Shown here piece after piece: positions 1 to 64,000 of a stretch of 64,000 nt of DNA; positions within the stretch are counted from its first letter, which is position 1, and each line of letters begins with the position of its first letter. The notes beneath the pieces were generated by a model. That model ran no database searches. It was not told the DNA's origin and worked only from the letters and a program-made list of their open reading frames with translations. The translations under genes and the position numbers were made by a program. The DNA is from Terriglobia bacterium (GTDB lineage: Bacteria; Acidobacteriota; Terriglobia; 20CM-2-55-15). The stretch is from positions 960,001 through 1,024,000 of the forward strand of contig CAXWPJ010000002.1 of the NCBI GenBank assembly GCA_963664115.2, in the 5' to 3' direction.

Positions 1-1516
1 GACGCAACACATCCACCCCGCGGAACAAGACCGGCAACCACCGGTTCCAGGCCAGGATCCGGAACAGAATGCGCCGCCCGGTGCGCACGAGTTGGCACGG
101 CACAAGCATGAAAGCGTTCAAGAAGGTTTTGAACTCCATGCGCAGCACGGTTTGCTTCTCAGCCTGATATTTTTGGCCCCAACGTCCGGTTTCGGGAAGC
201 AGCAATGCAAACCACGCTTTCAGTGTCCAGGCCAGTGACGCGATCACCATGTAGGCCCAGTTGCTGGTCTGATCTCCGACCGGCATCCGCAACGCCTGAA
301 CGCCGTTCTTCAACTGCTCAATGAGATTCTCCTGATTGCACCGTTGATTGGCACGCATCACAATCTGGTCGGCCGGATCCGAACGGTTGGTAATGTAGAA
401 GAAGTACCGGATGTCGTCAAACAACACCTGCTCTCCTTTGGCCACCGACAGATTCTTCCGCACCACGACGACACGGTAGTCCCGATCGCAGGCTCCGGGT
501 CGATACCGAAACTCGGCCACATCCTCACCCTGCAAGCGGATATTGTCGAAACCGCGCTGCCGAACGATCTCTTCCTTCACGTTGTCGGGACGTTGGCGCG
601 GTTCGGTCGCCACGTCGTATTTCGCGGGCCGTTCCAGGCGCTTCCACTGGCGCGGCTCCAGTTCATCGGCCCGGGCCTTCAGGTTCGCCATCGCGTCAAT
701 CCCGAATATGAAACCCACCTGCTGGTCGTCCCATCCGTCCAGATGCCGGGTCTGGCTGAAGTCCGTGTCCCCGCGCAGCAGGATCTGGCGAAACCCCGCA
801 TGCCGGCACAATGCGATGGCTTGGTCGAACCGGACCGCGGCTCCTTCATGCGACGGCCGGTTGCCGCTACGATTGACCAGATACAGCGGTTCGGCGGTGT
901 TGGCCAGCGAGATCATCAGCGGGTGATATCCCCACGTCCCGTCGTAGGCCACGTCCATCCCTTGCTTGCATTCCCCCGTGGTTTCGGCCAGTGTCCCGTC
1001 CGCGTCCAACACCGCTTCTTCGAAAAACGCCGCCGGTTGCTGTCGCCAGACTCCGAGCCGGACTTGATTGGTTGCCTCCATCAGACACTCCACGTCGTCG
1101 GCCTCGAATCTCCGGCAGAAGTCTCCCGCCGTCGTCGGATCCGGAATCCGTTGCGCTCCCAGCGCATCCAGATACACCGCATCGTTGCGCCGCAGTTCGA
1201 TGTCTTCCAGGCACGTTCCTCCGCTCAAGGCGTTGTAGGCGATGTTCAGCACGTGATCCGACTCGTGATACGGCAGGTGCCGCTTCAACACATGCACGCC
1301 CTTGTCGATGGCTTCGATCAGCCCGGTCCGCCGCGCCACCAGTTGCATCGTCCCGATATCACCAACCGATGTGCCCCGCGTCCGCTCTCCCATCTCGTAC
1401 TGAATGTTGCTCGCCGAAAACATCGGCTCTACCTGATCCGTCCAATGCCGGTCCCCAAGCCGACGTTCGATTCGCCGCTTGCGGTTCCTCATGTTCTTGC
1501 GCGTATAATCGTTCAT
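1..1516 (-). CDS. IS1380-family DDE transposase (3' end outside window)
   Basis: Same frame as the 510-aa ORFs of copies 2 and 3; one visible substitution at 1359 (G53D). Confidence 0.9.
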   Translation of the reverse strand, partial: MNDYTRKNMRNRKRRIERRLGDRHWTDQVEPMFSASNIQYEMGERTRGTSVGDIGTMQLVARRTGLIEAIDKGVHVLKRHLPYHESDHVLNIAYNALSGGTCLEDIELRRNDAVYLDALGAQRIPDPTTAGDFCRRFEADDVECLMEATNQVRLGVWRQQPAAFFEEAVLDADGTLAETTGECKQGMDVAYDGTWGYHPLMISLANTAEPLYLVNRSGNRPSHEGAAVRFDQAIALCRHAGFRQILLRGDTDFSQTRHLDGWDDQQVGFIFGIDAMANLKARADELEPRQWKRLERPAKYDVATEPRQRPDNVKEEIVRQRGFDNIRLQGEDVAEFRYRPGACDRDYRVVVVRKNLSVAKGEQVLFDDIRYFFYITNRSDPADQIVMRANQRCNQENLIEQLKNGVQALRMPVGDQTSNWAYMVIASLAWTLKAWFALLLPETGRWGQKYQAEKQTVLRMEFKTFLNAFMLVPCQLVRTGRRILFRILAWNRWLPVLFRGVDVLR

Positions 1517-1637
1517 CTGAAATGCCTCCTTTTCCGAAGAATCTGTTCAAGGTTTTTTTCGCACGGAGAGGGGGCATTTCGGGTACTTCCGCTCTTATTG
1601 CACTATCATTTCCTCGTCAATCACGCTTGTTCAGGGT
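1..1637 (-). mobile_element. IS1380-family element A, copy 1 (cut by window start)
   Basis: Essentially identical to 51221-52857; left end CCCTGAACAAGCG on the - strand, next to CTAG at 1638-1641. Confidence 0.93.
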
Positions 1638-2138
1638 CTAGTTCGTTCTGTAATTCGTAAACTCGATGTTTATTCCAAAGTCATCTTCCTTGATCAGCGC
1701 GATAACCTCCTGGAGAGCATCGCGGCTCTTGCCACTGACGCGTATAAGATCCTCTTGAATGGACGCCTGTACCTTGATCTTGCTCTGCTTTATCTTCTTG
1801 ACGATCTCGCGGCACTTCTCGATAGGAATCCCGTTCTGTATCGCGATCTCCTGGCGAACTGTCGATCCGGCAGCCGGCTGAACTTCACGTGGAGTGAGCC
1901 CCTTCAAGGGAACTTTTCGCCGGACCAGTTTCTGTTCGAGCACGTCGTAGACTGCTTTCAGCTTGTAGTCATCAACACTGACTAAAACGAGTTTGTGCTC
2001 CTTCTGGTCCAACTCGATGGTCGAGCCGGACCCTTTCAGGTCAAAGCGGTTGGCCACTTCTTTTCTCGCTTGTCCGACGGCGTTGAGCACTTCTTCAAGA
2101 TCGACTTTGGAAACGATGTCAAAGGTATTGCTAGCCAT
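1638..2138 (-). CDS. yajQ: YajQ family nucleotide/c-di-GMP-binding protein
   Basis: N-terminal FDIVSKVD, NRFDLKG, RVSGKSRDALQ, C-terminal FTNYR. Confidence 0.93.
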   Translation of the reverse strand: MASNTFDIVSKVDLEEVLNAVGQARKEVANRFDLKGSGSTIELDQKEHKLVLVSVDDYKLKAVYDVLEQKLVRRKVPLKGLTPREVQPAAGSTVRQEIAIQNGIPIEKCREIVKKIKQSKIKVQASIQEDLIRVSGKSRDALQEVIALIKEDDFGINIEFTNYRTN

Positions 2139-2219
2139 GGTGGAGTCTTTACTTTTGGATGTGAATCCGGAATATAGAAAAGAGGCCTTGGGAGGCCCCT
2201 CTGTAAGTGGGTTTCAGGA

Positions 2220-2660
2220 TCAGAATGGAATGTCGTCGTCGGTGATCGCAACAGCTTCCGCGGCCGGTTTTTCAGCTTCCGCGGCCGGTTTTTCAGCTTC
2301 GCGGCGGGCGCCGTCCCCACCGCCCGGGGACCCCAGCAAAACCATGTCCCGGGCTCGGATATCGAAGGATGTGCGTTTGTTGCCTTCCTTATCTTCCCAC
2401 TGGCGTGAAGAAATGCTCCCTTCGATGTATACCATCCGTCCCTTCGCCAGATATTGCCCGCAAATCTCAGCCAACCGTTCCCAGGCGACGATGTTGTGCC
2501 ACTCCGTGCGCTCCTGACGTTCTCCCGAATTGCGGTCGGTCCAGGAGTCGTCCGTCGCCATGGAGAAGCGGCAATAAGCGGTACCGCTCGCGGTGTACTT
2601 CAGTTCAGGGTCGCGACCCAGACGTCCGATCAAGGTCACTTTGTTTACAGATTTAGCCAT
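2220..2660 (-). CDS. ssb: Single-stranded DNA-binding protein
   Basis: SVNKVTLIGRLGRDPE, TEWHNIV, acidic tip DDDIPF. Confidence 0.97.
   Translation of the reverse strand: MAKSVNKVTLIGRLGRDPELKYTASGTAYCRFSMATDDSWTDRNSGERQERTEWHNIVAWERLAEICGQYLAKGRMVYIEGSISSRQWEDKEGNKRTSFDIRARDMVLLGSPGGGDGARREAEKPAAEAEKPAAEAVAITDDDIPF
2252..2300. repeat. 21-bp tandem duplication in the ssb linker
   Basis: CAGCTTCCGCGGCCGGTTTTT twice plus a partial third copy, encoding (EAEKPAA)x2. Confidence 0.9.
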
Positions 2661-2696
2661 AGCTACTCCTCGTCTCGCCCGAACCGTAGCATGTTG

Positions 2697-3482
2697 TTAT
2701 TGACCGGCAAGCGAGTCGATCTCCTGCGCGGCACTGACCGCTTCGCTGCTGTCGGGATAGTCTGAAACTACCTGACGGAGAAACGTCAACGCATCCTGAG
2801 TCTGGTTCATCGCGGAGAGGGCAAGACCTTTCTTGAACAGGGCAGTAACAGTTTTATCGCTCTCCGGGTACTTCTGCAAGAGAAAATCATATTCAATAAT
2901 GGCCTGCTCGAAAGCTTCCTGATTGAAGTAAGCATCTCCAATATAGAGCTGGGCCTCTGAGGCACGTGGACTTGTGGAAAAAGTGTCTATAAACTCTCTG
3001 AACCCCTCGATCGCCAGCTCGTAGTTACCGGCCAGCAGGTCCGCAAAGGCCAGCCGCATCAATCCTTCTGGAGATTCCAGCTCTGTAGTTGTGGTGTTTA
3101 ATGTGGTCAGTTGCTGGGAAACAGAGTTCATTTCCCCGCGAATGTCCGCGAGGGTTCGATCCATGATCTCGACATCATCACCAAGATTGGAGACCAGTAA
3201 CCGCATCTCACCGCTCAATCGATCGGTACCGGCCCTCATGTCGTCGATAGAGTCCGATATGCGCTCTACCGCGTCAGCAAGCGGAACGACGCGATCGAAG
3301 AGCTGCTCGACAAGTCCCTGCAGTGTGGTGTTGCGATCGTCCAGGCTGTTTTGAATTTCTGCAACCTGCTGTGTCAAGCGGATGATGTCAGCCTGCAACT
3401 GGATAATTTCCTGTCGCTGACCGTAGGACACGCCGGATGACAACAACGCAAAAACAGCGACGAAAAGCAGCTTCCTCATCAT
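2697..3482 (-). CDS. cpoB: Tol-Pal associated coiled-coil/TPR protein CpoB (YbgF)
   Basis: Signal peptide, coiled coil, C-terminal TPRs (AQLYIGDAYF, KYPESDK, YPDSSEA); directly after pal; GGAG upstream of ATG 3482. Confidence 0.85.
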   Translation of the reverse strand: MMRKLLFVAVFALLSSGVSYGQRQEIIQLQADIIRLTQQVAEIQNSLDDRNTTLQGLVEQLFDRVVPLADAVERISDSIDDMRAGTDRLSGEMRLLVSNLGDDVEIMDRTLADIRGEMNSVSQQLTTLNTTTTELESPEGLMRLAFADLLAGNYELAIEGFREFIDTFSTSPRASEAQLYIGDAYFNQEAFEQAIIEYDFLLQKYPESDKTVTALFKKGLALSAMNQTQDALTFLRQVVSDYPDSSEAVSAAQEIDSLAGQ

Positions 3483-3554
3483 ATGCTCCTCGAAGGAACG
3501 GAACCGGCACGGAGCCGGTCCCATACAAAGGTCGGAATTTGAACAGCGGGCGTG

Positions 3555-4391
3555 CTAACGCAGGACGAATTCAACGCGGCGATTCCGCTGGTAGCAGCCT
3601 TCGGTCGCATCCGTGCATGTCGGACGGTCCTCTCCGAAGCTCACCGTATTGATTCTTCCCTGAGCAATACCCTGCTCAATCAAATATTGCCGAACGGCAT
3701 TCGCACGACGGTCACCCAGCCCAATGTTGTATTCCTGACTACCCCGGTCATCGGCATGGCCACTGGCCGTGAACTGAACGCCTCCATTTTGCGCAAGGAA
3801 GCGGACGTTGCTCTGCAGTTGACTCACTTGATCGGGACGAAGTTCCGCCTGGTCATAGTCGAAATAGATGGGCTGAACGGTCGTGTTGAAAAGCTCCTCA
3901 ACCGTCGGTTCCGGACTATCCGGAACGGGTGGAGCGGCGGGTGGCGGCGCGGCGTTGACGGTGACACGGACAGTATCGGTCGACGTGCCTCCCGGGCCCA
4001 TCGCCGTTGCTGTGTAGGTCACCGAAGAATTCGGGCTGATGGAACGCGTACCCGACGCTGGAACCCCACCGATCCCAGGTTCGATTCGTACGGTGTTCGA
4101 ATTACGCGCTGACCACTCCAAAGTGGTCGACTCACCCTGTTCAATCGATGCGGGTGCAGCGCTGAGGGTCACCGCCGGAGCCGGAGGAGGCGGTGGCGGA
4201 GCAGCCTCTTCAGCTGGAGGTGGTGGCGGCGCAGTGGCGGCTCTCCCGCAGGAGAACGAAAACAAACCCACCAATACGAGGAGGACGGCATACTTCGAAG
4301 GTAAACCGCACCGCCCGCTCTTACCGCTTTGGGCGGCCCCACCGACTCGGAAGTCGGATCTACCAATTCCGGATGGCTTTCCAAGTTTCAT
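3555..4391 (-). CDS. pal: Peptidoglycan-associated lipoprotein Pal with an extra Pro-linked beta domain
   Basis: Lipobox-like FSFSC; OmpA-C motifs IYFDYD, GHADDRGSQEYNIGLGDRRA, NRRVEF. Confidence 0.9.
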   Translation of the reverse strand: MKLGKPSGIGRSDFRVGGAAQSGKSGRCGLPSKYAVLLVLVGLFSFSCGRAATAPPPPPAEEAAPPPPPPAPAVTLSAAPASIEQGESTTLEWSARNSNTVRIEPGIGGVPASGTRSISPNSSVTYTATAMGPGGTSTDTVRVTVNAAPPPAAPPVPDSPEPTVEELFNTTVQPIYFDYDQAELRPDQVSQLQSNVRFLAQNGGVQFTASGHADDRGSQEYNIGLGDRRANAVRQYLIEQGIAQGRINTVSFGEDRPTCTDATEGCYQRNRRVEFVLR

Positions 4392-4445
4392 TGGTACAAG
4401 TCTCCTTGTGATCTCACTTGTGATCTCGTTTGAGAAAATCGACGC

Positions 4446-5825
4446 TCATTGTCCCATGTAACCAGACCATGAGGGATTTACATTGTTTCCCTGGCTTGTC
4501 AATCGTCTCACTTTTGTTCCGTCAGCCAACATCGAATATATCTGCCGGGAACCGCCGCGGCTGGATTCAAACACCAGATGTCGGCCATCGGGCGACCAAC
4601 TCGGACTCTCATTGTTGCCCACACCGCGGGTTAACTGCACGGCTCGATCAGTTACAAGGTCATAAATATATATGTCAAAAGGCGCCCCCCTGCGCTGCCA
4701 GTGGAACGCGATCGTCAGACCGTCGGGCGACCATGCCGGCCCTCCGGCGTTGCCCCCACCCTCGACAATCCGCCTTACGTTACCACCTTCCGCGTCCATA
4801 ATGTAGAGTTGCGGAGGGCCATTTCGGTCCGATACGAACGCGATCTCCCTGCCAGTGCTCGGATTCCATACCGGAGAAATATCAACGCCTCTCGAATTTG
4901 TCAATCGGCGCCGGTTTTCTCCGCGCACGTCAGACACATATAGTTCCATATCAGGCACGCCACGGACTTCGCCCATACTCGAGGAAAACGCTATGCGATT
5001 GCCGTCGGGTGACCATGCGGGTGTGGTCGTCGTTCCCGATACCGTAGAAAATTGAAATCCACGGCGATCGACGGGCGATATGACCGCGATGTCTGCTTTG
5101 TCGCGGGCATAACTGGTATAGCCTATCATCGTGCCATCGGGAGACCAGCTCGGCGTGACAGCCAGCGACCGCAGGGTCGTCAACTGGTAATCGTTGGCCC
5201 CGTCATAGTCCATCACAAAGATTTCCCGGACCACTTCGCCGTCCCCACCGACCCGGTCCGACTCGAAGGCAATCTTCGTCTGCGCCACACCCCGAATGCC
5301 ACCACCCAGGGTCTGGATGATCAAGTCGGCGAATTGATGGGCAATCAAGCGGACAGACCGCTCGTTCAATTCACCGCGATAGCGCCGGCCCTCCAACTCG
5401 CGATCTTCCACGCGGGTTCGCAAATCCCAGAGCCGCGCTTCGAGGACGAACTGGTTCTGGCTGATCGAGGTATTCCCAAACGCCATGAATTGAGCATCGA
5501 CGGCGTTCGAAGTCCACTCGTCGGGATTGATGTCGCCCGGATTTCCGAAAGTTCCGAGCGGATAGAAGTTGGGGCTGATGAGTGAAATGACGCCTGAGAA
5601 ATCGATATCGTTCCAGAGCGTCTCATTGAATGCCGCCGCCAAAGCGGCATTGGCCAGAGCCTCAGGGGACTCCGTATCGGTGGACGTGGATGGGAATTCG
5701 GGCAGCGCCAAGCGGATGGAGGTCGCACCCGTGCGCGTGCCGGTTTCGATTCGCGCTTGCTGGGAAAGCAGTGTTCCCAGCGCCAGGAAAAAAAATAAGG
5801 GGAAAACCCACGCAGTCTTAATCAT
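4446..5825 (-). CDS. tolB: TolB beta-propeller
   Basis: Signal peptide, AHQFAD motif, repeated P.WSPDG (PD40) units; position in operon. Confidence 0.93.
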   Translation of the reverse strand: MIKTAWVFPLFFFLALGTLLSQQARIETGTRTGATSIRLALPEFPSTSTDTESPEALANAALAAAFNETLWNDIDFSGVISLISPNFYPLGTFGNPGDINPDEWTSNAVDAQFMAFGNTSISQNQFVLEARLWDLRTRVEDRELEGRRYRGELNERSVRLIAHQFADLIIQTLGGGIRGVAQTKIAFESDRVGGDGEVVREIFVMDYDGANDYQLTTLRSLAVTPSWSPDGTMIGYTSYARDKADIAVISPVDRRGFQFSTVSGTTTTPAWSPDGNRIAFSSSMGEVRGVPDMELYVSDVRGENRRRLTNSRGVDISPVWNPSTGREIAFVSDRNGPPQLYIMDAEGGNVRRIVEGGGNAGGPAWSPDGLTIAFHWQRRGAPFDIYIYDLVTDRAVQLTRGVGNNESPSWSPDGRHLVFESSRGGSRQIYSMLADGTKVRRLTSQGNNVNPSWSGYMGQ

Positions 5826-6622
5826 CGCCTGTACTCAAACCAGAACCTCACGTTGACGCTCCGGCCTCTGAAGTCTCCTGGCAAAGGTGCCAGGGGATTG
5901 GATGCGAAGATGGCCCGCATCGCCGACCGGTCGAGGGACGGGATCCCGCTGCTCTCTTCGATCTGTTCGTTTATGATCGTTCCGTCACGCAGGATGTCGA
6001 AGCTCACGTAAATTCGCGGCGCCTGGCGCACGTTGCCTGCAATCATGGATTGCAGCCAGTTTTCGGAAACCCTTCGGGTTATCGATTCTACGTAGCGACC
6101 ATAGCGTTCGCCAAACGCGCCATCACCCACCGCAATCGCGCCGGTGCCGTCACCCGCGGCGAACTCGCCGTAGTTAATAGCCGGAAGTCCTCCCTCGCCA
6201 AAAGGCACCGCATTGTCCGGCGTGGAAGGCGGATCGGGCTCGTCGGGCGGCGCAGGCCTCGCAGGGGGCGGGGTCGTTTCCACAGGAGCGAGGGTCTCGG
6301 GCACGGGTTCAGCTTCGGGAGCGGGCACCTCGGTCGCTACCGTCTCTTCGGGAGCGGGGGCGGGCTCGGACTCAAAAAAACCAGCCGACTCGTTGGCGGC
6401 AGCGGTCTCATTCACCACCGCCGGCGCGGGAAGTGGAATTCCTGAGATGTTGGAAACGATCTCCACACTCACACCTTCTCCGCCACCGTCTTCCGATCCC
6501 CAGCCCGCAATTCCGTAAGCAGGGAATACTCCCGGCAATACGAACATGACGATCGCCAACAGAGCGTGCAATCCGGTTGACATGAGCAATCCGCCACCAA
6601 ATTGTTCTGGACTTTTCTTCAT
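5822..6622 (-). CDS. TolA/TonB-like energy transducer
   Basis: N-terminal TM with S..LH, Pro/acidic linker, TonB-C domain (SSGIPSLDRSAMRAI); between tolR and tolB. Confidence 0.85.
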   Translation of the reverse strand: MKKSPEQFGGGLLMSTGLHALLAIVMFVLPGVFPAYGIAGWGSEDGGGEGVSVEIVSNISGIPLPAPAVVNETAAANESAGFFESEPAPAPEETVATEVPAPEAEPVPETLAPVETTPPPARPAPPDEPDPPSTPDNAVPFGEGGLPAINYGEFAAGDGTGAIAVGDGAFGERYGRYVESITRRVSENWLQSMIAGNVRQAPRIYVSFDILRDGTIINEQIEESSGIPSLDRSAMRAIFASNPLAPLPGDFRGRSVNVRFWFEYRR

Positions 6623-7041
6623 TGTCCGGGTGCATCCAGCGGCTGAGTGACGACGCTGATGTTTTCTATTCCCGCCTGATTCAACCGTTCCATCACGACA
6701 GCAATCGTTCCCCAGGGCACGGATGTATCGGCTCTCAAATAAATGCTTCTGCGGGCGGGGTCAAGAAGACGCGCCTGAATCGCCGGCACCAGCTCGTTGA
6801 TGTTAATCGAATCGCTCTGGAGATACAGTCCCTGTTCGCGATCGATCGAGACAACGAGCCGTTCTTCGGCCAGTTCCTGCACAATTTCGGTCCGCGGAAC
6901 ATTCACTTCGATACCGGACTGGATCACCGGAGCGGTGACCATAAATATGATCATTAATACCAACATTATATCGATAAACGGGATCATGTTGATCTCCGAA
7001 AGTTCGGTTTGTGTCCTGCCGTTACCTGTTGTGAACGCCAT
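6619..7041 (-). CDS. tolR: TolR/ExbD
   Basis: SEINMIPFIDIMLVLMIIFMVTAP, LRAD motif. Confidence 0.9.
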   Translation of the reverse strand: MAFTTGNGRTQTELSEINMIPFIDIMLVLMIIFMVTAPVIQSGIEVNVPRTEIVQELAEERLVVSIDREQGLYLQSDSININELVPAIQARLLDPARRSIYLRADTSVPWGTIAVVMERLNQAGIENISVVTQPLDAPGQ

Positions 7042-7077
7042 CAGCTTACGCTCCCATCACCGATTTGATCGCCGAAA

Positions 7078-7791
7078 CTACGCATCGAGGCCGTTTCTTT
7101 CGGCGATGGCCAACAATTCGGCCTGCAAGTCATCCATCTGGCCCCCCAGGCGCCTGATTTCTGCCACAAACAAATTGTAGGCTACAACCGCCGGTATTGC
7201 TGCAAAAAGGCCGGCTGCGGTCGCGATGAGAGCTTCGGCAATCCCGGGGCCCACCGCGTTCAGCGTCGTCACAGTGTTGTTCCCAAGGCCAGCAAAGGAC
7301 CCCATGACACCCCAAACAGTCCCGAATAGTCCGATGAAGGGTGTCACTGCCGCCGTCGTCGCCAGTAGAATCATCCGGGATTCCAACAGAGACATCTGCG
7401 CCGCCGCCGCACGGTGAAGCACGCGTTCGACCATCGTGATCGTTGCCACTTGTGTCTGCACCGTGTGGCCCGCAGCCGCAGCGGCAGGGTCGATCATCTC
7501 GTACCCCGCTTCAAAAACGGGCATGAGCGGCGTAAACCGCAGCGTTTCGCGTGCGCCACGAATCTCGGGCAAACTCTGTGCTTTCTCGAAGACCTGCCAA
7601 AAGGCTTCCGATTCCTGACGGATTTTTCTGAACAGGAGAAGTTTGGAGAGAATCACAGCCCAGGAGCCGATCGAGAACATCAATAAGATCAACAGGACGA
7701 TGCGTGAAATGAGCCCGGTGGTCCCGAGCAACGCCATAATGTCGGCCCCGCCCTGAAGAATCCACACAGCGGGAAATGCTGGATCGACCAA
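7078..7791 (-). CDS. tolQ: TolQ/ExbB proton channel (start uncertain)
   Basis: TPFIGLFGTVWG, PGIAEALIATAAGLFAAIPAV. Confidence 0.92.
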   Translation of the reverse strand: MVDPAFPAVWILQGGADIMALLGTTGLISRIVLLILLMFSIGSWAVILSKLLLFRKIRQESEAFWQVFEKAQSLPEIRGARETLRFTPLMPVFEAGYEMIDPAAAAAGHTVQTQVATITMVERVLHRAAAAQMSLLESRMILLATTAAVTPFIGLFGTVWGVMGSFAGLGNNTVTTLNAVGPGIAEALIATAAGLFAAIPAVVAYNLFVAEIRRLGGQMDDLQAELLAIAERNGLDA

Positions 7792-8045
7792 GTTAGTCCC
7801 TCCTCACCAAGCGGGATGGCTCTCCGGCTTGCTCCACAAAAATAACAGACGCGCCCTCACCAATAAAGAAACCAACTTCCGCTCGAGTGTCCTGCCTAAT
7901 GTGTGGAAAACGAACATGGAGCGGCAGTCCCTGGTCAATCCACACGCTGCTTCGATGCCCCCGAGCTCTAAAGTCTGAACCGGGCGCGTAAGACCCCACC
8001 ATTGGCCATTGAATCCTATGGGTCATTGGCATATAACCGAGCCCT

Positions 8046-9683
8046 ATGCTTCGCTTGCTTCGCGTCCGGCATTTCGCTCTGATCGACGAACTCGAAATCG
8101 AGTTTGAGAGCGGATTTAATCTTCTTTCCGGCGAAACCGGTGCAGGTAAATCGTTGATCGTTGATGCACTAGCCCTGATCGCGGGTGCCAAAGCGTCGGC
8201 CGACACCATCCGAAGCGGCGAAAGCCGCGCCATCGTCGAAGCCGTTTTCCAACCATCGGGTACTTTGGACCTCGCTCGAATCGGTATCGACCCGGAAGAC
8301 GAACTGGTTCTCCGGCGCGAGATCTCGGCCGACAACCGGAATCGCGTGTTCATTAATAGCCAACCCAGCACTGTGACGGCCTTGCGCACGATTGCCCCGT
8401 ACCTGGTCGATATTCACGGCCAACACGAGCAACAGACGCTGCTCGACACCTCCAAACAACTCGCAATAATCGACCACGCTGCAAAGGCGGAATCGCTCCG
8501 GGAGCGGGTTCACACACTCTATGACGCGATCCGGTCGCTGGAGGACGAACAGGCCGTCCTCGAACAGGATGAATCGGAACTCCTGCAGCGTGCGGATCTA
8601 TTGCGCTTCCAACGTGAGGAAATCGACCGGGTACAGCCCACGAAGGGAGAATCCGACCGCTTGGGAGAAAAGGTCCGGATTCTCGCACATTCAGGAAAGC
8701 TGCTTGAGGCCGCTTCGGGAGGGTACGAGGCACTTTACGAAGCAGACGCCTCGATCCTGGCTCAGTTCGCCTCGGTCGAACGGAGTATCCGCGACGCTGG
8801 AACCGACGACAAGCGCCTGGCGGATATCGCGGAACAGGCCACGACGGTACGGACTCTTGTCGAAGATCTTGCGTATACCCTCCGAGATTATCTGAACAAA
8901 CTCGAGGTCGACCCTGGGGAACTGGAGCAACTCCAGGCCCGCCTGGCAGAACTGGAGCGGCTACACCGGAAGTACGGACCTGAGCTGCTCACACACTTGG
9001 AAACGGTAAGCCAGGAACTGGACAATATAGGTCTTCGGGATAGCAAACGGATTGAAATTAAAGAACAACTGGAGAAACTGAGAACCCAATACCAGAAAGC
9101 GGCCGAGGAGCTCAGCCAACGCCGGCGGACCACCTCCGCCGGTTTCGCAAAATCTGTCACTTCTGAAATCCAATCGCTGGCCATGCCCGATGCCGAGTTC
9201 AGAATCGATTGGGCCACCCTCGACCCGGGACGGGCCACGGGCATTGACGCGCCTGCGCTGCTTCTGAAACCAAACGCGGGAGAACCCGCCGGACTCCTGG
9301 CTGAGATCGCCTCTGGAGGGGAGCTTTCGCGCGCCATGCTCGCGCTGAGGACTGTGTTGGTGGGCGAGGACACGGACCGCACGCTCGTGTTCGATGAGAT
9401 TGACGCGGGGATCGGAGGTGAAGCAGCCGAAACAGTCGGTCGAAAGCTGAAACTGCTTTCTGGCACCTATCAGGTGCTCTGCGTCACACACCTGGCCCAG
9501 ATCGCCCGCTTCGCTGATCAACATGCCCGAATCGAAAAACTCGTAGTGGATGGGCGCACAGTGACACGCGTGGAAGCGATCGGCGGCGACGGGCGTATTG
9601 AGGAGTTGGCCCGGATGATGAGCGGTCCGAATGTCAGCGACGCCGCCCGACGGCATGTCCGTGAATTGTTAAAAAGGCAATGA
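8046..9683 (+). CDS. recN: DNA repair protein RecN
   Basis: Walker A GETGAGKS, IHGQHEQ, ASGGELSR, FDEIDAGIGG, VTHLAQIA. Confidence 0.97.
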   Translation: MLRLLRVRHFALIDELEIEFESGFNLLSGETGAGKSLIVDALALIAGAKASADTIRSGESRAIVEAVFQPSGTLDLARIGIDPEDELVLRREISADNRNRVFINSQPSTVTALRTIAPYLVDIHGQHEQQTLLDTSKQLAIIDHAAKAESLRERVHTLYDAIRSLEDEQAVLEQDESELLQRADLLRFQREEIDRVQPTKGESDRLGEKVRILAHSGKLLEAASGGYEALYEADASILAQFASVERSIRDAGTDDKRLADIAEQATTVRTLVEDLAYTLRDYLNKLEVDPGELEQLQARLAELERLHRKYGPELLTHLETVSQELDNIGLRDSKRIEIKEQLEKLRTQYQKAAEELSQRRRTTSAGFAKSVTSEIQSLAMPDAEFRIDWATLDPGRATGIDAPALLLKPNAGEPAGLLAEIASGGELSRAMLALRTVLVGEDTDRTLVFDEIDAGIGGEAAETVGRKLKLLSGTYQVLCVTHLAQIARFADQHARIEKLVVDGRTVTRVEAIGGDGRIEELARMMSGPNVSDAARRHVRELLKRQ

Positions 9684-9836
9684 TTTGCAATTTCGGTGAC
9701 TAAGGATATACATTGCGAAGAAGCGCAATTGCCCGGTACCGGTCCGGCCACTCGTTTTGCCGAACCGCGGGTGCGCCCGCAGGCCGAAACTGTCAGGTAA
9801 AACTGGACCTGGACCCGTTGCCCCCAGAGGTTGATC

Positions 9837-10322
9837 TTGGAAATCGAAATGAAAATAAGGGGTCTGATGATGGATCCCATCACCAATATGCCTATCGTGA
9901 TCCTCAAGGAGGCGACGGGCAACGCCATACTCCCCATTTGGGTCGGCGTTTCCGAGGCCAACGCGATTGCTCTGGAAATAGAAAAAGTAGTCACGCCGCG
10001 CCCGATGACGCACGACCTTCTGAAGAACGTGCTGATCGGCCTGGACAGCCACGTCCAGAAGGTTGTCGTAACAACGATCCAGGACGACACCTTCTACGCG
10101 GTGATATGGATCGACAGTGACGGCCGGCTTATCTCTATCGATTCCCGCCCAAGCGATGCGCTGGCGCTGGCTCTTCGAATCGATTGCCCGATTCTGGTGG
10201 AAGACGAGGTATTGCAGAGCTCCAAGGGTCAGGCGAGCAACCTCGAGCGTAACATTACCAACGAAGACCTGAAACGTTGGCTCGACCAGAACGACGAGGA
10301 CCTGGGCAAGTACAAAATGTAG
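9837..10322 (+). CDS. Bifunctional nuclease family (DUF151)
   Basis: LPIWVG..EA.AI, RPMTHDL, DSRPSDALALA; start codon approximate. Confidence 0.92.
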   Translation: MEIEMKIRGLMMDPITNMPIVILKEATGNAILPIWVGVSEANAIALEIEKVVTPRPMTHDLLKNVLIGLDSHVQKVVVTTIQDDTFYAVIWIDSDGRLISIDSRPSDALALALRIDCPILVEDEVLQSSKGQASNLERNITNEDLKRWLDQNDEDLGKYKM

Positions 10323-10368
10323 CCGGGCTCCGATCTCAGCTCTCGATCTGAGCTATCGACCACAGGCC

Positions 10369-11346
10369 CTAGCCGCTTTGTGAGCTGTAATTGGGTGGGC
10401 TGGGACGGGTTATGGAACGTTCCGCGTTGGTGACTCGGCTCGCGAGCCGTGTGGAATCTACCAGGTTGTTGATCAGTATGTTTTCCACCCACACCCCGAC
10501 ACCGAGCTCACGCAGGGCTTCAAGACTCCCCAGATCGCTCGTGTGGATCACGATATCACCCATGAAGCTTTGATAGCGTTCAGCGACGCTGCGAACGGAC
10601 ACGTCGGTCGAACCGGTTACGGTCATCAGTTGCCCCTCATCACCGGAAACCGCTTGAGAACCGATCACGGGACTGATCGCAAGCACTCCGGCCTCGGTTC
10701 GGGACAGGGCATCCCGAATTCCAGCAACTGCGAGAATGGGGCCGATACTGAGAACCGGATCGCTGGGTGCCACTATGACCCGGGACGCTTCCATAATCGA
10801 TGCAATCACGCCCTCCGGCGCCAGCGCTGTTTCCGCTCCCTCATAGCTAACCCCTGTGGCCAGGTTCGACGTTTCATCACGAGCCAGGTACTGGGCAAGC
10901 GACCACGTTCCTTCCGAGTGATGAATGCGGCTGCAGACGCGGTCGTTGCTTGCGGGAATGATGCGGATTCCGATACCAAAACGATCCGCCAACTCAGAAG
11001 TCACCTCGTCAAGCGTGGCCCCCGCGTTCAACAGCTTGGACCGTACGAGTTGTGTGGCCATCTCATGGTCACCGATCCGCGTCTTCGACCTTAAACCTAA
11101 TTTCCGTATCGTATCCTGGCAGTTGTACGTTTCATTCGGCCGATCCCATCCCCGATAGGGATCCACTTCGCCGGCCAGCGAATAGAGGATACGGTCGATG
11201 TCCGGACTGATGTGGAGGCCCCACATTTCATAATCATCGGCAACGTTGACAATGACGTGAATGTCCTCTTCCGGAATGACATCGACCAGACCCACGAGGA
11301 ACTTCACCGCCCCGCCCCCGCCCGCCAATACCGTCACATGACTCAT
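10369..11346 (-). CDS. CofD/FbiA-like 2-phospho-L-lactate transferase homolog (divergent)
   Basis: LAGGGGAVKF, VNVADD, GLHISPDID, APSDPVLSIGPILAV, SPVIG. Confidence 0.75.
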   Translation of the reverse strand: MSHVTVLAGGGGAVKFLVGLVDVIPEEDIHVIVNVADDYEMWGLHISPDIDRILYSLAGEVDPYRGWDRPNETYNCQDTIRKLGLRSKTRIGDHEMATQLVRSKLLNAGATLDEVTSELADRFGIGIRIIPASNDRVCSRIHHSEGTWSLAQYLARDETSNLATGVSYEGAETALAPEGVIASIMEASRVIVAPSDPVLSIGPILAVAGIRDALSRTEAGVLAISPVIGSQAVSGDEGQLMTVTGSTDVSVRSVAERYQSFMGDIVIHTSDLGSLEALRELGVGVWVENILINNLVDSTRLASRVTNAERSITRPSPPNYSSQSG

Positions 11347-11428
11347 GAAGTGGATATGTCCTCTTTCGCTTCAGCTATTCAACCGAGCCCAGCGTCCAAT
11401 GCGACACAAGTATACCCCTCGCTAAACG

Positions 11429-12343
11429 TCAGGGCTTCAACCCCGCACTGGGGAATGCCGCGCTGAGAAACTCAAAAACCGTATCCAGATACAGCTTCGG
11501 AGCCTGGCTGAACGCGCGTCCATGACCCGCCCCTTCGATGATGAGAACCTCGCTCAAGGGATTCGCCGAAGCCTCGTACAAGCGCTGGGCCCGATCGCGC
11601 GGCATCCGGCGATCCTCACTCCCGGCAATGAACAACACCGGCACTTCCGGAAGGGCTGCCACCGCACGCTCGACATCGCCATCCTCGAGTTCGAATCCCA
11701 TCCGCATCCGTGTCAGGAAAATCAGCAGAGTCGCAACGGGAAACTCGGGCAAACGGAATATGAGACCGACGTGATGGGAGACGGTTTCTTCAAAAGAAAG
11801 AAACGCGCTATCGGAAACCACCGCGCCCACCGCTCTGCACTGCGCCGCTCCCAGCAGGGCGGTCGATCCTCCCAGCGATACCCCCCAAAAAATCTTCTCC
11901 CTTCCAGGGGAAAGCATCTCGATGAACTGAGCTCCGGCACAGACATCCTGACTTTCATCGATACCTAAGGTCGTGTAGGCGTCGCCGCTTTCGCCATGAT
12001 TCCGATATTCGAGCAGGAGCGTCCCATAGCCACGCTGGCGGGCCTCACCCGCGCGCACCAGCAATTCCTGGCGCGACCGGTTCAAGCCGTGCACGAAAAC
12101 GATTGCGGGTTGGTCACTCTCTCCGGGGTCCCACCACGCTCGAAGCCGAACACCATCGGGCGCGCTGAATTCCACGTCGCTTACCGACAGCCCGACCGCC
12201 TCAGGGACGATCGGGTCGGGTTCCGGAAAGCGGAATCGGCTATTGGTGATCAGAAAGGAACCGCCGACGGGTATGACGACCAAGGGGACCAGCACAATGA
12301 TGGCCAGGATGGACAACAGCAGACGCTTTGCCCACCGGTTCAT
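11429..12343 (-). CDS. Membrane-anchored alpha/beta hydrolase
   Basis: N-terminal TM, VHG oxyanion motif, GVSLGG nucleophile elbow, Asp (GSED) and His (GAGH). Confidence 0.88.
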   Translation of the reverse strand: MNRWAKRLLLSILAIIVLVPLVVIPVGGSFLITNSRFRFPEPDPIVPEAVGLSVSDVEFSAPDGVRLRAWWDPGESDQPAIVFVHGLNRSRQELLVRAGEARQRGYGTLLLEYRNHGESGDAYTTLGIDESQDVCAGAQFIEMLSPGREKIFWGVSLGGSTALLGAAQCRAVGAVVSDSAFLSFEETVSHHVGLIFRLPEFPVATLLIFLTRMRMGFELEDGDVERAVAALPEVPVLFIAGSEDRRMPRDRAQRLYEASANPLSEVLIIEGAGHGRAFSQAPKLYLDTVFEFLSAAFPSAGLKP

Positions 12344-12353
12344 CGCTTTTCAC

Positions 12354-12986
12354 TCACCTAAGGCTCGCCACCGGTGCATTTATATCAGGAGTTTCTCGCT
12401 CGATCGTCGCTTGAAGGCTCGCCAGAACTTCATCCGTACCTTCGGCAAGCACCTCATAGATCACGTCTGCCGGGGGTGTCATGGTGACAATTCCATCGAT
12501 CGTGTAACGTCGCTTTTGCTGGGCTTCAACGATATCCGTCAGTACGATTAGGAGGGGCAGGGACTCCCCGTTCCGATGGATTACAAGGCGGCGGCCCAGA
12601 AAATCCGATACGACTTCTCCGGTTCGTTCAGGTTCTATGCGGACTCGAAACTCCACCGGTATTTCTCGAACAGGTGCCGTCGATACATTTTCCACGATGA
12701 GACTTAAATGATGCCAGAAGATATTTTCCTCGGGCCTTCCGGACTCGCCCTCGAGTTCAAGTTCGAGATGGATCTGGGAGTAATCAACATTGGACTGGCG
12801 CGGTTGGACGATCCATACCAGGAAAAGAATGAAGAGCACGCCCGCATACGGATACGGGCTTTCCAGCCGCAACATTCGAACCAGAGCCTGGGTCCGTGGC
12901 GGGGTCGCGGTTGAGAGGCGTTTCCCACACTTTGAGCAGTATTCGCTGTCTGACTGAATCGAAGCGCCACAGTATCTACAAAACAT
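12354..12986 (-). CDS. Zinc-ribbon membrane protein
   Basis: MFCRYCG...YCSKCG, one TM, beta-rich C-terminal domain; TGATG overlap with the hemF stop. Confidence 0.75.
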   Translation of the reverse strand: MFCRYCGASIQSDSEYCSKCGKRLSTATPPRTQALVRMLRLESPYPYAGVLFILFLVWIVQPRQSNVDYSQIHLELELEGESGRPEENIFWHHLSLIVENVSTAPVREIPVEFRVRIEPERTGEVVSDFLGRRLVIHRNGESLPLLIVLTDIVEAQQKRRYTIDGIVTMTPPADVIYEVLAEGTDEVLASLQATIERETPDINAPVASLR

Positions 12987-13861
12987 CAGGCCCAATCCCG
13001 TGGTTGGAAATAAGTCATCGCTGCGTCTTCGACGCTGCCGGACTCCGGATGGTAGTCATAAACCCAACGGGCCATCGGCGGAAGACTCATCAATATGGAT
13101 TCGGTACGACCTCGAGTTTTCAACCCGAAGATCGTTCCGCGGTCGTATACCAGATTGAACTCCGCATAGCGCCCGCGTCGTAACGCCTGGAACTCTGTCT
13201 CACGCTCTCCGTAAGCCACATCTCGCTGCTTTTCCACGATCGGTGTGTATGCAGGCAGAAAAGCGTTTCCCACCGATCGCACGAAGGAGAATATCTCATT
13301 CAAATCCCCTTGGAGATAGTCAAAGAAAACGCCCCCAATGCCACGCATCTCGCTCCTGTGACGAATCGTAAAGTATTCGTCACACCACTTCTTGAAACGC
13401 GGATAGTATTCCCCATCGTGGCCGTCACATGCCGACTTCAAGGTCTCGTGAAAGTGCTTACAGTCCGCCGGGTCGGGATAGCACGGCGTCAAATCCGTAC
13501 CTCCGCCAAACCACGCGGCATCGCCCTTTTCCAGATATCGAAAATTCGCGTGGACAATCGGAACTCGCGGGTTGCGAGGGTGAATCACCAGGGACAGGCC
13601 AGCGGCAAAGAACTCGGTGCCTTCTCCCAGCGGAATCTCGTCGGCGAATTCTTCAGGAAGATTTCCGTGAACGCGGGAGAAACTGACACCCCCCTTCTCG
13701 AAGACCTGGCCTTCTTCGAGAACTCGTGTGCGACCGCCACCACCACCATCCCGTTCCCAGAGATCCTCACGAAACGGCTGACCATCGATCCGCGACAAGG
13801 TCTCCGTAATGCGGTCCTGCAACTCCATGAAATAGTCCGCAGCATCATCTCGTAGCGACAT
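12986..13861 (-). CDS. hemF: Oxygen-dependent coproporphyrinogen III oxidase
   Basis: FEKGGV, HANFRY, WFGGGTDLTP, RRGRYAEFNL, ESILMSLPP; likely start MSLRDD at 13861, not 14617. Confidence 0.96.
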   Translation of the reverse strand: MSLRDDAADYFMELQDRITETLSRIDGQPFREDLWERDGGGGGRTRVLEEGQVFEKGGVSFSRVHGNLPEEFADEIPLGEGTEFFAAGLSLVIHPRNPRVPIVHANFRYLEKGDAAWFGGGTDLTPCYPDPADCKHFHETLKSACDGHDGEYYPRFKKWCDEYFTIRHRSEMRGIGGVFFDYLQGDLNEIFSFVRSVGNAFLPAYTPIVEKQRDVAYGERETEFQALRRGRYAEFNLVYDRGTIFGLKTRGRTESILMSLPPMARWVYDYHPESGSVEDAAMTYFQPRDWA

Positions 13862-13987
13862 GCTGTCATGATAACGCGGATTGAGTCGTGCCGTAATTAG
13901 TTCAATACTCGAAGAGCCGTGCCTCAAACAGAGCACGGCGGTTGAACACCAATAACTCTTGAAGTAAGATGCGCCCAACGAACGCTC

Positions 13988-15355
13988 ATGCCCAAGGCTC
14001 TTGATTCTTATGTCGAATCCGTTCGCGGGGAATTCGAAGCGAAGCTCCGGGAGTGGGTAGAAATACCGACGATTAGCGTGTCCCCGGACCATCGGTCCGA
14101 TATCGATAGAGGGGTCGACGCTGCCGTTGGGTATCTTCGCCAGCTCGGCGCCCAGGCTGATGTGGTTCAGACACCTGGCAACCCTGTCGTCTGGGGCAGG
14201 TTTGAAACCGACCCTGCCCACCCTACCGTAACGGTCTACAACCACCTCGATGTTCAACCGGCAAACGAACCGGAATGGAAAAGTACCCCGTTCCAGATGC
14301 AGATCGAATCGGACACCTACATCGGGCGTGGCACGACCGATGACAAAGGGCCCGCGTTGGCTGCTCTGATGGGCGCCCGCTACTCCATTGAAAACGGCAC
14401 ACCGCTGAACGTCCAGTTCATCTGGGAATTCGAGGAAGAAATCGGCAGCCCCAACTTCGAGGATTTCATCAAAAACCAGCGCACCGGTCTGAAGACAGAC
14501 TCCGTTGTCATATCCGACACGATTTGGATTTCCAGGGACCGGCCCGCCATCCCCTTCGGTTTGCGCGGCCTCCTTTCGATCCGTGTCTATCTGGAAACGG
14601 GCACCCGGGACGTTCATTCAGGTCTGACAGGAGGCGCAGCCCGGAATCCACTGACCGAACTCTGCACATTGATTGCGGACTGCTATGACCTTGAAACACA
14701 GCAGATCAACATACCCGGTTTTTACGAAAACGTCCTTCCCGTGGACGAGGAGGAAATTCAAGGATTTCTCGATTCGGGCTTCGACCCGGAAGTGTTCCGT
14801 GAAGCCCACGGCTTAACAAGAATGAAATCAACAGGGGCCGAGGCACTGGTGCGGCGCGTGTGGACGCGGCCAACATTCGAGGTGCATGGCATCGTCGGGG
14901 GCTATAGCGGACCCGGCGTCAAAACCTCGATTCCTCCACGCGCCGAAGCGAAGATCAGTATGCGTCTGGTGCCCGACCAGTCCCCGGAGAAACAGTTTGA
15001 GTTAGTAAAGTCGTTCATGCAGGAACAAAACCCGGACGTTCGGGTGGAACTGGACTCGACGCTGGCCCCTTTTCTGGGAAGCCCGACGGGCCCCTACGCC
15101 GAAGCGGCCAGCGAGGCCATGCGGAGCGCCTTCGGACGCAATCCCGCCCCGGTTCGCGAGGGTGGGTCCATAGGCGCCGTCGTCACAATGCGCGATTACC
15201 TGAAAGCGCCGATTCTCTTTCTGGGTCTCAGCCTCCCCGAACACGGCTACCACTCCGCCAACGAGAACTTTGACTGGCGTCAAACCGCCGGTGGAATCCG
15301 GATGTTCGCCCGATACTTCGAAAACCTCTCGAAGCTAGGGGGCCAAGCCAGTTAG
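13988..15355 (+). CDS. M20 family metallo-dipeptidase
   Basis: NHLDVQP, GRGTTDDKGP, FEEEIGS, GGSI, H..NE. Confidence 0.92.
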   Translation: MPKALDSYVESVRGEFEAKLREWVEIPTISVSPDHRSDIDRGVDAAVGYLRQLGAQADVVQTPGNPVVWGRFETDPAHPTVTVYNHLDVQPANEPEWKSTPFQMQIESDTYIGRGTTDDKGPALAALMGARYSIENGTPLNVQFIWEFEEEIGSPNFEDFIKNQRTGLKTDSVVISDTIWISRDRPAIPFGLRGLLSIRVYLETGTRDVHSGLTGGAARNPLTELCTLIADCYDLETQQINIPGFYENVLPVDEEEIQGFLDSGFDPEVFREAHGLTRMKSTGAEALVRRVWTRPTFEVHGIVGGYSGPGVKTSIPPRAEAKISMRLVPDQSPEKQFELVKSFMQEQNPDVRVELDSTLAPFLGSPTGPYAEAASEAMRSAFGRNPAPVREGGSIGAVVTMRDYLKAPILFLGLSLPEHGYHSANENFDWRQTAGGIRMFARYFENLSKLGGQAS

Positions 15356-16515
15356 TGCGGAATGAGATTGCGGGCGACGATGTCCCAATAGCTCTGATGC
15401 CGCCCATCCCGGGCATCGTCGAGGAACCCTGCCACATGTTGGATTAGGCTCGTGGGACGGTGGTCCGGCAGGTTTTGTGGATGGGGCCGGCCAAAGGTCG
15501 GGAAGTAGGATCGGATAAAGACCGCGTCATCGGTGAACCCGAAGGCACGCACGTTGGCCACATAGTCGCGCCACTCGGGTAAATCGAATAAGTAGAACTC
15601 GACGTTGGACGTGTAAAAAACAGACACCTCCAGACCCTTTGCCTCCAAAAACGTTGCCGCCGCTCGCAGGGCATGCAGCCCGGCAAAATCTCCTACAATC
15701 GGAATAATGCGGTTTTCTCTTTGAAGCTGCTGCAATCGGGAAAACAGCGTGTCATCCGACAGGTAGTTCTGGTACTGACCGTCCACGTCGGTCTCGCGGA
15801 TCAACTCCTCAAACGTCGGGTAGCCGGGTCTTGGCCGTCCCAGTGTGGAAAACCGCATTCCGAGACCGGCCTCAAAAAACGAGCGGTAAACGTACTCGAT
15901 CCGTTCGAGATCCAACCCGGTCAGCGACAATTCATAATCCTCACCGAGAACCCGAATAACGTTTTCGATGTTGCGGTCGAACAAACCCGGATCGGGAGAG
16001 GCCGTTCTCACAGCGAACAGCATGTCTGCAAACTCAGTCTCGCCTTCTTGCGGAGCGCAATTCCTTGACAAGAGTTGACAGAGAAAGTCGTGCCGGTCCC
16101 GGGCTTCCTCGATCAGAACTTTGAACAGGAGATGCTGCAACATGTTCTGCCGCCGGATGTCGGCAATGATGGCAATCGAAGGCTGGGCATGGACGATGTA
16201 TGTGAAGTTCTGATCCGGACCCACTCCAATGTAGGCACCACCTGTGAGCACATTCTCCCGCAGGCTTGGAACGACGTGCATATAGGACGTTTCGTTGGAG
16301 ATGAAGTTGTCAGTGTCGAAATAACCCTCGGGCTCGGAGAGATCTTCGATCAACGCGGCAAATTCCGTCCGCGTGATCTGGACTTGAACACGGGTCCTTG
16401 AGGTTTCGCCGAATGGGGAGCGCCCCCCGAACCCGATGAAAATGAGCCCCAGCCCTAGCGTCAGGCCGAGGAATACCCACAGCCACTGGCTGACGGAGTG
16501 CTTGGCGTTGGACAC
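15352..16515 (-). CDS. Conserved membrane-anchored hypothetical protein, possibly Rossmann/SAM-MTase-like
   Basis: N-terminal TM; motifs YFDTDNFISNE, YIGVGPDQNFTYI, GDFAG, FYTSNVEFYL. Confidence 0.7.
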   Translation of the reverse strand: MSNAKHSVSQWLWVFLGLTLGLGLIFIGFGGRSPFGETSRTRVQVQITRTEFAALIEDLSEPEGYFDTDNFISNETSYMHVVPSLRENVLTGGAYIGVGPDQNFTYIVHAQPSIAIIADIRRQNMLQHLLFKVLIEEARDRHDFLCQLLSRNCAPQEGETEFADMLFAVRTASPDPGLFDRNIENVIRVLGEDYELSLTGLDLERIEYVYRSFFEAGLGMRFSTLGRPRPGYPTFEELIRETDVDGQYQNYLSDDTLFSRLQQLQRENRIIPIVGDFAGLHALRAAATFLEAKGLEVSVFYTSNVEFYLFDLPEWRDYVANVRAFGFTDDAVFIRSYFPTFGRPHPQNLPDHRPTSLIQHVAGFLDDARDGRHQSYWDIVARNLIPH

Positions 16516-16575
16516 GGTCTCTGGAGGATACTACGACCGTGCAGTTTCAAAGATGCCCGATGAAGGGGCGATCAC

Positions 16576-16893
16576 CTAGCTGACTGGTCGGCTCACCAAA
16601 CTTGCACGCTTACCCAAGAGCAAATCGATGATGAGCCCGACCCGGCAAGGCCACTGTCGGCCATTGTTCAGATGGAGGGTGAGATCGGCATTCTCTTGAA
16701 GCAGAGCCCACAGATCGATTTCGCTTTCGACTCTGATATCCGCACGCACATCGTTTGACTGCGCGAGATCGGATGCCGAATCGGAAAAGGCCGAGGAGTT
16801 AAATCCGTAGACGACACTCCCCAGGCATTCATCTCCCTGGTGAAGTTCGCCCTCACCGGTAATCGATTGGACGACTTCTAATGTCTTAGCCAT
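16576..16893 (-). CDS. Hypothetical protein (105 aa)
   Basis: AAGGAGG RBS before ATG 16893; no recognisable motif. Confidence 0.55.
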   Translation of the reverse strand: MAKTLEVVQSITGEGELHQGDECLGSVVYGFNSSAFSDSASDLAQSNDVRADIRVESEIDLWALLQENADLTLHLNNGRQWPCRVGLIIDLLLGKRASLVSRPVS

Positions 16894-17013
16894 CGCAAGA
16901 GCCTCCTTACTCTTTCTCTTCCGGCACCGTCTTTTCTGGAACCATCGCCTGGCGCAAATCCTGCGCGCCAACTCAAGATTGAACTACCTGGCGGACAGAT
17001 GAGGTCCTCAGCT

Positions 17014-18078
17014 CTAGCCCTCTGAGGCTAAGGCCTTTTCGAAACTCTGAGCAAAATAGTCGATTTCCTCATCGGTCAGGTGGCCGACGTGACCAATGCG
17101 GAAGATCTTACCGTTCAACTTCCCAGGTGCGCCTGCGATCACGATGGAATACTCATCCCGTAATCGCTCGATAACACGCTGGATGTCGAACGACGGAGGG
17201 GCGATGCATCCGGTGATACCGTTGCCGGGCCGTTTTGCGTAAACCTCCAGGCCGTTTCCTTCGACAAGGCCGCGAATGCGCTCGGCCACTGCAGCACGTC
17301 GTTTGTAGACACCCCCGGGACCCATCTCGTCAATCCAGTCGAGTGCCGCATCCAGCTGGTGCATCAGGGAGAGAGGCGGAGTGACGGGAACCTTGGCGAG
17401 GTAGGAAGACCAGTCCCATGTGAAGCGGGGTGACAGCGCCGTCTTCGACCGCTCCCAGGCGCGGGAGCCCACGGCGACGAGTCCCAGGCCGGGTGGTAAC
17501 ATCAGGCCCTTTTGTGAGCCGACCACGACAGCGTCAATATTCCAACCATCCATATCCAGTGGTGAGATTGCGAGGCCCGACACAGCATCGGCAACGAGCC
17601 ACTTGTTTTGGTCCCGCACAGCCTGTCCAATCGCGTCAAGCTCGATGAGGACCCCGGTGGAGCTCTCGCTCCACGTGACGTAGACGACTGAGGCGTCCGG
17701 CCAGCGATCCATCGCCCGGCGAACATCGTCGAGGGAAGGCCCGTGTCGCCAATCCGTTTCCGCTTGATGCGCCTTGAGGCCGAATGCTTCGCCGATCGCT
17801 GCCCAGCGTTCGGCAAACACCCCACCGATCATCACGATGATCTCGTCTCCAGGAGAGTTCATGTTCACAATGGCCGATTCCATCGCACCAGTGCCGGGAC
17901 TGGAAAGGAACAGAATGTCGGATGAGGTACCAAAGAGAGGCTGGACACGGGATTCCAGGCGGGCCCTGAACTGCATGTACTCGGGCGACCGGTGAGCAAA
18001 CAGCGGCCTCTCCCCGGCCTTTGCCACACGGGCCGGAATCTGCATCGGGCCTGGCAAAAGAAGTAAGAAACGTTTCAC
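17014..18078 (-). CDS. Class V PLP aminotransferase (serine-pyruvate/alanine-glyoxylate type)
   Basis: LLPGP, GTGAME, DAVS, GSQKGLMLPPG (PLP Lys), FRIGHVG. Confidence 0.92.
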   Translation of the reverse strand: MKRFLLLLPGPMQIPARVAKAGERPLFAHRSPEYMQFRARLESRVQPLFGTSSDILFLSSPGTGAMESAIVNMNSPGDEIIVMIGGVFAERWAAIGEAFGLKAHQAETDWRHGPSLDDVRRAMDRWPDASVVYVTWSESSTGVLIELDAIGQAVRDQNKWLVADAVSGLAISPLDMDGWNIDAVVVGSQKGLMLPPGLGLVAVGSRAWERSKTALSPRFTWDWSSYLAKVPVTPPLSLMHQLDAALDWIDEMGPGGVYKRRAAVAERIRGLVEGNGLEVYAKRPGNGITGCIAPPSFDIQRVIERLRDEYSIVIAGAPGKLNGKIFRIGHVGHLTDEEIDYFAQSFEKALASEG

Positions 18079-18252
18079 GATCAGTACCTCCGATCCTGGT
18101 CGCAGCTAAAAGGCCACCGACCGGGTCACTTTTTCCATGCCTATTAGAACATGCCCCATTGGAGGATTTTCCAATTAGGAAACACACGGGGACCCACGAA
18201 ATTCGGGTCTAAATACACGTAATCTCCCCTAATCCGTGTACCCTGTTTAGTT

Positions 18253-21003
18253 ATGTCTCAAGTACCGCGTCCAACAAAATTCCAACTGCCCCCGGGAGCC
18301 AGCGTCGTCTACAAGCTATTTGCTGCCGTCGTTCTCATCTTCCTGGGAAACCAGGCGATATCGATCTACGTCGAAACTCTCTGGTATGAGAGCGTCGGCT
18401 ACGAGTCGGTCTATTGGTACAGGCTGGCAATGCAGTGGGGTACCTTCGCCCTGTTCGCGCTGGCGACGGGCGGGTCGCTCTGGGTTCTGCTTTCGTTCCT
18501 GTCTCCGGGCAAAGGCGAAAGCCGATCGGTAATCGAATTTGGCGGGGAAACTCTGGTCATCCCACCACCGGAGTTTTTCCGGAGAGTGGCCGCCGCGGTC
18601 GCGCTCGTGTTCGGCTTGCTCTTCGGGCTTGCATACAGTATCAACTGGTCTGTTTACGCGCTGTTTCTGAACAGGCCGGCACCCTCAGCGGTGGTGGATC
18701 CAATTCTGGGCCAGGATCTGAACTTCTACCTCTTCGTTCTCCCCGCACTGGAATCGCTATCCTCGTGGTTCATCTCGATCAGCGTCATCACCCTGCTGGC
18801 TGCTCTGTTGGTTGCCGCGCTGGACGAATCGAAGAGATTTCGCGGCTTGTCAGCAGGGCTGGCACTGACCTTCCTGGCCCTGGCAACCCGCGCGTACCTG
18901 TACCGCTTTCACTTGCTCTACCAGGAGCACCCGCTGATTTCAGGGGTCACCTACGTGGACGACAACGCCATCATTCCCGGCTTGTGGATCCTCACCGGCG
19001 CGCTATTGGTTGGCGCAGCCGTCAGTGCCTACAATGTCCAGGCTTGCCAGGTACGGAATATCGCCATCGCGGCCGGCTTACCGGTCCTCGTCTATGTATT
19101 TGCCTGGGTGTTGGTTCCTGGCTACGTTACAAATTTCGTGGTTCGACCGAACGAACTGGTTCGGGAAACGCCTTATATCGCCCACAACATCGAACATACG
19201 CGCCAGGCTTTCGGGTTGAGCGAAGTGGAGACTATTCCGTTTGACCCTGCGGTCACCGGAATGTTCGATCCTGAATCGCACGCCCAGACCCTGGACAACG
19301 TCCGGCTCTGGGATTGGCGAGCCCTGCAGTCCACCCTGCAACAGATTCAGGAGATCCGCACGTACTACGATTTTGCCGACGTGGATGTCGACCGGTATGT
19401 CATCGACGGGGAAAAGCGCTCGATGATGCTGGCGACCCGTGAGCTGAACCTGACAAACCTGCCGGCCGGTTCGAGTAATTGGATCAACGAGCGATTGATC
19501 TTTACCCACGGTTACGGCGTGACTATGAATCCGGTCAGCCGTTTCACGAACGAAGGACTTCCCGAACTGGTCCTGCGCGACATGCCGGTGGTAAGTACGA
19601 TCCCGTCGATCCGACTCGAACGACCCGAAATCTACTTTGGCGAACTGACGAACTGGCCCGTCTACGTCAAGACCCGGCAGCAGGAGTTCAACTACCCGGA
19701 AGGGGACAGCAACAATTATTCGACCTACGAAGCAACCGCCGGTATTCGGGTAGGATCGATGCTCCGGCGGGTGATCCTGGCCTACCAGACAGGCGAGTTG
19801 ACAACGCTACCCTTTGCCCAGGACGTGACCGCGGACAGCGAATTGTTGATGCGCCGTAATATCCGGGATCGCATCAGCCGCATCGCTCCGTTCCTGATCT
19901 ACGATGATGACGCCTACATCGTTGTCGGTGAAGATGGTGGCCTGTATTGGATGATCGACGCGTTTACAGTGGCCGATTCCTACCCCTATTCCAGGCAAAT
20001 CCTCTTTCGCGGACAACCCGTCAACTACATCCGTAACAGCGTTAAAGTCATCATCAACGCCTACGACGGGACGACGCGCTTCTATGTGTTCGAACCCGAG
20101 GATCCCGTCATTCAGGCGTACAGCAATACCTTTCCCGATCTCTTCCTGAACGCCGACGAAATGCCGGCTCACCTCGCGGCCCATGTCCGCTATCCCGAAC
20201 TGATGTTCAGCATCCAGGCCCTGGTCTACGCGACGTATCACGTCGAAGACACACAGGTTTTCTATAACCGGGAAGATCTCTGGACCGTTGCTCAGCAAGG
20301 GCGGTCGCAGGCGGGATCCGACGAGATCGAACCCTATTTCGTTCTGCTCCGTTTCCCCGGCGAAGAGGACGTGGAGTTTGTATCCATACTCCCGTTTACG
20401 CCTTCGAACCGGAACAACCTGATCGGCTGGATGGCCGCGCGCAGCGACGGGGAACAGTACGGCAAGTTGAGAGCGTACCAGTTTCCCAAGACCCGCTTCG
20501 TGGATGGTCCGTTGCAGATCGAGGCCCGGATCGATCAGGACCCGGAACTGTCTTCGCAGTTGAGCCTGTGGAACCAGCAGGGATCCACCGTCCTCCGCGG
20601 GAACCTGCTGGTCATTCCCCTCGACGACACGCTCCTGTTTGTCGCGCCGATATTCCTACAGGCGGAACGCAGCCCCATGCCCGAACTCCGCATCGTCGTG
20701 CTCGCTACTCAGGACCGCATGGCTTACGGAGCCTCCTTTGAAGAGGCGCTGACCAACCTTCTCGATCGCAGTTTCACCTTTACTCCCGATGCGGCGGTCG
20801 AGATAACCGAAACCGGTCTGGATGAACTCCCGCCGGTCCTTACACTCACAGAGGCAGCCGCGCCCGCCGCGTTGATCCAGCGCGCAAGTCAGGCTCTTGC
20901 CGATTACCAACGCTTCACCTCTGAGGGACGCTTGGCCGATGCCGGTCAGAGCCTGGAGGATCTTCGAGAAGCGTTAGAAGAATTGAACGTGTCGTCTCCC
21001 TAG
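18253..21003 (+). CDS. UPF0182 family membrane protein
   Basis: Several N-terminal TMs, NVRLWD, DVDVDRY, FTHGYG, YIRNSVK, RGNLLVIP. Confidence 0.93.
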   Translation: MSQVPRPTKFQLPPGASVVYKLFAAVVLIFLGNQAISIYVETLWYESVGYESVYWYRLAMQWGTFALFALATGGSLWVLLSFLSPGKGESRSVIEFGGETLVIPPPEFFRRVAAAVALVFGLLFGLAYSINWSVYALFLNRPAPSAVVDPILGQDLNFYLFVLPALESLSSWFISISVITLLAALLVAALDESKRFRGLSAGLALTFLALATRAYLYRFHLLYQEHPLISGVTYVDDNAIIPGLWILTGALLVGAAVSAYNVQACQVRNIAIAAGLPVLVYVFAWVLVPGYVTNFVVRPNELVRETPYIAHNIEHTRQAFGLSEVETIPFDPAVTGMFDPESHAQTLDNVRLWDWRALQSTLQQIQEIRTYYDFADVDVDRYVIDGEKRSMMLATRELNLTNLPAGSSNWINERLIFTHGYGVTMNPVSRFTNEGLPELVLRDMPVVSTIPSIRLERPEIYFGELTNWPVYVKTRQQEFNYPEGDSNNYSTYEATAGIRVGSMLRRVILAYQTGELTTLPFAQDVTADSELLMRRNIRDRISRIAPFLIYDDDAYIVVGEDGGLYWMIDAFTVADSYPYSRQILFRGQPVNYIRNSVKVIINAYDGTTRFYVFEPEDPVIQAYSNTFPDLFLNADEMPAHLAAHVRYPELMFSIQALVYATYHVEDTQVFYNREDLWTVAQQGRSQAGSDEIEPYFVLLRFPGEEDVEFVSILPFTPSNRNNLIGWMAARSDGEQYGKLRAYQFPKTRFVDGPLQIEARIDQDPELSSQLSLWNQQGSTVLRGNLLVIPLDDTLLFVAPIFLQAERSPMPELRIVVLATQDRMAYGASFEEALTNLLDRSFTFTPDAAVEITETGLDELPPVLTLTEAAAPAALIQRASQALADYQRFTSEGRLADAGQSLEDLREALEELNVSSP

Positions 21004-21090
21004 ACGGATGTCCGCTCGTATTGAGCCGATGAAAGGCCGATGAAAGGATGCAGGGCAGGGAACAGCCTTCTATCGGCCTGCTGGCCCTAG

Positions 21091-22939
21091 ACCCTGAACA
21101 AGCGTGATTGACGAGGAAATGATAGTGCAATAAGAGCGGAAGTACCCGAAATGCCCCCTCTCCGTGCGAAAAAAACCTTGAACAGATTCTTCGGAAAAGG
21201 AGGCATTTCAGATGAACGATTATACGCGCAAGAACATGAGGAACCGCAAGCGGCGAATCGAACGTCGGCTTGGGGACCGGCATTGGACGGATCAGGTAGA
21301 GCCGATGTTTTCGGCGAGCAACATTCAGTACGAGATGGGAGAGCGGACGCGGGGCACATCGGTTGGTGGTATCGGGACGATGCAACTGGTGGCGCGGCGG
21401 ACCGGGCTGATCGAAGCCATCGACAAGGGCGTGCATGTGTTGAAGCGGCACCTGCCGTATCACGAGTCGGATCACGTGCTGAACATCGCCTACAACGCCT
21501 TGAGCGGAGGAACGTGCCTGGAAGACATCGAACTGCGGCGCAACGATGCGGTGTATCTGGATGCGCTGGGAGCGCAACGGATTCCGGATCCGACGACGGC
21601 GGGAGACTTCTGCCGGAGATTCGAGGCCGACGACGTGGAGTGTCTGATGGAGGCAACCAATCAAGTCCGGCTCGGAGTCTGGCGACAGCAACCGGCGGCG
21701 TTTTTCGAAGAAGCGGTGTTGGACGCGGACGGGACACTGGCCGAAACCACGGGGGAATGCAAGCAAGGGATGGACGTGGCCTACGACGGGACGTGGGGAT
21801 ATCACCCGCTGATGATCTCGCTGGCCAACACCGCCGAACCGCTGTATCTGGTCAATCGTAGCGGCAACCGGCCGTCGCATGAAGGAGCCGCGGTCCGGTT
21901 CGACCAAGCCATCGCATTGTGCCGGCATGCGGGGTTTCGCCAGATCCTGCTGCGCGGGGACACGGACTTCAGCCAGACCCGGCATCTGGACGGATGGGAC
22001 GACCAGCAGGTGGGTTTCATATTCGGGATTGACGCGATGGCGAACCTGAAGGCCCGGGCCGATGAACTGGAGCCGCGCCAGTGGAAGCGCCTGGAACGGC
22101 CCGCGAAATACGACGTGGCGACCGAACCGCGCCAACGTCCCGACAACGTGAAGGAAGAGATCGTTCGGCAGCGCGGTTTCGACAATATCCGCTTGCAGGG
22201 TGAGGATGTGGCCGAGTTTCGGTATCGACCCGGAGCCTGCGATCGGGACTACCGTGTCGTCGTGGTGCGGAAGAATCTGTCGGTGGCCAAAGGAGAGCAG
22301 GTGTTGTTTGACGACATCCGGTACTTCTTCTACATTACCAACCGTTCGGATCCGGCCGACCAGATTGTGATGCGTGCCAATCAACGGTGCAATCAGGAGA
22401 ATCTCATTGAGCAGTTGAAGAACGGCGTTCAGGCGTTGCGGATGCCGGTCGGAGATCAGACCAGCAACTGGGCCTACATGGTGATCGCGTCACTGGCCTG
22501 GACACTGAAAGCGTGGTTTGCATTGCTGCTTCCCGAAACCGGACGTTGGGGCCAAAAATATCAGGCTGAGAAGCAAACCGTGCTGCGCATGGAGTTCAAA
22601 ACCTTCTTGAACGCTTTCATGCTTGTGCCGTGCCAACTCGTGCGCACCGGGCGGCGCATTCTGTTCCGGATCCTGGCCTGGAACCGGTGGTTGCCGGTCT
22701 TGTTCCGCGGGGTGGATGTGTTGCGTCAGCCTCTGCGATGTTGACCCGATCATGACTCTGAGCCCGGGCGATCGAGGTCCCGGTTTCTGTCAACCGTCCA
22801 ACACCAGCGAGGCTGAACTGAAACAGATTCAACAGAAACTCGATACCTGGAACAGGCCATCCGGGAACGGGATTCTATGCCTCGAATTCTATCGGCGCGA
22901 ACTGGGCCTCGGCGGACTGGTTATGCGCTTGTTTTGGGG
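21091..22939 (+). mobile_element. IS1380-family element A, copy 2 (1849 bp)
   Basis: Imperfect TIR CCCTGAACAAGCG / CCCAAAACAAGCG; CTAG at 21087-21090 and 22940-22943. Confidence 0.95.
21212..22744 (+). CDS. IS1380-family DDE transposase
   Basis: PDPTT, LDADGT, GYHPL, LRGDTDF, R..QEN.I.QLK. Confidence 0.93.
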   Translation: MNDYTRKNMRNRKRRIERRLGDRHWTDQVEPMFSASNIQYEMGERTRGTSVGGIGTMQLVARRTGLIEAIDKGVHVLKRHLPYHESDHVLNIAYNALSGGTCLEDIELRRNDAVYLDALGAQRIPDPTTAGDFCRRFEADDVECLMEATNQVRLGVWRQQPAAFFEEAVLDADGTLAETTGECKQGMDVAYDGTWGYHPLMISLANTAEPLYLVNRSGNRPSHEGAAVRFDQAIALCRHAGFRQILLRGDTDFSQTRHLDGWDDQQVGFIFGIDAMANLKARADELEPRQWKRLERPAKYDVATEPRQRPDNVKEEIVRQRGFDNIRLQGEDVAEFRYRPGACDRDYRVVVVRKNLSVAKGEQVLFDDIRYFFYITNRSDPADQIVMRANQRCNQENLIEQLKNGVQALRMPVGDQTSNWAYMVIASLAWTLKAWFALLLPETGRWGQKYQAEKQTVLRMEFKTFLNAFMLVPCQLVRTGRRILFRILAWNRWLPVLFRGVDVLRQPLRC

Positions 22940-23356
22940 CTAGTCTCAGTGGACCGCGATGGCATTGTGGAACCGATCGAAACCGGCCAGCGAGAAATCT
23001 ACATCCAGCCGTATCCAGGACCGGGTGGTCAGGAGACAGTATCCGTGGGCGGCGGCCGAGAGCCAGTCTGGGCTACAAACGGCGAGTTGTTCTATCGGAA
23101 CCTCGCTGGCGATCGTGTGATGGCAGTGTCGGTCACGACCGAACCGACGTTGACGATGGGCACGTCAAGGGAGGTCTTACAGGGAAACTACGTCTTTGAT
23201 TCAATTCATCCGCAGTACGACGTGACGGCCGACGGCCAGCGGTTTCTCATGCTCCAGGACGCTGCGACTGAAAACAGCGGCGAGGCAGGACCTCCACCCA
23301 TCAACACCGTCCTGAACTGGTTTGAAGAACTGAAAGAACGGGTGCCGGTGCCCTGA
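22940..23356 (+). pseudogene. Remnant of a PD40 beta-propeller gene of the kinase-propeller type
   Basis: LVSVDRDG, ETGQREIYIQPYPGPG, YDVTADGQRFL, terminal VLNWFEELKERVP; IS-interrupted and apparently internally deleted. Confidence 0.7.
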
Positions 23357-23364
23357 TTTTCGAG

Positions 23365-23404
23365 TTCAAGTCCTGATAAATCATCTTGTCGGACATTGAG
23401 AATT
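23365..23404. repeat. Bulged palindrome, copy 1
   Basis: TTCAA GTCC T GATAA atcatc TTGTC GGAC A TTGAG AATT. Confidence 0.7.
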
Positions 23405-23875
23405 TGTTGATTCCAACCATTGCTTCCAACCCACTCGTTCTAAAAGCTAGGACTGGTGCCAGAAGCCGACTTCAGGGACATTGGCAGCACTTCTACCAAG
23501 AGTCTGCGACTCAGGAGTTGGAAGAACATGGATATACGCTTCGGCGTTACTCGCGAGTGATCGTCCAGCAGGTCTCTTTTTTGGTAACCTTTCATCGTCG
23601 TCCGCCCTTGCCAGATTCTGGATTCGGTTTCACGCCAGGCGCGTCCCCATAAGGGCAGGGTCACGTTAAGCTGTTTGGTGGCGTTCTCGCCGCCGCCCCT
23701 CATCTCTAAGTCATTGATTCTTCTTCTGAGATCATGCAGAATCAGTCCTCATATATGTACGGACTTTTCCTAACGTGACAGGATCATCGAATGCCATCTA
23801 TAACGCCTGTGAGGTCCGGATCCGCGAGCACACGATCACCCTGGACAAGATAATTACAGGGTTGAAAGCACTCGT

Positions 23876-26368
23876 GTGAAGCGGCAATCGGAGACGACAG
23901 TCGTTGCCGGCATACTCGACGCCTTTACGATGACCCGAACCCCGCCTCCCTCAAGCGGACCGGTCATGTTCAGTAGCGGGAGTTGCGTCCGAAGAGCGGC
24001 ATCCACCCCGGCCACGGTCAATCTCTCAAGGCCGCCAACGACTTCCAGGGTGGTCTTGAAAACTCTGACATGCGTCGTGGCTCTCGTCCTCACCCTGGGG
24101 GGCATTCGGTTTCCCCTCGCCCAGGGGCAGGGAACCTCGGCTCAGGTTTCGGGGCAGACCCCGAGTCCCATCCTGCGACGGATCGCCCCACCCCCCGTGC
24201 AGCAGGTGCCGGAGGGCAGCGCTTCGACCTCGCCCGGTGACCGCCGCTCGATGGCGGCTGTCCGGATGGCCACCGACGAATCGATCACGCTGGATGGACG
24301 TCTGGATGAAGACGTCTGGCTGCGCGCCGTACCGGCGACCAACTTCATTCAGCGCGATCCGGACAACGGCGAACCCGCCACCGAGCAGACAGAAGTGCGT
24401 TTCGTCTACGACGCCGACAAGCTCTACATGGGGGTCACGCTGTTCGATTCGGAGCCGGACAAGCTGATTTACTACCAGATGAGACGGGACGGGAACCTTC
24501 CGGCCGACGACAAGCTGCAATGGGCGATCGACACCTTCAATGATGGCCAGAGCGCCTATTGGTGGGAGATGAACCCGCTGGGTTCGATGGCCGACGCGCT
24601 GCGGGGCGCGAACAATACGAACAACCGGCGGTGGGATGGGATCTGGGACGCCCGCTCGACCCGTAGCGATATTGGATGGACCCTCGAAATCGAAGTCCCG
24701 TTTCGTACGATGAATTTCAACCCCAACAGCGAAGGGTGGGGTGTCAATTTTCAACGGGTGATCGCCCGTAAGAACGAAGTGAGCCTCTGGATGGGCTGGC
24801 TGCGCAACCAGGGCTTGAACAGGATGAGTAATGCCGGTCTGCTCACCGGCATCCAGGATGTGACCCAGGGTCGTGGCCTCGACATTAAGCCGTACCTGGT
24901 GGGCACCTCCGAGTCCTTTCCGGGTCGCGGTGACCGAGCCACCGCGAATGACGTGCAGGCCGGTGTCGATCTCTTCTACAACATCACGCCGAGCCTGCGA
25001 GCTAATCTCACAGTGAACACCGACTTTGCTCAGGCCGAGGTCGACGCGCGCCAACTCAACCTCACCCGTTTCTCGCTGCTGTTTCCGGAACAGCGTGATT
25101 TCTTCCTCGACGGCGCGCTGTTCTTCGATTTCGCGGCCGGAGATAGCCAGTCTCTGATTCCTTTTCAAAGCCGCCGGATAGGTCTCGACGAAGAGAACAG
25201 GCCGCAGCGGATCAACTTCGGCGGCAAACTGACCGGGCAGTCCGGGGCTTTCGATATCGGCGTCCTGCAGGTCCAGACCGGTGACGAAACCAAAGACGAA
25301 GAAGGCGGTTCCCTTGGAGAGGACTTCACCGTCGTGCGCATCAAGCGGCGGATGTTCCGCGAATCCTACCTGGGCGGGTTGTATACGATGCGTCACACTC
25401 GTGGCGGCGACATTGGCGACCGCCAGACGATCGGCCTCGACCTGCGGCTGGCGACATCCACCTTCCGTGGCTCCGACAACCTGAGCGCGACCGGCTATTT
25501 CCTGCACACGACAAACCCCCTCAACACCGTCGGCAAGAGCTCAGCCTTTGGCGGGGTACTCGCATATCCGAACGATCCGCTGAACCTGCAGATCGAGTAC
25601 AGGGAGATCCAGGAGAACTACGATGCAGCGATCGGATTCAATCGTCGAACCGCTTTCCGAAACATCAAACCGCAGATAAACCTCGCGCCGCGGCCGAGTC
25701 AGCATCCATGGATCCGACGGTTCAATTTCGGGACATCAATGGATGTGTTCCTCGACCCGGTCGACAACCGCTTGTTGACCCGGGAAGTCGACATCAAGGC
25801 GCTGGAGATCGAGACACACAGGCAGGACAGGATCGAGTTTCACGTCCTCCCGACCTATGAACTGCTAGATCGAGATTTCAACATAACGCCTGACGTAACG
25901 CTTCCTGCCGGCCAGGAGTACAGCTTCACCCGCTACCGCATTCAGGGACGGACGAGCAGCCGCCGCCCCGTCTCCGTGTCACCGCTGGTTGAGTGGGGCA
26001 AATTCTTCTCAGGTGACCGGTTGCGACTCAACACGACGGTCAACTACCGCGCTGCGCCCGGACAGATGTTCTCCTTCACGAGTGAGTGGAATCGCGTATC
26101 GCTGGCCCAGGGGCAGCACTACACCAAGTTGTACCGCGCGCTTGCCGAAACGCAATTCAACCCCAGGATCTCGCTCGTCAACAACGTACAGTACGACACG
26201 CAGAGCGGGGTCATCGGATGGCAGTCGCGCTTTCGGTGGATTGTGCGACCTGGCAGCGATTTCTATTTCGTCTACATCCACAACTGGCTGGACGATCCGA
26301 TGACGGGTCAGACCTACACACTGGACCGCCGACTGTCTACAAAGGTTCTTTACACCCACAGGTTCTGA
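23876..26368 (+). CDS. CBM9-like plus DUF5916-type outer-membrane beta-barrel protein (true start probably downstream)
   Basis: ITLDGRLDEDVW, WDGIW, NTDFAQAEVD, FPEQRDFFL, SRRIG, terminal Phe. Confidence 0.8.
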   Translation: MKRQSETTVVAGILDAFTMTRTPPPSSGPVMFSSGSCVRRAASTPATVNLSRPPTTSRVVLKTLTCVVALVLTLGGIRFPLAQGQGTSAQVSGQTPSPILRRIAPPPVQQVPEGSASTSPGDRRSMAAVRMATDESITLDGRLDEDVWLRAVPATNFIQRDPDNGEPATEQTEVRFVYDADKLYMGVTLFDSEPDKLIYYQMRRDGNLPADDKLQWAIDTFNDGQSAYWWEMNPLGSMADALRGANNTNNRRWDGIWDARSTRSDIGWTLEIEVPFRTMNFNPNSEGWGVNFQRVIARKNEVSLWMGWLRNQGLNRMSNAGLLTGIQDVTQGRGLDIKPYLVGTSESFPGRGDRATANDVQAGVDLFYNITPSLRANLTVNTDFAQAEVDARQLNLTRFSLLFPEQRDFFLDGALFFDFAAGDSQSLIPFQSRRIGLDEENRPQRINFGGKLTGQSGAFDIGVLQVQTGDETKDEEGGSLGEDFTVVRIKRRMFRESYLGGLYTMRHTRGGDIGDRQTIGLDLRLATSTFRGSDNLSATGYFLHTTNPLNTVGKSSAFGGVLAYPNDPLNLQIEYREIQENYDAAIGFNRRTAFRNIKPQINLAPRPSQHPWIRRFNFGTSMDVFLDPVDNRLLTREVDIKALEIETHRQDRIEFHVLPTYELLDRDFNITPDVTLPAGQEYSFTRYRIQGRTSSRRPVSVSPLVEWGKFFSGDRLRLNTTVNYRAAPGQMFSFTSEWNRVSLAQGQHYTKLYRALAETQFNPRISLVNNVQYDTQSGVIGWQSRFRWIVRPGSDFYFVYIHNWLDDPMTGQTYTLDRRLSTKVLYTHRF

Positions 26369-26647
26369 GGCCCTCGCCCGCGGTCACTGATCAATCCCGC
26401 ATCCCTAGGGTCAGGCCAGACCAGTTCGGTATCACAGGCCCACCGGGCGGGTGTCGAATGACGAATCAGCCACGAAAATTATTGATATTTAGATCCATTT
26501 CATCCTTCGAGTCATTGCTGGAATTAAGCGATCCGCGACTCAACTGCCCGCGGGTTCACCTGGCTACCACTCTGGTTCGCGGATCAGTAAAACAAGCGGG
26601 GTTTGGGGCAACGGGTGGCAAGACGCAGGGCGGGAATGTCGTAATTG

Positions 26648-26681
26648 GGGTGTTATGTCAACCCGCGCGCGGCCGCAGGCC
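26648..26681. repeat. 34-bp direct repeat, copy 1
   Basis: GGGTGTTATGTCAACCCGCGCGCGGccGCAGGCC; 32/34 identical to 29521-29554. Confidence 0.85.
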
Positions 26682-26767
26682 AGCGCGCGAACTCAACGCT
26701 CCACGAAAAGTCGCATCTCGATCTTCTTCGAGACCGGCAGGTTATTGGTGGGTGCGCTTGGGTTCAA

Positions 26768-27154
26768 TCAATTGTTCAACAGCGGAATACTCTCAGCTGG
26801 AACCGGCCGAGGCAGCGACTGTAGAAAAGCGTATATGTCGGCCAGTTCCTGATCTGTCACAACCCGGCTGGTGTAGAGCGGCATCACGCCAGCGGGCTGG
26901 CGGACATATGCGGAGAACCCCGAAAACGTATAAGGAGACGGACCGATTCTCCCGCCCGGGCCGCCGTGAGCGGCGTAGCCGTGGCATGAATAGCATCCAT
27001 AGCTGGCGAAAATCTCCTTGCCGTTTTCGGCGTCTCCGCGCGGTGCGGTGTCCGGAGCTTGCGCCGCACTCATTCCACCCAATACGGAAATCATCACTGT
27101 TGCCAGGATCAGAAAGATCGTGAAGCGCATGGCAGCGAATTCTCCTTTCTTCAT
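26768..27154 (-). CDS. Monoheme cytochrome c
   Basis: Signal peptide, CYSCH heme motif, distal Met in GVMP. Confidence 0.9.
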   Translation of the reverse strand: MKKGEFAAMRFTIFLILATVMISVLGGMSAAQAPDTAPRGDAENGKEIFASYGCYSCHGYAAHGGPGGRIGPSPYTFSGFSAYVRQPAGVMPLYTSRVVTDQELADIYAFLQSLPRPVPAESIPLLNN

Positions 27155-27157
27155 TTT

Positions 27158-29092
27158 CTACCGGGGTTGAGACACGACGTCCACCAGTGCAGTCTCACCA
27201 TTTTCGACGCGCTCCACTGCACGCCGCAAGGCCGGTCCAACTTCGCTTGGGTCGCTGATCGGTCCCTCCCCATAGAGTCCCATGCCTCGCGCCACCGTCG
27301 CGTAGTCGATGTCCGGATCGGAAATGTCGTTGCCGATCCCGGCCGTGTTAATGGCCCGCTGGCGCCAATTGGCCATGCGCTGCAGATGCATGACCTCCTG
27401 ATGATATGCCCGGTTGTTGTGCATCAGGAACAGCATCGGAATGCGGTGATGCACGGCGGTCCAGAGGGCTCCCGGCGCGCACATCAGGTCGCCGTCGGTC
27501 TGAAAGGCGACGCAAAAACGCCCGTATTTCCGGTGAGCGAGCGCGGCCCCAACGGCAATCGGCAGCCGTGCGCCTACGGCTGCAGCGCCGTTTGACCCGA
27601 CATTTTCTATCGTCTGGTGGTAATGCTCGAAATTCCACAAGGGGGGACTTCCGCCATTGACCAAAGCCCAGTCCTTGTTACGAACCACCTCCCATAACTC
27701 AGCCCACAATCGCGCAGTGCTGACTGGGCTGGCGTCCCAGCCGCTGGCCGCTTGGGTTCGCGCCCCGGCCAATGCCCTGTCCTTGGCCGCACTCAGTGTC
27801 TTTCCTCTCTCCTCAAATACCCGCCTCCGGTCACCGGTGATCAACCGTTTGCAGGCTTCAATCAACGATGGGAGAGTCGCCTCGGCGTCAGCAGCGATGG
27901 CAAGATCCACCTCCGCGTAGCGCTGGAAGTCCTGGTAGTTACTCTTAATGAACAGGTCATTTGAATCGATGCTGATCAGCTTGGTCCCAGGTTGCGTCCT
28001 TCGGCTGAAAGTCTTCTCCGGCAGATCACGCATATTGTGAACAGTGCCCCACAAATCTTCCACCTGCATGCCCAGGATCACGTCCGCCGCCCCGATTGCA
28101 CCACCTCCGCTCAGGGGATGGCGACTGGGCATATTGCGACTGTATCCCCGCACCGGCACCTGGAGCGTCTCTGCGAGTTCGACCATCAAATCCATTCCCT
28201 GCTGTGAGCGGGCCACATTTCCGCCGACGATCACGGGGTTTTCCGCCCCCACCAGCAACTGGGCCACCTCAGCCACTGCTCCCGGGTCACCGGCTGGCGG
28301 GCTTGTCCGTGTCAGCTTCGGAATATGTAAGCGGGATCGGTCCTCGATTGGAGCCTCCTGCAGGTGGCCATCCGCGACCAGTACTGTTGGCGCCGTCGGG
28401 ACCGTCATCCCAATCTTGTAAGCCCGTACCGCCGACTCGGCGAAATGTTGAAGCGAATGCGGCGTGTCATCCCACTTGATATAGTCGCGAACCATAGCTG
28501 TCGCATCCTGGACGCTGTGATTCCACTCCACGCCCGGTCGTCGGCCAGTGGCATCGAGGTGGTTTCCAAGAATGATGAACACAGGAGTGTGAGCGCAGAA
28601 GGCATGGTAGATGGTCATCGCCGCGTGCTGCAGACCGACCGTTCCGTGCGCTATGGCCAACATGGGCTTGCCTTCGACTCTGAAATACCCGTCGGCTATG
28701 GCAATCGAGGATTCCTCGTGGAGGCATGTCAACCACTCGGGAGCCTGGTTTCCCCCATAGTTGATGAATGACTCTTGCAGTCCACGGAAACTCGAGCCTG
28801 GCATCGAAGCGACATACTCAAAGCCCAGAGATTTGATGACATCCACCATGAAATCCGAACCGGGATCGTCGATCGTACGCAGAACATCGATTTGCTGAGA
28901 AACCGGTTCCGTTTCAGCCGCCAACTGTGCAGGTGATGGGGGTGGGGCCGCACCCCGCTGCAGCTGACCGGCCGGTTCAGCCTTTGCGTTCGGAGTCTCT
29001 ACAACCATGCCTGCTGCCCCAGCGGCAGCCCCAACGGCAGCGCCTTTCAGAAAGCCACGGCGATTAAGGGAGCCTTTTCTGGATTTCTCCAT
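27158..29092 (-). CDS. Thiamine-diphosphate-dependent enzyme with a twin-arginine signal
   Basis: NRRGFLK Tat motif, PGSSFRG, LHEESS (catalytic Glu), TDGDLM...HNN ThDP motif. Confidence 0.9.
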   Translation of the reverse strand: MEKSRKGSLNRRGFLKGAAVGAAAGAAGMVVETPNAKAEPAGQLQRGAAPPPSPAQLAAETEPVSQQIDVLRTIDDPGSDFMVDVIKSLGFEYVASMPGSSFRGLQESFINYGGNQAPEWLTCLHEESSIAIADGYFRVEGKPMLAIAHGTVGLQHAAMTIYHAFCAHTPVFIILGNHLDATGRRPGVEWNHSVQDATAMVRDYIKWDDTPHSLQHFAESAVRAYKIGMTVPTAPTVLVADGHLQEAPIEDRSRLHIPKLTRTSPPAGDPGAVAEVAQLLVGAENPVIVGGNVARSQQGMDLMVELAETLQVPVRGYSRNMPSRHPLSGGGAIGAADVILGMQVEDLWGTVHNMRDLPEKTFSRRTQPGTKLISIDSNDLFIKSNYQDFQRYAEVDLAIAADAEATLPSLIEACKRLITGDRRRVFEERGKTLSAAKDRALAGARTQAASGWDASPVSTARLWAELWEVVRNKDWALVNGGSPPLWNFEHYHQTIENVGSNGAAAVGARLPIAVGAALAHRKYGRFCVAFQTDGDLMCAPGALWTAVHHRIPMLFLMHNNRAYHQEVMHLQRMANWRQRAINTAGIGNDISDPDIDYATVARGMGLYGEGPISDPSEVGPALRRAVERVENGETALVDVVSQPR

Positions 29093-29520
29093 CGATCTTC
29101 TCCTTCCGAGTTTTGTCTCGCGCCTCGTATGTCTTAAGCGTCAGAGTCGCAGCCTGAGTCACAATCGCATCTTTAACAAACAAGAATGTGAGGCTGTCAA
29201 AAGCAAGATACACCCTAACCTTTAATAATGCTATTACTCTCCTACTATCCGGGTGAAGCCGCTTCACGCCCCGAAAATCGGCCGAATACAATCACGCAGG
29301 GTGTAGCCCGTCAGAGCATTTCGCACAGAATTCACTGAAAGACTAAGAAACACTTTTCTCATCGGGGGAAGACCATCCGATTGGCGTCGCTGACAAGGCT
29401 GACGCTACTCAAGATGAATTTCTTACTTCCTCCGTTCAGAAACAGAATGATTGAGTAGGAGCGGATAAGCGATATAAGCAGGGGCTGACGACTATGGCAG
29501 CGCTGACAGTGCAGTCTTAT

Positions 29521-29554
29521 GGGTGTTATGTCAACCCGCGCGCGGGGGCAGGCC
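29521..29554. repeat. 34-bp direct repeat, copy 2
   Basis: GGGTGTTATGTCAACCCGCGCGCGGggGCAGGCC. Confidence 0.85.
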
Positions 29555-29664
29555 GCCGGGGATTCCAGCAACGACACGTTCAGTGGGCCCGTCACATACA
29601 ACAGATGACGCTCGGATATTTCCGCTCGGACGCGAAGCGCACGCTCGATCCGCCCGTGTGCGGC

Positions 29665-30255
29665 TCACTGTCTGTCCGCGGAGCGCCCGATCGTACCGTA
29701 GTAGCTGCTGGCACCCACGATGTGGCCATCGATGGCGTTCAGCACGTCCTCCCGGGTCGCATTCGCTGGGAGCGTCAGCATCTGGTCGAGCGCATACAGC
29801 TTGAATTGATAGTGGAGGGCGCCTACGCCCGGCGGCGCGCACGGCGCCCGGTATCCCACAATCCCGCGGCCTTCGACCTGGCGGCTGCCATCCGGCAGCT
29901 CGGCGCCAAGCGGCACATTCTGCGGGAGTTCGGTCGTGCCGGCCGGGATGTTCCAGCGTACCCAGAAGAATGCTTGAGTCAGACTTCCGCCTTGGTGATT
30001 GTCGGGCGCGACCACCATGAACGTGAAGCTTGCCGTGTCCTCCGGCGCGAAGTTCCACTGCAGCGGGGGCGAGACGGCATTGCCGCCTTCGGCGTAACAG
30101 GTGTACGCCAATGGCAGCGGACCGGCATCGCGGAAGGCAGTGCTTGTGAGCTTCAGCCTGGGCGGCCGCGCCTCCTCCCGTTGCGCAAGGGCGGCGCTGA
30201 CCATTCCCGTCAGCAGGAGCACTGCACCAAGCAGGCCCCCGATCACGATACGCAT
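29665..30255 (-). CDS. YbhB/YbcL (PEBP) family secreted protein
   Basis: Signal peptide, LTSTAF, SPPLQW, WNIPA, Y..PCAP, HYQFKLYALD. Confidence 0.88.
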   Translation of the reverse strand: MRIVIGGLLGAVLLLTGMVSAALAQREEARPPRLKLTSTAFRDAGPLPLAYTCYAEGGNAVSPPLQWNFAPEDTASFTFMVVAPDNHQGGSLTQAFFWVRWNIPAGTTELPQNVPLGAELPDGSRQVEGRGIVGYRAPCAPPGVGALHYQFKLYALDQMLTLPANATREDVLNAIDGHIVGASSYYGTIGRSADRQ

Positions 30256-30488
30256 GTCGCCTTTGACTCCTTCAGATCGAACTGCAGACTGAGGACCCGG
30301 ATTCATCAACCGCCATCCCGGTGCCGACCGGGCACCGCACATGGCATTCGCGACGACACGTAGGCCGCGACCGCGTACGCCCAGGCAGGGATGTCCGTCC
30401 GGGCCCGAAGTACGCCACCGACCGTCACCGTCGTGCAACCCGCAGCCACCAAAGCAATGAATATGCGCATCGTTCGAATCTCGTGAGG

Positions 30489-31466
30489 CTACTTCGCGCG
30501 GGTGCTCAGTCCCTGCGCAAGGGTCTGTATCTTGAATACCGCTCCGGCACCGACTATGTAGAGGGTCCTCCTGTCCGGACCGGCAAACGCGACGTTCTGG
30601 GGCTTTCTCAGGTTGAAGCTCTCGCCTCCCCAGACGGCCGGAATGACGCCCAGATGTTCTCCCTGCGGGCTGAACACTTCGACACCCACGTTCGTCGCCA
30701 CGTAGAGGCGCCCCGCGCTGTCGACCGCCAGACCGTCCGCCCCGTTGTCCTCCGCCAGCAACCGGTCCTGGTGTCCCGGCACGGTGACGCTCTGGTACTT
30801 CGCGAACTGACGCCGATTTGCCAGCGTGCCGTCCGGCGCCACGTCGAACGCCAGCAGATACTCGCCGTCCTTGTCGTTGGCGTAGAGCGTCTTCTCGTCC
30901 GGGCTCAGCAGCACACCATTCGGACTGGCAATGCGTTGCTCGACCCTGGTCACCTGGCCGCCATCCGGGGGCAGGTAGTAGATCCCCTCCTGGTCCGTGA
31001 AGTAGACGTCGCCGCGCGCACCCACCACGAGGTCATTGAGACGACTGAACGGCTTCCCCTCGAAACTGTCCGCCAGTACGGTTTCGCTGCCCGGCGGATA
31101 CAGCACGCCGACCTTCTCGTTCCCCGGCGGGCGCTGCACGGAAATCAGGCGGCCCTGCGGGTCGAACCCCACCGCATTCGCCGCGTTGGAGGGCTCGACG
31201 AAGGTGGATACGTTGCCGTCCCCGTCGATCCTCGTAATGCGGTCGGCGTCGGAGAAGAGGAGGCTCCCGTCCGGCATGCCCACAGGACCTTCGGTCCGCC
31301 GAAATCCGGCCTGGACCACTTCGATCGGCGTGCCGCCAGCAACCACGCCGGCGATGGCCGGCGCGACGAGTTCGGTCGGCGGTGGAATCTGCGGCCGGCC
31401 CTGCGGGTGGGCAGCAAGGCCGGACAGCAGGACGAGCGACGGTATCAGTGTTAGCTTCATATCCAA
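30489..31466 (-). CDS. SMP-30/gluconolactonase family propeller
   Basis: TEGPV, LNDLVV, PNGVLLSPD, ADGLAVD; signal peptide. Confidence 0.9.
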   Translation of the reverse strand: MDMKLTLIPSLVLLSGLAAHPQGRPQIPPPTELVAPAIAGVVAGGTPIEVVQAGFRRTEGPVGMPDGSLLFSDADRITRIDGDGNVSTFVEPSNAANAVGFDPQGRLISVQRPPGNEKVGVLYPPGSETVLADSFEGKPFSRLNDLVVGARGDVYFTDQEGIYYLPPDGGQVTRVEQRIASPNGVLLSPDEKTLYANDKDGEYLLAFDVAPDGTLANRRQFAKYQSVTVPGHQDRLLAEDNGADGLAVDSAGRLYVATNVGVEVFSPQGEHLGVIPAVWGGESFNLRKPQNVAFAGPDRRTLYIVGAGAVFKIQTLAQGLSTRAK

Positions 31467-31472
31467 CTCACC

Positions 31473-31718
31473 TCAGCGGTTTCGATTCATTTCCTGGTCG
31501 AACAGCTTCTGGAATTGCTCGGGGTTCGCGTCTTTTCTCTCGATGAAGAAGTACGCGTGCGGATTTTCCCAGTCGACATCGGTCAGCGTGCCGGTGAACT
31601 CGCCGCAGTTCGATGCGTCGAACTCGGCTGCAAACGAGTGATACGCCGATGCCGGCGCGGCCGCTAACAGGCAGGCGGCCATGACGAGCACACTCAGCAG
31701 ATGCAGGGGATGTCGCAT
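31473..31718 (-). pseudogene. Truncated DUF6152-like gene fused to an unrelated tail
   Basis: Signal peptide, then YHSFAAEFD...WENPH (paralog of 38986-39429), then an abrupt switch to NPEQFQKLFDQEMNRNR. Confidence 0.65.
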
Positions 31719-31964
31719 TACGGTTGCCCCGAAGAGAATGACTTTTTGTACCCCACTTCTTAGGGGGTTGTCCATAGCTAATCTGCTGAAAGGGAAGAAC
31801 GAAATTCCCGAGTTCGTTTTCCTCGGGCCGGGCGTTCTGCTGAAGGATGGAAGCCGTACGGAGGGCAAGCCCGTCGACATGAACAATAGGCATTAAGGCT
31901 AAGGAATCGACACGTCGGATCCATGCTCTGAATTGTCATGAAATGTTGCAATCCTGTGCGGCGC

Positions 31965-31993
31965 TAAAGACTGCAGCGGACACCTTCCGATAC
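31965..31993 (+). promoter_or_regulatory. Possible sigma28-type promoter of the flagellin
   Basis: TAAA-N17-TCCGATAC versus consensus TAAA-N15-GCCGATAA; the spacer is long. Confidence 0.4.
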
Positions 31994-32008
31994 CGAGAGT
32001 GCAACAAG

Positions 32009-32087
32009 AACACGGATGTTCGGACGGGGCTACAGAACCTGTTTGGATCAAGGAGGATCACACTTTAAACATTCTAAGGAGGATCCC
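32009..32087 (+). promoter_or_regulatory. CsrA/RsmA-type binding sites in the flagellin leader
   Basis: AACA-CGGA-TGTT hairpin (ACANGGANGU), further GGA motifs and two AAGGAGGATC copies, the second forming the RBS. Confidence 0.6.
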
Positions 32088-32916
32088 ATGAGCTTTTCAT
32101 GTAGTTACGAATCTTTCGTCAATTAACGCACAGGCCACTTTGGACAGCACCCAGATGGGTTTGCAGCGGACCCTGGCGCGACTGACGTCGGGGCTGCGTA
32201 TCAACAGTGCAGCTGACGCCGCCGCCGGCCTCGCCGTGGCCAACCGGCACAAGTTGGACAACACCGGTCTGACAATCGGTATCCGGAGTGCGAACGATGC
32301 CATCAGCAAGCTGCAGATCGAAGACGGCGCACTCAACAACATTTCTTCGTCGCTGGACCGGGCCCTGACTCTGGCCAGCCAGGCCGCATCGGACACCTTT
32401 ACCGGTTCCCGGTCCACGCTGGATTCCGAGTTCCAGTCGGTTCTTTCGGAAATCACCAGAAACGCTACAGCCGCGGGTATCGAGACCGGTAACGCGAACC
32501 TGAACGCACGGTCGGTTTTCGTGGGCAACACACAAACCAGCACTACGGCAACGGTCACCTACGTATCGTTCGCTCTGACCACTGCGGCCGACGCCACGGG
32601 TCTGGGAGTCAACGCGGAGAGCATTACCAGTCAGGCGAATGCTGCCACCGCCATCTCAACTATTCAGACCGCAATCGGCACTCTCGGTACGGTACAGGGT
32701 CGAGTGGGTGCGGCAATGAACCGATTGAGTTTCGCCATCTCTCAGGCGCAGACGATGTCGGTGAGTGTTCGGGCTTCGGAATCCCGAATCCGTGATGCCA
32801 ACATTGCGGAAGAAGCGGCATCGTTGACGAAGTTCAATATCCTGACCCAGAGCGGCTTAGCCGCGCTGTCTCAGGCAAACTCGTCGTCTCAGTCCGTCCT
32901 GCAATTGCTCCGTTAG
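32088..32916 (+). CDS. fliC: Flagellin (D0/D1 only, about 275 aa) with one extra base after codon 4
   Basis: RLTSGLRINSAAD, G..GAAMNRL, ESRIRDANIAEEA, ALSQAN...VLQLLR; removing one base near 32100 gives the N-terminus MSFSVVTNLSSINAQ. Confidence 0.88.
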
Positions 32917-33214
32917 AGTGTTGTGTCGAGTTGCAGGTGTTAGAACGGCGGACTTAAGACGAGCAACCGCGCCCGACACGCAGAATCGCACGGGCCCGAG
33001 CACACGAATCCCGCGTCGGCTTTTCATGAGAGGATTCACATCCGTCTTAAACAGCCGAGGCAAATGATCAAGATTGGACTGTATGCTACGTTTGCCCTAG
33101 TTGTGAGTGCGAACCGGCTTCATATTCTGTTGGCGCCTTTCGTGTAAAGGCCGGCAATTCTGTAAGGCCTGGGACGCATTTATGATCCGGGTCATATTTT
33201 CGGGAGAGTTTTGC

Positions 33215-34225
33215 ATGACGACGAATCAGATCGGGCGAATTGACGTACACAATCACGCTGTGACTCCCGCCTACCTCGGAGCGATCCAGTCAATAGGCGG
33301 GATCATACTCACACCGGAATGGTCCGTGGATCTGGCTCTTGAATATCTCGACAACTATTCGAAATCGTCCGCCATACTCTCGATTTCCATACCAGGGGTT
33401 CACCTGGGAGACGACCGGAAGGCGCGAGTCCTCGCGCGTCGAATCAACGAAGAATTCGCCTCTTACATCTCATCGCATCCTAAGCGATTCGGGGCGTTTG
33501 CGGCCATCCCCCTGCCCGACGTGGAAGGAGCATGCCTCGAGGCAGAATATGCACTCGATACCTTGAAGCTGGACGGGGTTGGATTTTTCGCCAGCTACGA
33601 TGGCCGGTACCCGGGCTCGCCCGAATTCGATCCGATCCTGGACCTGTTGCTGAACCAGCGTTCAGCGGTAGTCTTCATCCACCCGACCAATCACCCTTCC
33701 ACAAAAATGATTCGCGAGGGTATCAGTTCCGGTATCGGCAACTTTCTCGTGGAGTTCCTGTTCGATACCACCCGCGCGGCACTGAACCTCCTTTTCTTCG
33801 ACGTCCTGGAACGGTTCCCAAACATCCGTTTCATCTTGTCCCACGGAGGCGGTACATTGCCTTATGTCGCCTGGCGTGTGGCGCACATCGCAGCCAGGAT
33901 GATGACCGAGGCCCCGTGGGATACTCAGTACCCGTCACCTTTCATGACTCGGCACGGGCAGTCGCTGACGCCTGAAATCGTTCTTACTGAGCTACGTCGA
34001 TTCTGGTACGACACGGCCATGTCTGCCGGCCGTCAAAGTTTGGGGGCCCTTAAAGAAGTCGCTGCTCCGGAGCGGATTTTGTTTGGTAGCGATTGGCCCT
34101 ATTGCCCCGAAGTCGCGACTAAGGACATGTTGGAAGCTCGCTATGACAGTCAAATGTTTAGCGACAGCGAGCAAGCGGCGATAGATCGCGGCAACGCCTT
34201 GCGTTTGTTTCCGCGATTTGCCTGA
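33215..34225 (+). CDS. Amidohydrolase_2 family (ACMSD/aromatic-acid decarboxylase-like)
   Basis: IDVHNH, FIHP, FDTTRA, SHGGGTLP, LFGSDWP. Confidence 0.88.
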   Translation: MTTNQIGRIDVHNHAVTPAYLGAIQSIGGIILTPEWSVDLALEYLDNYSKSSAILSISIPGVHLGDDRKARVLARRINEEFASYISSHPKRFGAFAAIPLPDVEGACLEAEYALDTLKLDGVGFFASYDGRYPGSPEFDPILDLLLNQRSAVVFIHPTNHPSTKMIREGISSGIGNFLVEFLFDTTRAALNLLFFDVLERFPNIRFILSHGGGTLPYVAWRVAHIAARMMTEAPWDTQYPSPFMTRHGQSLTPEIVLTELRRFWYDTAMSAGRQSLGALKEVAAPERILFGSDWPYCPEVATKDMLEARYDSQMFSDSEQAAIDRGNALRLFPRFA

Positions 34226-34426
34226 GCAGTGTCATGGAACTTTCTGTCACCTCCACTAAAGGAGAGTCCAAGTCCCACTCGCCACCCACGGACAGTGATA
34301 TTCATGTGGTGCACGGAAACCCCGGTCGAGTGTCCCCGCTTTCATTTACCTGCTTTGAAGTCCCCTCCGGGTTCGATGCGGACCCGTTCGTGAATGCTGT
34401 CTCGGCTCAGGAAGTGCGTGCGTGGC

Positions 34427-35575
34427 CTACCGGGCCACGTACTTCGTGATGCCACCGCCGGCGACCGGACGCGATCCAGGACCTTCTGCGGCGTAGATGT
34501 TGCCGTCGGCGTCGACCGCCACGCCTTCGCCGGCCACGCCCTGCAACACGCGTGTGTCGTGGGCGTGTGGCGGCACGAACGCCGTCACGCGGTCCTCGCC
34601 CGCGGGACCGATCCGCACCCCGGTGCGCCATCCCGGATGGCGCTGGGCGTCGGATTCCGAATCGATCGCGTAGAGCGTGTCGTCGTCCGTGATGAACAGC
34701 CCGCTGACCCGGCTGAACTCCAGGTACGTGTCGAGCAGGTCGCCGTCCTGGCTGAAGATTTGAATCCGATGATTGCCGCGGTCGGCCACATACAGTCGAC
34801 CTTGCGAGTCGAACTCCAGCGCGTGCGGCGTGCGGAACTGGCCTGGCCTGAAACCGAGCTCGCCCCACGCCGTAATGAAGTTGCCCTCCCTGTCAAATTT
34901 CAGGATGCGCCCCGTGGAGCCCGGAGGCGGATCCGGACTCTGGCCGCTGTGTCCGTCGGCGACGAAGATGTCACCGTTCGGCGCGGTGATCACGTCGCAC
35001 GGCTCGTTAAGCTGACCCGGACCGCTGCCCGGTTGTCCCGCCGTCCCCAGGCGCAAGAGCACCTCGCCGTCCGGGCTGAACTTGATGACCTGATGCCCCT
35101 TCGTCCCGGCCTCGTTGCCTTGGGAGTCGGTAACCCAGACGTTGCCCTCCGCATCGACGTGGAGCCCATGCGGGAGCACGAACAGCCCTGCGCCAAAGCT
35201 CGTCAACATCTCGCCGGTGTCCTTGTTGACCTTGAAGATCGGATCCCGATCGGGATTCTCCTCGCAACCGCCTGCCAGCGCCAGCCCGCCGCAGCGGTCG
35301 TAGGTCCAGATATGCCCATCGGGACCGATGTCGATGCCGGCCGTCGATCCCCACTCCCGACCCTCCGGAAGCGGTGCCCAGTTCAGCATCACTTCACCCG
35401 TGGGGTTCGGTAGCTGCCGGTCGACGAAGTCACTCGAGGTCGCGGTCGACTCGGATCCTATCCCTATCTCCGGCTCAGACGGCGGATTAGGGGCGCACGC
35501 GGCCAGCATCATGGACGCCGTGGCCAGGAGCGCCACGCCGCATCGGGTGAGGAACAACCATCGCATGTCACTCAT
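34427..35575 (-). CDS. NHL-repeat lipoprotein, peptidyl-alpha-hydroxyglycine amidating lyase (PAL)-like
   Basis: Lipobox LAAC, LPHGLHVD, IFVADGH, TPHAL, VADRGNHRIQIF. Confidence 0.85.
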   Translation of the reverse strand: MSDMRWLFLTRCGVALLATASMMLAACAPNPPSEPEIGIGSESTATSSDFVDRQLPNPTGEVMLNWAPLPEGREWGSTAGIDIGPDGHIWTYDRCGGLALAGGCEENPDRDPIFKVNKDTGEMLTSFGAGLFVLPHGLHVDAEGNVWVTDSQGNEAGTKGHQVIKFSPDGEVLLRLGTAGQPGSGPGQLNEPCDVITAPNGDIFVADGHSGQSPDPPPGSTGRILKFDREGNFITAWGELGFRPGQFRTPHALEFDSQGRLYVADRGNHRIQIFSQDGDLLDTYLEFSRVSGLFITDDDTLYAIDSESDAQRHPGWRTGVRIGPAGEDRVTAFVPPHAHDTRVLQGVAGEGVAVDADGNIYAAEGPGSRPVAGGGITKYVAR

Positions 35576-35706
35576 TTTTCTTCTCCTTCAAGTCTCGAGT
35601 CCGGCCGGACCCGGTGCACGGCGGACCGATGGGCCCGCCAGCCTTCCCTAACATCAAATCCTGAGAATTCCCGTTCGTTTCTGATTTCAATCCGCCCCCG
35701 ATTGGA

Positions 35707-37779
35707 TCAGCGCAACGCCATCGCCGCCAGACCGTTTTCGAGCTGGACGATGACGTACTGTCTTCCTTCGTGGACCCAACTCGACATGCCGTACCGAGAA
35801 ACGTCCGGTATCTCCACAGCCCCGACACGCTCCCCGGTCTGCTTGTCGATCGCGAACAAGTGCGGTGTGCCATCGCTGGTCTGGCCTGAAGCAAGGAGTA
35901 GCGTAGGCGTTGTCAACATCGCGGCCTGACCGAGGCGGCCGGGGTTCGTCGGAACATCCTCGATCCCCTGGAGCAATGGGTGATTCCGAATCAGCTCCTG
36001 TTGCTCTCGAGGCGCATCCCCGTGAGGAATCACCCAGAGATGCTCACCTGTATTCATATCGATCGCCGTGATCCGCCCGACCGGCCCCCTCCAGATTGAG
36101 AGGCCATCCAGGGTCTCCGTTCTGGGCGGGGCTTCCACGTCGATCGCTCGCGAATAGTCGGAGTGGGTAGTCCCCGTCTGCGCGGGTCCGTCCAATGGGG
36201 AGTCCGACGCCGGTGCGAGATGGATCGTGGAGCATGCGCTTTGGGAGTTGATAAAGATCACGCCCGCCACCGGATCTGCGACAGGCGGTCCGGTAATGTT
36301 CGCGCCGCCGCCCCCGCCCGGACACGCCCGGGCCGGCACTACCAGTTCCAAGTCGCCGACATAGGTCGGCGGGTCGAACAGCGGGACGAACAGGTTGTTC
36401 TCGAGCGCCACTTCCATCGCCCTGCGTTTGATCTCGGGCGTATAGTCAATGAGCTGTTCCTCGGTTCTCCCCTGGATGTCGAACGGCGCCGGTTTGGTCG
36501 GGAACGGTTGTGTACGAGAGAGCTGCTCACCGGGCACCCGGGATTGAGGTACCGGCAGTTCCTCGATGGGCCAGATCGGCTCACCGGTCTCCCGGTTGAA
36601 AGCGTAGACGAATGACTGCTTGGTGACCTGGAAGACGCCGGGGATCACACCGCCGTCGACCGCCACGTCCATCAGTATCGGCGCCGTCGGGGTGTCGTAG
36701 TTCCAGATGTCGTGGTGGACCAGCTGGAAATGCCAGGCCCGGTTACCGGTCTCGACGTCGAGGGCGATCAGGCTCGTGCCAAATAAGTTATCTCCGGGAT
36801 GGAACCCGCCATAGTAATCGATGGTGGGGCCATTCGTCGGAACGTAGACCAATCCGAGCTCCGGATCGGCCGACAGCGGCGCCCAGGAAGAGACATCGCC
36901 CGTCCACTGCCAGGCATCGTTCTCCCACGTCTCGTGTCCCAACTCACCCGGTCGCGGAATGACGTGGAACTTCCACTTGAACTGGCCGGTCCGCGCATCG
37001 AAGGCGAGGATGTCGCCGGGAACGTTCTCGATGCGGGTCTGGTTATACCCCTGCTCCGCGGAGTTCCCCACGATGACGGTGCCGTTCACAACGATGGGCG
37101 GGGAAGACGCCGTGATGTAGCCCAGCTCTAGAGGGATACCGTAGTAAGGATCGTACTCTTCGCCGTGCTCCAGCCACCGGTCCCAATCCGCGATGAGGGG
37201 TGGCAGCAGATCCACGACGCCCGTCTCCGGGAAGCCCGCCAGCGGTATCCTCGTGCCCCAGTTCTCGAGGTGCAGGCCGGTCTCGGCATCGATGGCGTGG
37301 AGGAAAAACGCGGGTGTCGCAAGAAATACGACGCCGCGGCCGTCGACCTCACCGTACGCGATTCCCTTTCCGTAACCCTTTCGCATGGAGTACTCGTAGC
37401 GCGCGGTCATCGGCTCAGAATAACTCCAGAGAAGCTCTCCCGTCTCGGGATCAAGAGCCACGACATGCCGGCGCTCGCCGGTGACCGTGATCAACTTACC
37501 GTCGACGTAGGTGGGCGTTGACCGCGGGGTGCTTGAGCCGAAACTCGCCGCGGTCCACTCCCAGACGACCTCCAGGTTCTCGAAGTTGGTGGCATCGATT
37601 TCACTCGCCTGGGTGTAGCGGGTGTGCCAGGCGTCCCCGCCGATGTAGGACCACTGCCCGTTCTCGACTCCCGGTCCCTGGGACAAGACCGCCGCAGGCG
37701 CAATAACCAGCACGCCGAGTGCCGGGATGAGCCACTTGCAGGTCACCGACCGCTGCCACCGTTTGTCCTTAATTTTCAT
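35707..37779 (-). CDS. PQQ-binding beta-propeller, quinoprotein glucose/quinate dehydrogenase-like
   Basis: Signal peptide, DPELGLVYVP, NLFGTSLIALD, WHFQLVHHDIWNYD, QPFPTKP, GRQYVIV. Confidence 0.88.
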   Translation of the reverse strand: MKIKDKRWQRSVTCKWLIPALGVLVIAPAAVLSQGPGVENGQWSYIGGDAWHTRYTQASEIDATNFENLEVVWEWTAASFGSSTPRSTPTYVDGKLITVTGERRHVVALDPETGELLWSYSEPMTARYEYSMRKGYGKGIAYGEVDGRGVVFLATPAFFLHAIDAETGLHLENWGTRIPLAGFPETGVVDLLPPLIADWDRWLEHGEEYDPYYGIPLELGYITASSPPIVVNGTVIVGNSAEQGYNQTRIENVPGDILAFDARTGQFKWKFHVIPRPGELGHETWENDAWQWTGDVSSWAPLSADPELGLVYVPTNGPTIDYYGGFHPGDNLFGTSLIALDVETGNRAWHFQLVHHDIWNYDTPTAPILMDVAVDGGVIPGVFQVTKQSFVYAFNRETGEPIWPIEELPVPQSRVPGEQLSRTQPFPTKPAPFDIQGRTEEQLIDYTPEIKRRAMEVALENNLFVPLFDPPTYVGDLELVVPARACPGGGGGANITGPPVADPVAGVIFINSQSACSTIHLAPASDSPLDGPAQTGTTHSDYSRAIDVEAPPRTETLDGLSIWRGPVGRITAIDMNTGEHLWVIPHGDAPREQQELIRNHPLLQGIEDVPTNPGRLGQAAMLTTPTLLLASGQTSDGTPHLFAIDKQTGERVGAVEIPDVSRYGMSSWVHEGRQYVIVQLENGLAAMALR

Positions 37780-38216
37780 GTAAATCCCCCAAGGGTCGAC
37801 CCGCCTCTTTCTCGAGTTGGGCGGGGGTGACCCGGACTGGCCCGAAATGATTTCAGAATTCTCCCGCTATTCTACTCAAATAGGCTTCCGGGCCGAGAAC
37901 AGAAAAATGAGTATTTCCATGGAGCCAATGGAGCCAACGATCGCGCAGTGCGGAACCCCAGCAGGTGCGACCTATAGCGGAGTTCCATCTTAGGTCTATT
38001 GGTTGCACACGCGTTTCTACCCGATGCGGAAGCGGAATCTCAGGTCCCGCCCAATTCCCAACGACCGCGCGAGGGGGCCGCGGTTCATTCCGCCGCTCGG
38101 TCGAAGAAATGGCTGACATGACGGAGCCCCGGCTGTATCCTAATCTCGGAGCCAACGAGGCGCGGCGCCCAGCTTGTGTGTGTCGGGGAGAGACTACCGG
38201 AATAGGGAGAGGATCG

Positions 38217-38954
38217 ATGAGGTCTGCAAACGCAAATCCTTTGCGGCGTCGAGTGTTTGAGGCGGCCGCTGTCGGTGCCCTCATGTTCGTGGGGACCGGG
38301 CCGTTCGCAGCTAACGCTCAGGCTCCGAGTGCCTCTTCTGAGGTCCCCGATCTGTCCGGGATCTGGAAGCGGGCAGAACGGCGTGAGGTGCTGACTCCCT
38401 TGCGGTTGAACGCGAGGGCGGAGGCCTTGAGAGGCGTGTTGGATGAACGTGCCTATCCCAAGTACGACTGCGTGGCAGCGACGATGCCCCGTATCGTGAC
38501 CGACTCCTACAACTTTCAGATCCAACAGCAGGCTGACCGGGTGCTGTTGATGTTCGAGAAGGACGACGTTGTTCGAACGGTCTGGTTGGAAGGGTATGGC
38601 CATCCGGCGCCGAGTGTGGGCGAGTACTTTCTTCAGGGTTACTCGATTGGCCGGTACGAAGGCGCAGAGCTCGTCGTCGAGACGACCAAGTTTACCTACG
38701 ACCCGCATGGATTCAGCGACGGGTCCCCCACGATTGCGTCCTCGCAGCGGAAGACAGTGAGTGAGCGATACTGGCTCGACGAGGGTCGTCTTCGCGTCGA
38801 GGTCGTCACCGAAGATCCCCTCATGATCCTGGAGCCGAATCGATTCCGTTACGCTTGGGATCGGACAGACGAGGAATGGCTGGAGTTTGCGTGCGATATC
38901 GAGAACTCGCACACGGTGCTGCCCTTCCTGACCCCGCAATACGGCGTGCCATAG
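38217..38954 (+). CDS. Exported hypothetical protein with two Cys, paired with DUF6152
   Basis: Signal peptide, PDLSGIW, DC....PR, GYSIGRYEG.ELVVET, ERY, EDP, EFAC; start MRSAN after GGAGAGG. Confidence 0.75.
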   Translation: MRSANANPLRRRVFEAAAVGALMFVGTGPFAANAQAPSASSEVPDLSGIWKRAERREVLTPLRLNARAEALRGVLDERAYPKYDCVAATMPRIVTDSYNFQIQQQADRVLLMFEKDDVVRTVWLEGYGHPAPSVGEYFLQGYSIGRYEGAELVVETTKFTYDPHGFSDGSPTIASSQRKTVSERYWLDEGRLRVEVVTEDPLMILEPNRFRYAWDRTDEEWLEFACDIENSHTVLPFLTPQYGVP

Positions 38955-38985
38955 CCGAGGGTCCCTTTGGTGGAGCGTAAGGCGG

Positions 38986-39429
38986 ATGAGGGAGATGATG
39001 AAATCGAGTATAGCGACGTTCCTGGTAGGTGCTCTTGCGGCTGTCGGACTGCTGTTGCCGATCGATCGCGCCGATGCCCATCATTCTGCCGCGGTGTTCT
39101 TCGATCGGGATCAAATTGTGGAGATTCGTGGAGTCGTCACCCGGTGGTCGTTCTTGAACCCGCATCCGATCCTGATGGTCGAGGTGACGGACCCGGACTC
39201 TGAGAAGGTCGAATGGCTGATGCAGTTCACGAACGTGCTCAACATGAGGAGACTCGGGATCACGGACGCGACCTTCGCCACGGGCATGGAGGTGACTGTC
39301 GCTGGACCGAGAGCACTCGCGGAAGAAATATATGCGCTGAATCCCGAGCTGGTGGTGCTCCCTGATGGCACAGAAATTGTCGCAGCGCCAGGGCAGGGAG
39401 GCGAAAGGCGGGTGACGCGCCCGAACTGA
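38986..39429 (+). CDS. DUF6152-like exported protein
   Basis: Signal peptide ending ADA, then HHS..VFFD, G.VT.W.F.NPH, W; start may be ATG 38995 or 38998. Confidence 0.8.
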   Translation: MREMMKSSIATFLVGALAAVGLLLPIDRADAHHSAAVFFDRDQIVEIRGVVTRWSFLNPHPILMVEVTDPDSEKVEWLMQFTNVLNMRRLGITDATFATGMEVTVAGPRALAEEIYALNPELVVLPDGTEIVAAPGQGGERRVTRPN

Positions 39430-39452
39430 ATCGGGCGGGCGCCGCAACCCGG

Positions 39453-39495
39453 CTCTCAAGTCCTGACAATCCTTTTGCCGGGGGTTGAGAATTGG
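39453..39495. repeat. Bulged palindrome, copy 2
   Basis: CTCTCAA GTCC T GACAA tcctt TTGCC GGGG G TTGAGAATTGG. Confidence 0.65.
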
Positions 39496-39644
39496 CCTAC
39501 AGCCAGGCGTTGACCTACTGATTGCTTACAAACCCCTCCCTTAGTTAGTATTCTTTACCAACTTTTTCAGGGTTCAATCAGCAACACACTAAAGCGACGG
39601 AATCTGGCACCTAACCACGGATACTTAACAATACGGAGAAAACA

Positions 39645-40283
39645 ATGAGACTTTTTCTTGCACTATCGATTATCGCAACTCTCTCTTGCTCATTGACCCT
39701 CGAGGCTCAGGACACACGGATGAGTTTTTTCGTCACAAGCGAGGGATCGGGTAACGGGGCCGACCTCGGCGGACTGGCCGGCGCAGACGCCCACTGCCAG
39801 GCACTCGCCGCGGCTGCCGGCGCAGGCAACCGGACCTGGCGCGCTTATTTGAGCACCGAAGCCGAAGGAGGCCGCGGTGAGAGCGCCCGCCAGCGTATTG
39901 GCAATGGCCCCTGGTACAACGCGCACGGCGTGCTCATTGCAGCCGATGCTGACGACCTGCACTTGTACAACCGCACCATCACAAAGGCCACTGCGGTCGA
40001 CCAAAACGGCGATCAAATCAATGGCGTTGGCGACACCCCGAATCAGCACGACCTTCTGACGGGCTCGATGGGAGACGGCATGGCGTTCTTCCCGGACGCC
40101 GACGACCACACGTGCAACAACTGGACGAGTAGCGGCGACGGCAGCGCGATGCTCGGGCACACGGACCGCTTCGGCGGGGGCAATGCCTCGTGGAACGCAG
40201 CGCACCAATCGGCTGGTTGCAGTCAGGCTCAGCTGCAGGCCACCGGCGGCGGCGGCCTGTTTCTTTGCTTCGCCACGGACTGA
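39645..40283 (+). CDS. Secreted endostatin/C-type-lectin-fold protein
   Basis: FFVTS, LGGLAGADAHCQ, WRAYLS, GPWYN, HD.LTG, TCNNWTS, C...FLCFA. Confidence 0.82.
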   Translation: MRLFLALSIIATLSCSLTLEAQDTRMSFFVTSEGSGNGADLGGLAGADAHCQALAAAAGAGNRTWRAYLSTEAEGGRGESARQRIGNGPWYNAHGVLIAADADDLHLYNRTITKATAVDQNGDQINGVGDTPNQHDLLTGSMGDGMAFFPDADDHTCNNWTSSGDGSAMLGHTDRFGGGNASWNAAHQSAGCSQAQLQATGGGGLFLCFATD

Positions 40284-40422
40284 GTCGCGGCCGTCTTCAC
40301 GACGAAAAACTAATTTCAGGAAACACGGGAACTCGCAGTCCGTTACAGGCGGAACCGAATGCGAGTTCCCGCAAGTTGTTTTCAGGGAACCCAAGCGAAG
40401 TCCTCGATACTCAGTATTTCGG

Positions 40423-40459
40423 CAAGTCCTGACAAATCTTGTCGGACCTTGAGAATTGG
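40423..40459. repeat. Bulged palindrome, copy 3
   Basis: CAA GTCC T GACAA atc TTGTC GGAC C TTGAGAATTGG. Confidence 0.7.
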
Positions 40460-40600
40460 CAGGTAGCCCAGAATCATCTGAGTCCGTCGAGTCATTCCTT
40501 AAATCCAACGACTTTGAGCCGAGGCAGTGACCCGAGTTGCTGTCGAGGCAGGCAAGGTGCGTGACTCGCCTGCGTCGGGTGCGGCTCGGTTAGGTGCCTA

Positions 40601-41751
40601 GTGGTCCCCGTTAAACAGACTGTAACTTATCAAGATTTCGCCGGCCGCGCTGGACTTTAGCAAGGATGTCGGAAGCCGTTGCAGTCCAGATGAAGGGTTT
40701 CGGGTCTTCATTGTGACGAGCGAGGTAGTCCTCCACGGCCTGGATCAACTCGGGGACCGAGCGGAAAACGCCACGCCGGAGTCGTTGCTCGGACAGATCC
40801 CGGAAAAAGCGCTCGACCATGTTGAGCCACGACGCACTGGTTGGCGTGAAGTGCACATGAAAACGCTTGTTACGCTTGAGCCAGTTGACGACTTTCTGAT
40901 GTTTGTGAGTCGCATAGTTGTCGCAAATAATGTGGATCTCCTTATCTTTCGGCATGGCGCGTTTGATCTGATTCAGAAACCGGATCCATTCCTGATGGCG
41001 ATGCTTTGGCATGCAGGTTCCGATGACCGAACCGTCCAGGATGTTGAGCGCGGCGAAAAGCGTGGTTGTCCCGTTACGTTTGTAATCGTGGGTCATGGTG
41101 CCACACCGCCCCTTCTTCAGAGGTAACCCGGGTTGCGTGCGGTCCAGGGCCTGCATCTGGCTCTTCTCATCGCAGGACAAGACAATGGCGTTTTCCGGTG
41201 GGCTCAGATACAGACCGACCACATCCTCCAGCTTTTCGGCGAATCGTTTGTCGTTGGATAGTTTGAAGGTTCGTGACAGATGAGGCTTCAGTCCATGGAC
41301 CCGCCAGATTTTCCCGACCGTGGACTCGCTCACGCCAACGGCCTTCGCCATCGAGGCCCGACTCCAGTGCGTCGCGTTCGGGGGCTTCTCTTCCAGTGTC
41401 TTCTTGACGATCCGGGCTCGCTTCCGGCGACTGATCGTGGGAATCCGTCCGCTTCGCGGCGCATCCTTTTCGATCCCAGCCAAGCCCTGTTCCACAAAAC
41501 GATTGCGCCAGCGGCCCGCTTTCTGGCGCGTGATCTCCAAGCGGGCGGCGATCTCATAATTGTTCCGACCTTCAGCGGCCAGTAATACAATTCGGGATCG
41601 TTCCGCCAACCGGACCGATGTACTCCGGCTTCGACTCAGTCGCTCCAACTCCATCCGCTGCTTGTCATCCAATTCAATGGTCGGTGCTTTCCTCATTCTC
41701 TATTGGACGTTGGAAAGCTATTTTAGTTACATTACTTCGAGCGGGGTACAC
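40601..41751 (-). mobile_element. IS630-family element
   Basis: Ends GTGGTCCCCG / CGGGGTACAC; duplicated TA within CTAG at 40598-40601 and 41751-41754. Confidence 0.92.
40611..41696 (-). CDS. IS630-family transposase
   Basis: N-terminal HTH, DEKSQ, THDYKRNGT, DNYATHK, PTSASWLNMVERFF. Confidence 0.95.
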   Translation of the reverse strand: MRKAPTIELDDKQRMELERLSRSRSTSVRLAERSRIVLLAAEGRNNYEIAARLEITRQKAGRWRNRFVEQGLAGIEKDAPRSGRIPTISRRKRARIVKKTLEEKPPNATHWSRASMAKAVGVSESTVGKIWRVHGLKPHLSRTFKLSNDKRFAEKLEDVVGLYLSPPENAIVLSCDEKSQMQALDRTQPGLPLKKGRCGTMTHDYKRNGTTTLFAALNILDGSVIGTCMPKHRHQEWIRFLNQIKRAMPKDKEIHIICDNYATHKHQKVVNWLKRNKRFHVHFTPTSASWLNMVERFFRDLSEQRLRRGVFRSVPELIQAVEDYLARHNEDPKPFIWTATASDILAKVQRGRRNLDKLQSV

Positions 41752-41920
41752 TAGGTATAAGATACCCAGAGGCAGCATCACAACCTTTATAGAGCCACAA
41801 TTGCCAGTGTATTGATTAGATCGCAAGGCGCAGTAGAGTTAGACGTGTCCGATGCCGGTTTCTCAATGTTAGACGGCTCGCATAGCGAGCCACTGTGTCC
41901 TTGGGAAGGAGCACGAATCA

Positions 41921-42322
41921 ATGATCATCGGAACGATTCTGGAAATCGCGCTGAAGCTCACGGGCCTGAAGGATCAACTGGATCAGGCTCGGAGAGAGCG
42001 CCGCGACAGGATTGCGGACTACTTCATGCAATTGAGTAAGACCCTTAAAGATGCCCATGAGTCGCTGAGTCAAGGGATGATTCCGCACGGCACTTGCGAG
42101 GAAATGCTTTACCATGCCCGCAGCCTGGCTACCACGGTACAGGATGAAATTGGAGAAGCTGAGGCGAAGAAGCTAGCCGAGAGTATGGAAGAGGCGCATG
42201 CTCTTGAGCAGTTGCTTTCTGAACTCCATGATGAGGGGGCCCGTCAACAGACACTTGCAGATCTTGATCGTGCACGCGGTATGTTCAAAGCCCTTGGCGT
42301 GTCGATGCGTGGGGCGAAGTAG
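41921..42322 (+). CDS. Hypothetical helical protein, possible integron cassette gene
   Basis: AAGGAG RBS; GTTAGAC upstream and an attC-like left half downstream. Confidence 0.65.
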   Translation: MIIGTILEIALKLTGLKDQLDQARRERRDRIADYFMQLSKTLKDAHESLSQGMIPHGTCEEMLYHARSLATTVQDEIGEAEAKKLAESMEEAHALEQLLSELHDEGARQQTLADLDRARGMFKALGVSMRGAK

Positions 42323-42523
42323 CGAGTGATGCGCATATTGGGTAAATAGGCGTGTAACAAGCAACTGCACTTGACGAGGCGCGCGCACCTTTTCACGCCT
42401 CCATTCAGGTGGCGGGTCGCGAAATAATTAGGGGCCGGATTGCTCCGACCCCTGAAACGCTCGCCTTCTTTGGTTGTCTCTGGGTACTTGGCTTTCGACG
42501 TGGCGCTGCAGCGGTGAGGCACG

Positions 42524-44707
42524 ATGGCACAACCTAAGGTTTCAGCCGCTGGAGGATGGGCCGCGGTTCGTTATTCCCTCCGCATGGGCCGCCAGGCCGG
42601 CGGCTTCCTCAAATTATACAGCCGTCTTCGGAAGCGGAACGTTTGTAAAACCTGCGCTCTGGGGATGGGTGGACAGACGGGTGGAATGGTCAATGAGGCT
42701 GGCCACTTTCCCGAAATTTGCAAAAAATCTCTGCAGGCCCAAGCCGGAGACATGCAGGCGCCGATCAGCGTCGGGCAACTCGAGAGCCATCCCCTGTCAC
42801 GGCTCGAGAAGTTCACGTCGTTGGAACTCGAGCGCATGGGGCGCATCGGGTTCCCGATGATCGCCCGGGAGGGCGACACCCATTTCAGTCGTATCGGTTG
42901 GGACGACGCTCTCGACATGGCCGGGGCCGCGTTTCGAGAAGCGTCGCCTGAGGAAGTCTTTTTCTACTCCTCGGGCCGATCGAGTAACGAAGCCGCCTTT
43001 CTCATGCAGTTGGTTGCCCGTGCCTATGGGACGGGAAACATCAACAACTGTTCCTGCTATTGCCATAACGCGTCGGGCGCCGCCCTCGCCGGTGTATATG
43101 GATCCGGAACTGCGTCAGTGGTTCTTGAAGACCTGGAACGCGCTGACCTCGTAGTGATCGCGGGGGCGAATCCTCCGAGCAATCATCCCCGTCTGATGAC
43201 GCAACTGGTCAATCTGAAGCGGCGAGGCGGCAAGGTGATCGTGGTCAACCCTCTGCGCGAACTCGGTCTCGTGCGATTCCGTGTGCCTTCGGACTGGCGA
43301 AGCATGCTCTTCGGATCCGCGATCTCGGACCTGTACCTGCAGCCGCACGTTGGCTCCGACGTCGCACTGTTCAAGGCTTTCTTGAAGGGAGTGATCGAGA
43401 AGGGCGGTTTGGAAAACGAATACGTCCAGCGCTACACGGAAGGATGGGCCGACGTCCGTCAAGATATCGAGACGACATCCTGGGAAGACCTGTGTGGTGT
43501 CAGTGGTGTGTCCAGGGAGGAAATAGCGTCCGCTACTGAACTGCTGGTTCGGGCACGACGCGGTATTTTTTGCTGGGCGATGGGGTTGACGCATCACAGC
43601 AACGGTGTCGACAACGTTCTTGGACTGGCTAACCTGGCACTGGCGCGGGGCTGGTTGGGCCAGCCCGGTAGCGGCCTCTTGCCGATCCGGGGGCATTCGA
43701 ATGTTCAAGGTGTCGGATCGGTCGGTGTTACCCCCGCATTGAAGAAGGGGTTTGCCGAAAAGCTCGAGAAGCTTTATGACCTTGGGCCGATTCCCGAGCC
43801 CGGGATGGACACATTCCATTCGATCGAGGCTGCGGCAAAAGGGGAGATTCGCTCTGCTTTTCTGCTGGGAGGTAACCTGTTTGCCAGTAATCCGGATCGA
43901 AGTTGGGCGGGGCGAGCCCTCGCCAAGATCCAAACGACAGTGCATGTTTCCACGAAGCTGAACGAAGGCCACGTCCATGGTCGCTCCCGGACGGTTCTGA
44001 TTCTGCCGGCACTGGCGCGTGATGAAGAAATCCAGACGACCACCCAGGAGTCCATGTTCAATCTCGTTCGGCTTTCTGAGGGCGGTAGCCCCGCGCTTTC
44101 GCCGGAAATGCGTTCGGAAGTGGAGATCATTGCTTCCCTGGCCGAGCGGATCCTGCCCCCGGACCGCTTCGATTGGTCCGCGTTGCGTTCGCACCGGCAA
44201 TTGCGTCACGCGATATCCCAGACCGTGTCGGGCTATGAGGCGATCAGACGGATCGACGAACCCGACGGAGGGGAGTTTCAGATCGGTGGGCGAACGTTTC
44301 ACCAGCCGACCTTTGAGACCTCGGGGGGGAAGGCAACGTTCCACGTCACTGCATTGCCGGATCTTGAGATGAAGAGTGACGAATTCCGGTTGATGACCCT
44401 GCGTTCGGAAGGGCAGTTCAACACGGTTGTCTACGAGGAAGAAGATCTCTACCGGGGTAATTCCCGGCGTGACGTCGTCATGCTGGCCGATGCCGATGCA
44501 CGGCGGCTTGGAGTGCGGGAAGGCAAGCGCGTGCGGGTGATCACCGAAGCAGGGGATCTGGAAGTCACAGTGGCGATCGTCGATATCCGGCCGGGTAACC
44601 TGGCCATGTACTATCCGGAAGCGAACACGCTTGTTCCCAAACGGATCGATGCCCGTTCAGGCACCCCCGCCTTTAAATCGGTTGTCGCAAGAATCGAAGT
44701 TTCCTAG
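42524..44707 (+). CDS. FdhF/YdeP family molybdopterin oxidoreductase
   Basis: FYSSGRSSNEAA, NCSCYCH, WAMGLTHH, RGHSNVQG, LRSEGQFNT, SGTPAFKS. Confidence 0.93.
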   Translation: MAQPKVSAAGGWAAVRYSLRMGRQAGGFLKLYSRLRKRNVCKTCALGMGGQTGGMVNEAGHFPEICKKSLQAQAGDMQAPISVGQLESHPLSRLEKFTSLELERMGRIGFPMIAREGDTHFSRIGWDDALDMAGAAFREASPEEVFFYSSGRSSNEAAFLMQLVARAYGTGNINNCSCYCHNASGAALAGVYGSGTASVVLEDLERADLVVIAGANPPSNHPRLMTQLVNLKRRGGKVIVVNPLRELGLVRFRVPSDWRSMLFGSAISDLYLQPHVGSDVALFKAFLKGVIEKGGLENEYVQRYTEGWADVRQDIETTSWEDLCGVSGVSREEIASATELLVRARRGIFCWAMGLTHHSNGVDNVLGLANLALARGWLGQPGSGLLPIRGHSNVQGVGSVGVTPALKKGFAEKLEKLYDLGPIPEPGMDTFHSIEAAAKGEIRSAFLLGGNLFASNPDRSWAGRALAKIQTTVHVSTKLNEGHVHGRSRTVLILPALARDEEIQTTTQESMFNLVRLSEGGSPALSPEMRSEVEIIASLAERILPPDRFDWSALRSHRQLRHAISQTVSGYEAIRRIDEPDGGEFQIGGRTFHQPTFETSGGKATFHVTALPDLEMKSDEFRLMTLRSEGQFNTVVYEEEDLYRGNSRRDVVMLADADARRLGVREGKRVRVITEAGDLEVTVAIVDIRPGNLAMYYPEANTLVPKRIDARSGTPAFKSVVARIEVS

Positions 44708-44782
44708 AACTGATACTGCATGCCCGTTTCGATCCGTCTACGGAAACCGCTTTCCCGCCGACCGAGGTCGGGCTGGTGGTGA

Positions 44783-44855
44783 ATCAACACGCCCCCAGAT
44801 CAACATCGTCGTGAACTGGTTTGCAGAACTGAGGGTACGGCTGCCGGTTCCGTAA
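44783..44855 (+). pseudogene. Isolated C-terminal tail of a kinase-propeller-type gene
   Basis: PQINIVVNWFAELRVRLPVP* matches PPINTVLNWFEELKERVPVP* ending at 23356. Confidence 0.6.
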
Positions 44856-44870
44856 ATTACCATGAGAATG

Positions 44871-44909
44871 ATTCTCAGCGCCTGATCGATCATCCTGTCG
44901 GAAGTTGAC
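44871..44909. repeat. Bulged palindrome, degenerate copy 4
   Basis: ATTCTCAG CGCC T GATCG atcatc CTGTC GGAA G TTGAC; same ATCATC loop as copy 1. Confidence 0.45.
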
Positions 44910-45061
44910 CGTGTTCCAGGCGAACATCCGCCCGAAAATATCAGGAGCTGAACGGATCAGGGCTTGTCTGTATGTCGATGTCTGGGGCACCGTATATTGA
45001 AGTTACGTAAGAACACGGGTTCAAAATTATTTCAGCCAAGAATCGAGGGAGATTTAACAGG

Positions 45062-45623
45062 ATGATTTTCGAACAGATCCGGGTGGACGGTGACCGGAAC
45101 CTGGCTTACCTGATCGGCGACGGGAATAGCAAACGAGTGGCCATAGTCGACGCGTCTTATGCGCCCGAGCGCGTTTTGGAAAGAGTGCAACATCACGGGA
45201 TGGAACTCTGCTATATCATCAGCACGCATTCGCATCCGGATCATATTGCCGGCAATGGCTACCTTGTCGAACGCACCGCGGCGCCGGAAGTTCTGCACGA
45301 AAGTACCCCGCATCCCTGTAGTGTGCGTGCTGGTAGAGAACAAATTGCTGACCGGCGATATTCTTTTCGTCGGAAAGGTCGGTGGTACCGGTCCACATTT
45401 TCCTCGAAGCGACCCACGCCAGCAGTGGGACAGCCTGCATCGATTGATGCATCTCGACCCATATACTGAGGTATGGCCAGGGCACGACTATGGGGTGCAA
45501 CCCTCGTCTACGATTGGCAACGAGATCGCCACCAATCCCTTCCTAATGACGAAGACCTACGAAGAGTTTATCCACCTCAAGGAACACTGGGCTGAATTCA
45601 AGAAAAAGCACAACATTTCCTAA
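45062..45623 (+). pseudogene. MBL-fold hydrolase (glyoxalase II-like) with an internal deletion and frameshift
   Basis: THSHPDH in one frame, LTGDILF and WPGHDY in another; the H.PGH segment is missing at about 45325. Confidence 0.8.
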
Positions 45624-45800
45624 TAGAGAACGCCAGGTTCACAGCCTTGTGCCGTGGGACCGCAGCTTGGCTCTTGCCCTCGATGTCACGGCTATCACGC
45701 CGGCGAACCAACATGATCCGCGGTGAACAGGCGTAGTAATCTATTTGCGAGTCAGACCCTTCAGAGCTTCAATGGCTAGATATGACAAGGGAGAGAAAAA

Positions 45801-46808
45801 ATGAAGGCGGTCGTTTTACATGAAAAAGGTGGCCCGGAAAGTCTGAGAATCGAGGAAATCGATACGCCTCAAGCGGGCCCGGGTGAGGTACGGGTCAAAC
45901 TCAAAGCCTCGGCACTGAATCGGCGTGACTACTGGATCACGATCGGCCGGTATCCCGGAATGACCTATCCCATCACTGCAGGCTCCGACGGAGCCGGTGT
46001 GGTTGATGCTGTTGGCGAAGGCGGGGATATGTCTGCAATCGGAAGGGAAGTCGTGGTCTACCCGGCACGGGCGTGGGGCGACAGTCCACGCAAGTTCGGG
46101 CCTGATTTTCGGGTCTTGGGAATGCCCGATCAGGGCACCTTTGCAGAGTATATCTGTGTTCCGGCGAGCGATGTGTATGCCAAACCGGGACACTTATCCT
46201 GGGAACAGGCAGCCGCCGTTCCCCTGGCGGGTCTCACATCCTGGCGCGCAGTGGTGACGCATGCAGAAGTGGAACCGGGCCAGAAAGTTCTGGTGACAGC
46301 CGCCGGAAGCGGTGTGTCGACTTTCGCCATCCAGTGGGCCCTGGCCCGCGGTGGGGAAGTTTATGTCACCAGTGGGAGTGAAGGGAAGATTGACAAGGCG
46401 AAAGCAATGGGTGTGAGCGGTGGTGTGGTCTATCGCCAGGAAGAATTCACGAAGGAGCTTCGGAGGCTGTCCGGCGGCTTCGATGTGATCGTCGACAGCG
46501 CCGGTGGAGACGGCATCAACGTCTTGCTGGACACACTGAACGGCGGCGGCCGGTATGTGTTCTTTGGCGCAACGCTGGGTAATGCCTCCACCGGACTGGA
46601 AATGGCGAAGCTGTTTTTTCGACATATCCGTATTCAGGGCACGACCATGGGTTCACCGAAAGAATTTGCTGCGATGATGCAGTTTATCGCTGCGAATAAG
46701 ACCCAACCGATTATCCATCAGGTCTTTGCCATGGATGAGGCCGTGGCGGCGCACAAATTGATGGAGAACTTCAGCCAGATGGGCAAGATCGTGTTACGCA
46801 ACGAATAG
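45801..46808 (+). CDS. MDR superfamily NAD(P)H:quinone oxidoreductase-like protein
   Basis: GSDGAGVV, GTFAEY, AAGSGVS, GKIVL. Confidence 0.88.
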   Translation: MKAVVLHEKGGPESLRIEEIDTPQAGPGEVRVKLKASALNRRDYWITIGRYPGMTYPITAGSDGAGVVDAVGEGGDMSAIGREVVVYPARAWGDSPRKFGPDFRVLGMPDQGTFAEYICVPASDVYAKPGHLSWEQAAAVPLAGLTSWRAVVTHAEVEPGQKVLVTAAGSGVSTFAIQWALARGGEVYVTSGSEGKIDKAKAMGVSGGVVYRQEEFTKELRRLSGGFDVIVDSAGGDGINVLLDTLNGGGRYVFFGATLGNASTGLEMAKLFFRHIRIQGTTMGSPKEFAAMMQFIAANKTQPIIHQVFAMDEAVAAHKLMENFSQMGKIVLRNE

Positions 46809-46919
46809 GGACCCGGCAGTCTGAACGGAGGGAATCCTCAAATCGATAATAAATTCCTTTCCGGGAAACCCGGAGCGGTTCGTTAGTTCGTGTACTAATA
46901 ATTCGGGATACTGGAGCCC

Positions 46920-46973
46920 ATGGTTAGAAGTTCGGTTTTTGATGAATTCGTTCTTGCCCATCCGATCATTTAA
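46920..46973 (+). CDS. Candidate 17-aa leader/small peptide MVRSSVFDEFVLAHPII
   Basis: GGAG 3 nt before ATG; a terminator follows 35 nt after the stop. Confidence 0.3.
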   Translation: MVRSSVFDEFVLAHPII

Positions 46974-47008
46974 TTACTCTTAACGCCTCGGCTTCCGCCT
47001 CGTTGTTC

Positions 47009-47040
47009 ACCCGCACCGTCGGACCGGTGCGGGTTTTGTT
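47009..47040 (+). terminator. Intrinsic terminator or attenuator
   Basis: ACCCGCACCG-tcggac-CGGTGCGGGT followed by TTTGTT. Confidence 0.7.
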
Positions 47041-47065
47041 ACGGACAAGACTTCAATTACGTCAA

Positions 47066-47218
47066 TCCCCAACAAGCCTCTCCATCAGGATGATGGAGAG
47101 GGTCGCCGGTCGTTCGGCCAGGATGGCCGATTGAACGACCGAGCGAAATCTTTATTCGTGCGGTGCCAACTCAGCGTCGCAACTGAGTTATCTTCATTGA
47201 CCATCTGTTCGTTGGGAG
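47066..47218 (+). ncRNA. Candidate structured RNA with CAGGATG hairpins
   Basis: CCTCTCCATCA-GGA-TGATGGAGAGG; GGTCGTTCGGCCA-GGA-TGGCCGA..GAACGACC; AACTCAG/CTGAGTT; possible CCCAAC/GTTGGG closing stem. Confidence 0.4.
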
Positions 47219-47225
47219 TTGCTGC

Positions 47226-47972
47226 TTGGACTATGTACTGATCATTGTTGCTGCTCTGATTGCGGGGACCATGAACGCGGTGGCGGGAGGGGGGTCCTTT
47301 CTAACCTTTCCGGCGCTTGTGTTCATTGGCGTGCCGCCGGTCGTCGCGAACGCGTCCAGCACGGTGGTCCTGTTTCCAGCTTCTTTCGCCAGCGCGTGGG
47401 CTTACCGGAAAGATCGTAAGAATTTTGGAGACCTTGGTTTCAAGGCGATGGCTTTAATGAGCGTAGCCGGAGGCACCCTCGGAGCCACCTTGCTGCTGTC
47501 CCTTCCTGAAACCGCTTTCGATTTCATCATTCCATGGCTTCTGCTGGTGGCGACCCTGGCTTTTGCGTTCGGTCCCTACCTTCGCTTGAAACTTCAACGG
47601 GAAATCAAACTGAACGCTCCCGTGTTCCTTGCCGTGCAGTTTGTTGCGGCTATCTATGGGGGCTATTTTGGTGGGGCCGTCGGCCTGATATTGCTGTCAT
47701 TCTGGGGACTGTTCGGATTCTCCGACCTCCGAATGCTGAACGCGAACAAAACCCTGCTTGCAGGTTTGATGAACGCTGCCGCCGTTGTCATTTTCATCTC
47801 GGCCGGCCGCGTGTCGTGGACGGAGACCTTGGTGATGTTGGCCGCGGCGATTACCGGAGGTTACTTCGGGGCGCGCGTAGCCCGGCGGTTGAATCCTAGG
47901 TTCGTTCGCGCTCTGATCACGGTGATCAGCGTCGGTGTGACCATCGCGTTCTTTGTGCGCAGCTTCTCGTGA
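47226..47972 (+). CDS. Sulfite exporter TauE/SafE family
   Basis: AGGGSFLTFPAL, YGGYFGGAVG, multiple TMs. Confidence 0.9.
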   Translation: MDYVLIIVAALIAGTMNAVAGGGSFLTFPALVFIGVPPVVANASSTVVLFPASFASAWAYRKDRKNFGDLGFKAMALMSVAGGTLGATLLLSLPETAFDFIIPWLLLVATLAFAFGPYLRLKLQREIKLNAPVFLAVQFVAAIYGGYFGGAVGLILLSFWGLFGFSDLRMLNANKTLLAGLMNAAAVVIFISAGRVSWTETLVMLAAAITGGYFGARVARRLNPRFVRALITVISVGVTIAFFVRSFS

Positions 47973-48049
47973 TGACCCGAGAAAGAGGTGTAGTCTGACC
48001 CGTTCCGTTCCACCAGGAGCGATATCGTAGCTGCGGTTCTCGAAGGTCG

Positions 48050-49333
48050 TTAGAACTCCGGTCGCGGGAAGATCAGGCCGGAAAAGACGATCCAGACCAC
48101 GAGCAGTGTCAGCAGAACATTCAATGTCTGCCCCGCCAGGTAGAGCAACAGAGGTTTTCCACTGCCCATTTGTTTTCCGAGCTGTCGAAAATCTGACTCC
48201 AGGCCGATCGAAAGGAAAGCCAGACAAAAGAACCAGCTTCGGTAGTCACTGGTGACGTCGATCGCCCGGTCGACTGCATCGCCGCCCAGCAGTGGTACGA
48301 GGAAGAACGAAACAATGAAAGAGGCTCCGATGAAACCCAGAACGAACTTCGGAAAGCGGTTCCAGATTTCACCGAGCTGAGGCCGGCCGCCTGAGCCGGG
48401 TTCGATGCGAGCGACCCAATATAGAGCCACGCCGAAAGCGATGATGCCGATCAGGATATTCTGAATCATCTTCACCACGGCAGCGGTCTGCATCGCGTCA
48501 TCGCCGAGAATCTGTCCTGCCGCTACAACGGCTCCCGTTGAATCCACCGTGCCTCCGATCCATGCACCGGCGACGATCGGGTCCAGATTGAGGGCCTGCG
48601 CGAGGAAAGGCATACCCACCATCATCAGGACCGTGAATATCAGCGTCATCCCGACCGCCAGCGTCAGTTCTTCTTTTCGAGCGCGACAGGCGCCGGCCAC
48701 AGCGATCGCCGCCGATACACCGCAAACCGAGGTCGCCGCCGCTATGACCATCGCGAAGGACGGTGAGAGTCCGAATCGGCGAAATCCGAGCCAGAACATC
48801 GAAAGCAAGACGACGGGCGTCACACCCCAGGCCACGATCAAACCGTACTGACCCAGCTCCAGAATTCTACCGAAGATGACCTCGGCGCCCAACAGGACCA
48901 AGCCTATCTTGATGAAGAGCTCTGTTCGAACCCCAGGCCGCAACCAGTCCGGGGTTCCGATGATATTACTGATGATCAGGCCAAGGACCAGGGCCCATAA
49001 GGCGTATCCCAGGCCAAAGGCTGCGAGCACTTCATTGGCTGCGATATAGAAGGAGACTGTCGCCAGGACGAACACTGCTGGAAAAGCGCGGATGTAAGCG
49101 CCGGTGTTATCTCCGAGCGTCCCGACGGCTATCGTTGTCAGTGCACCCGCTCCGAGCATCAAAAGAACCAGTGGAAGGATCAGCGATGCGGGAAGTCCCG
49201 ACAGGGGTGAAGACCACTGGGGAATTCCTGGAACGTAGGAAACCATGCCCGCGAAAACCGACGCCAGGAGCGCGAAACCGATCCACACCGACCACCAGTC
49301 CTCTCGCGTTACGAATTCCTTGAGCCAACTCAT
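48050..49333 (-). CDS. YeiH/UPF0324 putative sulfate exporter family transporter
   Basis: EDWWSVW, KIGLVLLG, SVCGVSAAIA, WIGGTVDSTG, RFPKFVLGF. Confidence 0.9.
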   Translation of the reverse strand: MSWLKEFVTREDWWSVWIGFALLASVFAGMVSYVPGIPQWSSPLSGLPASLILPLVLLMLGAGALTTIAVGTLGDNTGAYIRAFPAVFVLATVSFYIAANEVLAAFGLGYALWALVLGLIISNIIGTPDWLRPGVRTELFIKIGLVLLGAEVIFGRILELGQYGLIVAWGVTPVVLLSMFWLGFRRFGLSPSFAMVIAAATSVCGVSAAIAVAGACRARKEELTLAVGMTLIFTVLMMVGMPFLAQALNLDPIVAGAWIGGTVDSTGAVVAAGQILGDDAMQTAAVVKMIQNILIGIIAFGVALYWVARIEPGSGGRPQLGEIWNRFPKFVLGFIGASFIVSFFLVPLLGGDAVDRAIDVTSDYRSWFFCLAFLSIGLESDFRQLGKQMGSGKPLLLYLAGQTLNVLLTLLVVWIVFSGLIFPRPEF

Positions 49334-49563
49334 CGCATATCCCTCGATAGATGCCCGGCGTTTGCCGCCTCAGGCCTGCGGAGTTCTTCCAGATTCACTT
49401 CCGTATAAAAGAGAGCGCCTGCGTCGAATCCGTCTTCAAGATTCCGGGCGGGCACAGGACCCAGCCATCCTTTCGTTGCCACCGGCTCCAGCACTGTAAT
49501 GAGCAAGCAGACGAAGATGGGAAACAGGATTATGACCAACACTGTTCGTTTTCGAGATGTCAT
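49330..49563 (-). CDS. Small single-TM protein coupled to the YeiH gene
   Basis: ATGA overlap with the downstream start; TM followed by DAGALFYTE. Confidence 0.6.
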   Translation of the reverse strand: MTSRKRTVLVIILFPIFVCLLITVLEPVATKGWLGPVPARNLEDGFDAGALFYTEVNLEELRRPEAANAGHLSRDMR

Positions 49564-49672
49564 GGGTTTTTCCGTCGTTCAGGTCCGACAATTAGATAGG
49601 AAGTTGTTATGTATGGCAAACGCAGTGGGTGTTCGTTTTCCAATATTCAGAGCAGTTTTCCTGGAAGCTCGC

Positions 49673-50347
49673 TCACATCCACTTGTCGCGATCTTTGTAG
49701 GCCTTGAAAGGTGTGTTCGGGTGGTCTTTCTTAAACTCGAGAAATTTCTTGAGCATTTGCTCGTGGCGCCGAATCGACGTCTTGAGCGCCGCATGCGGCA
49801 TATCGATCAAGAGCCGTTCGACTGCCCACACGTTCCGTTTCGAAAGCCTCCAATTGCTCCGGGTAAATTCCCTGAGGTCAGCGACTCCGTAAGCGATGAT
49901 CCGCCCTGAGCCGTCGACGTAGGGATCGACATAACTGAGTGCCAGTTGCCGAATCGTTCGAAAGACCGGTTTACGTCCGTGCAGTCCCACGTCCCGGGAT
50001 TTCGCAATGGTTCCCCACATTCCCCTGACGCTGAACAGGAACAGCACATGGTCCAGATAGTCGACTGATTCCAGATCGAGCAGCAGGGGCGGGTGGCCAT
50101 GTTGCTCCATGATCGTTGCCGCGGAAAGTGCGGCCTCAATACAGTTGGCGCTGCCAGACCGCACGACTTCCCGAAAGGTTCTCAGGGTGTGCGGTTCCCA
50201 GTTGTAGGGCAACGAACGCAGATATTTTTGGACCTGAAGGGGCGTTCGGTGTTGTTGAATAACCGATTTTTCCTTTCGGTTGAACTCAGTCGAAGACGGC
50301 CTTCGGTAATTTTTTCCCGCGTCCGGTTTCGGTCGTTTTCCAGTCAA
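49673..50347 (-). CDS. Vasohibin-like (transglutaminase-fold) cysteine protease
   Basis: VQKYLRSLPYN, CIEAA, DHVL, WGTIAKSR, KPVFRTIRQLALSY. Confidence 0.7.
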   Translation of the reverse strand: MTGKRPKPDAGKNYRRPSSTEFNRKEKSVIQQHRTPLQVQKYLRSLPYNWEPHTLRTFREVVRSGSANCIEAALSAATIMEQHGHPPLLLDLESVDYLDHVLFLFSVRGMWGTIAKSRDVGLHGRKPVFRTIRQLALSYVDPYVDGSGRIIAYGVADLREFTRSNWRLSKRNVWAVERLLIDMPHAALKTSIRRHEQMLKKFLEFKKDHPNTPFKAYKDRDKWM

Positions 50348-50364
50348 GAGAAGTTCAAGATGGT

Positions 50365-50910
50365 CTATGACGACGCCTTCGCTGCCTGGGCCATTCGCTC
50401 CTGCATTCGGCGGGTCAGGTGTGGCACGATACCGATCATGCGTTCGATCAGCATGAGTTGGCCTCGATGATGCATCTCGTGCTCTTTGACCGAGAGCAAT
50501 ATCTCGAATCTGCTTTTCGCGGGCGGCGTTGCGCCTTCCGGCATTTCAACGGACTCTCCAAGGAACTCTTCGGACACGCTCTCGACAAACTGTGCCCAGA
50601 TTTCACCGTTTTTCTTGAGCAGATCGATCACCTCATCCTTGGTTCGCGACTGTGCCTCCTCCGCTCCGAGTTTCTCCATAGTGCCGCGGAAATCGTAACC
50701 CTCAAGCGTCGTTCTACGCTCGACGGCGTTGATCTGATGCCAGAAGCTGTAGGAGAGTGCAATGTGTGTGAGTAGCTTCTCAACCGTCCGGGTCTGGGGC
50801 CCGGCCTGATAGCCGTACTGTTCGTCCGGAATGTCTTCCGCGATCTGAATCGTATTCTGACGGACGGTTCGAATGCTGGCCGCCAATTCTTTTGTACCGT
50901 AGTAGTTCAT
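50365..50910 (-). CDS. DinB family protein
   Basis: RT...LLTHI, HEMHHRGQL; RBS GGAGG before ATG 50910. Confidence 0.88.
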   Translation of the reverse strand: MNYYGTKELAASIRTVRQNTIQIAEDIPDEQYGYQAGPQTRTVEKLLTHIALSYSFWHQINAVERRTTLEGYDFRGTMEKLGAEEAQSRTKDEVIDLLKKNGEIWAQFVESVSEEFLGESVEMPEGATPPAKSRFEILLSVKEHEMHHRGQLMLIERMIGIVPHLTRRMQERMAQAAKASS

Positions 50911-51008
50911 TTCTTTCCTCCGACAAGTTTTCCTAATTCTATGGCATTTCCTGTGGATCGTGTTTCGTGCAGAAAATAGCCTGGGTAACATAGGATTCGC
51001 TATCCTAG

Positions 51009-52857
51009 TCCCAAAACAAGCGCATAACCAGTCCGCCGAGGCCCAGTTCGCGCCGATAGAATTCGAGGCATAGAATCCCGTTCCCGGATGGCCTGTTCCA
51101 GGTATCGAGTTTCTGTTGAATCTGTTTCAGTTCAGCCTCGCTGGTGTTGGACGGTTGACAGAAACCGGGACCTCGATCGCCCGGGCTCAGAGTCATGATC
51201 GGGTCAACATCGCAGAGGCTGACGCAACACATCCACCCCGCGGAACAAGACCGGCAACCACCGGTTCCAGGCCAGGATCCGGAACAGAATGCGCCGCCCG
51301 GTGCGCACGAGTTGGCACGGCACAAGCATGAAAGCGTTCAAGAAGGTTTTGAACTCCATGCGCAGCACGGTTTGCTTCTCAGCCTGATATTTTTGGCCCC
51401 AACGTCCGGTTTCGGGAAGCAGCAATGCAAACCACGCTTTCAGTGTCCAGGCCAGTGACGCGATCACCATGTAGGCCCAGTTGCTGGTCTGATCTCCGAC
51501 CGGCATCCGCAACGCCTGAACGCCGTTCTTCAACTGCTCAATGAGATTCTCCTGATTGCACCGTTGATTGGCACGCATCACAATCTGGTCGGCCGGATCC
51601 GAACGGTTGGTAATGTAGAAGAAGTACCGGATGTCGTCAAACAACACCTGCTCTCCTTTGGCCACCGACAGATTCTTCCGCACCACGACGACACGGTAGT
51701 CCCGATCGCAGGCTCCGGGTCGATACCGAAACTCGGCCACATCCTCACCCTGCAAGCGGATATTGTCGAAACCGCGCTGCCGAACGATCTCTTCCTTCAC
51801 GTTGTCGGGACGTTGGCGCGGTTCGGTCGCCACGTCGTATTTCGCGGGCCGTTCCAGGCGCTTCCACTGGCGCGGCTCCAGTTCATCGGCCCGGGCCTTC
51901 AGGTTCGCCATCGCGTCAATCCCGAATATGAAACCCACCTGCTGGTCGTCCCATCCGTCCAGATGCCGGGTCTGGCTGAAGTCCGTGTCCCCGCGCAGCA
52001 GGATCTGGCGAAACCCCGCATGCCGGCACAATGCGATGGCTTGGTCGAACCGGACCGCGGCTCCTTCATGCGACGGCCGGTTGCCGCTACGATTGACCAG
52101 ATACAGCGGTTCGGCGGTGTTGGCCAGCGAGATCATCAGCGGGTGATATCCCCACGTCCCGTCGTAGGCCACGTCCATCCCTTGCTTGCATTCCCCCGTG
52201 GTTTCGGCCAGTGTCCCGTCCGCGTCCAACACCGCTTCTTCGAAAAACGCCGCCGGTTGCTGTCGCCAGACTCCGAGCCGGACTTGATTGGTTGCCTCCA
52301 TCAGACACTCCACGTCGTCGGCCTCGAATCTCCGGCAGAAGTCTCCCGCCGTCGTCGGATCCGGAATCCGTTGCGCTCCCAGCGCATCCAGATACACCGC
52401 ATCGTTGCGCCGCAGTTCGATGTCTTCCAGGCACGTTCCTCCGCTCAAGGCGTTGTAGGCGATGTTCAGCACGTGATCCGACTCGTGATACGGCAGGTGC
52501 CGCTTCAACACATGCACGCCCTTGTCGATGGCTTCGATCAGCCCGGTCCGCCGCGCCACCAGTTGCATCGTCCCGATACCACCAACCGATGTGCCCCGCG
52601 TCCGCTCTCCCATCTCGTACTGAATGTTGCTCGCCGAAAACATCGGCTCTACCTGATCCGTCCAATGCCGGTCCCCAAGCCGACGTTCGATTCGCCGCTT
52701 GCGGTTCCTCATGTTCTTGCGCGTATAATCGTTCATCTGAAATGCCTCCTTTTCCGAAGAATCTGTTCAAGGTTTTTTTCGCACGGAGAGGGGGCATTTC
52801 GGGTACTTCCGCTCTTATTGCACTATCATTTCCTCGTCAATCACGCTTGTTCAGGGA
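51009..52857 (-). mobile_element. IS1380-family element A, copy 3 (1849 bp)
   Basis: Reverse complement of copy 2; CTAG at 51005-51008 and 52858-52861. Confidence 0.95.
51204..52736 (-). CDS. IS1380-family DDE transposase
   Basis: 510-aa protein identical to 21212-22744. Confidence 0.93.
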   Translation of the reverse strand: MNDYTRKNMRNRKRRIERRLGDRHWTDQVEPMFSASNIQYEMGERTRGTSVGGIGTMQLVARRTGLIEAIDKGVHVLKRHLPYHESDHVLNIAYNALSGGTCLEDIELRRNDAVYLDALGAQRIPDPTTAGDFCRRFEADDVECLMEATNQVRLGVWRQQPAAFFEEAVLDADGTLAETTGECKQGMDVAYDGTWGYHPLMISLANTAEPLYLVNRSGNRPSHEGAAVRFDQAIALCRHAGFRQILLRGDTDFSQTRHLDGWDDQQVGFIFGIDAMANLKARADELEPRQWKRLERPAKYDVATEPRQRPDNVKEEIVRQRGFDNIRLQGEDVAEFRYRPGACDRDYRVVVVRKNLSVAKGEQVLFDDIRYFFYITNRSDPADQIVMRANQRCNQENLIEQLKNGVQALRMPVGDQTSNWAYMVIASLAWTLKAWFALLLPETGRWGQKYQAEKQTVLRMEFKTFLNAFMLVPCQLVRTGRRILFRILAWNRWLPVLFRGVDVLRQPLRC

Positions 52858-52913
52858 CTAGTGGAGAGGCCCACAACAGACAGAATAGAATGGTTCGGAG
52901 GGAGGACAGGGAA

Positions 52914-53810
52914 ATGAAAGCGCTGGTCACAGGTGCGACCGGATTCATCGGGCAAGAGCTCATCAAGCGCCTCGACGCGCCAGTGGCGCTGACCCGCAAC
53001 CCCGATGGCGCTGCTGCACGCGGACTCGGAGTGCGGACCATGGCCTGGGAGCCCGCTGCGGGTCCGCCTCGAGTGGCTGCATTCGAGGGCGTAGACACAA
53101 TATTTCATCTTGCCGGTGATCCCGTGGCCAAAGGCCGTTGGACTCGAGCGAAGAAATCCAGAATCCGTTCGAGCAGGGTCGACGGCACCCGCCACCTTGT
53201 CGATGCCCTTGCCGCCATGGAAAAACGACCGTCCTGTCTCGTGAGTGCTTCGGCCGTGGGGTATTACGGTGATGGGGGAGAAGAAATCCTGGACGAAACG
53301 TCCAGCGCTGACGGATCCTTCCTCGCCGAAGTCTGTCAGGCCTGGGAACGGGAAGCCTTGCGAGCGGCGGATCACGGGATTCGCGTCGTCACAGTGCGGA
53401 CGGGCATCGTTCTCGGCGCGGGAGGTGGGGCATTGGCCTCGATGTTGCCGCCCTTCAAGTTGGGCTTAGGCGGCCGTTTGGGGAACGGAAGGCAGTGGAT
53501 GCCATGGATTCATATCACAGACCTGATCAGCCTGATGCTGCATGCGGTGGACCATAAGGATATGCGGGGTGCAGTGAACGGGGTTTCTCCCAACCCGGTC
53601 ACGAACAGAGATTTCACGGCCGCGCTGGCGGGCACCCTCCGCCGCCCGGCGCTCTTTCCGGCACCCGGATTGATTCTCAGGCTCGCCCTCGGTGAATTTG
53701 CCATCGTTTTGCTGGCGTCACAGCGAGTGGTTCCGACCATGGCGACCCAGTCAGGATTCGAGTTTCAATATCCGAAGCTCGAGGGCGCCCTCGCCGAGAT
53801 TCTTGAATAG
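52914..53810 (+). CDS. TIGR01777/YfcH-type NAD-dependent epimerase family
   Basis: VTGATGFIG, SRVDGT, SASAVGYYG, GRQWMPWIH, SQRVVP; true start ATG 52914. Confidence 0.92.
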   Translation: MKALVTGATGFIGQELIKRLDAPVALTRNPDGAAARGLGVRTMAWEPAAGPPRVAAFEGVDTIFHLAGDPVAKGRWTRAKKSRIRSSRVDGTRHLVDALAAMEKRPSCLVSASAVGYYGDGGEEILDETSSADGSFLAEVCQAWEREALRAADHGIRVVTVRTGIVLGAGGGALASMLPPFKLGLGGRLGNGRQWMPWIHITDLISLMLHAVDHKDMRGAVNGVSPNPVTNRDFTAALAGTLRRPALFPAPGLILRLALGEFAIVLLASQRVVPTMATQSGFEFQYPKLEGALAEILE

Positions 53811-53883
53811 GCGCGTTACGACTCCTCTATTAAAGAGAGGGCAGGTTTCTCTCCGCATGCGGGTCGCTGATCCCGGGTCTCGG

Positions 53884-54873
53884 TCACTTCTTCCCGGCCA
53901 CCTCTGCTTCGAGCACAACTGTTTCAGAGGGAACCGTGTTACGGGCTGAGGATGCGCGCCAGTAACCCGCCAGAACACTGCCGATCAAAGAATGGAAGAG
54001 ACTGGAAATGGCACTGGGAACCGCGACGAGAGGATTGACGAAGTTCGCTCCGGCCAGCACAACCCCCAAGCCGGAGTTCTGCATGCCGACTTCGATCGCG
54101 ACCGTGCGGGCCGAGACCACGTTTGGGGATAAGGCGCGGGTCAGAATGTAGCCGAGGCCGAACCCGCAGACATGCAGTGCGAACACGGCTCCGATCAGCA
54201 GCGAGCCGGACTCGATGATGGCAGCCCGGCTGGCTCCGATTATCGAAGCGACGATCATCGTGATCAATACGACCGATACTAATGGCGCCACCGGAAGTAT
54301 TTTGTGAGTCAGTCCGGGTGCATATCGTCTGAGGGTCAGACCTGCCACGACCGGGACGATGACGACCTGCAGCGTGCCGAAGAGAAGACCGGCTGCGGGA
54401 ACATCCACCCGGCTGCTGGCATACATTGCCGTGAGAGTGGGGGTCATCAGGACCGAGAGTGATGTGGACACCGCCGTCATTGAAACCGAAAGGGGCACGT
54501 CGGCAAGCGCCAGATACGAAATTACGTTCGATGCGACTCCGCCCGGACAACACGACACCAGAATCAAGCCGACAGCGAATGGAGTCGGCAGCTCCATCAC
54601 TCGAGCGATGCCCCAACCAAGAAACGGCATCACTATGTACTGCAGAGCCACACCCAGGCCGATCAAGCGCGGCCGCAACGCGACCCGGCGGAAGTCGTTA
54701 ATCTCCAAGGTCAGGCCCATAGACATCATGGTCGCGCCGAGAGCGAGGGTAATGAGAACACCGCTGAACCAGGTAAACACCTCTGGCCGGTAGAGTGCCG
54801 CGACGCTGGCCAGGAGGACCCAGAGTGGAAATGCGAAGGTCGCGAATTTTATGATTCGTGAAACTCGGAGCAT
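53884..54873 (-). CDS. Bile acid:sodium symporter (BASS/ASBT) family
   Basis: MGLTL, CCPGGVASN, EVGMQNSGLG; start approximate. Confidence 0.9.
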   Translation of the reverse strand: MLRVSRIIKFATFAFPLWVLLASVAALYRPEVFTWFSGVLITLALGATMMSMGLTLEINDFRRVALRPRLIGLGVALQYIVMPFLGWGIARVMELPTPFAVGLILVSCCPGGVASNVISYLALADVPLSVSMTAVSTSLSVLMTPTLTAMYASSRVDVPAAGLLFGTLQVVIVPVVAGLTLRRYAPGLTHKILPVAPLVSVVLITMIVASIIGASRAAIIESGSLLIGAVFALHVCGFGLGYILTRALSPNVVSARTVAIEVGMQNSGLGVVLAGANFVNPLVAVPSAISSLFHSLIGSVLAGYWRASSARNTVPSETVVLEAEVAGKK

Positions 54874-54985
54874 CGAATCCGGGATATTACGCGAAAAATT
54901 TAAGGACTGCATTCAAATCTGGCCTTTATAGGTGACATTTTGATAATTTAACTTCGTCGTCAGAAGCCTTTTCTCTGGAGGAAGC

Positions 54986-55561
54986 GTGGGAATCCGAAAC
55001 TTGACCCTATTCGTGCTGGCTGCTCTGCTCTGTGGGTTCGTGCCCTCATCCCTCTCCCAGCGCCCCAATCCCTTAGATGAATTGCAGCGCCGGGCCGAAG
55101 AAATCTATTTCCAGCAGAGGATCGATTCTTTCGTCGAGGACACCTTTGAATTCTACGAGATCAGCGGTGAACTGATTTCTTTTCGTGTCCATCCGAACAT
55201 GACGCGGGAGGAATTGAATCTCGTGGATGAGAAGGCCGAAGACCTGGAAGACATGGCGGGCGATCTGATTTCCTTTGTGCAATTCATCTCTCCGAGAGTG
55301 CGTGGAAACACAGACGACCTCTGGGTCATTCTCGAACCGGTGGATGAGAACTCCAGCATGGAAGCCCGGCTCACCCTGCTCCTGTCAATGGTCAATGGAA
55401 TACAGCCCAAACTCCAGCATTTCGTCGAACTCCTCACAGAAGAGACTGAACCCTCCGTCGAGGTTGAAGATCTGATAGTGGAAGCATCGCTGCCGTATCT
55501 GATCGCGGGAGGGCTGGAAGAACTTCGCGAGATGGCACGCGCCCTTCGACGCACCTTGTAA
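54986..55561 (+). CDS. Secreted acidic helical hypothetical protein
   Basis: GGAGG RBS, signal peptide. Confidence 0.65.
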   Translation: MGIRNLTLFVLAALLCGFVPSSLSQRPNPLDELQRRAEEIYFQQRIDSFVEDTFEFYEISGELISFRVHPNMTREELNLVDEKAEDLEDMAGDLISFVQFISPRVRGNTDDLWVILEPVDENSSMEARLTLLLSMVNGIQPKLQHFVELLTEETEPSVEVEDLIVEASLPYLIAGGLEELREMARALRRTL

Positions 55562-55587
55562 TTCGAAAGTCTGGCTCGGAGTCTTCC

Positions 55588-56010
55588 ATGGGTGGCCAAA
55601 GCGCCTCGCACCAGATCCTGTTCGTTTGCATCGAAAACTCCAATCGAAGCCAGATGGCCGAGGCTTTTGCCCGGATCCACGGCGGCGATGATGTGGCTTC
55701 CTACAGTGCGGGCTCGGAACCGGGAGGGGAGGTGAACGCCCGTGCCATTGCCGCCATGGGGGAGATTGGCTACGACTTGGGGACTCACCGCTCCAAATCC
55801 CTGAGTGACGTTCCGGACGTGGAATACGATTGGCTCATTGCTATGGGCTGCGGCGATCGGTGTCCCTTCGTGAAGGCCCGGCATCGGGCCGATTGGGACA
55901 TTCCCGACCCGAAATCCATGCAACCTGACCAATTCCGCGAGGTCCGGGACCTGATCGAGCGAAAAGTCAGGGAGCTGGTCGATCGCCTCCGAAACCCCTC
56001 CCAGGTCTAA
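55588..56010 (+). CDS. arsC: Thioredoxin-type arsenate reductase / LMW-PTP family
   Basis: CIENSNRSQMAE (CX5R), CGDRCP, WDIPDP. Confidence 0.8.
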   Translation: MGGQSASHQILFVCIENSNRSQMAEAFARIHGGDDVASYSAGSEPGGEVNARAIAAMGEIGYDLGTHRSKSLSDVPDVEYDWLIAMGCGDRCPFVKARHRADWDIPDPKSMQPDQFREVRDLIERKVRELVDRLRNPSQV

Positions 56011-56137
56011 TTCCTAAGCGCAAATAATGCGCGTATGTGCATGATTCGCGTCAAGAAAGGCCTGTTATGCACACATAAAACAGGCAGAAAACCGGAAACA
56101 ACCGGCCTGAAAAAGGTCAAAACACCCCAAAATTCCC

Positions 56138-56166
56138 TTGACATCAGGGCGACTCGGCGTTGAAAT
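56138..56166 (+). promoter_or_regulatory. Sigma70-type promoter, probably the original promoter of the HTH-pil operon
   Basis: TTGACA-17 bp-TGAAAT, 18 bp upstream of the IS target CTAG. Confidence 0.6.
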
Positions 56167-56188
56167 AGGCAACCCCCGGGAGATCTAG

Positions 56189-57937
56189 CCCGGATTTCTC
56201 AAGAGATCTGAGATAAATCGAAACAGAGTACGACGGTAAAGGACCGAAAAAGGCCGCCCTGTCTGGCATAGAAGGTTTTGTCGAGAAACTTTCAAACCAA
56301 GACGGAGGCGGCCTTTGTCATGACAGAGTGTAAAACAGAAACGGTTCAATTTCACGCTTTGGGTTCACGCGAAGTACGCGGTCAATTCGACGGTGGAGAC
56401 ATCAGTTCCGACGGTGGCGGTTTGCTGCTGCGGGAGGTGGAGAAACGGACCGGCATTGTGAAACAGTTTGCCGGATGTTTCCAGGATCATCGGGATCCAC
56501 GATTTGTGGAACACCGCATCGAACAACTGGTGGGGCAACGGGTGTACGGACTGTGCCTGGGCTATGAGGATCTGAACGACCACGATGAACTGCGTTCCGA
56601 TCCGGTCCTGGCCGTGATGGTGGATGAGACCGATCCGAAGGGACGAGGTCGGAAGCAGGCGCGGGATCGAGGCAAGGCGCTGGCGGGCAAGAGCACGCTG
56701 AACCGGCTGGAGCTGTCGACCGAGGGTGCGGCCAACCATCCCTACAAAAAGATCGGCCGGAACGAAGGGGCGATCGATCGGTTGATGGTGGACGTGTTTC
56801 TCCAAGCCCATCGGCGAGCCCCACGGCAGATCATTCTGGACCTGGATGCGACCGACGATCCGATTCACGGGAATCAGGAAGGGCGCTTCTTTCACGGCTA
56901 CTACCGGCACTATTGTTATCTACCGCTGTATATCTTCTGTGGGGAGTTTCTGCTCTGTGCCCGGCTGCGACCCTCCGACATCGATGGTGCGGCCGGATCG
57001 GTCGAAGAGCTGGAACGGATCGTGGGCCAGATTCGACAGAAGTGGCCCCGAGTCCAGATTGTGATTCGGGCCGACTCGGGTTTCTGCCGCGATGAGATCC
57101 TGAGCTGGTGCGAGGCCCAGCACCGTGTCGATTACGTGATCGGACTGGCGAAGAACAAGCGGCTGCTCCGCGCGATTGAAACTCCGATGGAGAAAGCGAA
57201 GCAGCGATTCGACAGGACCGGAAAGTCGGCGCGCGTCTTTAAGACGTTTCAGTATCGGACCCTGGACAGCTGGACCCGAGAGCGACGCGTCATTGGCAAG
57301 GCCGAACATCTGGCCAAGGGCGCCAACCCGCGGTTTATCGTTACCTCGTTACCGAAAGGCCAACCCACCCCACAGCAGATCTATGAACAGATCTACTGTG
57401 CTCGTGGGGACATGGAAAACCGGATCAAAGAGCAACAGCTCGGATTGTTTGCCGACCGGACCAGCACGGCCACCATGCGCGCCAATCAACTCCGACTCTA
57501 CTTCTCATCGGTCGCGTACATGTTGATGCAGGCCTTGCGGCGGCTCGGATTGCAAGGTACCCAATTCGCGCGTGCGCAGTGCACCACCATCCGCCTGAAG
57601 CTACTCAAGATCGGAGCGCAGATCCATGTCACCGTCCGCCGGGTCTGGATTCGGATGGCCGGTGGTTATCCCTATGCCAACGTGTTTGCTCAGATCTACG
57701 CGAACCTTCAGAAAATTCCTCTGCGCTGTTAAACGCCTCCCCCGAACATCACGACCTTCCGGCCTCGGTAGGGATAGCTGTCTCCGAAATCCGCTTTCAC
57801 AGTACCGTTGTCATGAACGACAGTCCCGAAGCGCCCATTTCTCAGTTGAGCCGGTGCCTTTACTCGCGCCGCACCGCTCACGAACCCTATTCTGTCTCCA
57901 AAATACAGTTCCCGGCATCATTCATGAGAAATGCGGG
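56189..57937 (+). mobile_element. IS1380-family element B (1749 bp)
   Basis: TIR CCCGGATTTCTCA / CCCGCATTTCTCA; CTAG duplication at 56185-56188 and 57938-57941. Confidence 0.94.
56320..57732 (+). CDS. IS1380-family transposase (type B)
   Basis: SSDGG, GYEDLNDH, LDLDATDD, RADSGF, RGDMENRIKE. Confidence 0.95.
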   Translation: MTECKTETVQFHALGSREVRGQFDGGDISSDGGGLLLREVEKRTGIVKQFAGCFQDHRDPRFVEHRIEQLVGQRVYGLCLGYEDLNDHDELRSDPVLAVMVDETDPKGRGRKQARDRGKALAGKSTLNRLELSTEGAANHPYKKIGRNEGAIDRLMVDVFLQAHRRAPRQIILDLDATDDPIHGNQEGRFFHGYYRHYCYLPLYIFCGEFLLCARLRPSDIDGAAGSVEELERIVGQIRQKWPRVQIVIRADSGFCRDEILSWCEAQHRVDYVIGLAKNKRLLRAIETPMEKAKQRFDRTGKSARVFKTFQYRTLDSWTRERRVIGKAEHLAKGANPRFIVTSLPKGQPTPQQIYEQIYCARGDMENRIKEQQLGLFADRTSTATMRANQLRLYFSSVAYMLMQALRRLGLQGTQFARAQCTTIRLKLLKIGAQIHVTVRRVWIRMAGGYPYANVFAQIYANLQKIPLRC

Positions 57938-57949
57938 CTAGAGGTCAAA

Positions 57950-58171
57950 ATGGAACGATTAAAAGAGGTTATGACTCTGCGAGAAGCCTCGCAATATTTA
58001 GGGGTCTCCCCAGATACCCTTTACAAGTATCTGGGCGAGGACAAGATTCCTGCGTTCAAGCTCGGAAATCGGTGGCGATTCAAGAAGGACTTGCTGGACC
58101 GGTGGATGGAAAAGAAGAGCGAACGCGGGCCAAGTTCTCTGGTGAGACCCGGTCAGAAGACACGGCGCTAA
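57950..58171 (+). CDS. Excisionase-family (HTH_17) DNA-binding protein
   Basis: MTLREASQYLGVSPDTLY, IPAFKLGNRWRF; GAGG RBS. Confidence 0.85.
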   Translation: MERLKEVMTLREASQYLGVSPDTLYKYLGEDKIPAFKLGNRWRFKKDLLDRWMEKKSERGPSSLVRPGQKTRR

Positions 58172-58197
58172 GCCGCCGATGAAGGAACGATTGACGT

Positions 58198-59245
58198 ATG
58201 TTTGGTAAGAGTAAGGCACTTGTTGGACTCGACATCGGTTCGAGCTCGATCAAAGCGATCGAGCTGTCCAAATCCAAGAGTGGCTACGAAATCGTAGGTT
58301 TTGCGCGCCATACGCTCGGGCCGGATGCGGTCGTCGATGGAGCGATCACCGACTCGGGGGCGGTGTCGGAGGCCATAAAAGCGGCGTTCACCATGGGTGG
58401 CTTCAAGAGCAAGGCCGTGGTGACCAGCGTGTCCGGGCACTCGGTGATCGTCAAACGTGTTGTGCTTCCTGTGGATAGCGCCGAAGAAGTCGAGAGCTCG
58501 ATACAGTTCGGTGCCGACGAGTACATTCCCTTTGAAATCACAGACGTCAACCTCGACTACGAAGTGATAGGCCCGTCCGAAGGCGAGGACGAGGGCCTTG
58601 AGGTTCTTCTGGTCGCTGCCAAGAAAGGACCAGATCGAGAACAATACCAACGTCGTTACGATGGCCGGTCATTCCGCAGAAATTGTTGATATTGATGCCT
58701 TTGCGCTGCAGAACGCCTTCGAGGTCAACTACAATCCGGATCCTGATCAGACGATCGCGCTGCTCAATATCGGGGCGTCGCTGACCAACATCAATATTAC
58801 GAAGGGCGGCATGCCCCTGTTTATTCGGGATGTGTCCGTGGGTGGAAGCCAATATACCGACATCTTGCAGAAAGAGCTGCAACTCAGCTACGAGGAAGCC
58901 GAAGACTTGAAGTTTGGAAAGCAGGTTGGGATGTACGATGCCGACATGGTCGCCCCGCTGCTGGATTCGATTACCGACATGTTGACCATGGAGGTTCAGA
59001 AGACTTTCGATTTCTTCAAGGAGACCTATCCGGACGAGACGATTTCGGCCGTCTATCTGGCCGGAGGCACGGCCAGCGCGGCGGGTTTAGTCGAAAAGAT
59101 TCAAACGGCTTTCGGTTATACGACCGAGATTATAGATCCGTTTAAGGCCGTTACGGTGGGTTCGAAGGTGGGTACCGGGATTCAAGAGGTAGGCCCGGCT
59201 GTGACGGTCGCACTCGGTTTGGCTTTAAGAGGTTTTGACGCATGA
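58198..59245 (+). CDS. pilM: Type IV pilus assembly protein PilM, split by one extra A at about 58624-58626
   Basis: GLDIGSSSIK and LLVAAK in the first frame, LNIGAS and LAGG in the second; frameshift or sequencing error. Confidence 0.88.
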
Positions 59246-59877
59246 TCCGCGTGAACCTATCCGGAGCTCCTAAGAAGGCAGCGGGCCGCAAGGGCCTCAG
59301 CATTCAGCTGCCGGCCAATGCGCTTCCTGTCCTGTGGGTTGTGATCATCCTGGGAACCGCCCTTTATGGCTACACCTGGTATTCGGGCCTCAACTCTGAA
59401 ACTGCGGATCTTGCGATTCGGATTGCGTCCGCGGAAGGCCAGTTGGCCCAGCTTCAGTCCGTCATCGATGAAGACGCGGCTTTCGAAGCCCGGAGAGAAG
59501 AATTAGCAAACCGGATCATGACGATCGAAGGACTGCAGAGGGATCAGGTTAGTCCCGTTCTTCTGCTGGATCGTTTGAGCGAGGCCATTACGCCGACGGA
59601 ATACGTATGGTTGGAGCAGGTCCAGCTAAATGACACGGTGATCACGATGGCGGGTGTCGGGACATCTGTAATCGCGATAGCAGATTTCGTATCCAGTCTC
59701 GAAGACACGGGCTATTTCGGCAACATCAATCTTGTGAACGCCCAGGACACGGCCGGAACATTTACATTCCAGATGAGCTGTGATTTCTTGCCGCCACCGC
59801 TGACAGTTGAAGAAGCAGTGGCTGAGGAGTCCGAAGGCGCAGGCGAAGGAGAGAACCCCGAACCCGAATCCAATTAG
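59242..59877 (+). CDS. pilN: PilN
   Basis: MIRVNL N-terminus, TM, coiled coil, P..VWL. Confidence 0.88.
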   Translation: MIRVNLSGAPKKAAGRKGLSIQLPANALPVLWVVIILGTALYGYTWYSGLNSETADLAIRIASAEGQLAQLQSVIDEDAAFEARREELANRIMTIEGLQRDQVSPVLLLDRLSEAITPTEYVWLEQVQLNDTVITMAGVGTSVIAIADFVSSLEDTGYFGNINLVNAQDTAGTFTFQMSCDFLPPPLTVEEAVAEESEGAGEGENPEPESN

Positions 59878-59901
59878 TGGATGCGGGTTTGAATACGGTT
59901 T

Positions 59902-60492
59902 ATGGCTGTCAACTACAGTGACTTTCAGAATTTGCGCTGGTACTACCAGGCCCTCATCGTAGTGGGTGCTTCGGGAGTCATCCTCGGTTTGTTCTGGTAT
60001 CAGTTCCTGAGCCCGATCGAGGCCACCGTCGTGGCCCAGAACGCCCAACTGACCCAACTCAATCAGGATGTTGCGGCCGCCCTAGCCAGACAGCAGCAAT
60101 TGGCCGAGATCCGTGAGGAATCTGAAGCGTTGCAGGTGCAACTTGACGCCCTGAAGCCCATTTTGCCGCTGGAACGGGAGACCGACCAGATTCTGCGCCA
60201 GGTCCAGCAAGCCGCGACAGAATCGTCTCTGAGGATCCTGCGGGTATCGCCACGGGCGACCGTGGACAACGAGTTTTACTCAGAGTGGCCGATCGATATG
60301 CAGGTTGAAGCCACGTACCACAACATGGGTCTGTATCTGGATAGAATTCGGGATCTGGAGCGAATCGTGAACATCACCGGGCTTCAGATGACTGCGGCCG
60401 GAGGTGGCCTCACATCGTCGGTGTCCGCTACCTTTACCGCGACGACATTTGTATATCGCGAAGAGGAGCCGCCGGCGGGGAACGGACCATGA
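59902..60492 (+). CDS. pilO: PilO
   Basis: TM, coiled coil, ILP..E, FYSEWPI, YHN, RIVNI. Confidence 0.9.
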   Translation: MAVNYSDFQNLRWYYQALIVVGASGVILGLFWYQFLSPIEATVVAQNAQLTQLNQDVAAALARQQQLAEIREESEALQVQLDALKPILPLERETDQILRQVQQAATESSLRILRVSPRATVDNEFYSEWPIDMQVEATYHNMGLYLDRIRDLERIVNITGLQMTAAGGGLTSSVSATFTATTFVYREEEPPAGNGP

Positions 60493-61016
60493 GCTATAAA
60501 TGGTTACTCATATGGGCTCTTGTTCCGGTCGTCGTGCCGGTCGCGGAGGGGAAAACTGCTCCTCCGACGATGCTGCTTCAAGATGCGCCTGATGTTGCGG
60601 TAGAGGAAGAAGAAGAGCCCGCGCCGCCGCCATTGGCGATTCCAGAAGGCTATCGATACGACCCGCGCGGTCGACGGGATCCTTTCGTGAATCCGGTGCC
60701 ACCACCACCACAGGCAGTCGACCCTCTGTCATTGGTGCCGTCGGTGCGCCCTTTGGGCCTTCCGGGTGTGCTGTTAAACGAAGCCCTGCTGGTTGGAGTG
60801 GTGACCTCGGAAGAGCCGTCGATGAACGTCGTGGTTGTGCTGGCTCCCAACAATCGGACGTTCTTTGCTCGGGCAGGGGATGAACTGTTCGACGCGGTGG
60901 TCAAAGAGATCAGCCCCAACGCAATCATATTCGAAGTAAAGCCTCTCGGAGGTCAACCCGAACCCGAACAACGAGAGGAAGTCGTGCGAACGTTAAACGC
61001 GACGCCAGGAGAATAA
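60489..61016 (+). CDS. pilP: PilP-like protein
   Basis: Y.Y.P.GRRDPF motif; between pilO and pilQ. Confidence 0.75.
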   Translation: MSYKWLLIWALVPVVVPVAEGKTAPPTMLLQDAPDVAVEEEEEPAPPPLAIPEGYRYDPRGRRDPFVNPVPPPPQAVDPLSLVPSVRPLGLPGVLLNEALLVGVVTSEEPSMNVVVVLAPNNRTFFARAGDELFDAVVKEISPNAIIFEVKPLGGQPEPEQREEVVRTLNATPGE

Positions 61017-63317
61017 GTGATGACTGTCTTCACTAAAACAACCACTGCAGCGAGCGTTCTCTTGGTCCTGTCAACCATGACCCTGGGGCAGATTTCAGAC
61101 GATTCCATAGCGGTTGAAACGCTGGTTGTGGCTCCGGCCGAAGAAGGGGTCGAGTTCACCATCAACGCGACCGAGTGGGTCCGGTACACGTACTTTGACC
61201 TGGAAGGGCCGCGTCTCGTTGTCGACTTCCACAACGCGCGGAATGCCTTGGGATTTCTGAACAAGGAAGTGGGTCATGCCGGCGTCGACCGGGTCCGGGC
61301 GTCTTTGTTCACTGATGACAAGCGCGAAGTGACGCGTCTCGTATTTGACCTGGAGGAAGAAATACCCTATGAGGTCATTGATGATGGCGCGGGTCAAGTT
61401 CGTGTGCGTTTCGGTGTGAACGACGATCGGGCAGTGCAGGCACCCGGTACAGACTCGGGCGAGGGTCTGGCGAACCTCCCCACAGAGGACACTCCGATCG
61501 AGCCTGGACCTTCTGCCGACGCTTCTCTGATTCTGGCGACCTATGAGCCGACGGAAACGGAGACGATACCGAGAGTCTTGCCTGCGGTCGACGTCCATGA
61601 AGTCGCCCATGAAGTCATTGATGCGCTTGAAGTGGCCGAGGTGGTTGCTGTTGGAGACGGCACCCTTGAGATAGCAGAATTTGCTGCGGATGATGACCGA
61701 GAAGCGTCTCTGGTTCCCATAGCCGCGCCGGTTTTGACGCCGGCAGTGGAAACGGTATCGCTAGGCCAAGGTCTCTTAGCCTCGATATCGGAGCGCGCAG
61801 AGTTTGAGATTGGTGTGGCCCCAGCAGCTATCGTTGTGGAAGCGCTGGGATCTCCCGCCCCTGCCGGCGTCGATCCGGGATCCCTGGCCCGGCTTGAAAC
61901 GGCAGGTGTGCCTCCTCGATCTAACGCCGAGGCCCCCGCCGAAACCGTTCCTGTTGCCGGGATCGCAGCTGCCCCACCCCCGTCAGCGTTCTTGAGTCAG
62001 ACCGTCGAGCCTTCCCCAACGCCGCAGTACACCGGTGAGATTGCTACGTTTGATTTTAGAGATCTGGACCTGCAGGATTTCTTCCGATTAATCGGAGACA
62101 TCAGCGGTTTGAACGTGGTCTTGGATCCTGCGGTCAACGGCACCGTGACCTTGCTGTTACGCGCCGTGCCCTGGGATCAAGCTCTCGATTTGGTGCTCCG
62201 GAACAACAGCCTGGGTTATGAGTTGGAGGGGAATATTCTGAGGGTCGCCACGCGCGCCACCCTGCAGGCCGAAGAAGATGCAGCGCGCCTGTTGCGTGAA
62301 GCACAGGCATTGAATGCGCCGCTGATGACCGAGACCTACATATTGAGCTACACGCAGTCGGCAACGGTGTCGGCCATCGTTCAGGACCTGTTGTCGCCGC
62401 GAGGCACGATCATTACCGACCCGCGCCGCAATGCGCTGATTATCACCGACATCCCAAGCCAGTTTGGACGTGTGGGATCTCTCGTTTCGTTCCTCGACAC
62501 TCCGTCCCAGCAGGTGGAAATCGAAGCCCGCCTTCTTTCAGCGAGCAAGTCGTTCTCCAGAGATCTCGGTACCCAGATCGGTCTTCTGATTGGCAACAAC
62601 AGTCAGAACGCTGTTACGGGTCTCCCGGGCTCGGGAAGTCCCTTCGCCCGGACGCCTGTGCCCAGTGTGAACGTGGGTGGAGCCCTCCCGCTTATTTCCG
62701 ATTTTCCGGCTGGGGGGACGTCCGGACTGTCGTTCCTGCTCGGTGCGGGCGGCGACATCTTGTTAGACACGATTATTCAGGCAGCCGAGGCCAGAGGTAC
62801 CGCAAAACTGTTGTCCCGGCCCAGAATTACGACGCAGAACAATCAATCAGCGACTGTTTCCCAGGGCACTCAGATACCCGTTCAGACCAATGTGAACAAC
62901 ACGATTACGGTCACCTTCGTCGACTTTTCTCTCAGTTTGACCGTGACGCCACAGATAACGGAAGCCGGGACGATTTTGCTGACGGTGGCCATCGAGAACA
63001 GCAGCCCGGAATTCGGGCGATCCGTCAACGGCATCCCCTCGGTTTCCTCACAGCAGGCCACAACGCAGGTTCTCATACCCGATGGCGGAACCGCCGTGAT
63101 CGGAGGAATTCTGCTCGACAACGATTCCGTCAACGTCAGTCAGGTCCCCGGGCTGGGCAACATCCCCGTGCTGGGGAATCTGTTCAAGAGTGCGCAGGTG
63201 ATCAAGAGCACGAGCGAACTGTTGTTCTTCATTACGGCGCGCATCAAGCCGGCGAACCCGCTGGAGTTCCTGTCGGCAACGACATCGGAGGAGTCCTCCC
63301 AGCTCTTCGCTCAGTAA
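61017..63317 (+). CDS. pilQ: Type IV pilus secretin PilQ
   Basis: AMIN-like domain (PRLVVDF), YTGE/VPWDQALD, QQVEIEARL, VPGLGNIPVLGNLFK, ELLFFIT. Confidence 0.95.
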   Translation: MMTVFTKTTTAASVLLVLSTMTLGQISDDSIAVETLVVAPAEEGVEFTINATEWVRYTYFDLEGPRLVVDFHNARNALGFLNKEVGHAGVDRVRASLFTDDKREVTRLVFDLEEEIPYEVIDDGAGQVRVRFGVNDDRAVQAPGTDSGEGLANLPTEDTPIEPGPSADASLILATYEPTETETIPRVLPAVDVHEVAHEVIDALEVAEVVAVGDGTLEIAEFAADDDREASLVPIAAPVLTPAVETVSLGQGLLASISERAEFEIGVAPAAIVVEALGSPAPAGVDPGSLARLETAGVPPRSNAEAPAETVPVAGIAAAPPPSAFLSQTVEPSPTPQYTGEIATFDFRDLDLQDFFRLIGDISGLNVVLDPAVNGTVTLLLRAVPWDQALDLVLRNNSLGYELEGNILRVATRATLQAEEDAARLLREAQALNAPLMTETYILSYTQSATVSAIVQDLLSPRGTIITDPRRNALIITDIPSQFGRVGSLVSFLDTPSQQVEIEARLLSASKSFSRDLGTQIGLLIGNNSQNAVTGLPGSGSPFARTPVPSVNVGGALPLISDFPAGGTSGLSFLLGAGGDILLDTIIQAAEARGTAKLLSRPRITTQNNQSATVSQGTQIPVQTNVNNTITVTFVDFSLSLTVTPQITEAGTILLTVAIENSSPEFGRSVNGIPSVSSQQATTQVLIPDGGTAVIGGILLDNDSVNVSQVPGLGNIPVLGNLFKSAQVIKSTSELLFFITARIKPANPLEFLSATTSEESSQLFAQ

Positions 63318-63408
63318 TTGGAAACAGGCGATCCTCTATCCGGGTGAGGGTCCTCCGCCTTCGAGCGTAAGGATTGTCATCCGGAACAGGTTCGAACAGG
63401 TCGATCAG

Positions 63409-63786
63409 GTGCCTAGTCCTCTCTTCCAAGAAGTGTTTGAAAGCGTACGTAAGCAGCTCGCGGGTTTTCGGGCGCTCGCTCTCGTAAGCCTGGATGGCGG
63501 AGTCGTCGAACAGTTGACCGGCGATTCCACGCTCAATCCGGACACGCTGTCCGAGTTCGCCACGATCCTTCGCATTGCACAGCACACCTCCGAAGACACC
63601 GCCGCGGGCCAGCTTACCGAAATGTCATGGACCGCGGACCGGTCCCTGGTCCTCGCACGGCGTGTTGCGGGAGAAAGTTTTCTGATCCTGGCGGGAGAGC
63701 CGGAACTCCGTCTTGGTTTCGCCCGGTATCTGCTCAGAAGAGCTGCCTGGGAACTCCGGCCACAGTTTGAGAAAGCTCCAGGGTAG
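63409..63786 (+). CDS. Roadblock/LC7 (MglB-like) protein
   Basis: LVSLDG, LGFARYLLR, about 125 aa. Confidence 0.6.
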   Translation: MPSPLFQEVFESVRKQLAGFRALALVSLDGGVVEQLTGDSTLNPDTLSEFATILRIAQHTSEDTAAGQLTEMSWTADRSLVLARRVAGESFLILAGEPELRLGFARYLLRRAAWELRPQFEKAPG

Positions 63787-63831
63787 GAGCACGGCGTTGA
63801 TCTACGGTGCTACAAGTGCCGTTCGGTCCAA

Positions 63832-63840
63832 TGCTATACT
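63832..63840 (+). promoter_or_regulatory. Extended -10 element, possibly driving a short-leader accB transcript
   Basis: TGCTATACT 12 nt before ATG 63853; no clear RBS. Confidence 0.4.
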
Positions 63841-63852
63841 CTTCCGATTGTC

Positions 63853-64000
63853 ATGAACTTCAAAGAGCTGAAAGAACTCATAGAAATCGTTTCAACGAAC
63901 GATAACATCGAAGAACTTGAGGTCGAGAAAGCGGGCGTACGTCTGAAGGTCCGGAAAGCCGGGAGCGCTCGGAAGCCGACGCAGAGTTTCGACGTTCCGC
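63853..64000 (+). CDS. accB: Biotin carboxyl carrier protein N-terminus (runs off window)
   Basis: MNFKELKELIE...IEELEVEKAGVRLKVRK. Confidence 0.7.
   Translation, partial: MNFKELKELIEIVSTNDNIEELEVEKAGVRLKVRKAGSARKPTQSFDVP

Follow-up and report, generated by a model that had tools for sequence, protein, structure and literature searches.

A predicted Tat-exported thiamine-dependent enzyme and its adjacent cytochrome c in a Terriglobia genome: a likely undescribed kind of periplasmic dehydrogenase

Two adjacent genes in the window (the whole stretch of 64,000 nucleotides of Terriglobia DNA that was analysed) likely encode an undescribed kind of periplasmic dehydrogenase, which passes electrons from keto acids to respiration. 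The specific reading that we prefer, and to which we give close to an even chance, is that the pair is a thiamine-dependent 2-oxo-acid:cytochrome c oxidoreductase of the periplasm: a Tat-exported enzyme would have its own Sec-exported cytochrome c docked on the helix capping its active site. A sequence-only reading of this region had proposed periplasmic oxidative decarboxylation of a 2-oxo acid or aldehyde with cytochrome c as the electron acceptor, and this interpretation is supported by the conserved RR motif, the conserved cytochrome neighbour, the predicted complex of the two proteins and the contrast with a leaderless sister family.

The enzyme gene and its leader

The region 26768..29092 spans both genes, that of the enzyme and that of the cytochrome. 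The features of the enzyme gene are as follows.

27158..29092, minus strand: ThDP-dependent enzyme of the decarboxylase/POX superfamily, 644 aa, with a predicted Tat leader (Pfam TPP_N/M/C, AF2, VIA-align)
28979..29092, minus strand: predicted Tat signal peptide, residues 1-38, with NRRGFLK at 29045-29065 and the AKA cleavage site at 28979-28987 (sequence and homolog motif)
29100..29105, minus strand: Shine-Dalgarno sequence AAGGAG of the enzyme gene (sequence)

The complete ThDP decarboxylase-family body that had been described earlier was borne out, as all three Pfam TPP_enzyme domains (PYR, middle and PP, in one chain) score above their cut-offs in the reading frame 27158-29092, and LHEE (124-127), TDGD (532-535) and NN (559-560) are in place. 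The AF2 model of the enzyme has a pLDDT of 85.9 and, in a fold comparison with VIA-align, it matches BFD-like enzymes with Z of 33-34 at ~22% identity, with AHAS tied. The chain terminates at QPR, five residues past the last strand.

The leader, likewise, contains all of the parts that had been claimed for it (NRRGFLK, a hydrophobic stretch and AKA), in the layout L9-NRRGFLK16, 15 uncharged residues (G17-V31) and AKA at 36-38; on the Pfam TAT_signal model it scores 21.2 bits, slightly below the cut-off of 22.7. Conservation of the RR motif in homologs, which had been suggested as a check, was seen in three sets of sequences: RRxF(L/I) is present within the first 50 residues of 115/120 best homologs (the query counted), the other five being four N-truncated sequences and one whose overly long N-terminus includes the motif, and the leader is also conserved in 76/80 metagenome loci and in 27/28 loci of relatives. 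By a stricter TatFind-like rule, which is our own version written from recall, 89/120 best homologs pass and 31/120 fail on the hydrophobic run. If the RR leader were vestigial or unused, then the enzyme would be cytoplasmic and apart from the cytochrome; the short and weakly hydrophobic h-region, the failures under the strict rule and the need for a periplasmic enzyme to keep its ThDP bound all point in this direction. However, the RR leader is retained across Acidobacteriota and Pseudomonadota, down to ~50% identity, and its presence tracks that of the cytochrome and of the docking residues described below, and we consider a vestigial leader to be very improbable. TatC and a COX1 subunit are encoded by the host genome, and genes for cytochrome c assembly are present as well.

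The cytochrome gene and its pairing with the enzyme

The following features belong to the second gene.

26768..27154, minus strand: class I cytochrome c with one haem and a hydrophobic leader of the Sec type; the longest open reading frame is 128 aa, 120 aa from Met9 (Pfam, AF2, fold matches)
26981..26995, minus strand: CxxCH haem-binding motif (CYSCH, residues 54-58); C54, C57 and H58 invariant, 50/50
26882..26884, minus strand: Met91, predicted distal haem ligand; invariant, 50/50
27142..27147, minus strand: Shine-Dalgarno sequence AAGGAG before Met9 (sequence)

This reading frame scores above the Pfam Cytochrom_C and Cytochrome_CBB3 cut-offs and has one CxxCH, and its AF2 model (pLDDT 87.6) matches class I folds with a best Z of 9.2. 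Judged from its sequence and model, it is a class I cytochrome c, with an N-terminal CxxCH, a predicted distal Met and a class I fold. The sequence-only reading had placed the start of a CxxCH cytochrome 3 nt after the enzyme stop codon. A monoheme cytochrome c is indeed present downstream, but the ATG 3 nt past the stop is without a Shine-Dalgarno sequence and, in the paralog L083, does not lie in frame. Met9 (27130), on the other hand, is preceded by AAGGAG and kept in relatives; due to this, the true start is probably 27130 and the gap 27 nt rather than 3.

The two-gene pair, whose conservation had also been suggested as a check, is widely kept. The cytochrome lies immediately downstream of the enzyme in 61/77 genome loci, 51/80 metagenome loci (18 being cut by contig ends) and 25/28 loci of relatives (with none directly there in 3/28); in 8 genome loci it is on the opposite strand, and 6/77 genome loci and 6/80 metagenome loci have no cytochrome homolog inside the fetched flank. 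This genome has six family loci, each with a cytochrome behind the enzyme, and its six best cytochrome matches (98-141 bits, the next being 64) are those behind the six enzyme copies. No third conserved gene, and no pathway gene indicating the substrate, was found by clustering the open reading frames of the 77 loci.

These results bear on the possibility that the enzyme is a non-redox periplasmic decarboxylase or lyase, which releases an aldehyde, while the cytochrome serves some other dehydrogenase or only guards against O2 side reactions of the carbanion. Although the cytochrome is missing at some loci, as this explanation would allow, each paralog has its own cytochrome and there is no third conserved gene to use it. 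Similarly, the closest solved relatives are non-redox enzymes, and Glu566 (see below) occupies a carbanion-protonating position, but the high-scoring predicted complex places the cytochrome at the active-site helix and the aldehyde dehydrogenase neighbour is lost in the cytochrome-bearing branch. A non-redox role is, on balance, unlikely.

A fusion of the ThDP enzyme with a cytochrome was not seen among cytochrome homologs of 225-2000 aa, where 341 candidates gave 10 matches (nine dihaem forms and one fused to another domain), which is weak evidence. Enzyme and cytochrome distances are correlated (r 0.83 between the two matrices), and the nearest enzyme's cytochrome ranked first in 77/137 pairs. 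However, co-evolution from tree congruence was discounted, as gene linkage alone yields correlated distances. The effective depth for inter-protein coupling between enzyme and cytochrome is ~66. The pair lies between copies of a 34-nt direct repeat, but as this belongs to a repeat dispersed genome-wide, it gives no support for a mobile cassette. Promoter and terminator scans at this locus gave results at chance level. Both genes are represented in RNA-library contigs (4 runs, 2 studies), and the junction is bridged by two; as such contigs cannot prove one transcript and may include DNA, they are a hint of co-transcription only. Cultured carriers of the family include Caballeronia zhejiangensis, Burkholderia sp. 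SFA1 and Novosphingobium sp. KACC 22771, the enzyme and cytochrome pair being WP_244808613/WP_244808614 in Caballeronia and BSFA1_84730/84740 in Burkholderia sp. SFA1, and because cultured carriers exist the proposal is directly testable.

A leaderless sister family

The Tat-bearing sequences form a single branch (13 rows, support 99). A sister family lacks the leader and also the docking residues found in the Tat branch, having different surface residues. In its plasmid loci a cytochrome neighbour is present in 0/21 and a gene for an NAD aldehyde dehydrogenase (ALDH) within 1.5 kb in 13/21, whereas in Tat-type plasmid loci the corresponding numbers are 3/3 for the cytochrome and 0/3 for ALDH, these plasmid loci not being independent of one another. 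Across the Tat family, an ALDH gene is near 1/157 loci. The sister family appears to be a cytoplasmic 2-oxo-acid decarboxylase feeding ALDH and, as it has neither docking residues nor a cytochrome but an ALDH neighbour instead, the exported branch likely does the job of decarboxylase and dehydrogenase in one step, with haem as the acceptor.

Predicted complex and active site

The genes, motifs, conservation, one-to-one pairing and sister contrast described above are read directly from sequences, and the fold and the complex are predictions. The active-site features of the enzyme are given below, where the equivalence of Ser100 follows the Ser26 numbering of BFD.

28793..28795, minus strand: Ser100, putative equivalent of BFD Ser26 (278/284; NPGS loop aligned to BFD-like 4q9d)
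28715..28717, minus strand: Glu126, cofactor-activating glutamate of LHEE, 124-127 (284/284)
28646..28648, minus strand: His149, BFD His70 position (280/285 and alignment)
28517..28519, minus strand: His192, BFD L110 / PDC H114 / POX Q122 position (283/284; alignment and PMC13327070 Table 1)
27413..27499, minus strand: ThDP/Mg-binding motif, variant TDGD...NN, residues 532-560 (D533, G534, D535, N559 and N560 invariant)
27341..27403, minus strand: helix that caps the active site, residues 564-584; it carries Glu566, Met568 and Gln571 and is predicted to be the main surface on which the cytochrome docks (conservation, alignment, predicted complex)
27395-27397, minus strand: Glu566, PDC E473 / AcHACL E493 position (273/275; gap-free alignment to AcHACL E493)

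In the GDG...NN motif, D533-G534 and N559-N560 are invariant and the first Gly is substituted. Of the S26-H70-H281 triad of BFD, S100 and H149 match, and in a profile alignment no His is clearly aligned to H281. A relay through vicinal Cys123-Cys124 was rejected: the query has Leu124 (Cys in 246/284), and thus such a relay is not essential.

Modelling of the complex, another of the suggested checks, came out in favour of an interaction. The complex, which was folded with our own alignments, outside the calibration of the tool, and from a single chain of an obligatory dimer without ThDP, scored 0.83 (0.81-0.84) vs 0.00 for the best of 3 controls, the mark for a complex being reached by 116/157 solved pairs and 2/215 mismatched pairs. 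Its runs share at least 96% of contacts and the pLDDT of the partner is at least 90. The haem face is placed on the helix capping the thiamine site, with the closest predicted contacts from Val567/Met568/Gln571 to the CxxCH turn and the residues just past Met91; in class I cytochromes, the CxxCH turn and the region after the distal Met form the usual haem-edge face. Middle-domain residues 355-357 also touch the cytochrome in this model. Among 50%-cluster representatives, 8/10 of the conserved positions at the interface show Tat-branch specificity, vs 35/138 elsewhere.

Around Glu566 and AcHACL E493, NNRAWNIE aligns with NNRAYHQE without gaps. Glu566 is specific to the Tat branch (10/10 vs 2/55 sisters, which mostly have Asp). 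In Table 1 of PMC13327070, Glu at this position is limited to enzymes whose chemistry adds a proton to C2-alpha or removes one, viz. PDC, IPDC, yeast 2-oxoacid decarboxylase, AcHACL, mycobacterial HACL and SAAT, and the residue is Ile or Val in POX, AHAS and GCL, which favours aldehyde release or aldehyde uptake. If the substrate of the same periplasmic complex is an aldehyde (or a ketol/diketone that is cleaved first), then the pair would act as an aldehyde dehydrogenase with ThDP as its cofactor, which takes over from the PQQ alcohol dehydrogenases of the host; the aldehyde would add to the ylide, Glu566 would take the C2-alpha proton, haem would oxidise the carbanion and the acid would be released. 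Glu566 and His192 form the pair that shuttles the C2-alpha proton in PDC/IPDC, the aldehyde-accepting SAAT has the same Glu, and the Tat-branch specificity of Glu566 also fits, as do the many PQQ-family genes of this genome (22 matches, several genes counted twice), of which one is in the window at 35707-37779. However, no PQQ dehydrogenase is among the most recurrent neighbour clusters of the 77 loci, and the enzyme retains the BFD-type Ser100 and His149, residues which in BFD serve 2-oxo acid handling (PMC13327070 section 16). Further, as the sister family resembles a decarboxylase of 2-oxo acids that supplies ALDH, an acidic residue at this position could be nothing more than an ancestral trait. 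An aldehyde substrate seems rather unlikely.

The middle domain was also considered as a possible FAD site. In a POX-like flavo-thiamine enzyme, FAD in this domain would take two electrons from the carbanion and hand them singly to the cytochrome. Of the FAD-related positions, Asp376 (where the nucleotide-binding strand ends) and Gly291, both associated with FAD binding, are present in only 5/286 and 182/286, while the Pfam central domain is intact and Asp402 is present in 47/50; the domain gives only weak, partial alignments to POX. Contact of residues 355-357 with the cytochrome, the tie of AHAS structures with BFD in Z, and the fact that Tat substrates frequently acquire a cofactor before export, while still in the cytoplasm, would agree with a flavin, but the group nearest by sequence is the flavin-free BFD group, and I480 and Q122 of POX are replaced by Glu and His. 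We regard this explanation as improbable.

Proposed reaction and its significance

For the preferred reading, a thiamine-dependent 2-oxo-acid:cytochrome c oxidoreductase, we infer export, chemistry, substrate class and the absence of FAD. The prediction for the enzyme is passage through Tat in the folded state, and the cytochrome would leave the cytoplasm via Sec. Following known ThDP chemistry, Glu126 would activate ThDP, and the ylide would add to a 2-oxo acid positioned by Ser100, His149 and His192, upon which CO2 would depart. The C2-alpha carbanion/enamine could then give two single electrons to the docked haem via a radical, with no flavin, and hydrolysis of the acyl-ThDP, for which Glu566 is the likely base, would yield the carboxylic acid; the electrons would go on to a haem-copper oxidase. 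The net reaction would equal the outcome of the sister family's apparent decarboxylase plus NAD aldehyde dehydrogenase. For DXPS, it is reported that an outside acceptor oxidises the ThDP carbanion and that acetyl-ThDP is hydrolysed to acetate (10.1101/2025.03.03.641193).

More broadly, we think it somewhat more probable than the contrary that there are flavin-free periplasmic thiamine respiratory dehydrogenases, in which single electrons pass from a ThDP carbanion/radical to a docked haem c; that these arose from a cytoplasmic decarboxylase by gain of a Tat leader and a swap of ALDH for a cytochrome; that they spread within genomes into sets of paralogs, with up to six or more pairs in a single genome; and that they have an independent second origin in another ThDP lineage with SorB-type cytochromes. 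A literature search, whose coverage excludes most subscription journals, gave no description of such a ThDP-cytochrome enzyme, the matches being two genome papers (PMC6050957, PMC3403918), and nothing on ThDP radicals with cytochrome c. To our knowledge, the characterised ThDP enzymes of the decarboxylase/POX superfamily are cytoplasmic or organellar, and those that are oxidative rely on FAD, lipoamide or Fe-S clusters. If the proposal is true, then thiamine takes a place alongside the cofactors already known from respiratory dehydrogenases of the periplasm, and an enzyme of this kind, connected to haem c, could serve as an uncomplicated model of how electrons are transferred through ThDP radicals. 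It would also give a function to thousands of proteins labelled "acetolactate synthase" in soil and marine Acidobacteriota and Proteobacteria, and could offer NAD-free oxidation of keto acids or aldehydes for bioelectrodes.

Comparison with known systems

BFD (MdlC, PDB 1BFD) and the BFD-like 4Q9D are the best matches to the enzyme in both sequence (E 7e-24) and structure, and the Ser26- and His70-type residues are common to them. In the mandelate pathway MdlC is arranged with MdlD, and this resembles the leaderless sister family beside its ALDH genes. However, BFD is cytoplasmic and non-redox, unlike the proposed exported enzyme, which has a Tat leader, a dedicated cytochrome, Glu for L461 and His for L110; on the NCBIfam benzoylformate decarboxylase model (NF005485) it scores 124.6 against a cut-off of 493 bits.

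POX (L. plantarum) and PoxB share the fold superfamily and carry out oxidative decarboxylation of a 2-oxo acid; in PoxB, this reaction supplies respiration and its product is the free acid. They differ in using FAD with O2 or quinone on the cytoplasmic side, in I480/Q122, where the enzyme has Glu/His, and in their C-terminal extension or membrane anchor past the PP domain, which is absent from the enzyme; the scores on NF006377 and NF006591 are 71.5 vs 742 and 59.4 vs 792.

In PDC/IPDC, actinobacterial HACL and SAAT, the glutamate above the thiazolium (E473/E468/E493/E510) corresponds to Glu566, and PDC also has His (H114) at the position of His192 (283/284). However, the Asp-His-Asp triad of PDC/IPDC is absent, the enzyme having the BFD-type Ser/His, Q128 of actinobacterial HACL is His192 here, and no PDC is among the 60 best PDB sequence matches listed. 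The score on the HACL model (NF058623) is 54 vs 600 bits, and that for Xsc is also far below its cut-off. PDC, IPDC, HACL and SAAT are cytoplasmic and, unlike this enzyme, without a haem partner.

PFOR/OFOR oxidise the ThDP enamine in one-electron steps through a radical to a metal centre, as is proposed here, but they have another domain arrangement, a [4Fe-4S] acceptor and CoA dependence, and are cytoplasmic.

SorAB, p-cresol methylhydroxylase (PCMH), FccAB and MxaFI/XoxF with cytochrome cL/XoxG each combine a catalytic subunit with an adjacent, dedicated class I cytochrome, as is the case here. Their cofactors are Mo-pterin, flavin or PQQ, and we know of none that uses ThDP. PCMH subunit C matches the cytochrome model with Z of 8.2, and others of this class do so at tied, middling Z. 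By its sequence and models, the pair described here is of the SorAB/PCMH-type architecture, with a predicted export signal on the catalytic subunit and a conserved adjacent cytochrome that is predicted to bind it.

The enzyme, its leader and the adjacent cytochrome

The two genes under consideration are as follows.
27158-29092, reverse strand: ThDP enzyme of 644 aa, with Pfam TPP_enzyme_N, _M and _C all over cut-off
26768-27154, reverse strand: monoheme cytochrome c, in which a hydrophobic leader precedes the CYSCH motif and a Met follows it

The RR leader and AKA site described in the sequence-only reading are both present in the ORF, where NRRGFLK (residues 10-16) is followed by 15 uncharged residues and then AKA (36-38), and the LHEE, TDGD and NN motifs were likewise found at their places in the ThDP body. 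The Pfam TAT_signal score of the enzyme is 21.2 bits (cut-off 22.7), and none of the NCBIfam models reaches its cut-off, the top one being PRK08327 (196 of 456 bits). That reading was also right in placing a CxxCH cytochrome c gene beside the enzyme, but probably not in starting it 3 nt past the enzyme stop; judging from the sequence, translation probably begins at Met9 (27130), since AAGGAG precedes Met9 and, in L083, a paralog, the upstream ATG is not in frame. The modelled cytochrome (pLDDT 87.6) has a class I fold, for which no close solved relative was found (best Z 9.2, identity at most 29%). At some loci (proteins P0121-P0130; loci L035, L062, L070, L254 and L255) the partner is a tandem dihaem cytochrome, and P0130 bears an additional C-terminal domain, which we take to be metallo-beta-lactamase-like in appearance.

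Most neighbours at 23876-38954 look secreted (viz. DUF5916/CBM9, PEBP-like, gluconolactonase-like, NHL-repeat, DUF6152 and PQQ dehydrogenase proteins), and the ORF at 32140-32916 is presumably flagellin-like. Other features are listed here.
26648-26681, 29461-29558 and ~29301-29363: two dispersed intergenic repeats (~100 nt and ~63 nt), with dozens of copies genome-wide
35707-37779: PQQ dehydrogenase
21212-22744: DDE transposase
The gene pair is bracketed by a 34-nt direct repeat that forms part of a dispersed repeat, and these repeats appear REP- or MITE-like. In alignments of the window with loci L001 and L006, only the gene pair, short flanks and one repeat align.

Conservation and distribution of the gene pair

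All 7997 scored candidates were homologs of the enzyme at E ≤0.001. The best 120 show 63-100% identity, those with names being mostly annotated as acetolactate synthase, and the nearest named records are from Terriglobia MAGs (88-90%). Conservation of the RR motif and of the two-gene pair, on which the sequence-only reading depended, was borne out. The motif occurs near the N-terminus in 115 of these 120 proteins; a stricter custom leader rule passes 89 of the 120. Of 653 confirmed matches, the best 80 gave 77 genome loci, mostly from Acidobacteriota and some from Pseudomonadota. A homologous cytochrome gene immediately follows the enzyme gene in 61 of these, lies within ~3 kb and non-adjacent in 9 (8 of them on the opposite strand) and is not seen in 6, with one locus cut. 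Among the best 80 of 590 metagenome loci the corresponding numbers are 51 directly downstream, 5 nearby, 6 not seen and 18 cut, and the RR motif is present in 76; for close relatives (28 scorable of 29 loci) the cytochrome is adjacent in 25 and not adjacent in 3, with the motif in 27. One Acidobacteriota group (L037-L039, L042, L045-L047, L052) retains the cytochrome gene 0.4-3 kb downstream, though in the opposite orientation. The family is patchy, being present in 5 of 200 other genomes of the phylum and in 19 of 40 relatives' genomes, with 1-9 matches apiece.

The host genome (G000) has six loci of this Tat family, of which three are intact, and each of the six is immediately followed by one of the genome's six best cytochrome-profile matches, which score 98-141 bits against 64 for the next. 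The broken paralogs are at the following places.
G000:C10:427598, C9:1123065 and C5:344054: two have a frameshift, in one case within the leader, and the third is truncated behind a transposase-like ORF
All three retain an intact cytochrome gene, and the frameshifts may be sequencing errors. The paralogs vary in their active-site loops, which suggests that they may act on different substrates. The genome also encodes TatC, cytochrome c assembly genes, a COX1 subunit and many PQQ-family genes.

A second RR-bearing ThDP family in this genome (~25% identity) lies outside the Tat and sister group in the tree. At 7 of 28 loci, 3 of them from G000 and one of these a duplicate, its neighbour is a cytochrome of another kind, carrying between one and three haem motifs; no cytochrome was seen within 1.5 kb of its more distant members. 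The one dihaem cytochrome scanned resembles SorB, below cut-off. Two such loci are listed.
G000:C9:1137356-1139979 (L211): SorB-like dihaem gene upstream
G000:C2:5573-8163 (L212): CxxxCH cytochrome with a helix-hairpin-helix tail downstream
These results suggest a possible second origin of the ThDP-cytochrome pairing. On C2 a second-family pair sits in a block of several genes occurring twice in opposite orientation (~1900-11000 and ~156300-165400), near transposase genes; this is either a real duplication or an assembly artefact.

Active site and predicted complex

The AF2 model (residues 56-644, pLDDT 85.9) matches BFD-like enzymes with Z 33-34.4 (rmsd ~3 A over ~495 residues, 21-24% identity), and AHAS and GCL structures tie, within ~1 Z of most of these. 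The enzyme belongs to the ThDP decarboxylase/POX superfamily and falls outside BFD, POX/PoxB, PDC and HACL. Across 295 distinct family sequences (271-286 per column), no variation is seen at E126, D533-G534-D535 and N559-N560, and very little at S100, H149, W190, H192, E566, M568, R579 and R644; in the alignment with BFD, H149 corresponds to H70 and H192 to L110. Cys123 (with residue 124 at window 28721-28726) is kept in 282 of 284 sequences; the next residue is also Cys in 246 of 284, the query having Leu124; a vicinal Cys123-Cys124 disulfide near Glu126 is possible. As to a relay of electrons to the cytochrome through FAD, which we regard as improbable, the residues looked at for FAD binding were D376, kept in 5 of 286, and D402, kept in 47 of 50.

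E566 aligns without gaps to the Glu mutated in the AcHACL E493 structures. In PMC13327070, this Glu is placed above the thiazolium on a helix at the active-site entrance, and is described as found in enzymes protonating or deprotonating C2-alpha and absent from POX, AHAS and GCL. Glu566 keeps alive two readings, viz. an aldehyde dehydrogenase using it as base, which is unlikely, and a plain decarboxylase, which is somewhat less likely still.

Folding of one enzyme chain (without ThDP) with haem and cytochrome, carried out three times, predicted the complex that the sequence-only reading had proposed to model, with scores of 0.81, 0.83 and 0.84, whereas the best of 3 controls gave 0.00; in calibration, which applies only roughly here, 116 of 157 solved pairs came up to the score mark, as against 2 of 215 mismatched ones. 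The runs share at least 96% of contacts, with partner pLDDT of at least 90. The predicted enzyme face comprises 355-357, 442-471, 485, 564-584 and 642-644 (full-length numbering), and on the cytochrome side the face is formed by the C-terminal tail together with 51-66, where the CxxCH turn lies, and 89-99, which surrounds Met91. The closest predicted contacts are of Gln571, Met568 and Val567 with Gly53, Ser56, Cys57 and Pro92, and from these contacts with the CxxCH turn and Pro92 the haem-bearing face is predicted to rest on the Glu566-carrying helix. Recall of a solved template is unlikely, because no ThDP-cytochrome complex was seen among the PDB matches listed.

Comparison with the leaderless sister family

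A profile search of 50%-cluster representatives gave, among the best 150 of 16399, 56 full-length leaderless proteins, of which one N-truncated row was dropped, and, apart from the query, 9 full-length proteins with the RR motif. W452, P456, R461, E465, E566, M568 and R579 are kept in all 10 Tat rows, whereas in the 55 leaderless rows E566 occurs in 2 (Asp in 39) and M568 in 2. Tat specificity is seen at 8 of 10 well-conserved interface positions, compared with 35 of 138 conserved positions elsewhere (Fisher p 0.0008, for positions that are not independent). A FastTree tree without a firm root was built from 52 rows, namely 30 leaderless representatives out of the 56 together with plasmid and outgroup rows; in it the 13 Tat rows cluster as a single branch (support 99), nested in an unresolved group that also contains the 34 leaderless rows.

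In the 24 plasmid places examined out of 47, some of them near-copies, the Tat-type loci have the cytochrome in 3/3 and an ALDH gene in 0/3, whereas the leaderless loci have a cytochrome homolog in 0/21 and an ALDH gene within 1.5 kb in 13/21 (11 adjacent). Several of the latter sit among genes annotated for aromatic-acid breakdown or as alpha-hydroxy acid oxidase. Of 157 Tat-family loci, for many of which the flanks were short, 1 has an ALDH gene. The leaderless sisters (L257-L277; P0148-P0280) are a large family in Proteobacteria, Actinobacteria and Thermoplasmatota, with ALDH, TTT/TRAP transporters, phthalate-type genes or alpha-hydroxy acid oxidase as frequent neighbours, and are candidate aryl-2-oxo-acid decarboxylases. 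On the simplest reading of these gene contexts, they would be cytoplasmic 2-oxo-acid decarboxylases passing the aldehyde to ALDH, and the exported branch, whose compartment has no NAD, would use a cytochrome instead.

Proposed reaction and known systems

Some form of redox coupling between enzyme and cytochrome is quite probable. The specific reaction that we favour, at a little under an even chance, is one in which a 2-oxo acid is oxidatively decarboxylated to the acid and electrons pass one at a time directly to the haem. For DXPS, one source (10.1101/2025.03.03.641193) describes oxidation of the ThDP carbanion by an outside acceptor and then acyl-ThDP hydrolysis. In the literature searched, whose coverage left out most subscription papers, no description of such an enzyme was found. 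Among known systems, the likeness is likely to be one of chemistry in the case of PoxB and PFOR, and one of layout in the case of SorAB and PCMH.

Follow-up and report, generated by a model that had tools for sequence, protein, structure and literature searches.

Paired, highly duplicated DUF6152 and two-cysteine exported proteins of a Terriglobia bacterium: a possible family of periplasmic redox metalloenzymes

Two adjacent genes, A and B, encode exported proteins that we tentatively read as one member of a family of periplasmic heterodimeric redox metalloenzymes. The pair was found in a window of 64,000 nucleotides, the whole stretch of DNA analyzed, from a Terriglobia bacterium (Table 1). 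In genome G000, A and B are the two largest gene families, with 126 B and 144 A ORFs, 8 of them fused. Together they account for about 262 ORFs, roughly 6% of the crudely called genes of G000. The first-pass annotation of this DNA had proposed a periplasmic metal/redox role for the pair in the service of neighboring propeller proteins. The role stays the best reading, but the service to the neighbors is not supported.

Table 1. Positions in the window of the A/B module, its key residues, and the surrounding genes
Feature	Position	Strand	Remarks
PEBP gene	29665-30255	-	Passes Pfam cut-off; context, outside module
SGL/SMP-30 gene	30489-31466	-	Passes Pfam cut-off; context, outside module
T, truncated DUF6152 remnant (ASA, then YHS...NPH)	31473-31718	-	Upstream of SGL gene
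Flagellin gene	32140-32916	+	Breaks up proposed island
Amidohydrolase gene	33107-34225	+	Breaks up proposed island
NHL lipoprotein gene	34427-35575	-	Passes Pfam cut-off; lipobox LAAC; context, outside module
PQQ-type propeller gene	35707-37779	-	Passes Pfam cut-off; context, outside module
Gene A, exported two-Cys protein, 245 aa	38217-38954	+	Predicted calycin (FABP/nitrobindin-like) beta-barrel
A Cys85 (Cys44, model numbering)	38469-38471	+	Kept in 138/141 paralogues; predicted interface
A Cys226 (Cys185, model numbering), in EFAC	38892-38894	+	Kept in 136/141 paralogues; predicted interface
Gene B (DUF6152); its signal peptide ends in ADA	38986-39429	+	Start 38986, 38995, or 38998
B His1-His2 of predicted mature protein	39079-39084	+	Predicted metal ligands; 123/123 full-length paralogues
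B Asn27-Pro28-His29 (NPH)	39157-39165	+	H 123/123, P 121/123, N 108/123 paralogues
Endostatin-like exported protein gene	39645-40283	+	Downstream of B; context; sub-cut-off matches only

Gene B is a member of DUF6152 (Pfam PF19649), a family without an assigned function. As had been supposed from the sequence, it matches this profile, with 60.8 bits against a gathering cut-off of 27, and among Pfam profiles it matches DUF6152 alone at E values up to 0.05, with no match to CopC. A PDB sequence search with B gave nothing under E 0.5, and the ESM Atlas returned DUF6152 clusters only. No paper naming DUF6152 or the module was found in a literature search that covered mainly the main texts of openly accessible papers. 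The exposure of His1 foreseen in the first-pass annotation is supported by the sequence, where ADA is followed by HHS. Of 124 full-start B copies, 123 begin with HH; the residue at -1 is Ala in 113 and Ala, Gly, or Ser in 123. With cleavage sites called by the A-x-A rule alone, cleavage would fall directly before His1. His1, His2, and His29 are invariant in all 123 paralogues and in a 101-row homologue alignment. The AF2 model of B (pLDDT 88) has a predicted OB fold; the best among its listed structure matches are OB folds (Z up to 9.0, rmsd 2.9, 82 aligned), and Foldseek agrees. We consider it highly probable that the His triad binds a metal, and, given a metal, copper has about an even chance.

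Neither Pfam nor NCBIfam holds a profile for gene A, and searches of both with A gave no match. A PDB sequence search with A returned nothing under E 0.5, the ESM Atlas gave unnamed clusters only, and the cluster annotation read only "hypothetical protein". A carries exactly two Cys, as first described, and the motifs needed correction: the first is DC-x5-PR, and EFAC is not terminal, lying 19 residues before the C-terminus. Both Cys are retained together in 134 of 141 A paralogues, so that, with the His triad of B, the residues singled out at first sight are conserved among homologues. A Cys85-Cys226 disulfide is likely. Export of A by the Tat system (RRVF) is not supported, since some close homologues do not keep both Arg of the twin.

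The AF2 model of A (pLDDT 92) is predicted to be an up-and-down antiparallel calycin barrel. Foldseek places it with CRBP (TMq about 0.4), and structure matching does so by way of 6at8 (CRBP-IV; Z 10.4, rmsd 2.7, 107 aligned), with nitrobindin at Z 8.6. Identity is no higher than 16% for the top structure rows and nowhere exceeds 19%. Like the calycins (CRBP/FABP, nitrobindin, lipocalins, phycobiliprotein lyases), A has a predicted antiparallel barrel and an N-terminal GxW motif (DLSGIW). Unlike them, it is equipped with a long lid, two Cys, and a tail at the C-terminus, and by prediction these dock an OB-fold metal subunit; none of the calycin structure matches has a comparable OB-fold metal partner. 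Both genes are under purifying selection, with dN/dS values of 0.08-0.12 for A and 0.17-0.27 for B.

A and B very probably form a heterodimer. The interface envisaged in the first-pass annotation is predicted with an ipSAE of 0.67 (0.67, 0.74, and 0.67 across runs), compared to 0.00 for the best of three controls. This mark is reached by 116 of 157 solved complexes and 2 of 215 mismatches, a calibration that is only approximate here since our own alignments were used and Zn was included in the model. The runs share at least 92% of contacts, and the partner pLDDT is at least 86. The interface residues are 1-3 and 26-29 of B and Cys44 and 183-186 of A (model numbering), and all three His of B and both Cys of A lie within it. 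In the model, A Cys44 touches B Pro28, A Cys185 faces B Asn27-Pro28, and the NPH of B makes the lowest-error contacts of the complex. The joint presence of these residues suggests a metal site between A and B on which the three His would converge. The interface showed no enrichment in specificity-determining positions for either protein (A, p 0.30; B, p 0.67).

Pairing is the common arrangement in G000. A co-oriented A lies within 700 bp of 95 of the 126 B, in the order B-A in 64 cases and A-B in 31, and all 8 fusion ORFs are B-A; 52 of 146 A domains have no co-oriented B within 700 bp. At least 115 B and 131 A sequences are distinct, with a median pairwise identity of 30% for B and 26% for A. 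At least 45 B matches were found in 12 of 18 family relatives, where the module is about as numerous as in G000, and both domains were found in 19 of 150 library representatives. We also collected 80 GTDB loci, which represent the core subfamily picked by motif (4-row alignment) and are related rather than independent; A lies no more than 5 kb away in 77 of them. Four genomes of the family that have no cut-off B match also yielded no A, in a search that had no positive control. The A and B trees are congruent (Mantel rho 0.53), which would be expected from joint duplication alone. A B protein of the HHSH type pairs with another family, C, in place of A. Profile comparison of C with A gave a probability of 0.2%, i.e., they are unrelated, and a PDB sequence search with C gave nothing under E 0.5. 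In metatranscriptomes, short and mostly identical contigs cover parts of A (X1, X2, X3) and B (X2); their shares are small, DNA carry-over is possible, and they carry no weight as evidence of expression. A promoter/terminator scan was uninformative (7 vs 2.9 +/- 1.8 and 12 vs 9.0 +/- 3.4).

The conserved companions of the module are DUF6644 pairs and c-type cytochromes, not NHL or SMP-30 proteins. Among the 80 loci, 28 have a DUF6644 membrane pair, 19 have any c-type cytochrome, and 14 have a class II-type CxxCH cytochrome, 10 of these together with DUF6644. Of 15 relatives whose DUF6152 match passes the cut-off, 14 have DUF6644; of 15 that lack such a match, none does. In the low-copy genomes G018, G032, G079, and G091, an A-A-B arrangement adjoins a convergent DUF6644 gene or pair. 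DUF6644 has an invariant His33 in its first helix, and a PDB sequence search with it gave nothing under E 0.5. In G000, 22 of 80 CxxCH proteins lie within 3 kb of A/B (background, 15.5%). This genome has 21 DUF6644 domains; its class II cytochromes number 5, and all of them lie more than 3 kb from A/B. The pair in this window has neither companion beside it. CopC occurs in 2 of 20 genomes and HupE/UreJ_2 in 20 of 20; neither tracks the expansion, and therefore they give no pointer to a particular metal. The companions, like the 100+ copies, had been missed in the first-pass annotation.

LPMOs, CopC, YcnI, and the histidine-brace copper proteins have beta-sandwich folds. The model of B, in contrast, has OB folds as its best listed matches, and a second protein is predicted to lie over the His face of B. 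As far as the accessible text of PMC10952591 goes, LPMOs, CopC, PmoF1, YcnI, and X325 have in common with B secretion, a predicted N-terminal His, and an invariant distal His, whereas B adds the invariant His2 and exists in more than 100 copies. DUF4198, DUF6702, and the anglerases (Ang-1, Ang-2) are, like B, N-terminal-His secreted bacterial metal binders, some of them membrane-coupled (PMC12537917, accessible part). They differ in being beta-sandwiches with His1 conserved at 65-79%, compared to HH in 123 of 124 B, and the same part of that source describes no calycin partner for them. It reports a preference for Ni over Cu in two variants, a facial one (DUF4198) and a tri-His one (DUF6702), and the identity of the metal in B should therefore not be taken for granted. 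An OB-fold N-terminal-His site closed by a calycin subunit, as predicted here, is absent from the histidine-brace architectures in the accessible parts of both sources.

In the mechanism we propose, A and B would be secreted and would assemble into a periplasmic heterodimer. The ligands in B for a transition metal, most likely copper, would be His1, with both its free amine and its side chain, together with His2 and His29. A would close over this site with a lid pinned by the disulfide and with its C-terminal tail, and would choose the small-molecule substrate. Electrons may then pass through c-type cytochromes and the paired DUF6644 membrane proteins, a path that we infer. The 100+ diverged copies would form a repertoire for many organic compounds. 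We lean slightly toward a catalytic role for the complex, and redox activity is proposed more cautiously. Speaking against a redox enzyme, there are about 130 modules for few electron partners (the 21 DUF6644 domains and 5 class II cytochromes). In addition, characterized small N-terminal-His proteins are metal carriers, not enzymes, in the accessible text of PMC12537917 and PMC10952591.

An unlikely alternative is that the module scavenges or takes up metal. B would then be a catcher like CopC, YcnI, or the anglerases, A would shield or ferry the metal, and the DUF6644 pair would be a CopD-like importer. Carriers in which an N-terminal His protein works with a membrane permease are known (PMC12537917, PMC10952591; accessible parts). 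The uptake modules CopC/CopD and YcnI/YcnJ, like the present module, link a periplasmic His1 protein to a membrane protein in which a His is conserved. DUF6644 co-occurs tightly with B and weakly matches DUF2214 (4 of 11 members) and CopD (1 of 11, E 0.003); this weak CopD likeness suits uptake as well as electron transfer. No CopC match was found in G000 (controls positive in 4/14), hence B could take that role, and TonB-dependent receptors occur in 7 of the 80 loci. However, handling one metal would not require so many different proteins (at least 115 distinct B and 131 distinct A, at 26-30% identity), A is predicted to cover the His site of B, and cytochromes recur in the loci. The module also departs from CopC/CopD and YcnI/YcnJ in its large barrel partner, in DUF6644 tandem pairs that are often convergent and adjoined by class II cytochromes, and in a ratio of modules to membrane pairs of about 10:1.

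It is improbable that the family is a noncatalytic binding repertoire, in which each A barrel binds its own small molecule, the metal of B acts as a clamp, and the ligand is handed over to transporters or periplasmic hydrolases. Binding repertoires typically comprise very large numbers of paralogues, as the A/B families do. The closest folds to A are ligand-binding calycins, and exported hydrolases and MBL-fold proteins are enriched near A/B in G000. This reading is opposed by the lack of any enriched ABC or TRAP permease family beside A/B in G000, and it leaves the linkage to cytochromes and DUF6644 unexplained.

That linkage is equally unexplained if the complex is a non-redox metalloenzyme, a hydrolase or lyase, which we also regard as improbable. 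The three His, joined by Glu49 in most copies, would hold Zn, Mn, Co, or Ni for the activation of water or a substrate, and the Cys pair would be purely structural. Position 49 lies within the predicted interface and is Glu in 98 of 123 B, but the B of this window has Gln there. Arg79 and Glu142 of A are near-invariant and, by strand parity, would point inward, to the hydrophobic face of their strands. This reading is also in line with neighbors of A/B in G000, which include amidohydrolases, MBL-fold proteins, and lactonases.

The first-pass annotation had treated the 10 kb around the pair as one system. The genes that it named all exist, with PEBP, SGL, NHL, and PQQ passing their Pfam cut-offs; the endostatin-like gene has matches below cut-off to DUF1554 (E 0.002) and LenA/B (E 0.002). 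An IS630-type transposase gene comes after the island, and the PQQ gene and the pair are divergent, with 437 bp between them. Exported genes do surround the pair, but this is typical of all A/B copies. By a crude hydrophobicity rule, signal peptides occur in 114 of the 288 genes that lie no more than 1 kb from an A/B domain, compared to 395 of 2492 beyond 10 kb, so exported neighbors are the rule around all copies. In three congeners (G001, G002, and G004), the orthologous pair, with A about 85% identical, stands in three different neighborhoods. None of the window's PQQ, NHL, SGL, PEBP, and endostatin-like genes lies in the 20 kb analyzed with it. The PEBP-SGL-T, NHL-PQQ, flagellin, and amidohydrolase blocks are at separate places, and the PQQ gene keeps its NHL neighbor in two congeners, but not the pair. 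This dispersal rules out the island as a conserved unit; it is a chance assembly.

The truncated paralog T, from which a second association with SMP-30 had been drawn, is a decaying pseudogene. It scores 37.3 bits against the DUF6152 profile, over positions 5-53 of 98. Its homologues are broken differently, with His29 lost in G004, a premature stop in G002, and a frameshift in G001, and its dN/dS is 0.45 and 0.89 on about 80 codons. These differing lesions and the dN/dS rule out a working second copy. The SGL gene stays intact while T decays, and the B remnant has long stood ahead of it. The truncation was reproduced without differences in a DNA-type run (contig over 31021-32280), which may be the window's own source.

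NHL occurs in 4 of the 80 loci, SGL in 2, and PEBP and the endostatin-like gene in none. PQQ-type propellers are found in 14 of the 80 and beside 3 low-copy loci, so a loose PQQ link to the module survives, although not with the window's own gene, from which the orthologous pair is unlinked in all three congeners. In G000, members within 3 kb of an A/B domain number 14 of 28 for NHL, 5 of 11 for PQQ, and 8 of 12 for endostatin-like proteins, against the same 15.5% background; TPP enzymes (6/9) and amidohydrolases (9/18) are similarly enriched, and SGL (3/10) is not. Of the PQQ genes, 4 come within 1 kb of A/B, each of them on the opposite strand. For the PqqC family (PF03070), G000 gave only a sub-cut-off match and 4 congeners gave none (controls positive in 6/14), and TIGR02111 (PQQ synthesis) gave no match, though no control matched either; PQQ could come from outside the cell. 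With about 130 modules for 11 PQQ genes, a dedicated metal/PQQ carrier or subunit for PQQ, NHL, and SMP-30 propellers is very improbable and largely refuted.

A broader version of the redox metalloenzyme reading is doubtful but worth stating. The module could belong to an undescribed superfamily of two-subunit periplasmic copper redox enzymes. A constant B would be combined with an interchangeable partner, either A or family C, and DUF6644 together with class II cytochromes would wire the enzyme to the membrane; the superfamily would take up about 6% of genes and act on many dissolved organics. If this were true, it would be a P450-like repertoire on an N-terminal-histidine site in uncultured bacteria. 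If A-B is catalytic, it would amount to a new class of enzymes, and a large one, and might be a means for abundant uncultured bacteria to process organic matter; if it is a carrier, it would be a metal-binding expansion of unusual size. Since the module consists of two small soluble proteins, it is directly testable either way.

The pair formed by an exported two-Cys protein (A) and the adjacent DUF6152 (PF19649) protein (B) is real, under purifying selection, massively expanded and uncharacterised. Searches with the names, accessions and descriptive terms of DUF6152 and of the membrane-protein family DUF6644 found no paper, subscription literature and supplements lying outside their coverage. 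In the source genome (G000; 4.89 Mb, 97% complete), iterated six-frame HMM searches converged on 126 B domains and on 146 A domains in 144 ORFs, and when the 4091 called genes are clustered, A and B form the two biggest groups. Dereplication at >90% identity leaves 115 of 123 full-length B and 131 of 141 full-length A; A domains share a median pairwise identity of 26%, B domains of 30%. A co-oriented A lies within 700 bp of 95 of the 126 B (64 in B-A order, 31 in A-B order). Eight ORFs are B-A fusions, 27 B stand alone, and 52 of the 146 A have no co-oriented B within that distance. Dereplication left 61 of 66 one-to-one pairs, and across these the A and B trees are correlated (rho 0.53, matched by 0 of 2000 permutations), a result that joint duplication by itself would also yield. 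Some A/B units are near-identical copies on different contigs; insertion sequence activity may drive shuffling, or some copies may be assembly repeats. Transposase-like families are very abundant in this genome (clusters of 79, 54 and 34 genes), with one gene near the island.

Features of the window and of related loci (L-numbers are loci, P-numbers proteins; bare positions are those of the window)
Feature	Coordinates	Strand	Remarks
A	38217-38954		Two Cys: DC-x5-PR, and EFAC 19 residues before the end
B	38986/38998-39429		DUF6152; reads ADA, then HHS...NPH
PQQ-type gene	35707-37779	minus	Divergent from the A-B pair
T, truncated DUF6152 remnant	31473-31718	minus	Upstream of the SGL/SMP-30 gene
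Flagellin	32140-32916		Short orphan of 258 aa, reduced to the N- and C-terminal helical regions
TPP-dependent enzyme	27158-29092		Tat-like N-terminal signal; Pfam match just below cut-off
Transposase-like gene	40611-41696
Tandem DUF6644 pairs	L008:4278-5314, L017:9953-10989, L129:8002-9556, L130:5770-7777, L132:4477-6186
Cytochrome fusions	L011:721-1773, L018:5151-6413		NF033196/PufC-like, sub-cut-off for both models; carry a fused DUF6544-like region
Family 63 of G000, example	L010:1859-2608		Exported
Family C in G000, examples	L007:610-2640, L014:974-2073, L012:3211-4143
Family C in relatives	L134-L149
Tandem B-B and A-A proteins	P0155, P0251, P0271, G000:C2:333464-335074		Second B domain without HH start

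Twelve of 18 family relatives carry from 45 to at least 112 DUF6152 matches, two carry 1-3, one has a sub-cut-off match and three have none. Only one of 12 genomes from other class members has DUF6152, with one match, and an even draw across the phylum found it in 8 of 100 genomes (six single-copy, two with 11-16). A single-sequence search returned 1383 representatives at 50% clustering, and A was also carried by 19 of the best 150. The named core-subfamily loci are mostly from Acidobacteriota, with some from Gemmatimonadota and Pseudomonadota.

The first-pass annotation had mature B predicted to start with His and named loss of the His and Cys residues among homologues as a ground for refutation; the sequences support the predicted start, and the residues are conserved. 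HH starts 123 of 124 intact-start B, the exception being T, and Ala is at -1 in 113. Every one of the 123 full-length B has His1, His2 and His29, and 134 of 141 A have both Cys (individually 138 and 136). In an alignment of 101 outside B homologues, no column is invariant except H1, H2, P28 and H29. Glu49 occurs in 98 of the 123 full-length domains; the window's B has Gln. Other conserved A residues (model numbering, n=141) are Arg79 (136), Gly100 (141), Glu142 (136) and Asp159 (140). Many core-subfamily A proteins at loci L025-L104 have C-H-E-G directly after a Cys (42 regex matches), at a position predicted to touch B 26-28, and this could be an extra metal ligand supplied by A. The window's A reads CDIE there.

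AlphaFold2 modelled A and B with pLDDT of 92 and 88. The A model matches CRBP/FABP barrels (Foldseek TMq ~0.4; VIA Z 10.4, rmsd 2.7, 107 aligned) and the B model generic OB folds (Z 9.0, rmsd 2.9, 82 aligned); no PDB sequence relatives were found for either. The expected A-B interface was also predicted, A+B(+Zn) scoring 0.67 versus 0.00 for the best control, with contact agreement of at least 92% and partner pLDDT of at least 86. The mark for this score was reached by 116 of 157 solved complexes and 2 of 215 mismatches, counts only roughly valid for the A+B(+Zn) job. The prediction supports A-B binding. Since the interface would comprise B 1-3, 5-7, 24-31, 47-57 and 79-86 and A 36-58, 73, 127-129 and 181-198, all three B His and both A Cys would meet there, and it is from this joint presence that the metal geometry is inferred. 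The predicted interface showed no enrichment in specificity-determining positions. Tandem B-B and A-A proteins, together with frequent A-A-B runs, hint at a possible A2B stoichiometry.

Proximity to A/B domains was scored for 3839 crudely called non-A/B genes of G000 (background, 15.5% within 3 kb). DUF6644 and family C, an unnamed exported family, were far above all other families. Tandem DUF6644 genes lie within 1 kb of A/B in 12 of 20 cases and within 3 kb in 17. DUF6644 occurs in 14 of the 15 relatives whose DUF6152 match passes cut-off versus 0 of 15 others, genomes that are kin and so not independent, and within 5 kb in 28 of 80 GTDB core-subfamily loci, which were motif-picked and are mutually related. 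It carries an invariant His and weakly resembles DUF2214/CopD. In the tandem pairs the helix-1 His is invariant and a cytochrome c'-like CxxCH protein often precedes; the pair may form a membrane heterodimer that carries heme b or a metal. A low-copy core of A-A-B with convergent DUF6644 is found in G018, G032, G079 and G091, and G025 has a cytochrome-A-A-A-B run with a DUF6644 pair 7 kb off; the sequence examined of G119 (contig end) and G008 has no core arrangement with DUF6644. A class II-type CxxCH cytochrome adjoins DUF6644 in G018, G069, G079 and G091 and is present at 14 of the 80 loci, c-type cytochromes of any kind at 19. The NF033196/PufC-like fusion adjoins A/B in four of five G000 copies (≤3 kb) and heads the G025 run. 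In family 63, which has no Pfam match, five of six genes lie no more than 1 kb from an A/B domain.

We tentatively favour a reading in which A and B would pair in the periplasm as a heterodimeric redox metalloenzyme. This is due to the invariant His triad at the predicted interface, the ligand-binding type of barrel in A, a sequence diversity far exceeding the needs of one metal, and the presence in the conserved core of cytochromes and a membrane pair that bears a His. Uptake of metal, in the manner of CopC/CopD or the anglerases, is rather unlikely: DUF6644 has its weak CopD likeness, and CopC, PmoF1, YcnI and X325 are treated as carriers in PMC10952591, but the diversity favours the redox enzyme. 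PMC12537917 reports N-terminal-His proteins with a preference for Ni, and the metal of B could accordingly differ from Cu. Somewhat less probable, and equally so, are a non-catalytic binding repertoire, which the barrel and diversity might also suit but which would leave the link to cytochromes and DUF6644 unexplained, and a non-redox metalloenzyme, which would share that triad but not call for the cytochromes.

The genes listed for the island (29665..40283) are all present, although strand, motif and interruption details needed correction: the region is broken up by flagellin and amidohydrolase genes and followed by an IS630-type transposase gene. The orphan-flagellin family has six members in G000 and several similar copies in congeners. 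Exported TPP enzymes, of which the one encoded nearby may be an example, are unusual. The PQQ-type propeller also matches TIGR04528 'acido-empty-quinoprotein' below cut-off; G000 has about 11-12 such propellers, and no PqqC-family gene above cut-off was found in it or four congeners. The proposal that the island is one system was not borne out. Three of four congeners (G001, G002, G004) have the orthologous pair, with none of the window's flanking genes as orthologues within 20 kb around it. G002 has a different PQQ paralogue ~5 kb away, and the PEBP-SGL-T block, NHL-PQQ block, flagellin and amidohydrolase are scattered to separate sites. The island of exported genes is thus not a real system. 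Nor is T a second working association, being broken in a different way in each congener. Its dN/dS was 0.45 and 0.89, noisy estimates since T is short, compared with 0.08-0.12 for A, 0.17-0.27 for B, 0.09-0.12 for PQQ and 0.19-0.43, at low dS, for SGL. The expected enrichment within 3 kb of A/B was seen for NHL (14/28) and PQQ (5/11), but not SGL/SMP-30 (3/10). Endostatin-like proteins (8/12), TPP enzymes (6/9), amidohydrolases (9/18) and MBL-fold proteins (16/42) were likewise enriched, and by a crude rule 114 of 288 genes within 1 kb carry signal peptides versus 395 of 2492 beyond 10 kb. Propeller enrichment reflects a general association of A/B with regions rich in exported enzymes. Of the 80 loci, NHL is present at 4, SGL at 2, PEBP and endostatin-like at 0 and PQQ-type at 14. 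The original view of A-B as a dedicated helper of local propellers is very improbable.

All 13 family C genes of G000 lie within 1 kb of A/B domains; the members scanned have no Pfam or NCBIfam match, and no PDB match was found. C takes the place of A beside a B subtype of its own: 9 of the 13 B in runs with C start HHSH, against 2 of 96 in runs with A. Of 16 C loci from four other genera, 12 include a co-oriented B; these represent 11 distinct genes, 10 of which are HHSH. The fourth His of this subtype could be an additional metal ligand. Since C replaces A beside B, B appears to be a portable metal subunit whose partner can be swapped.
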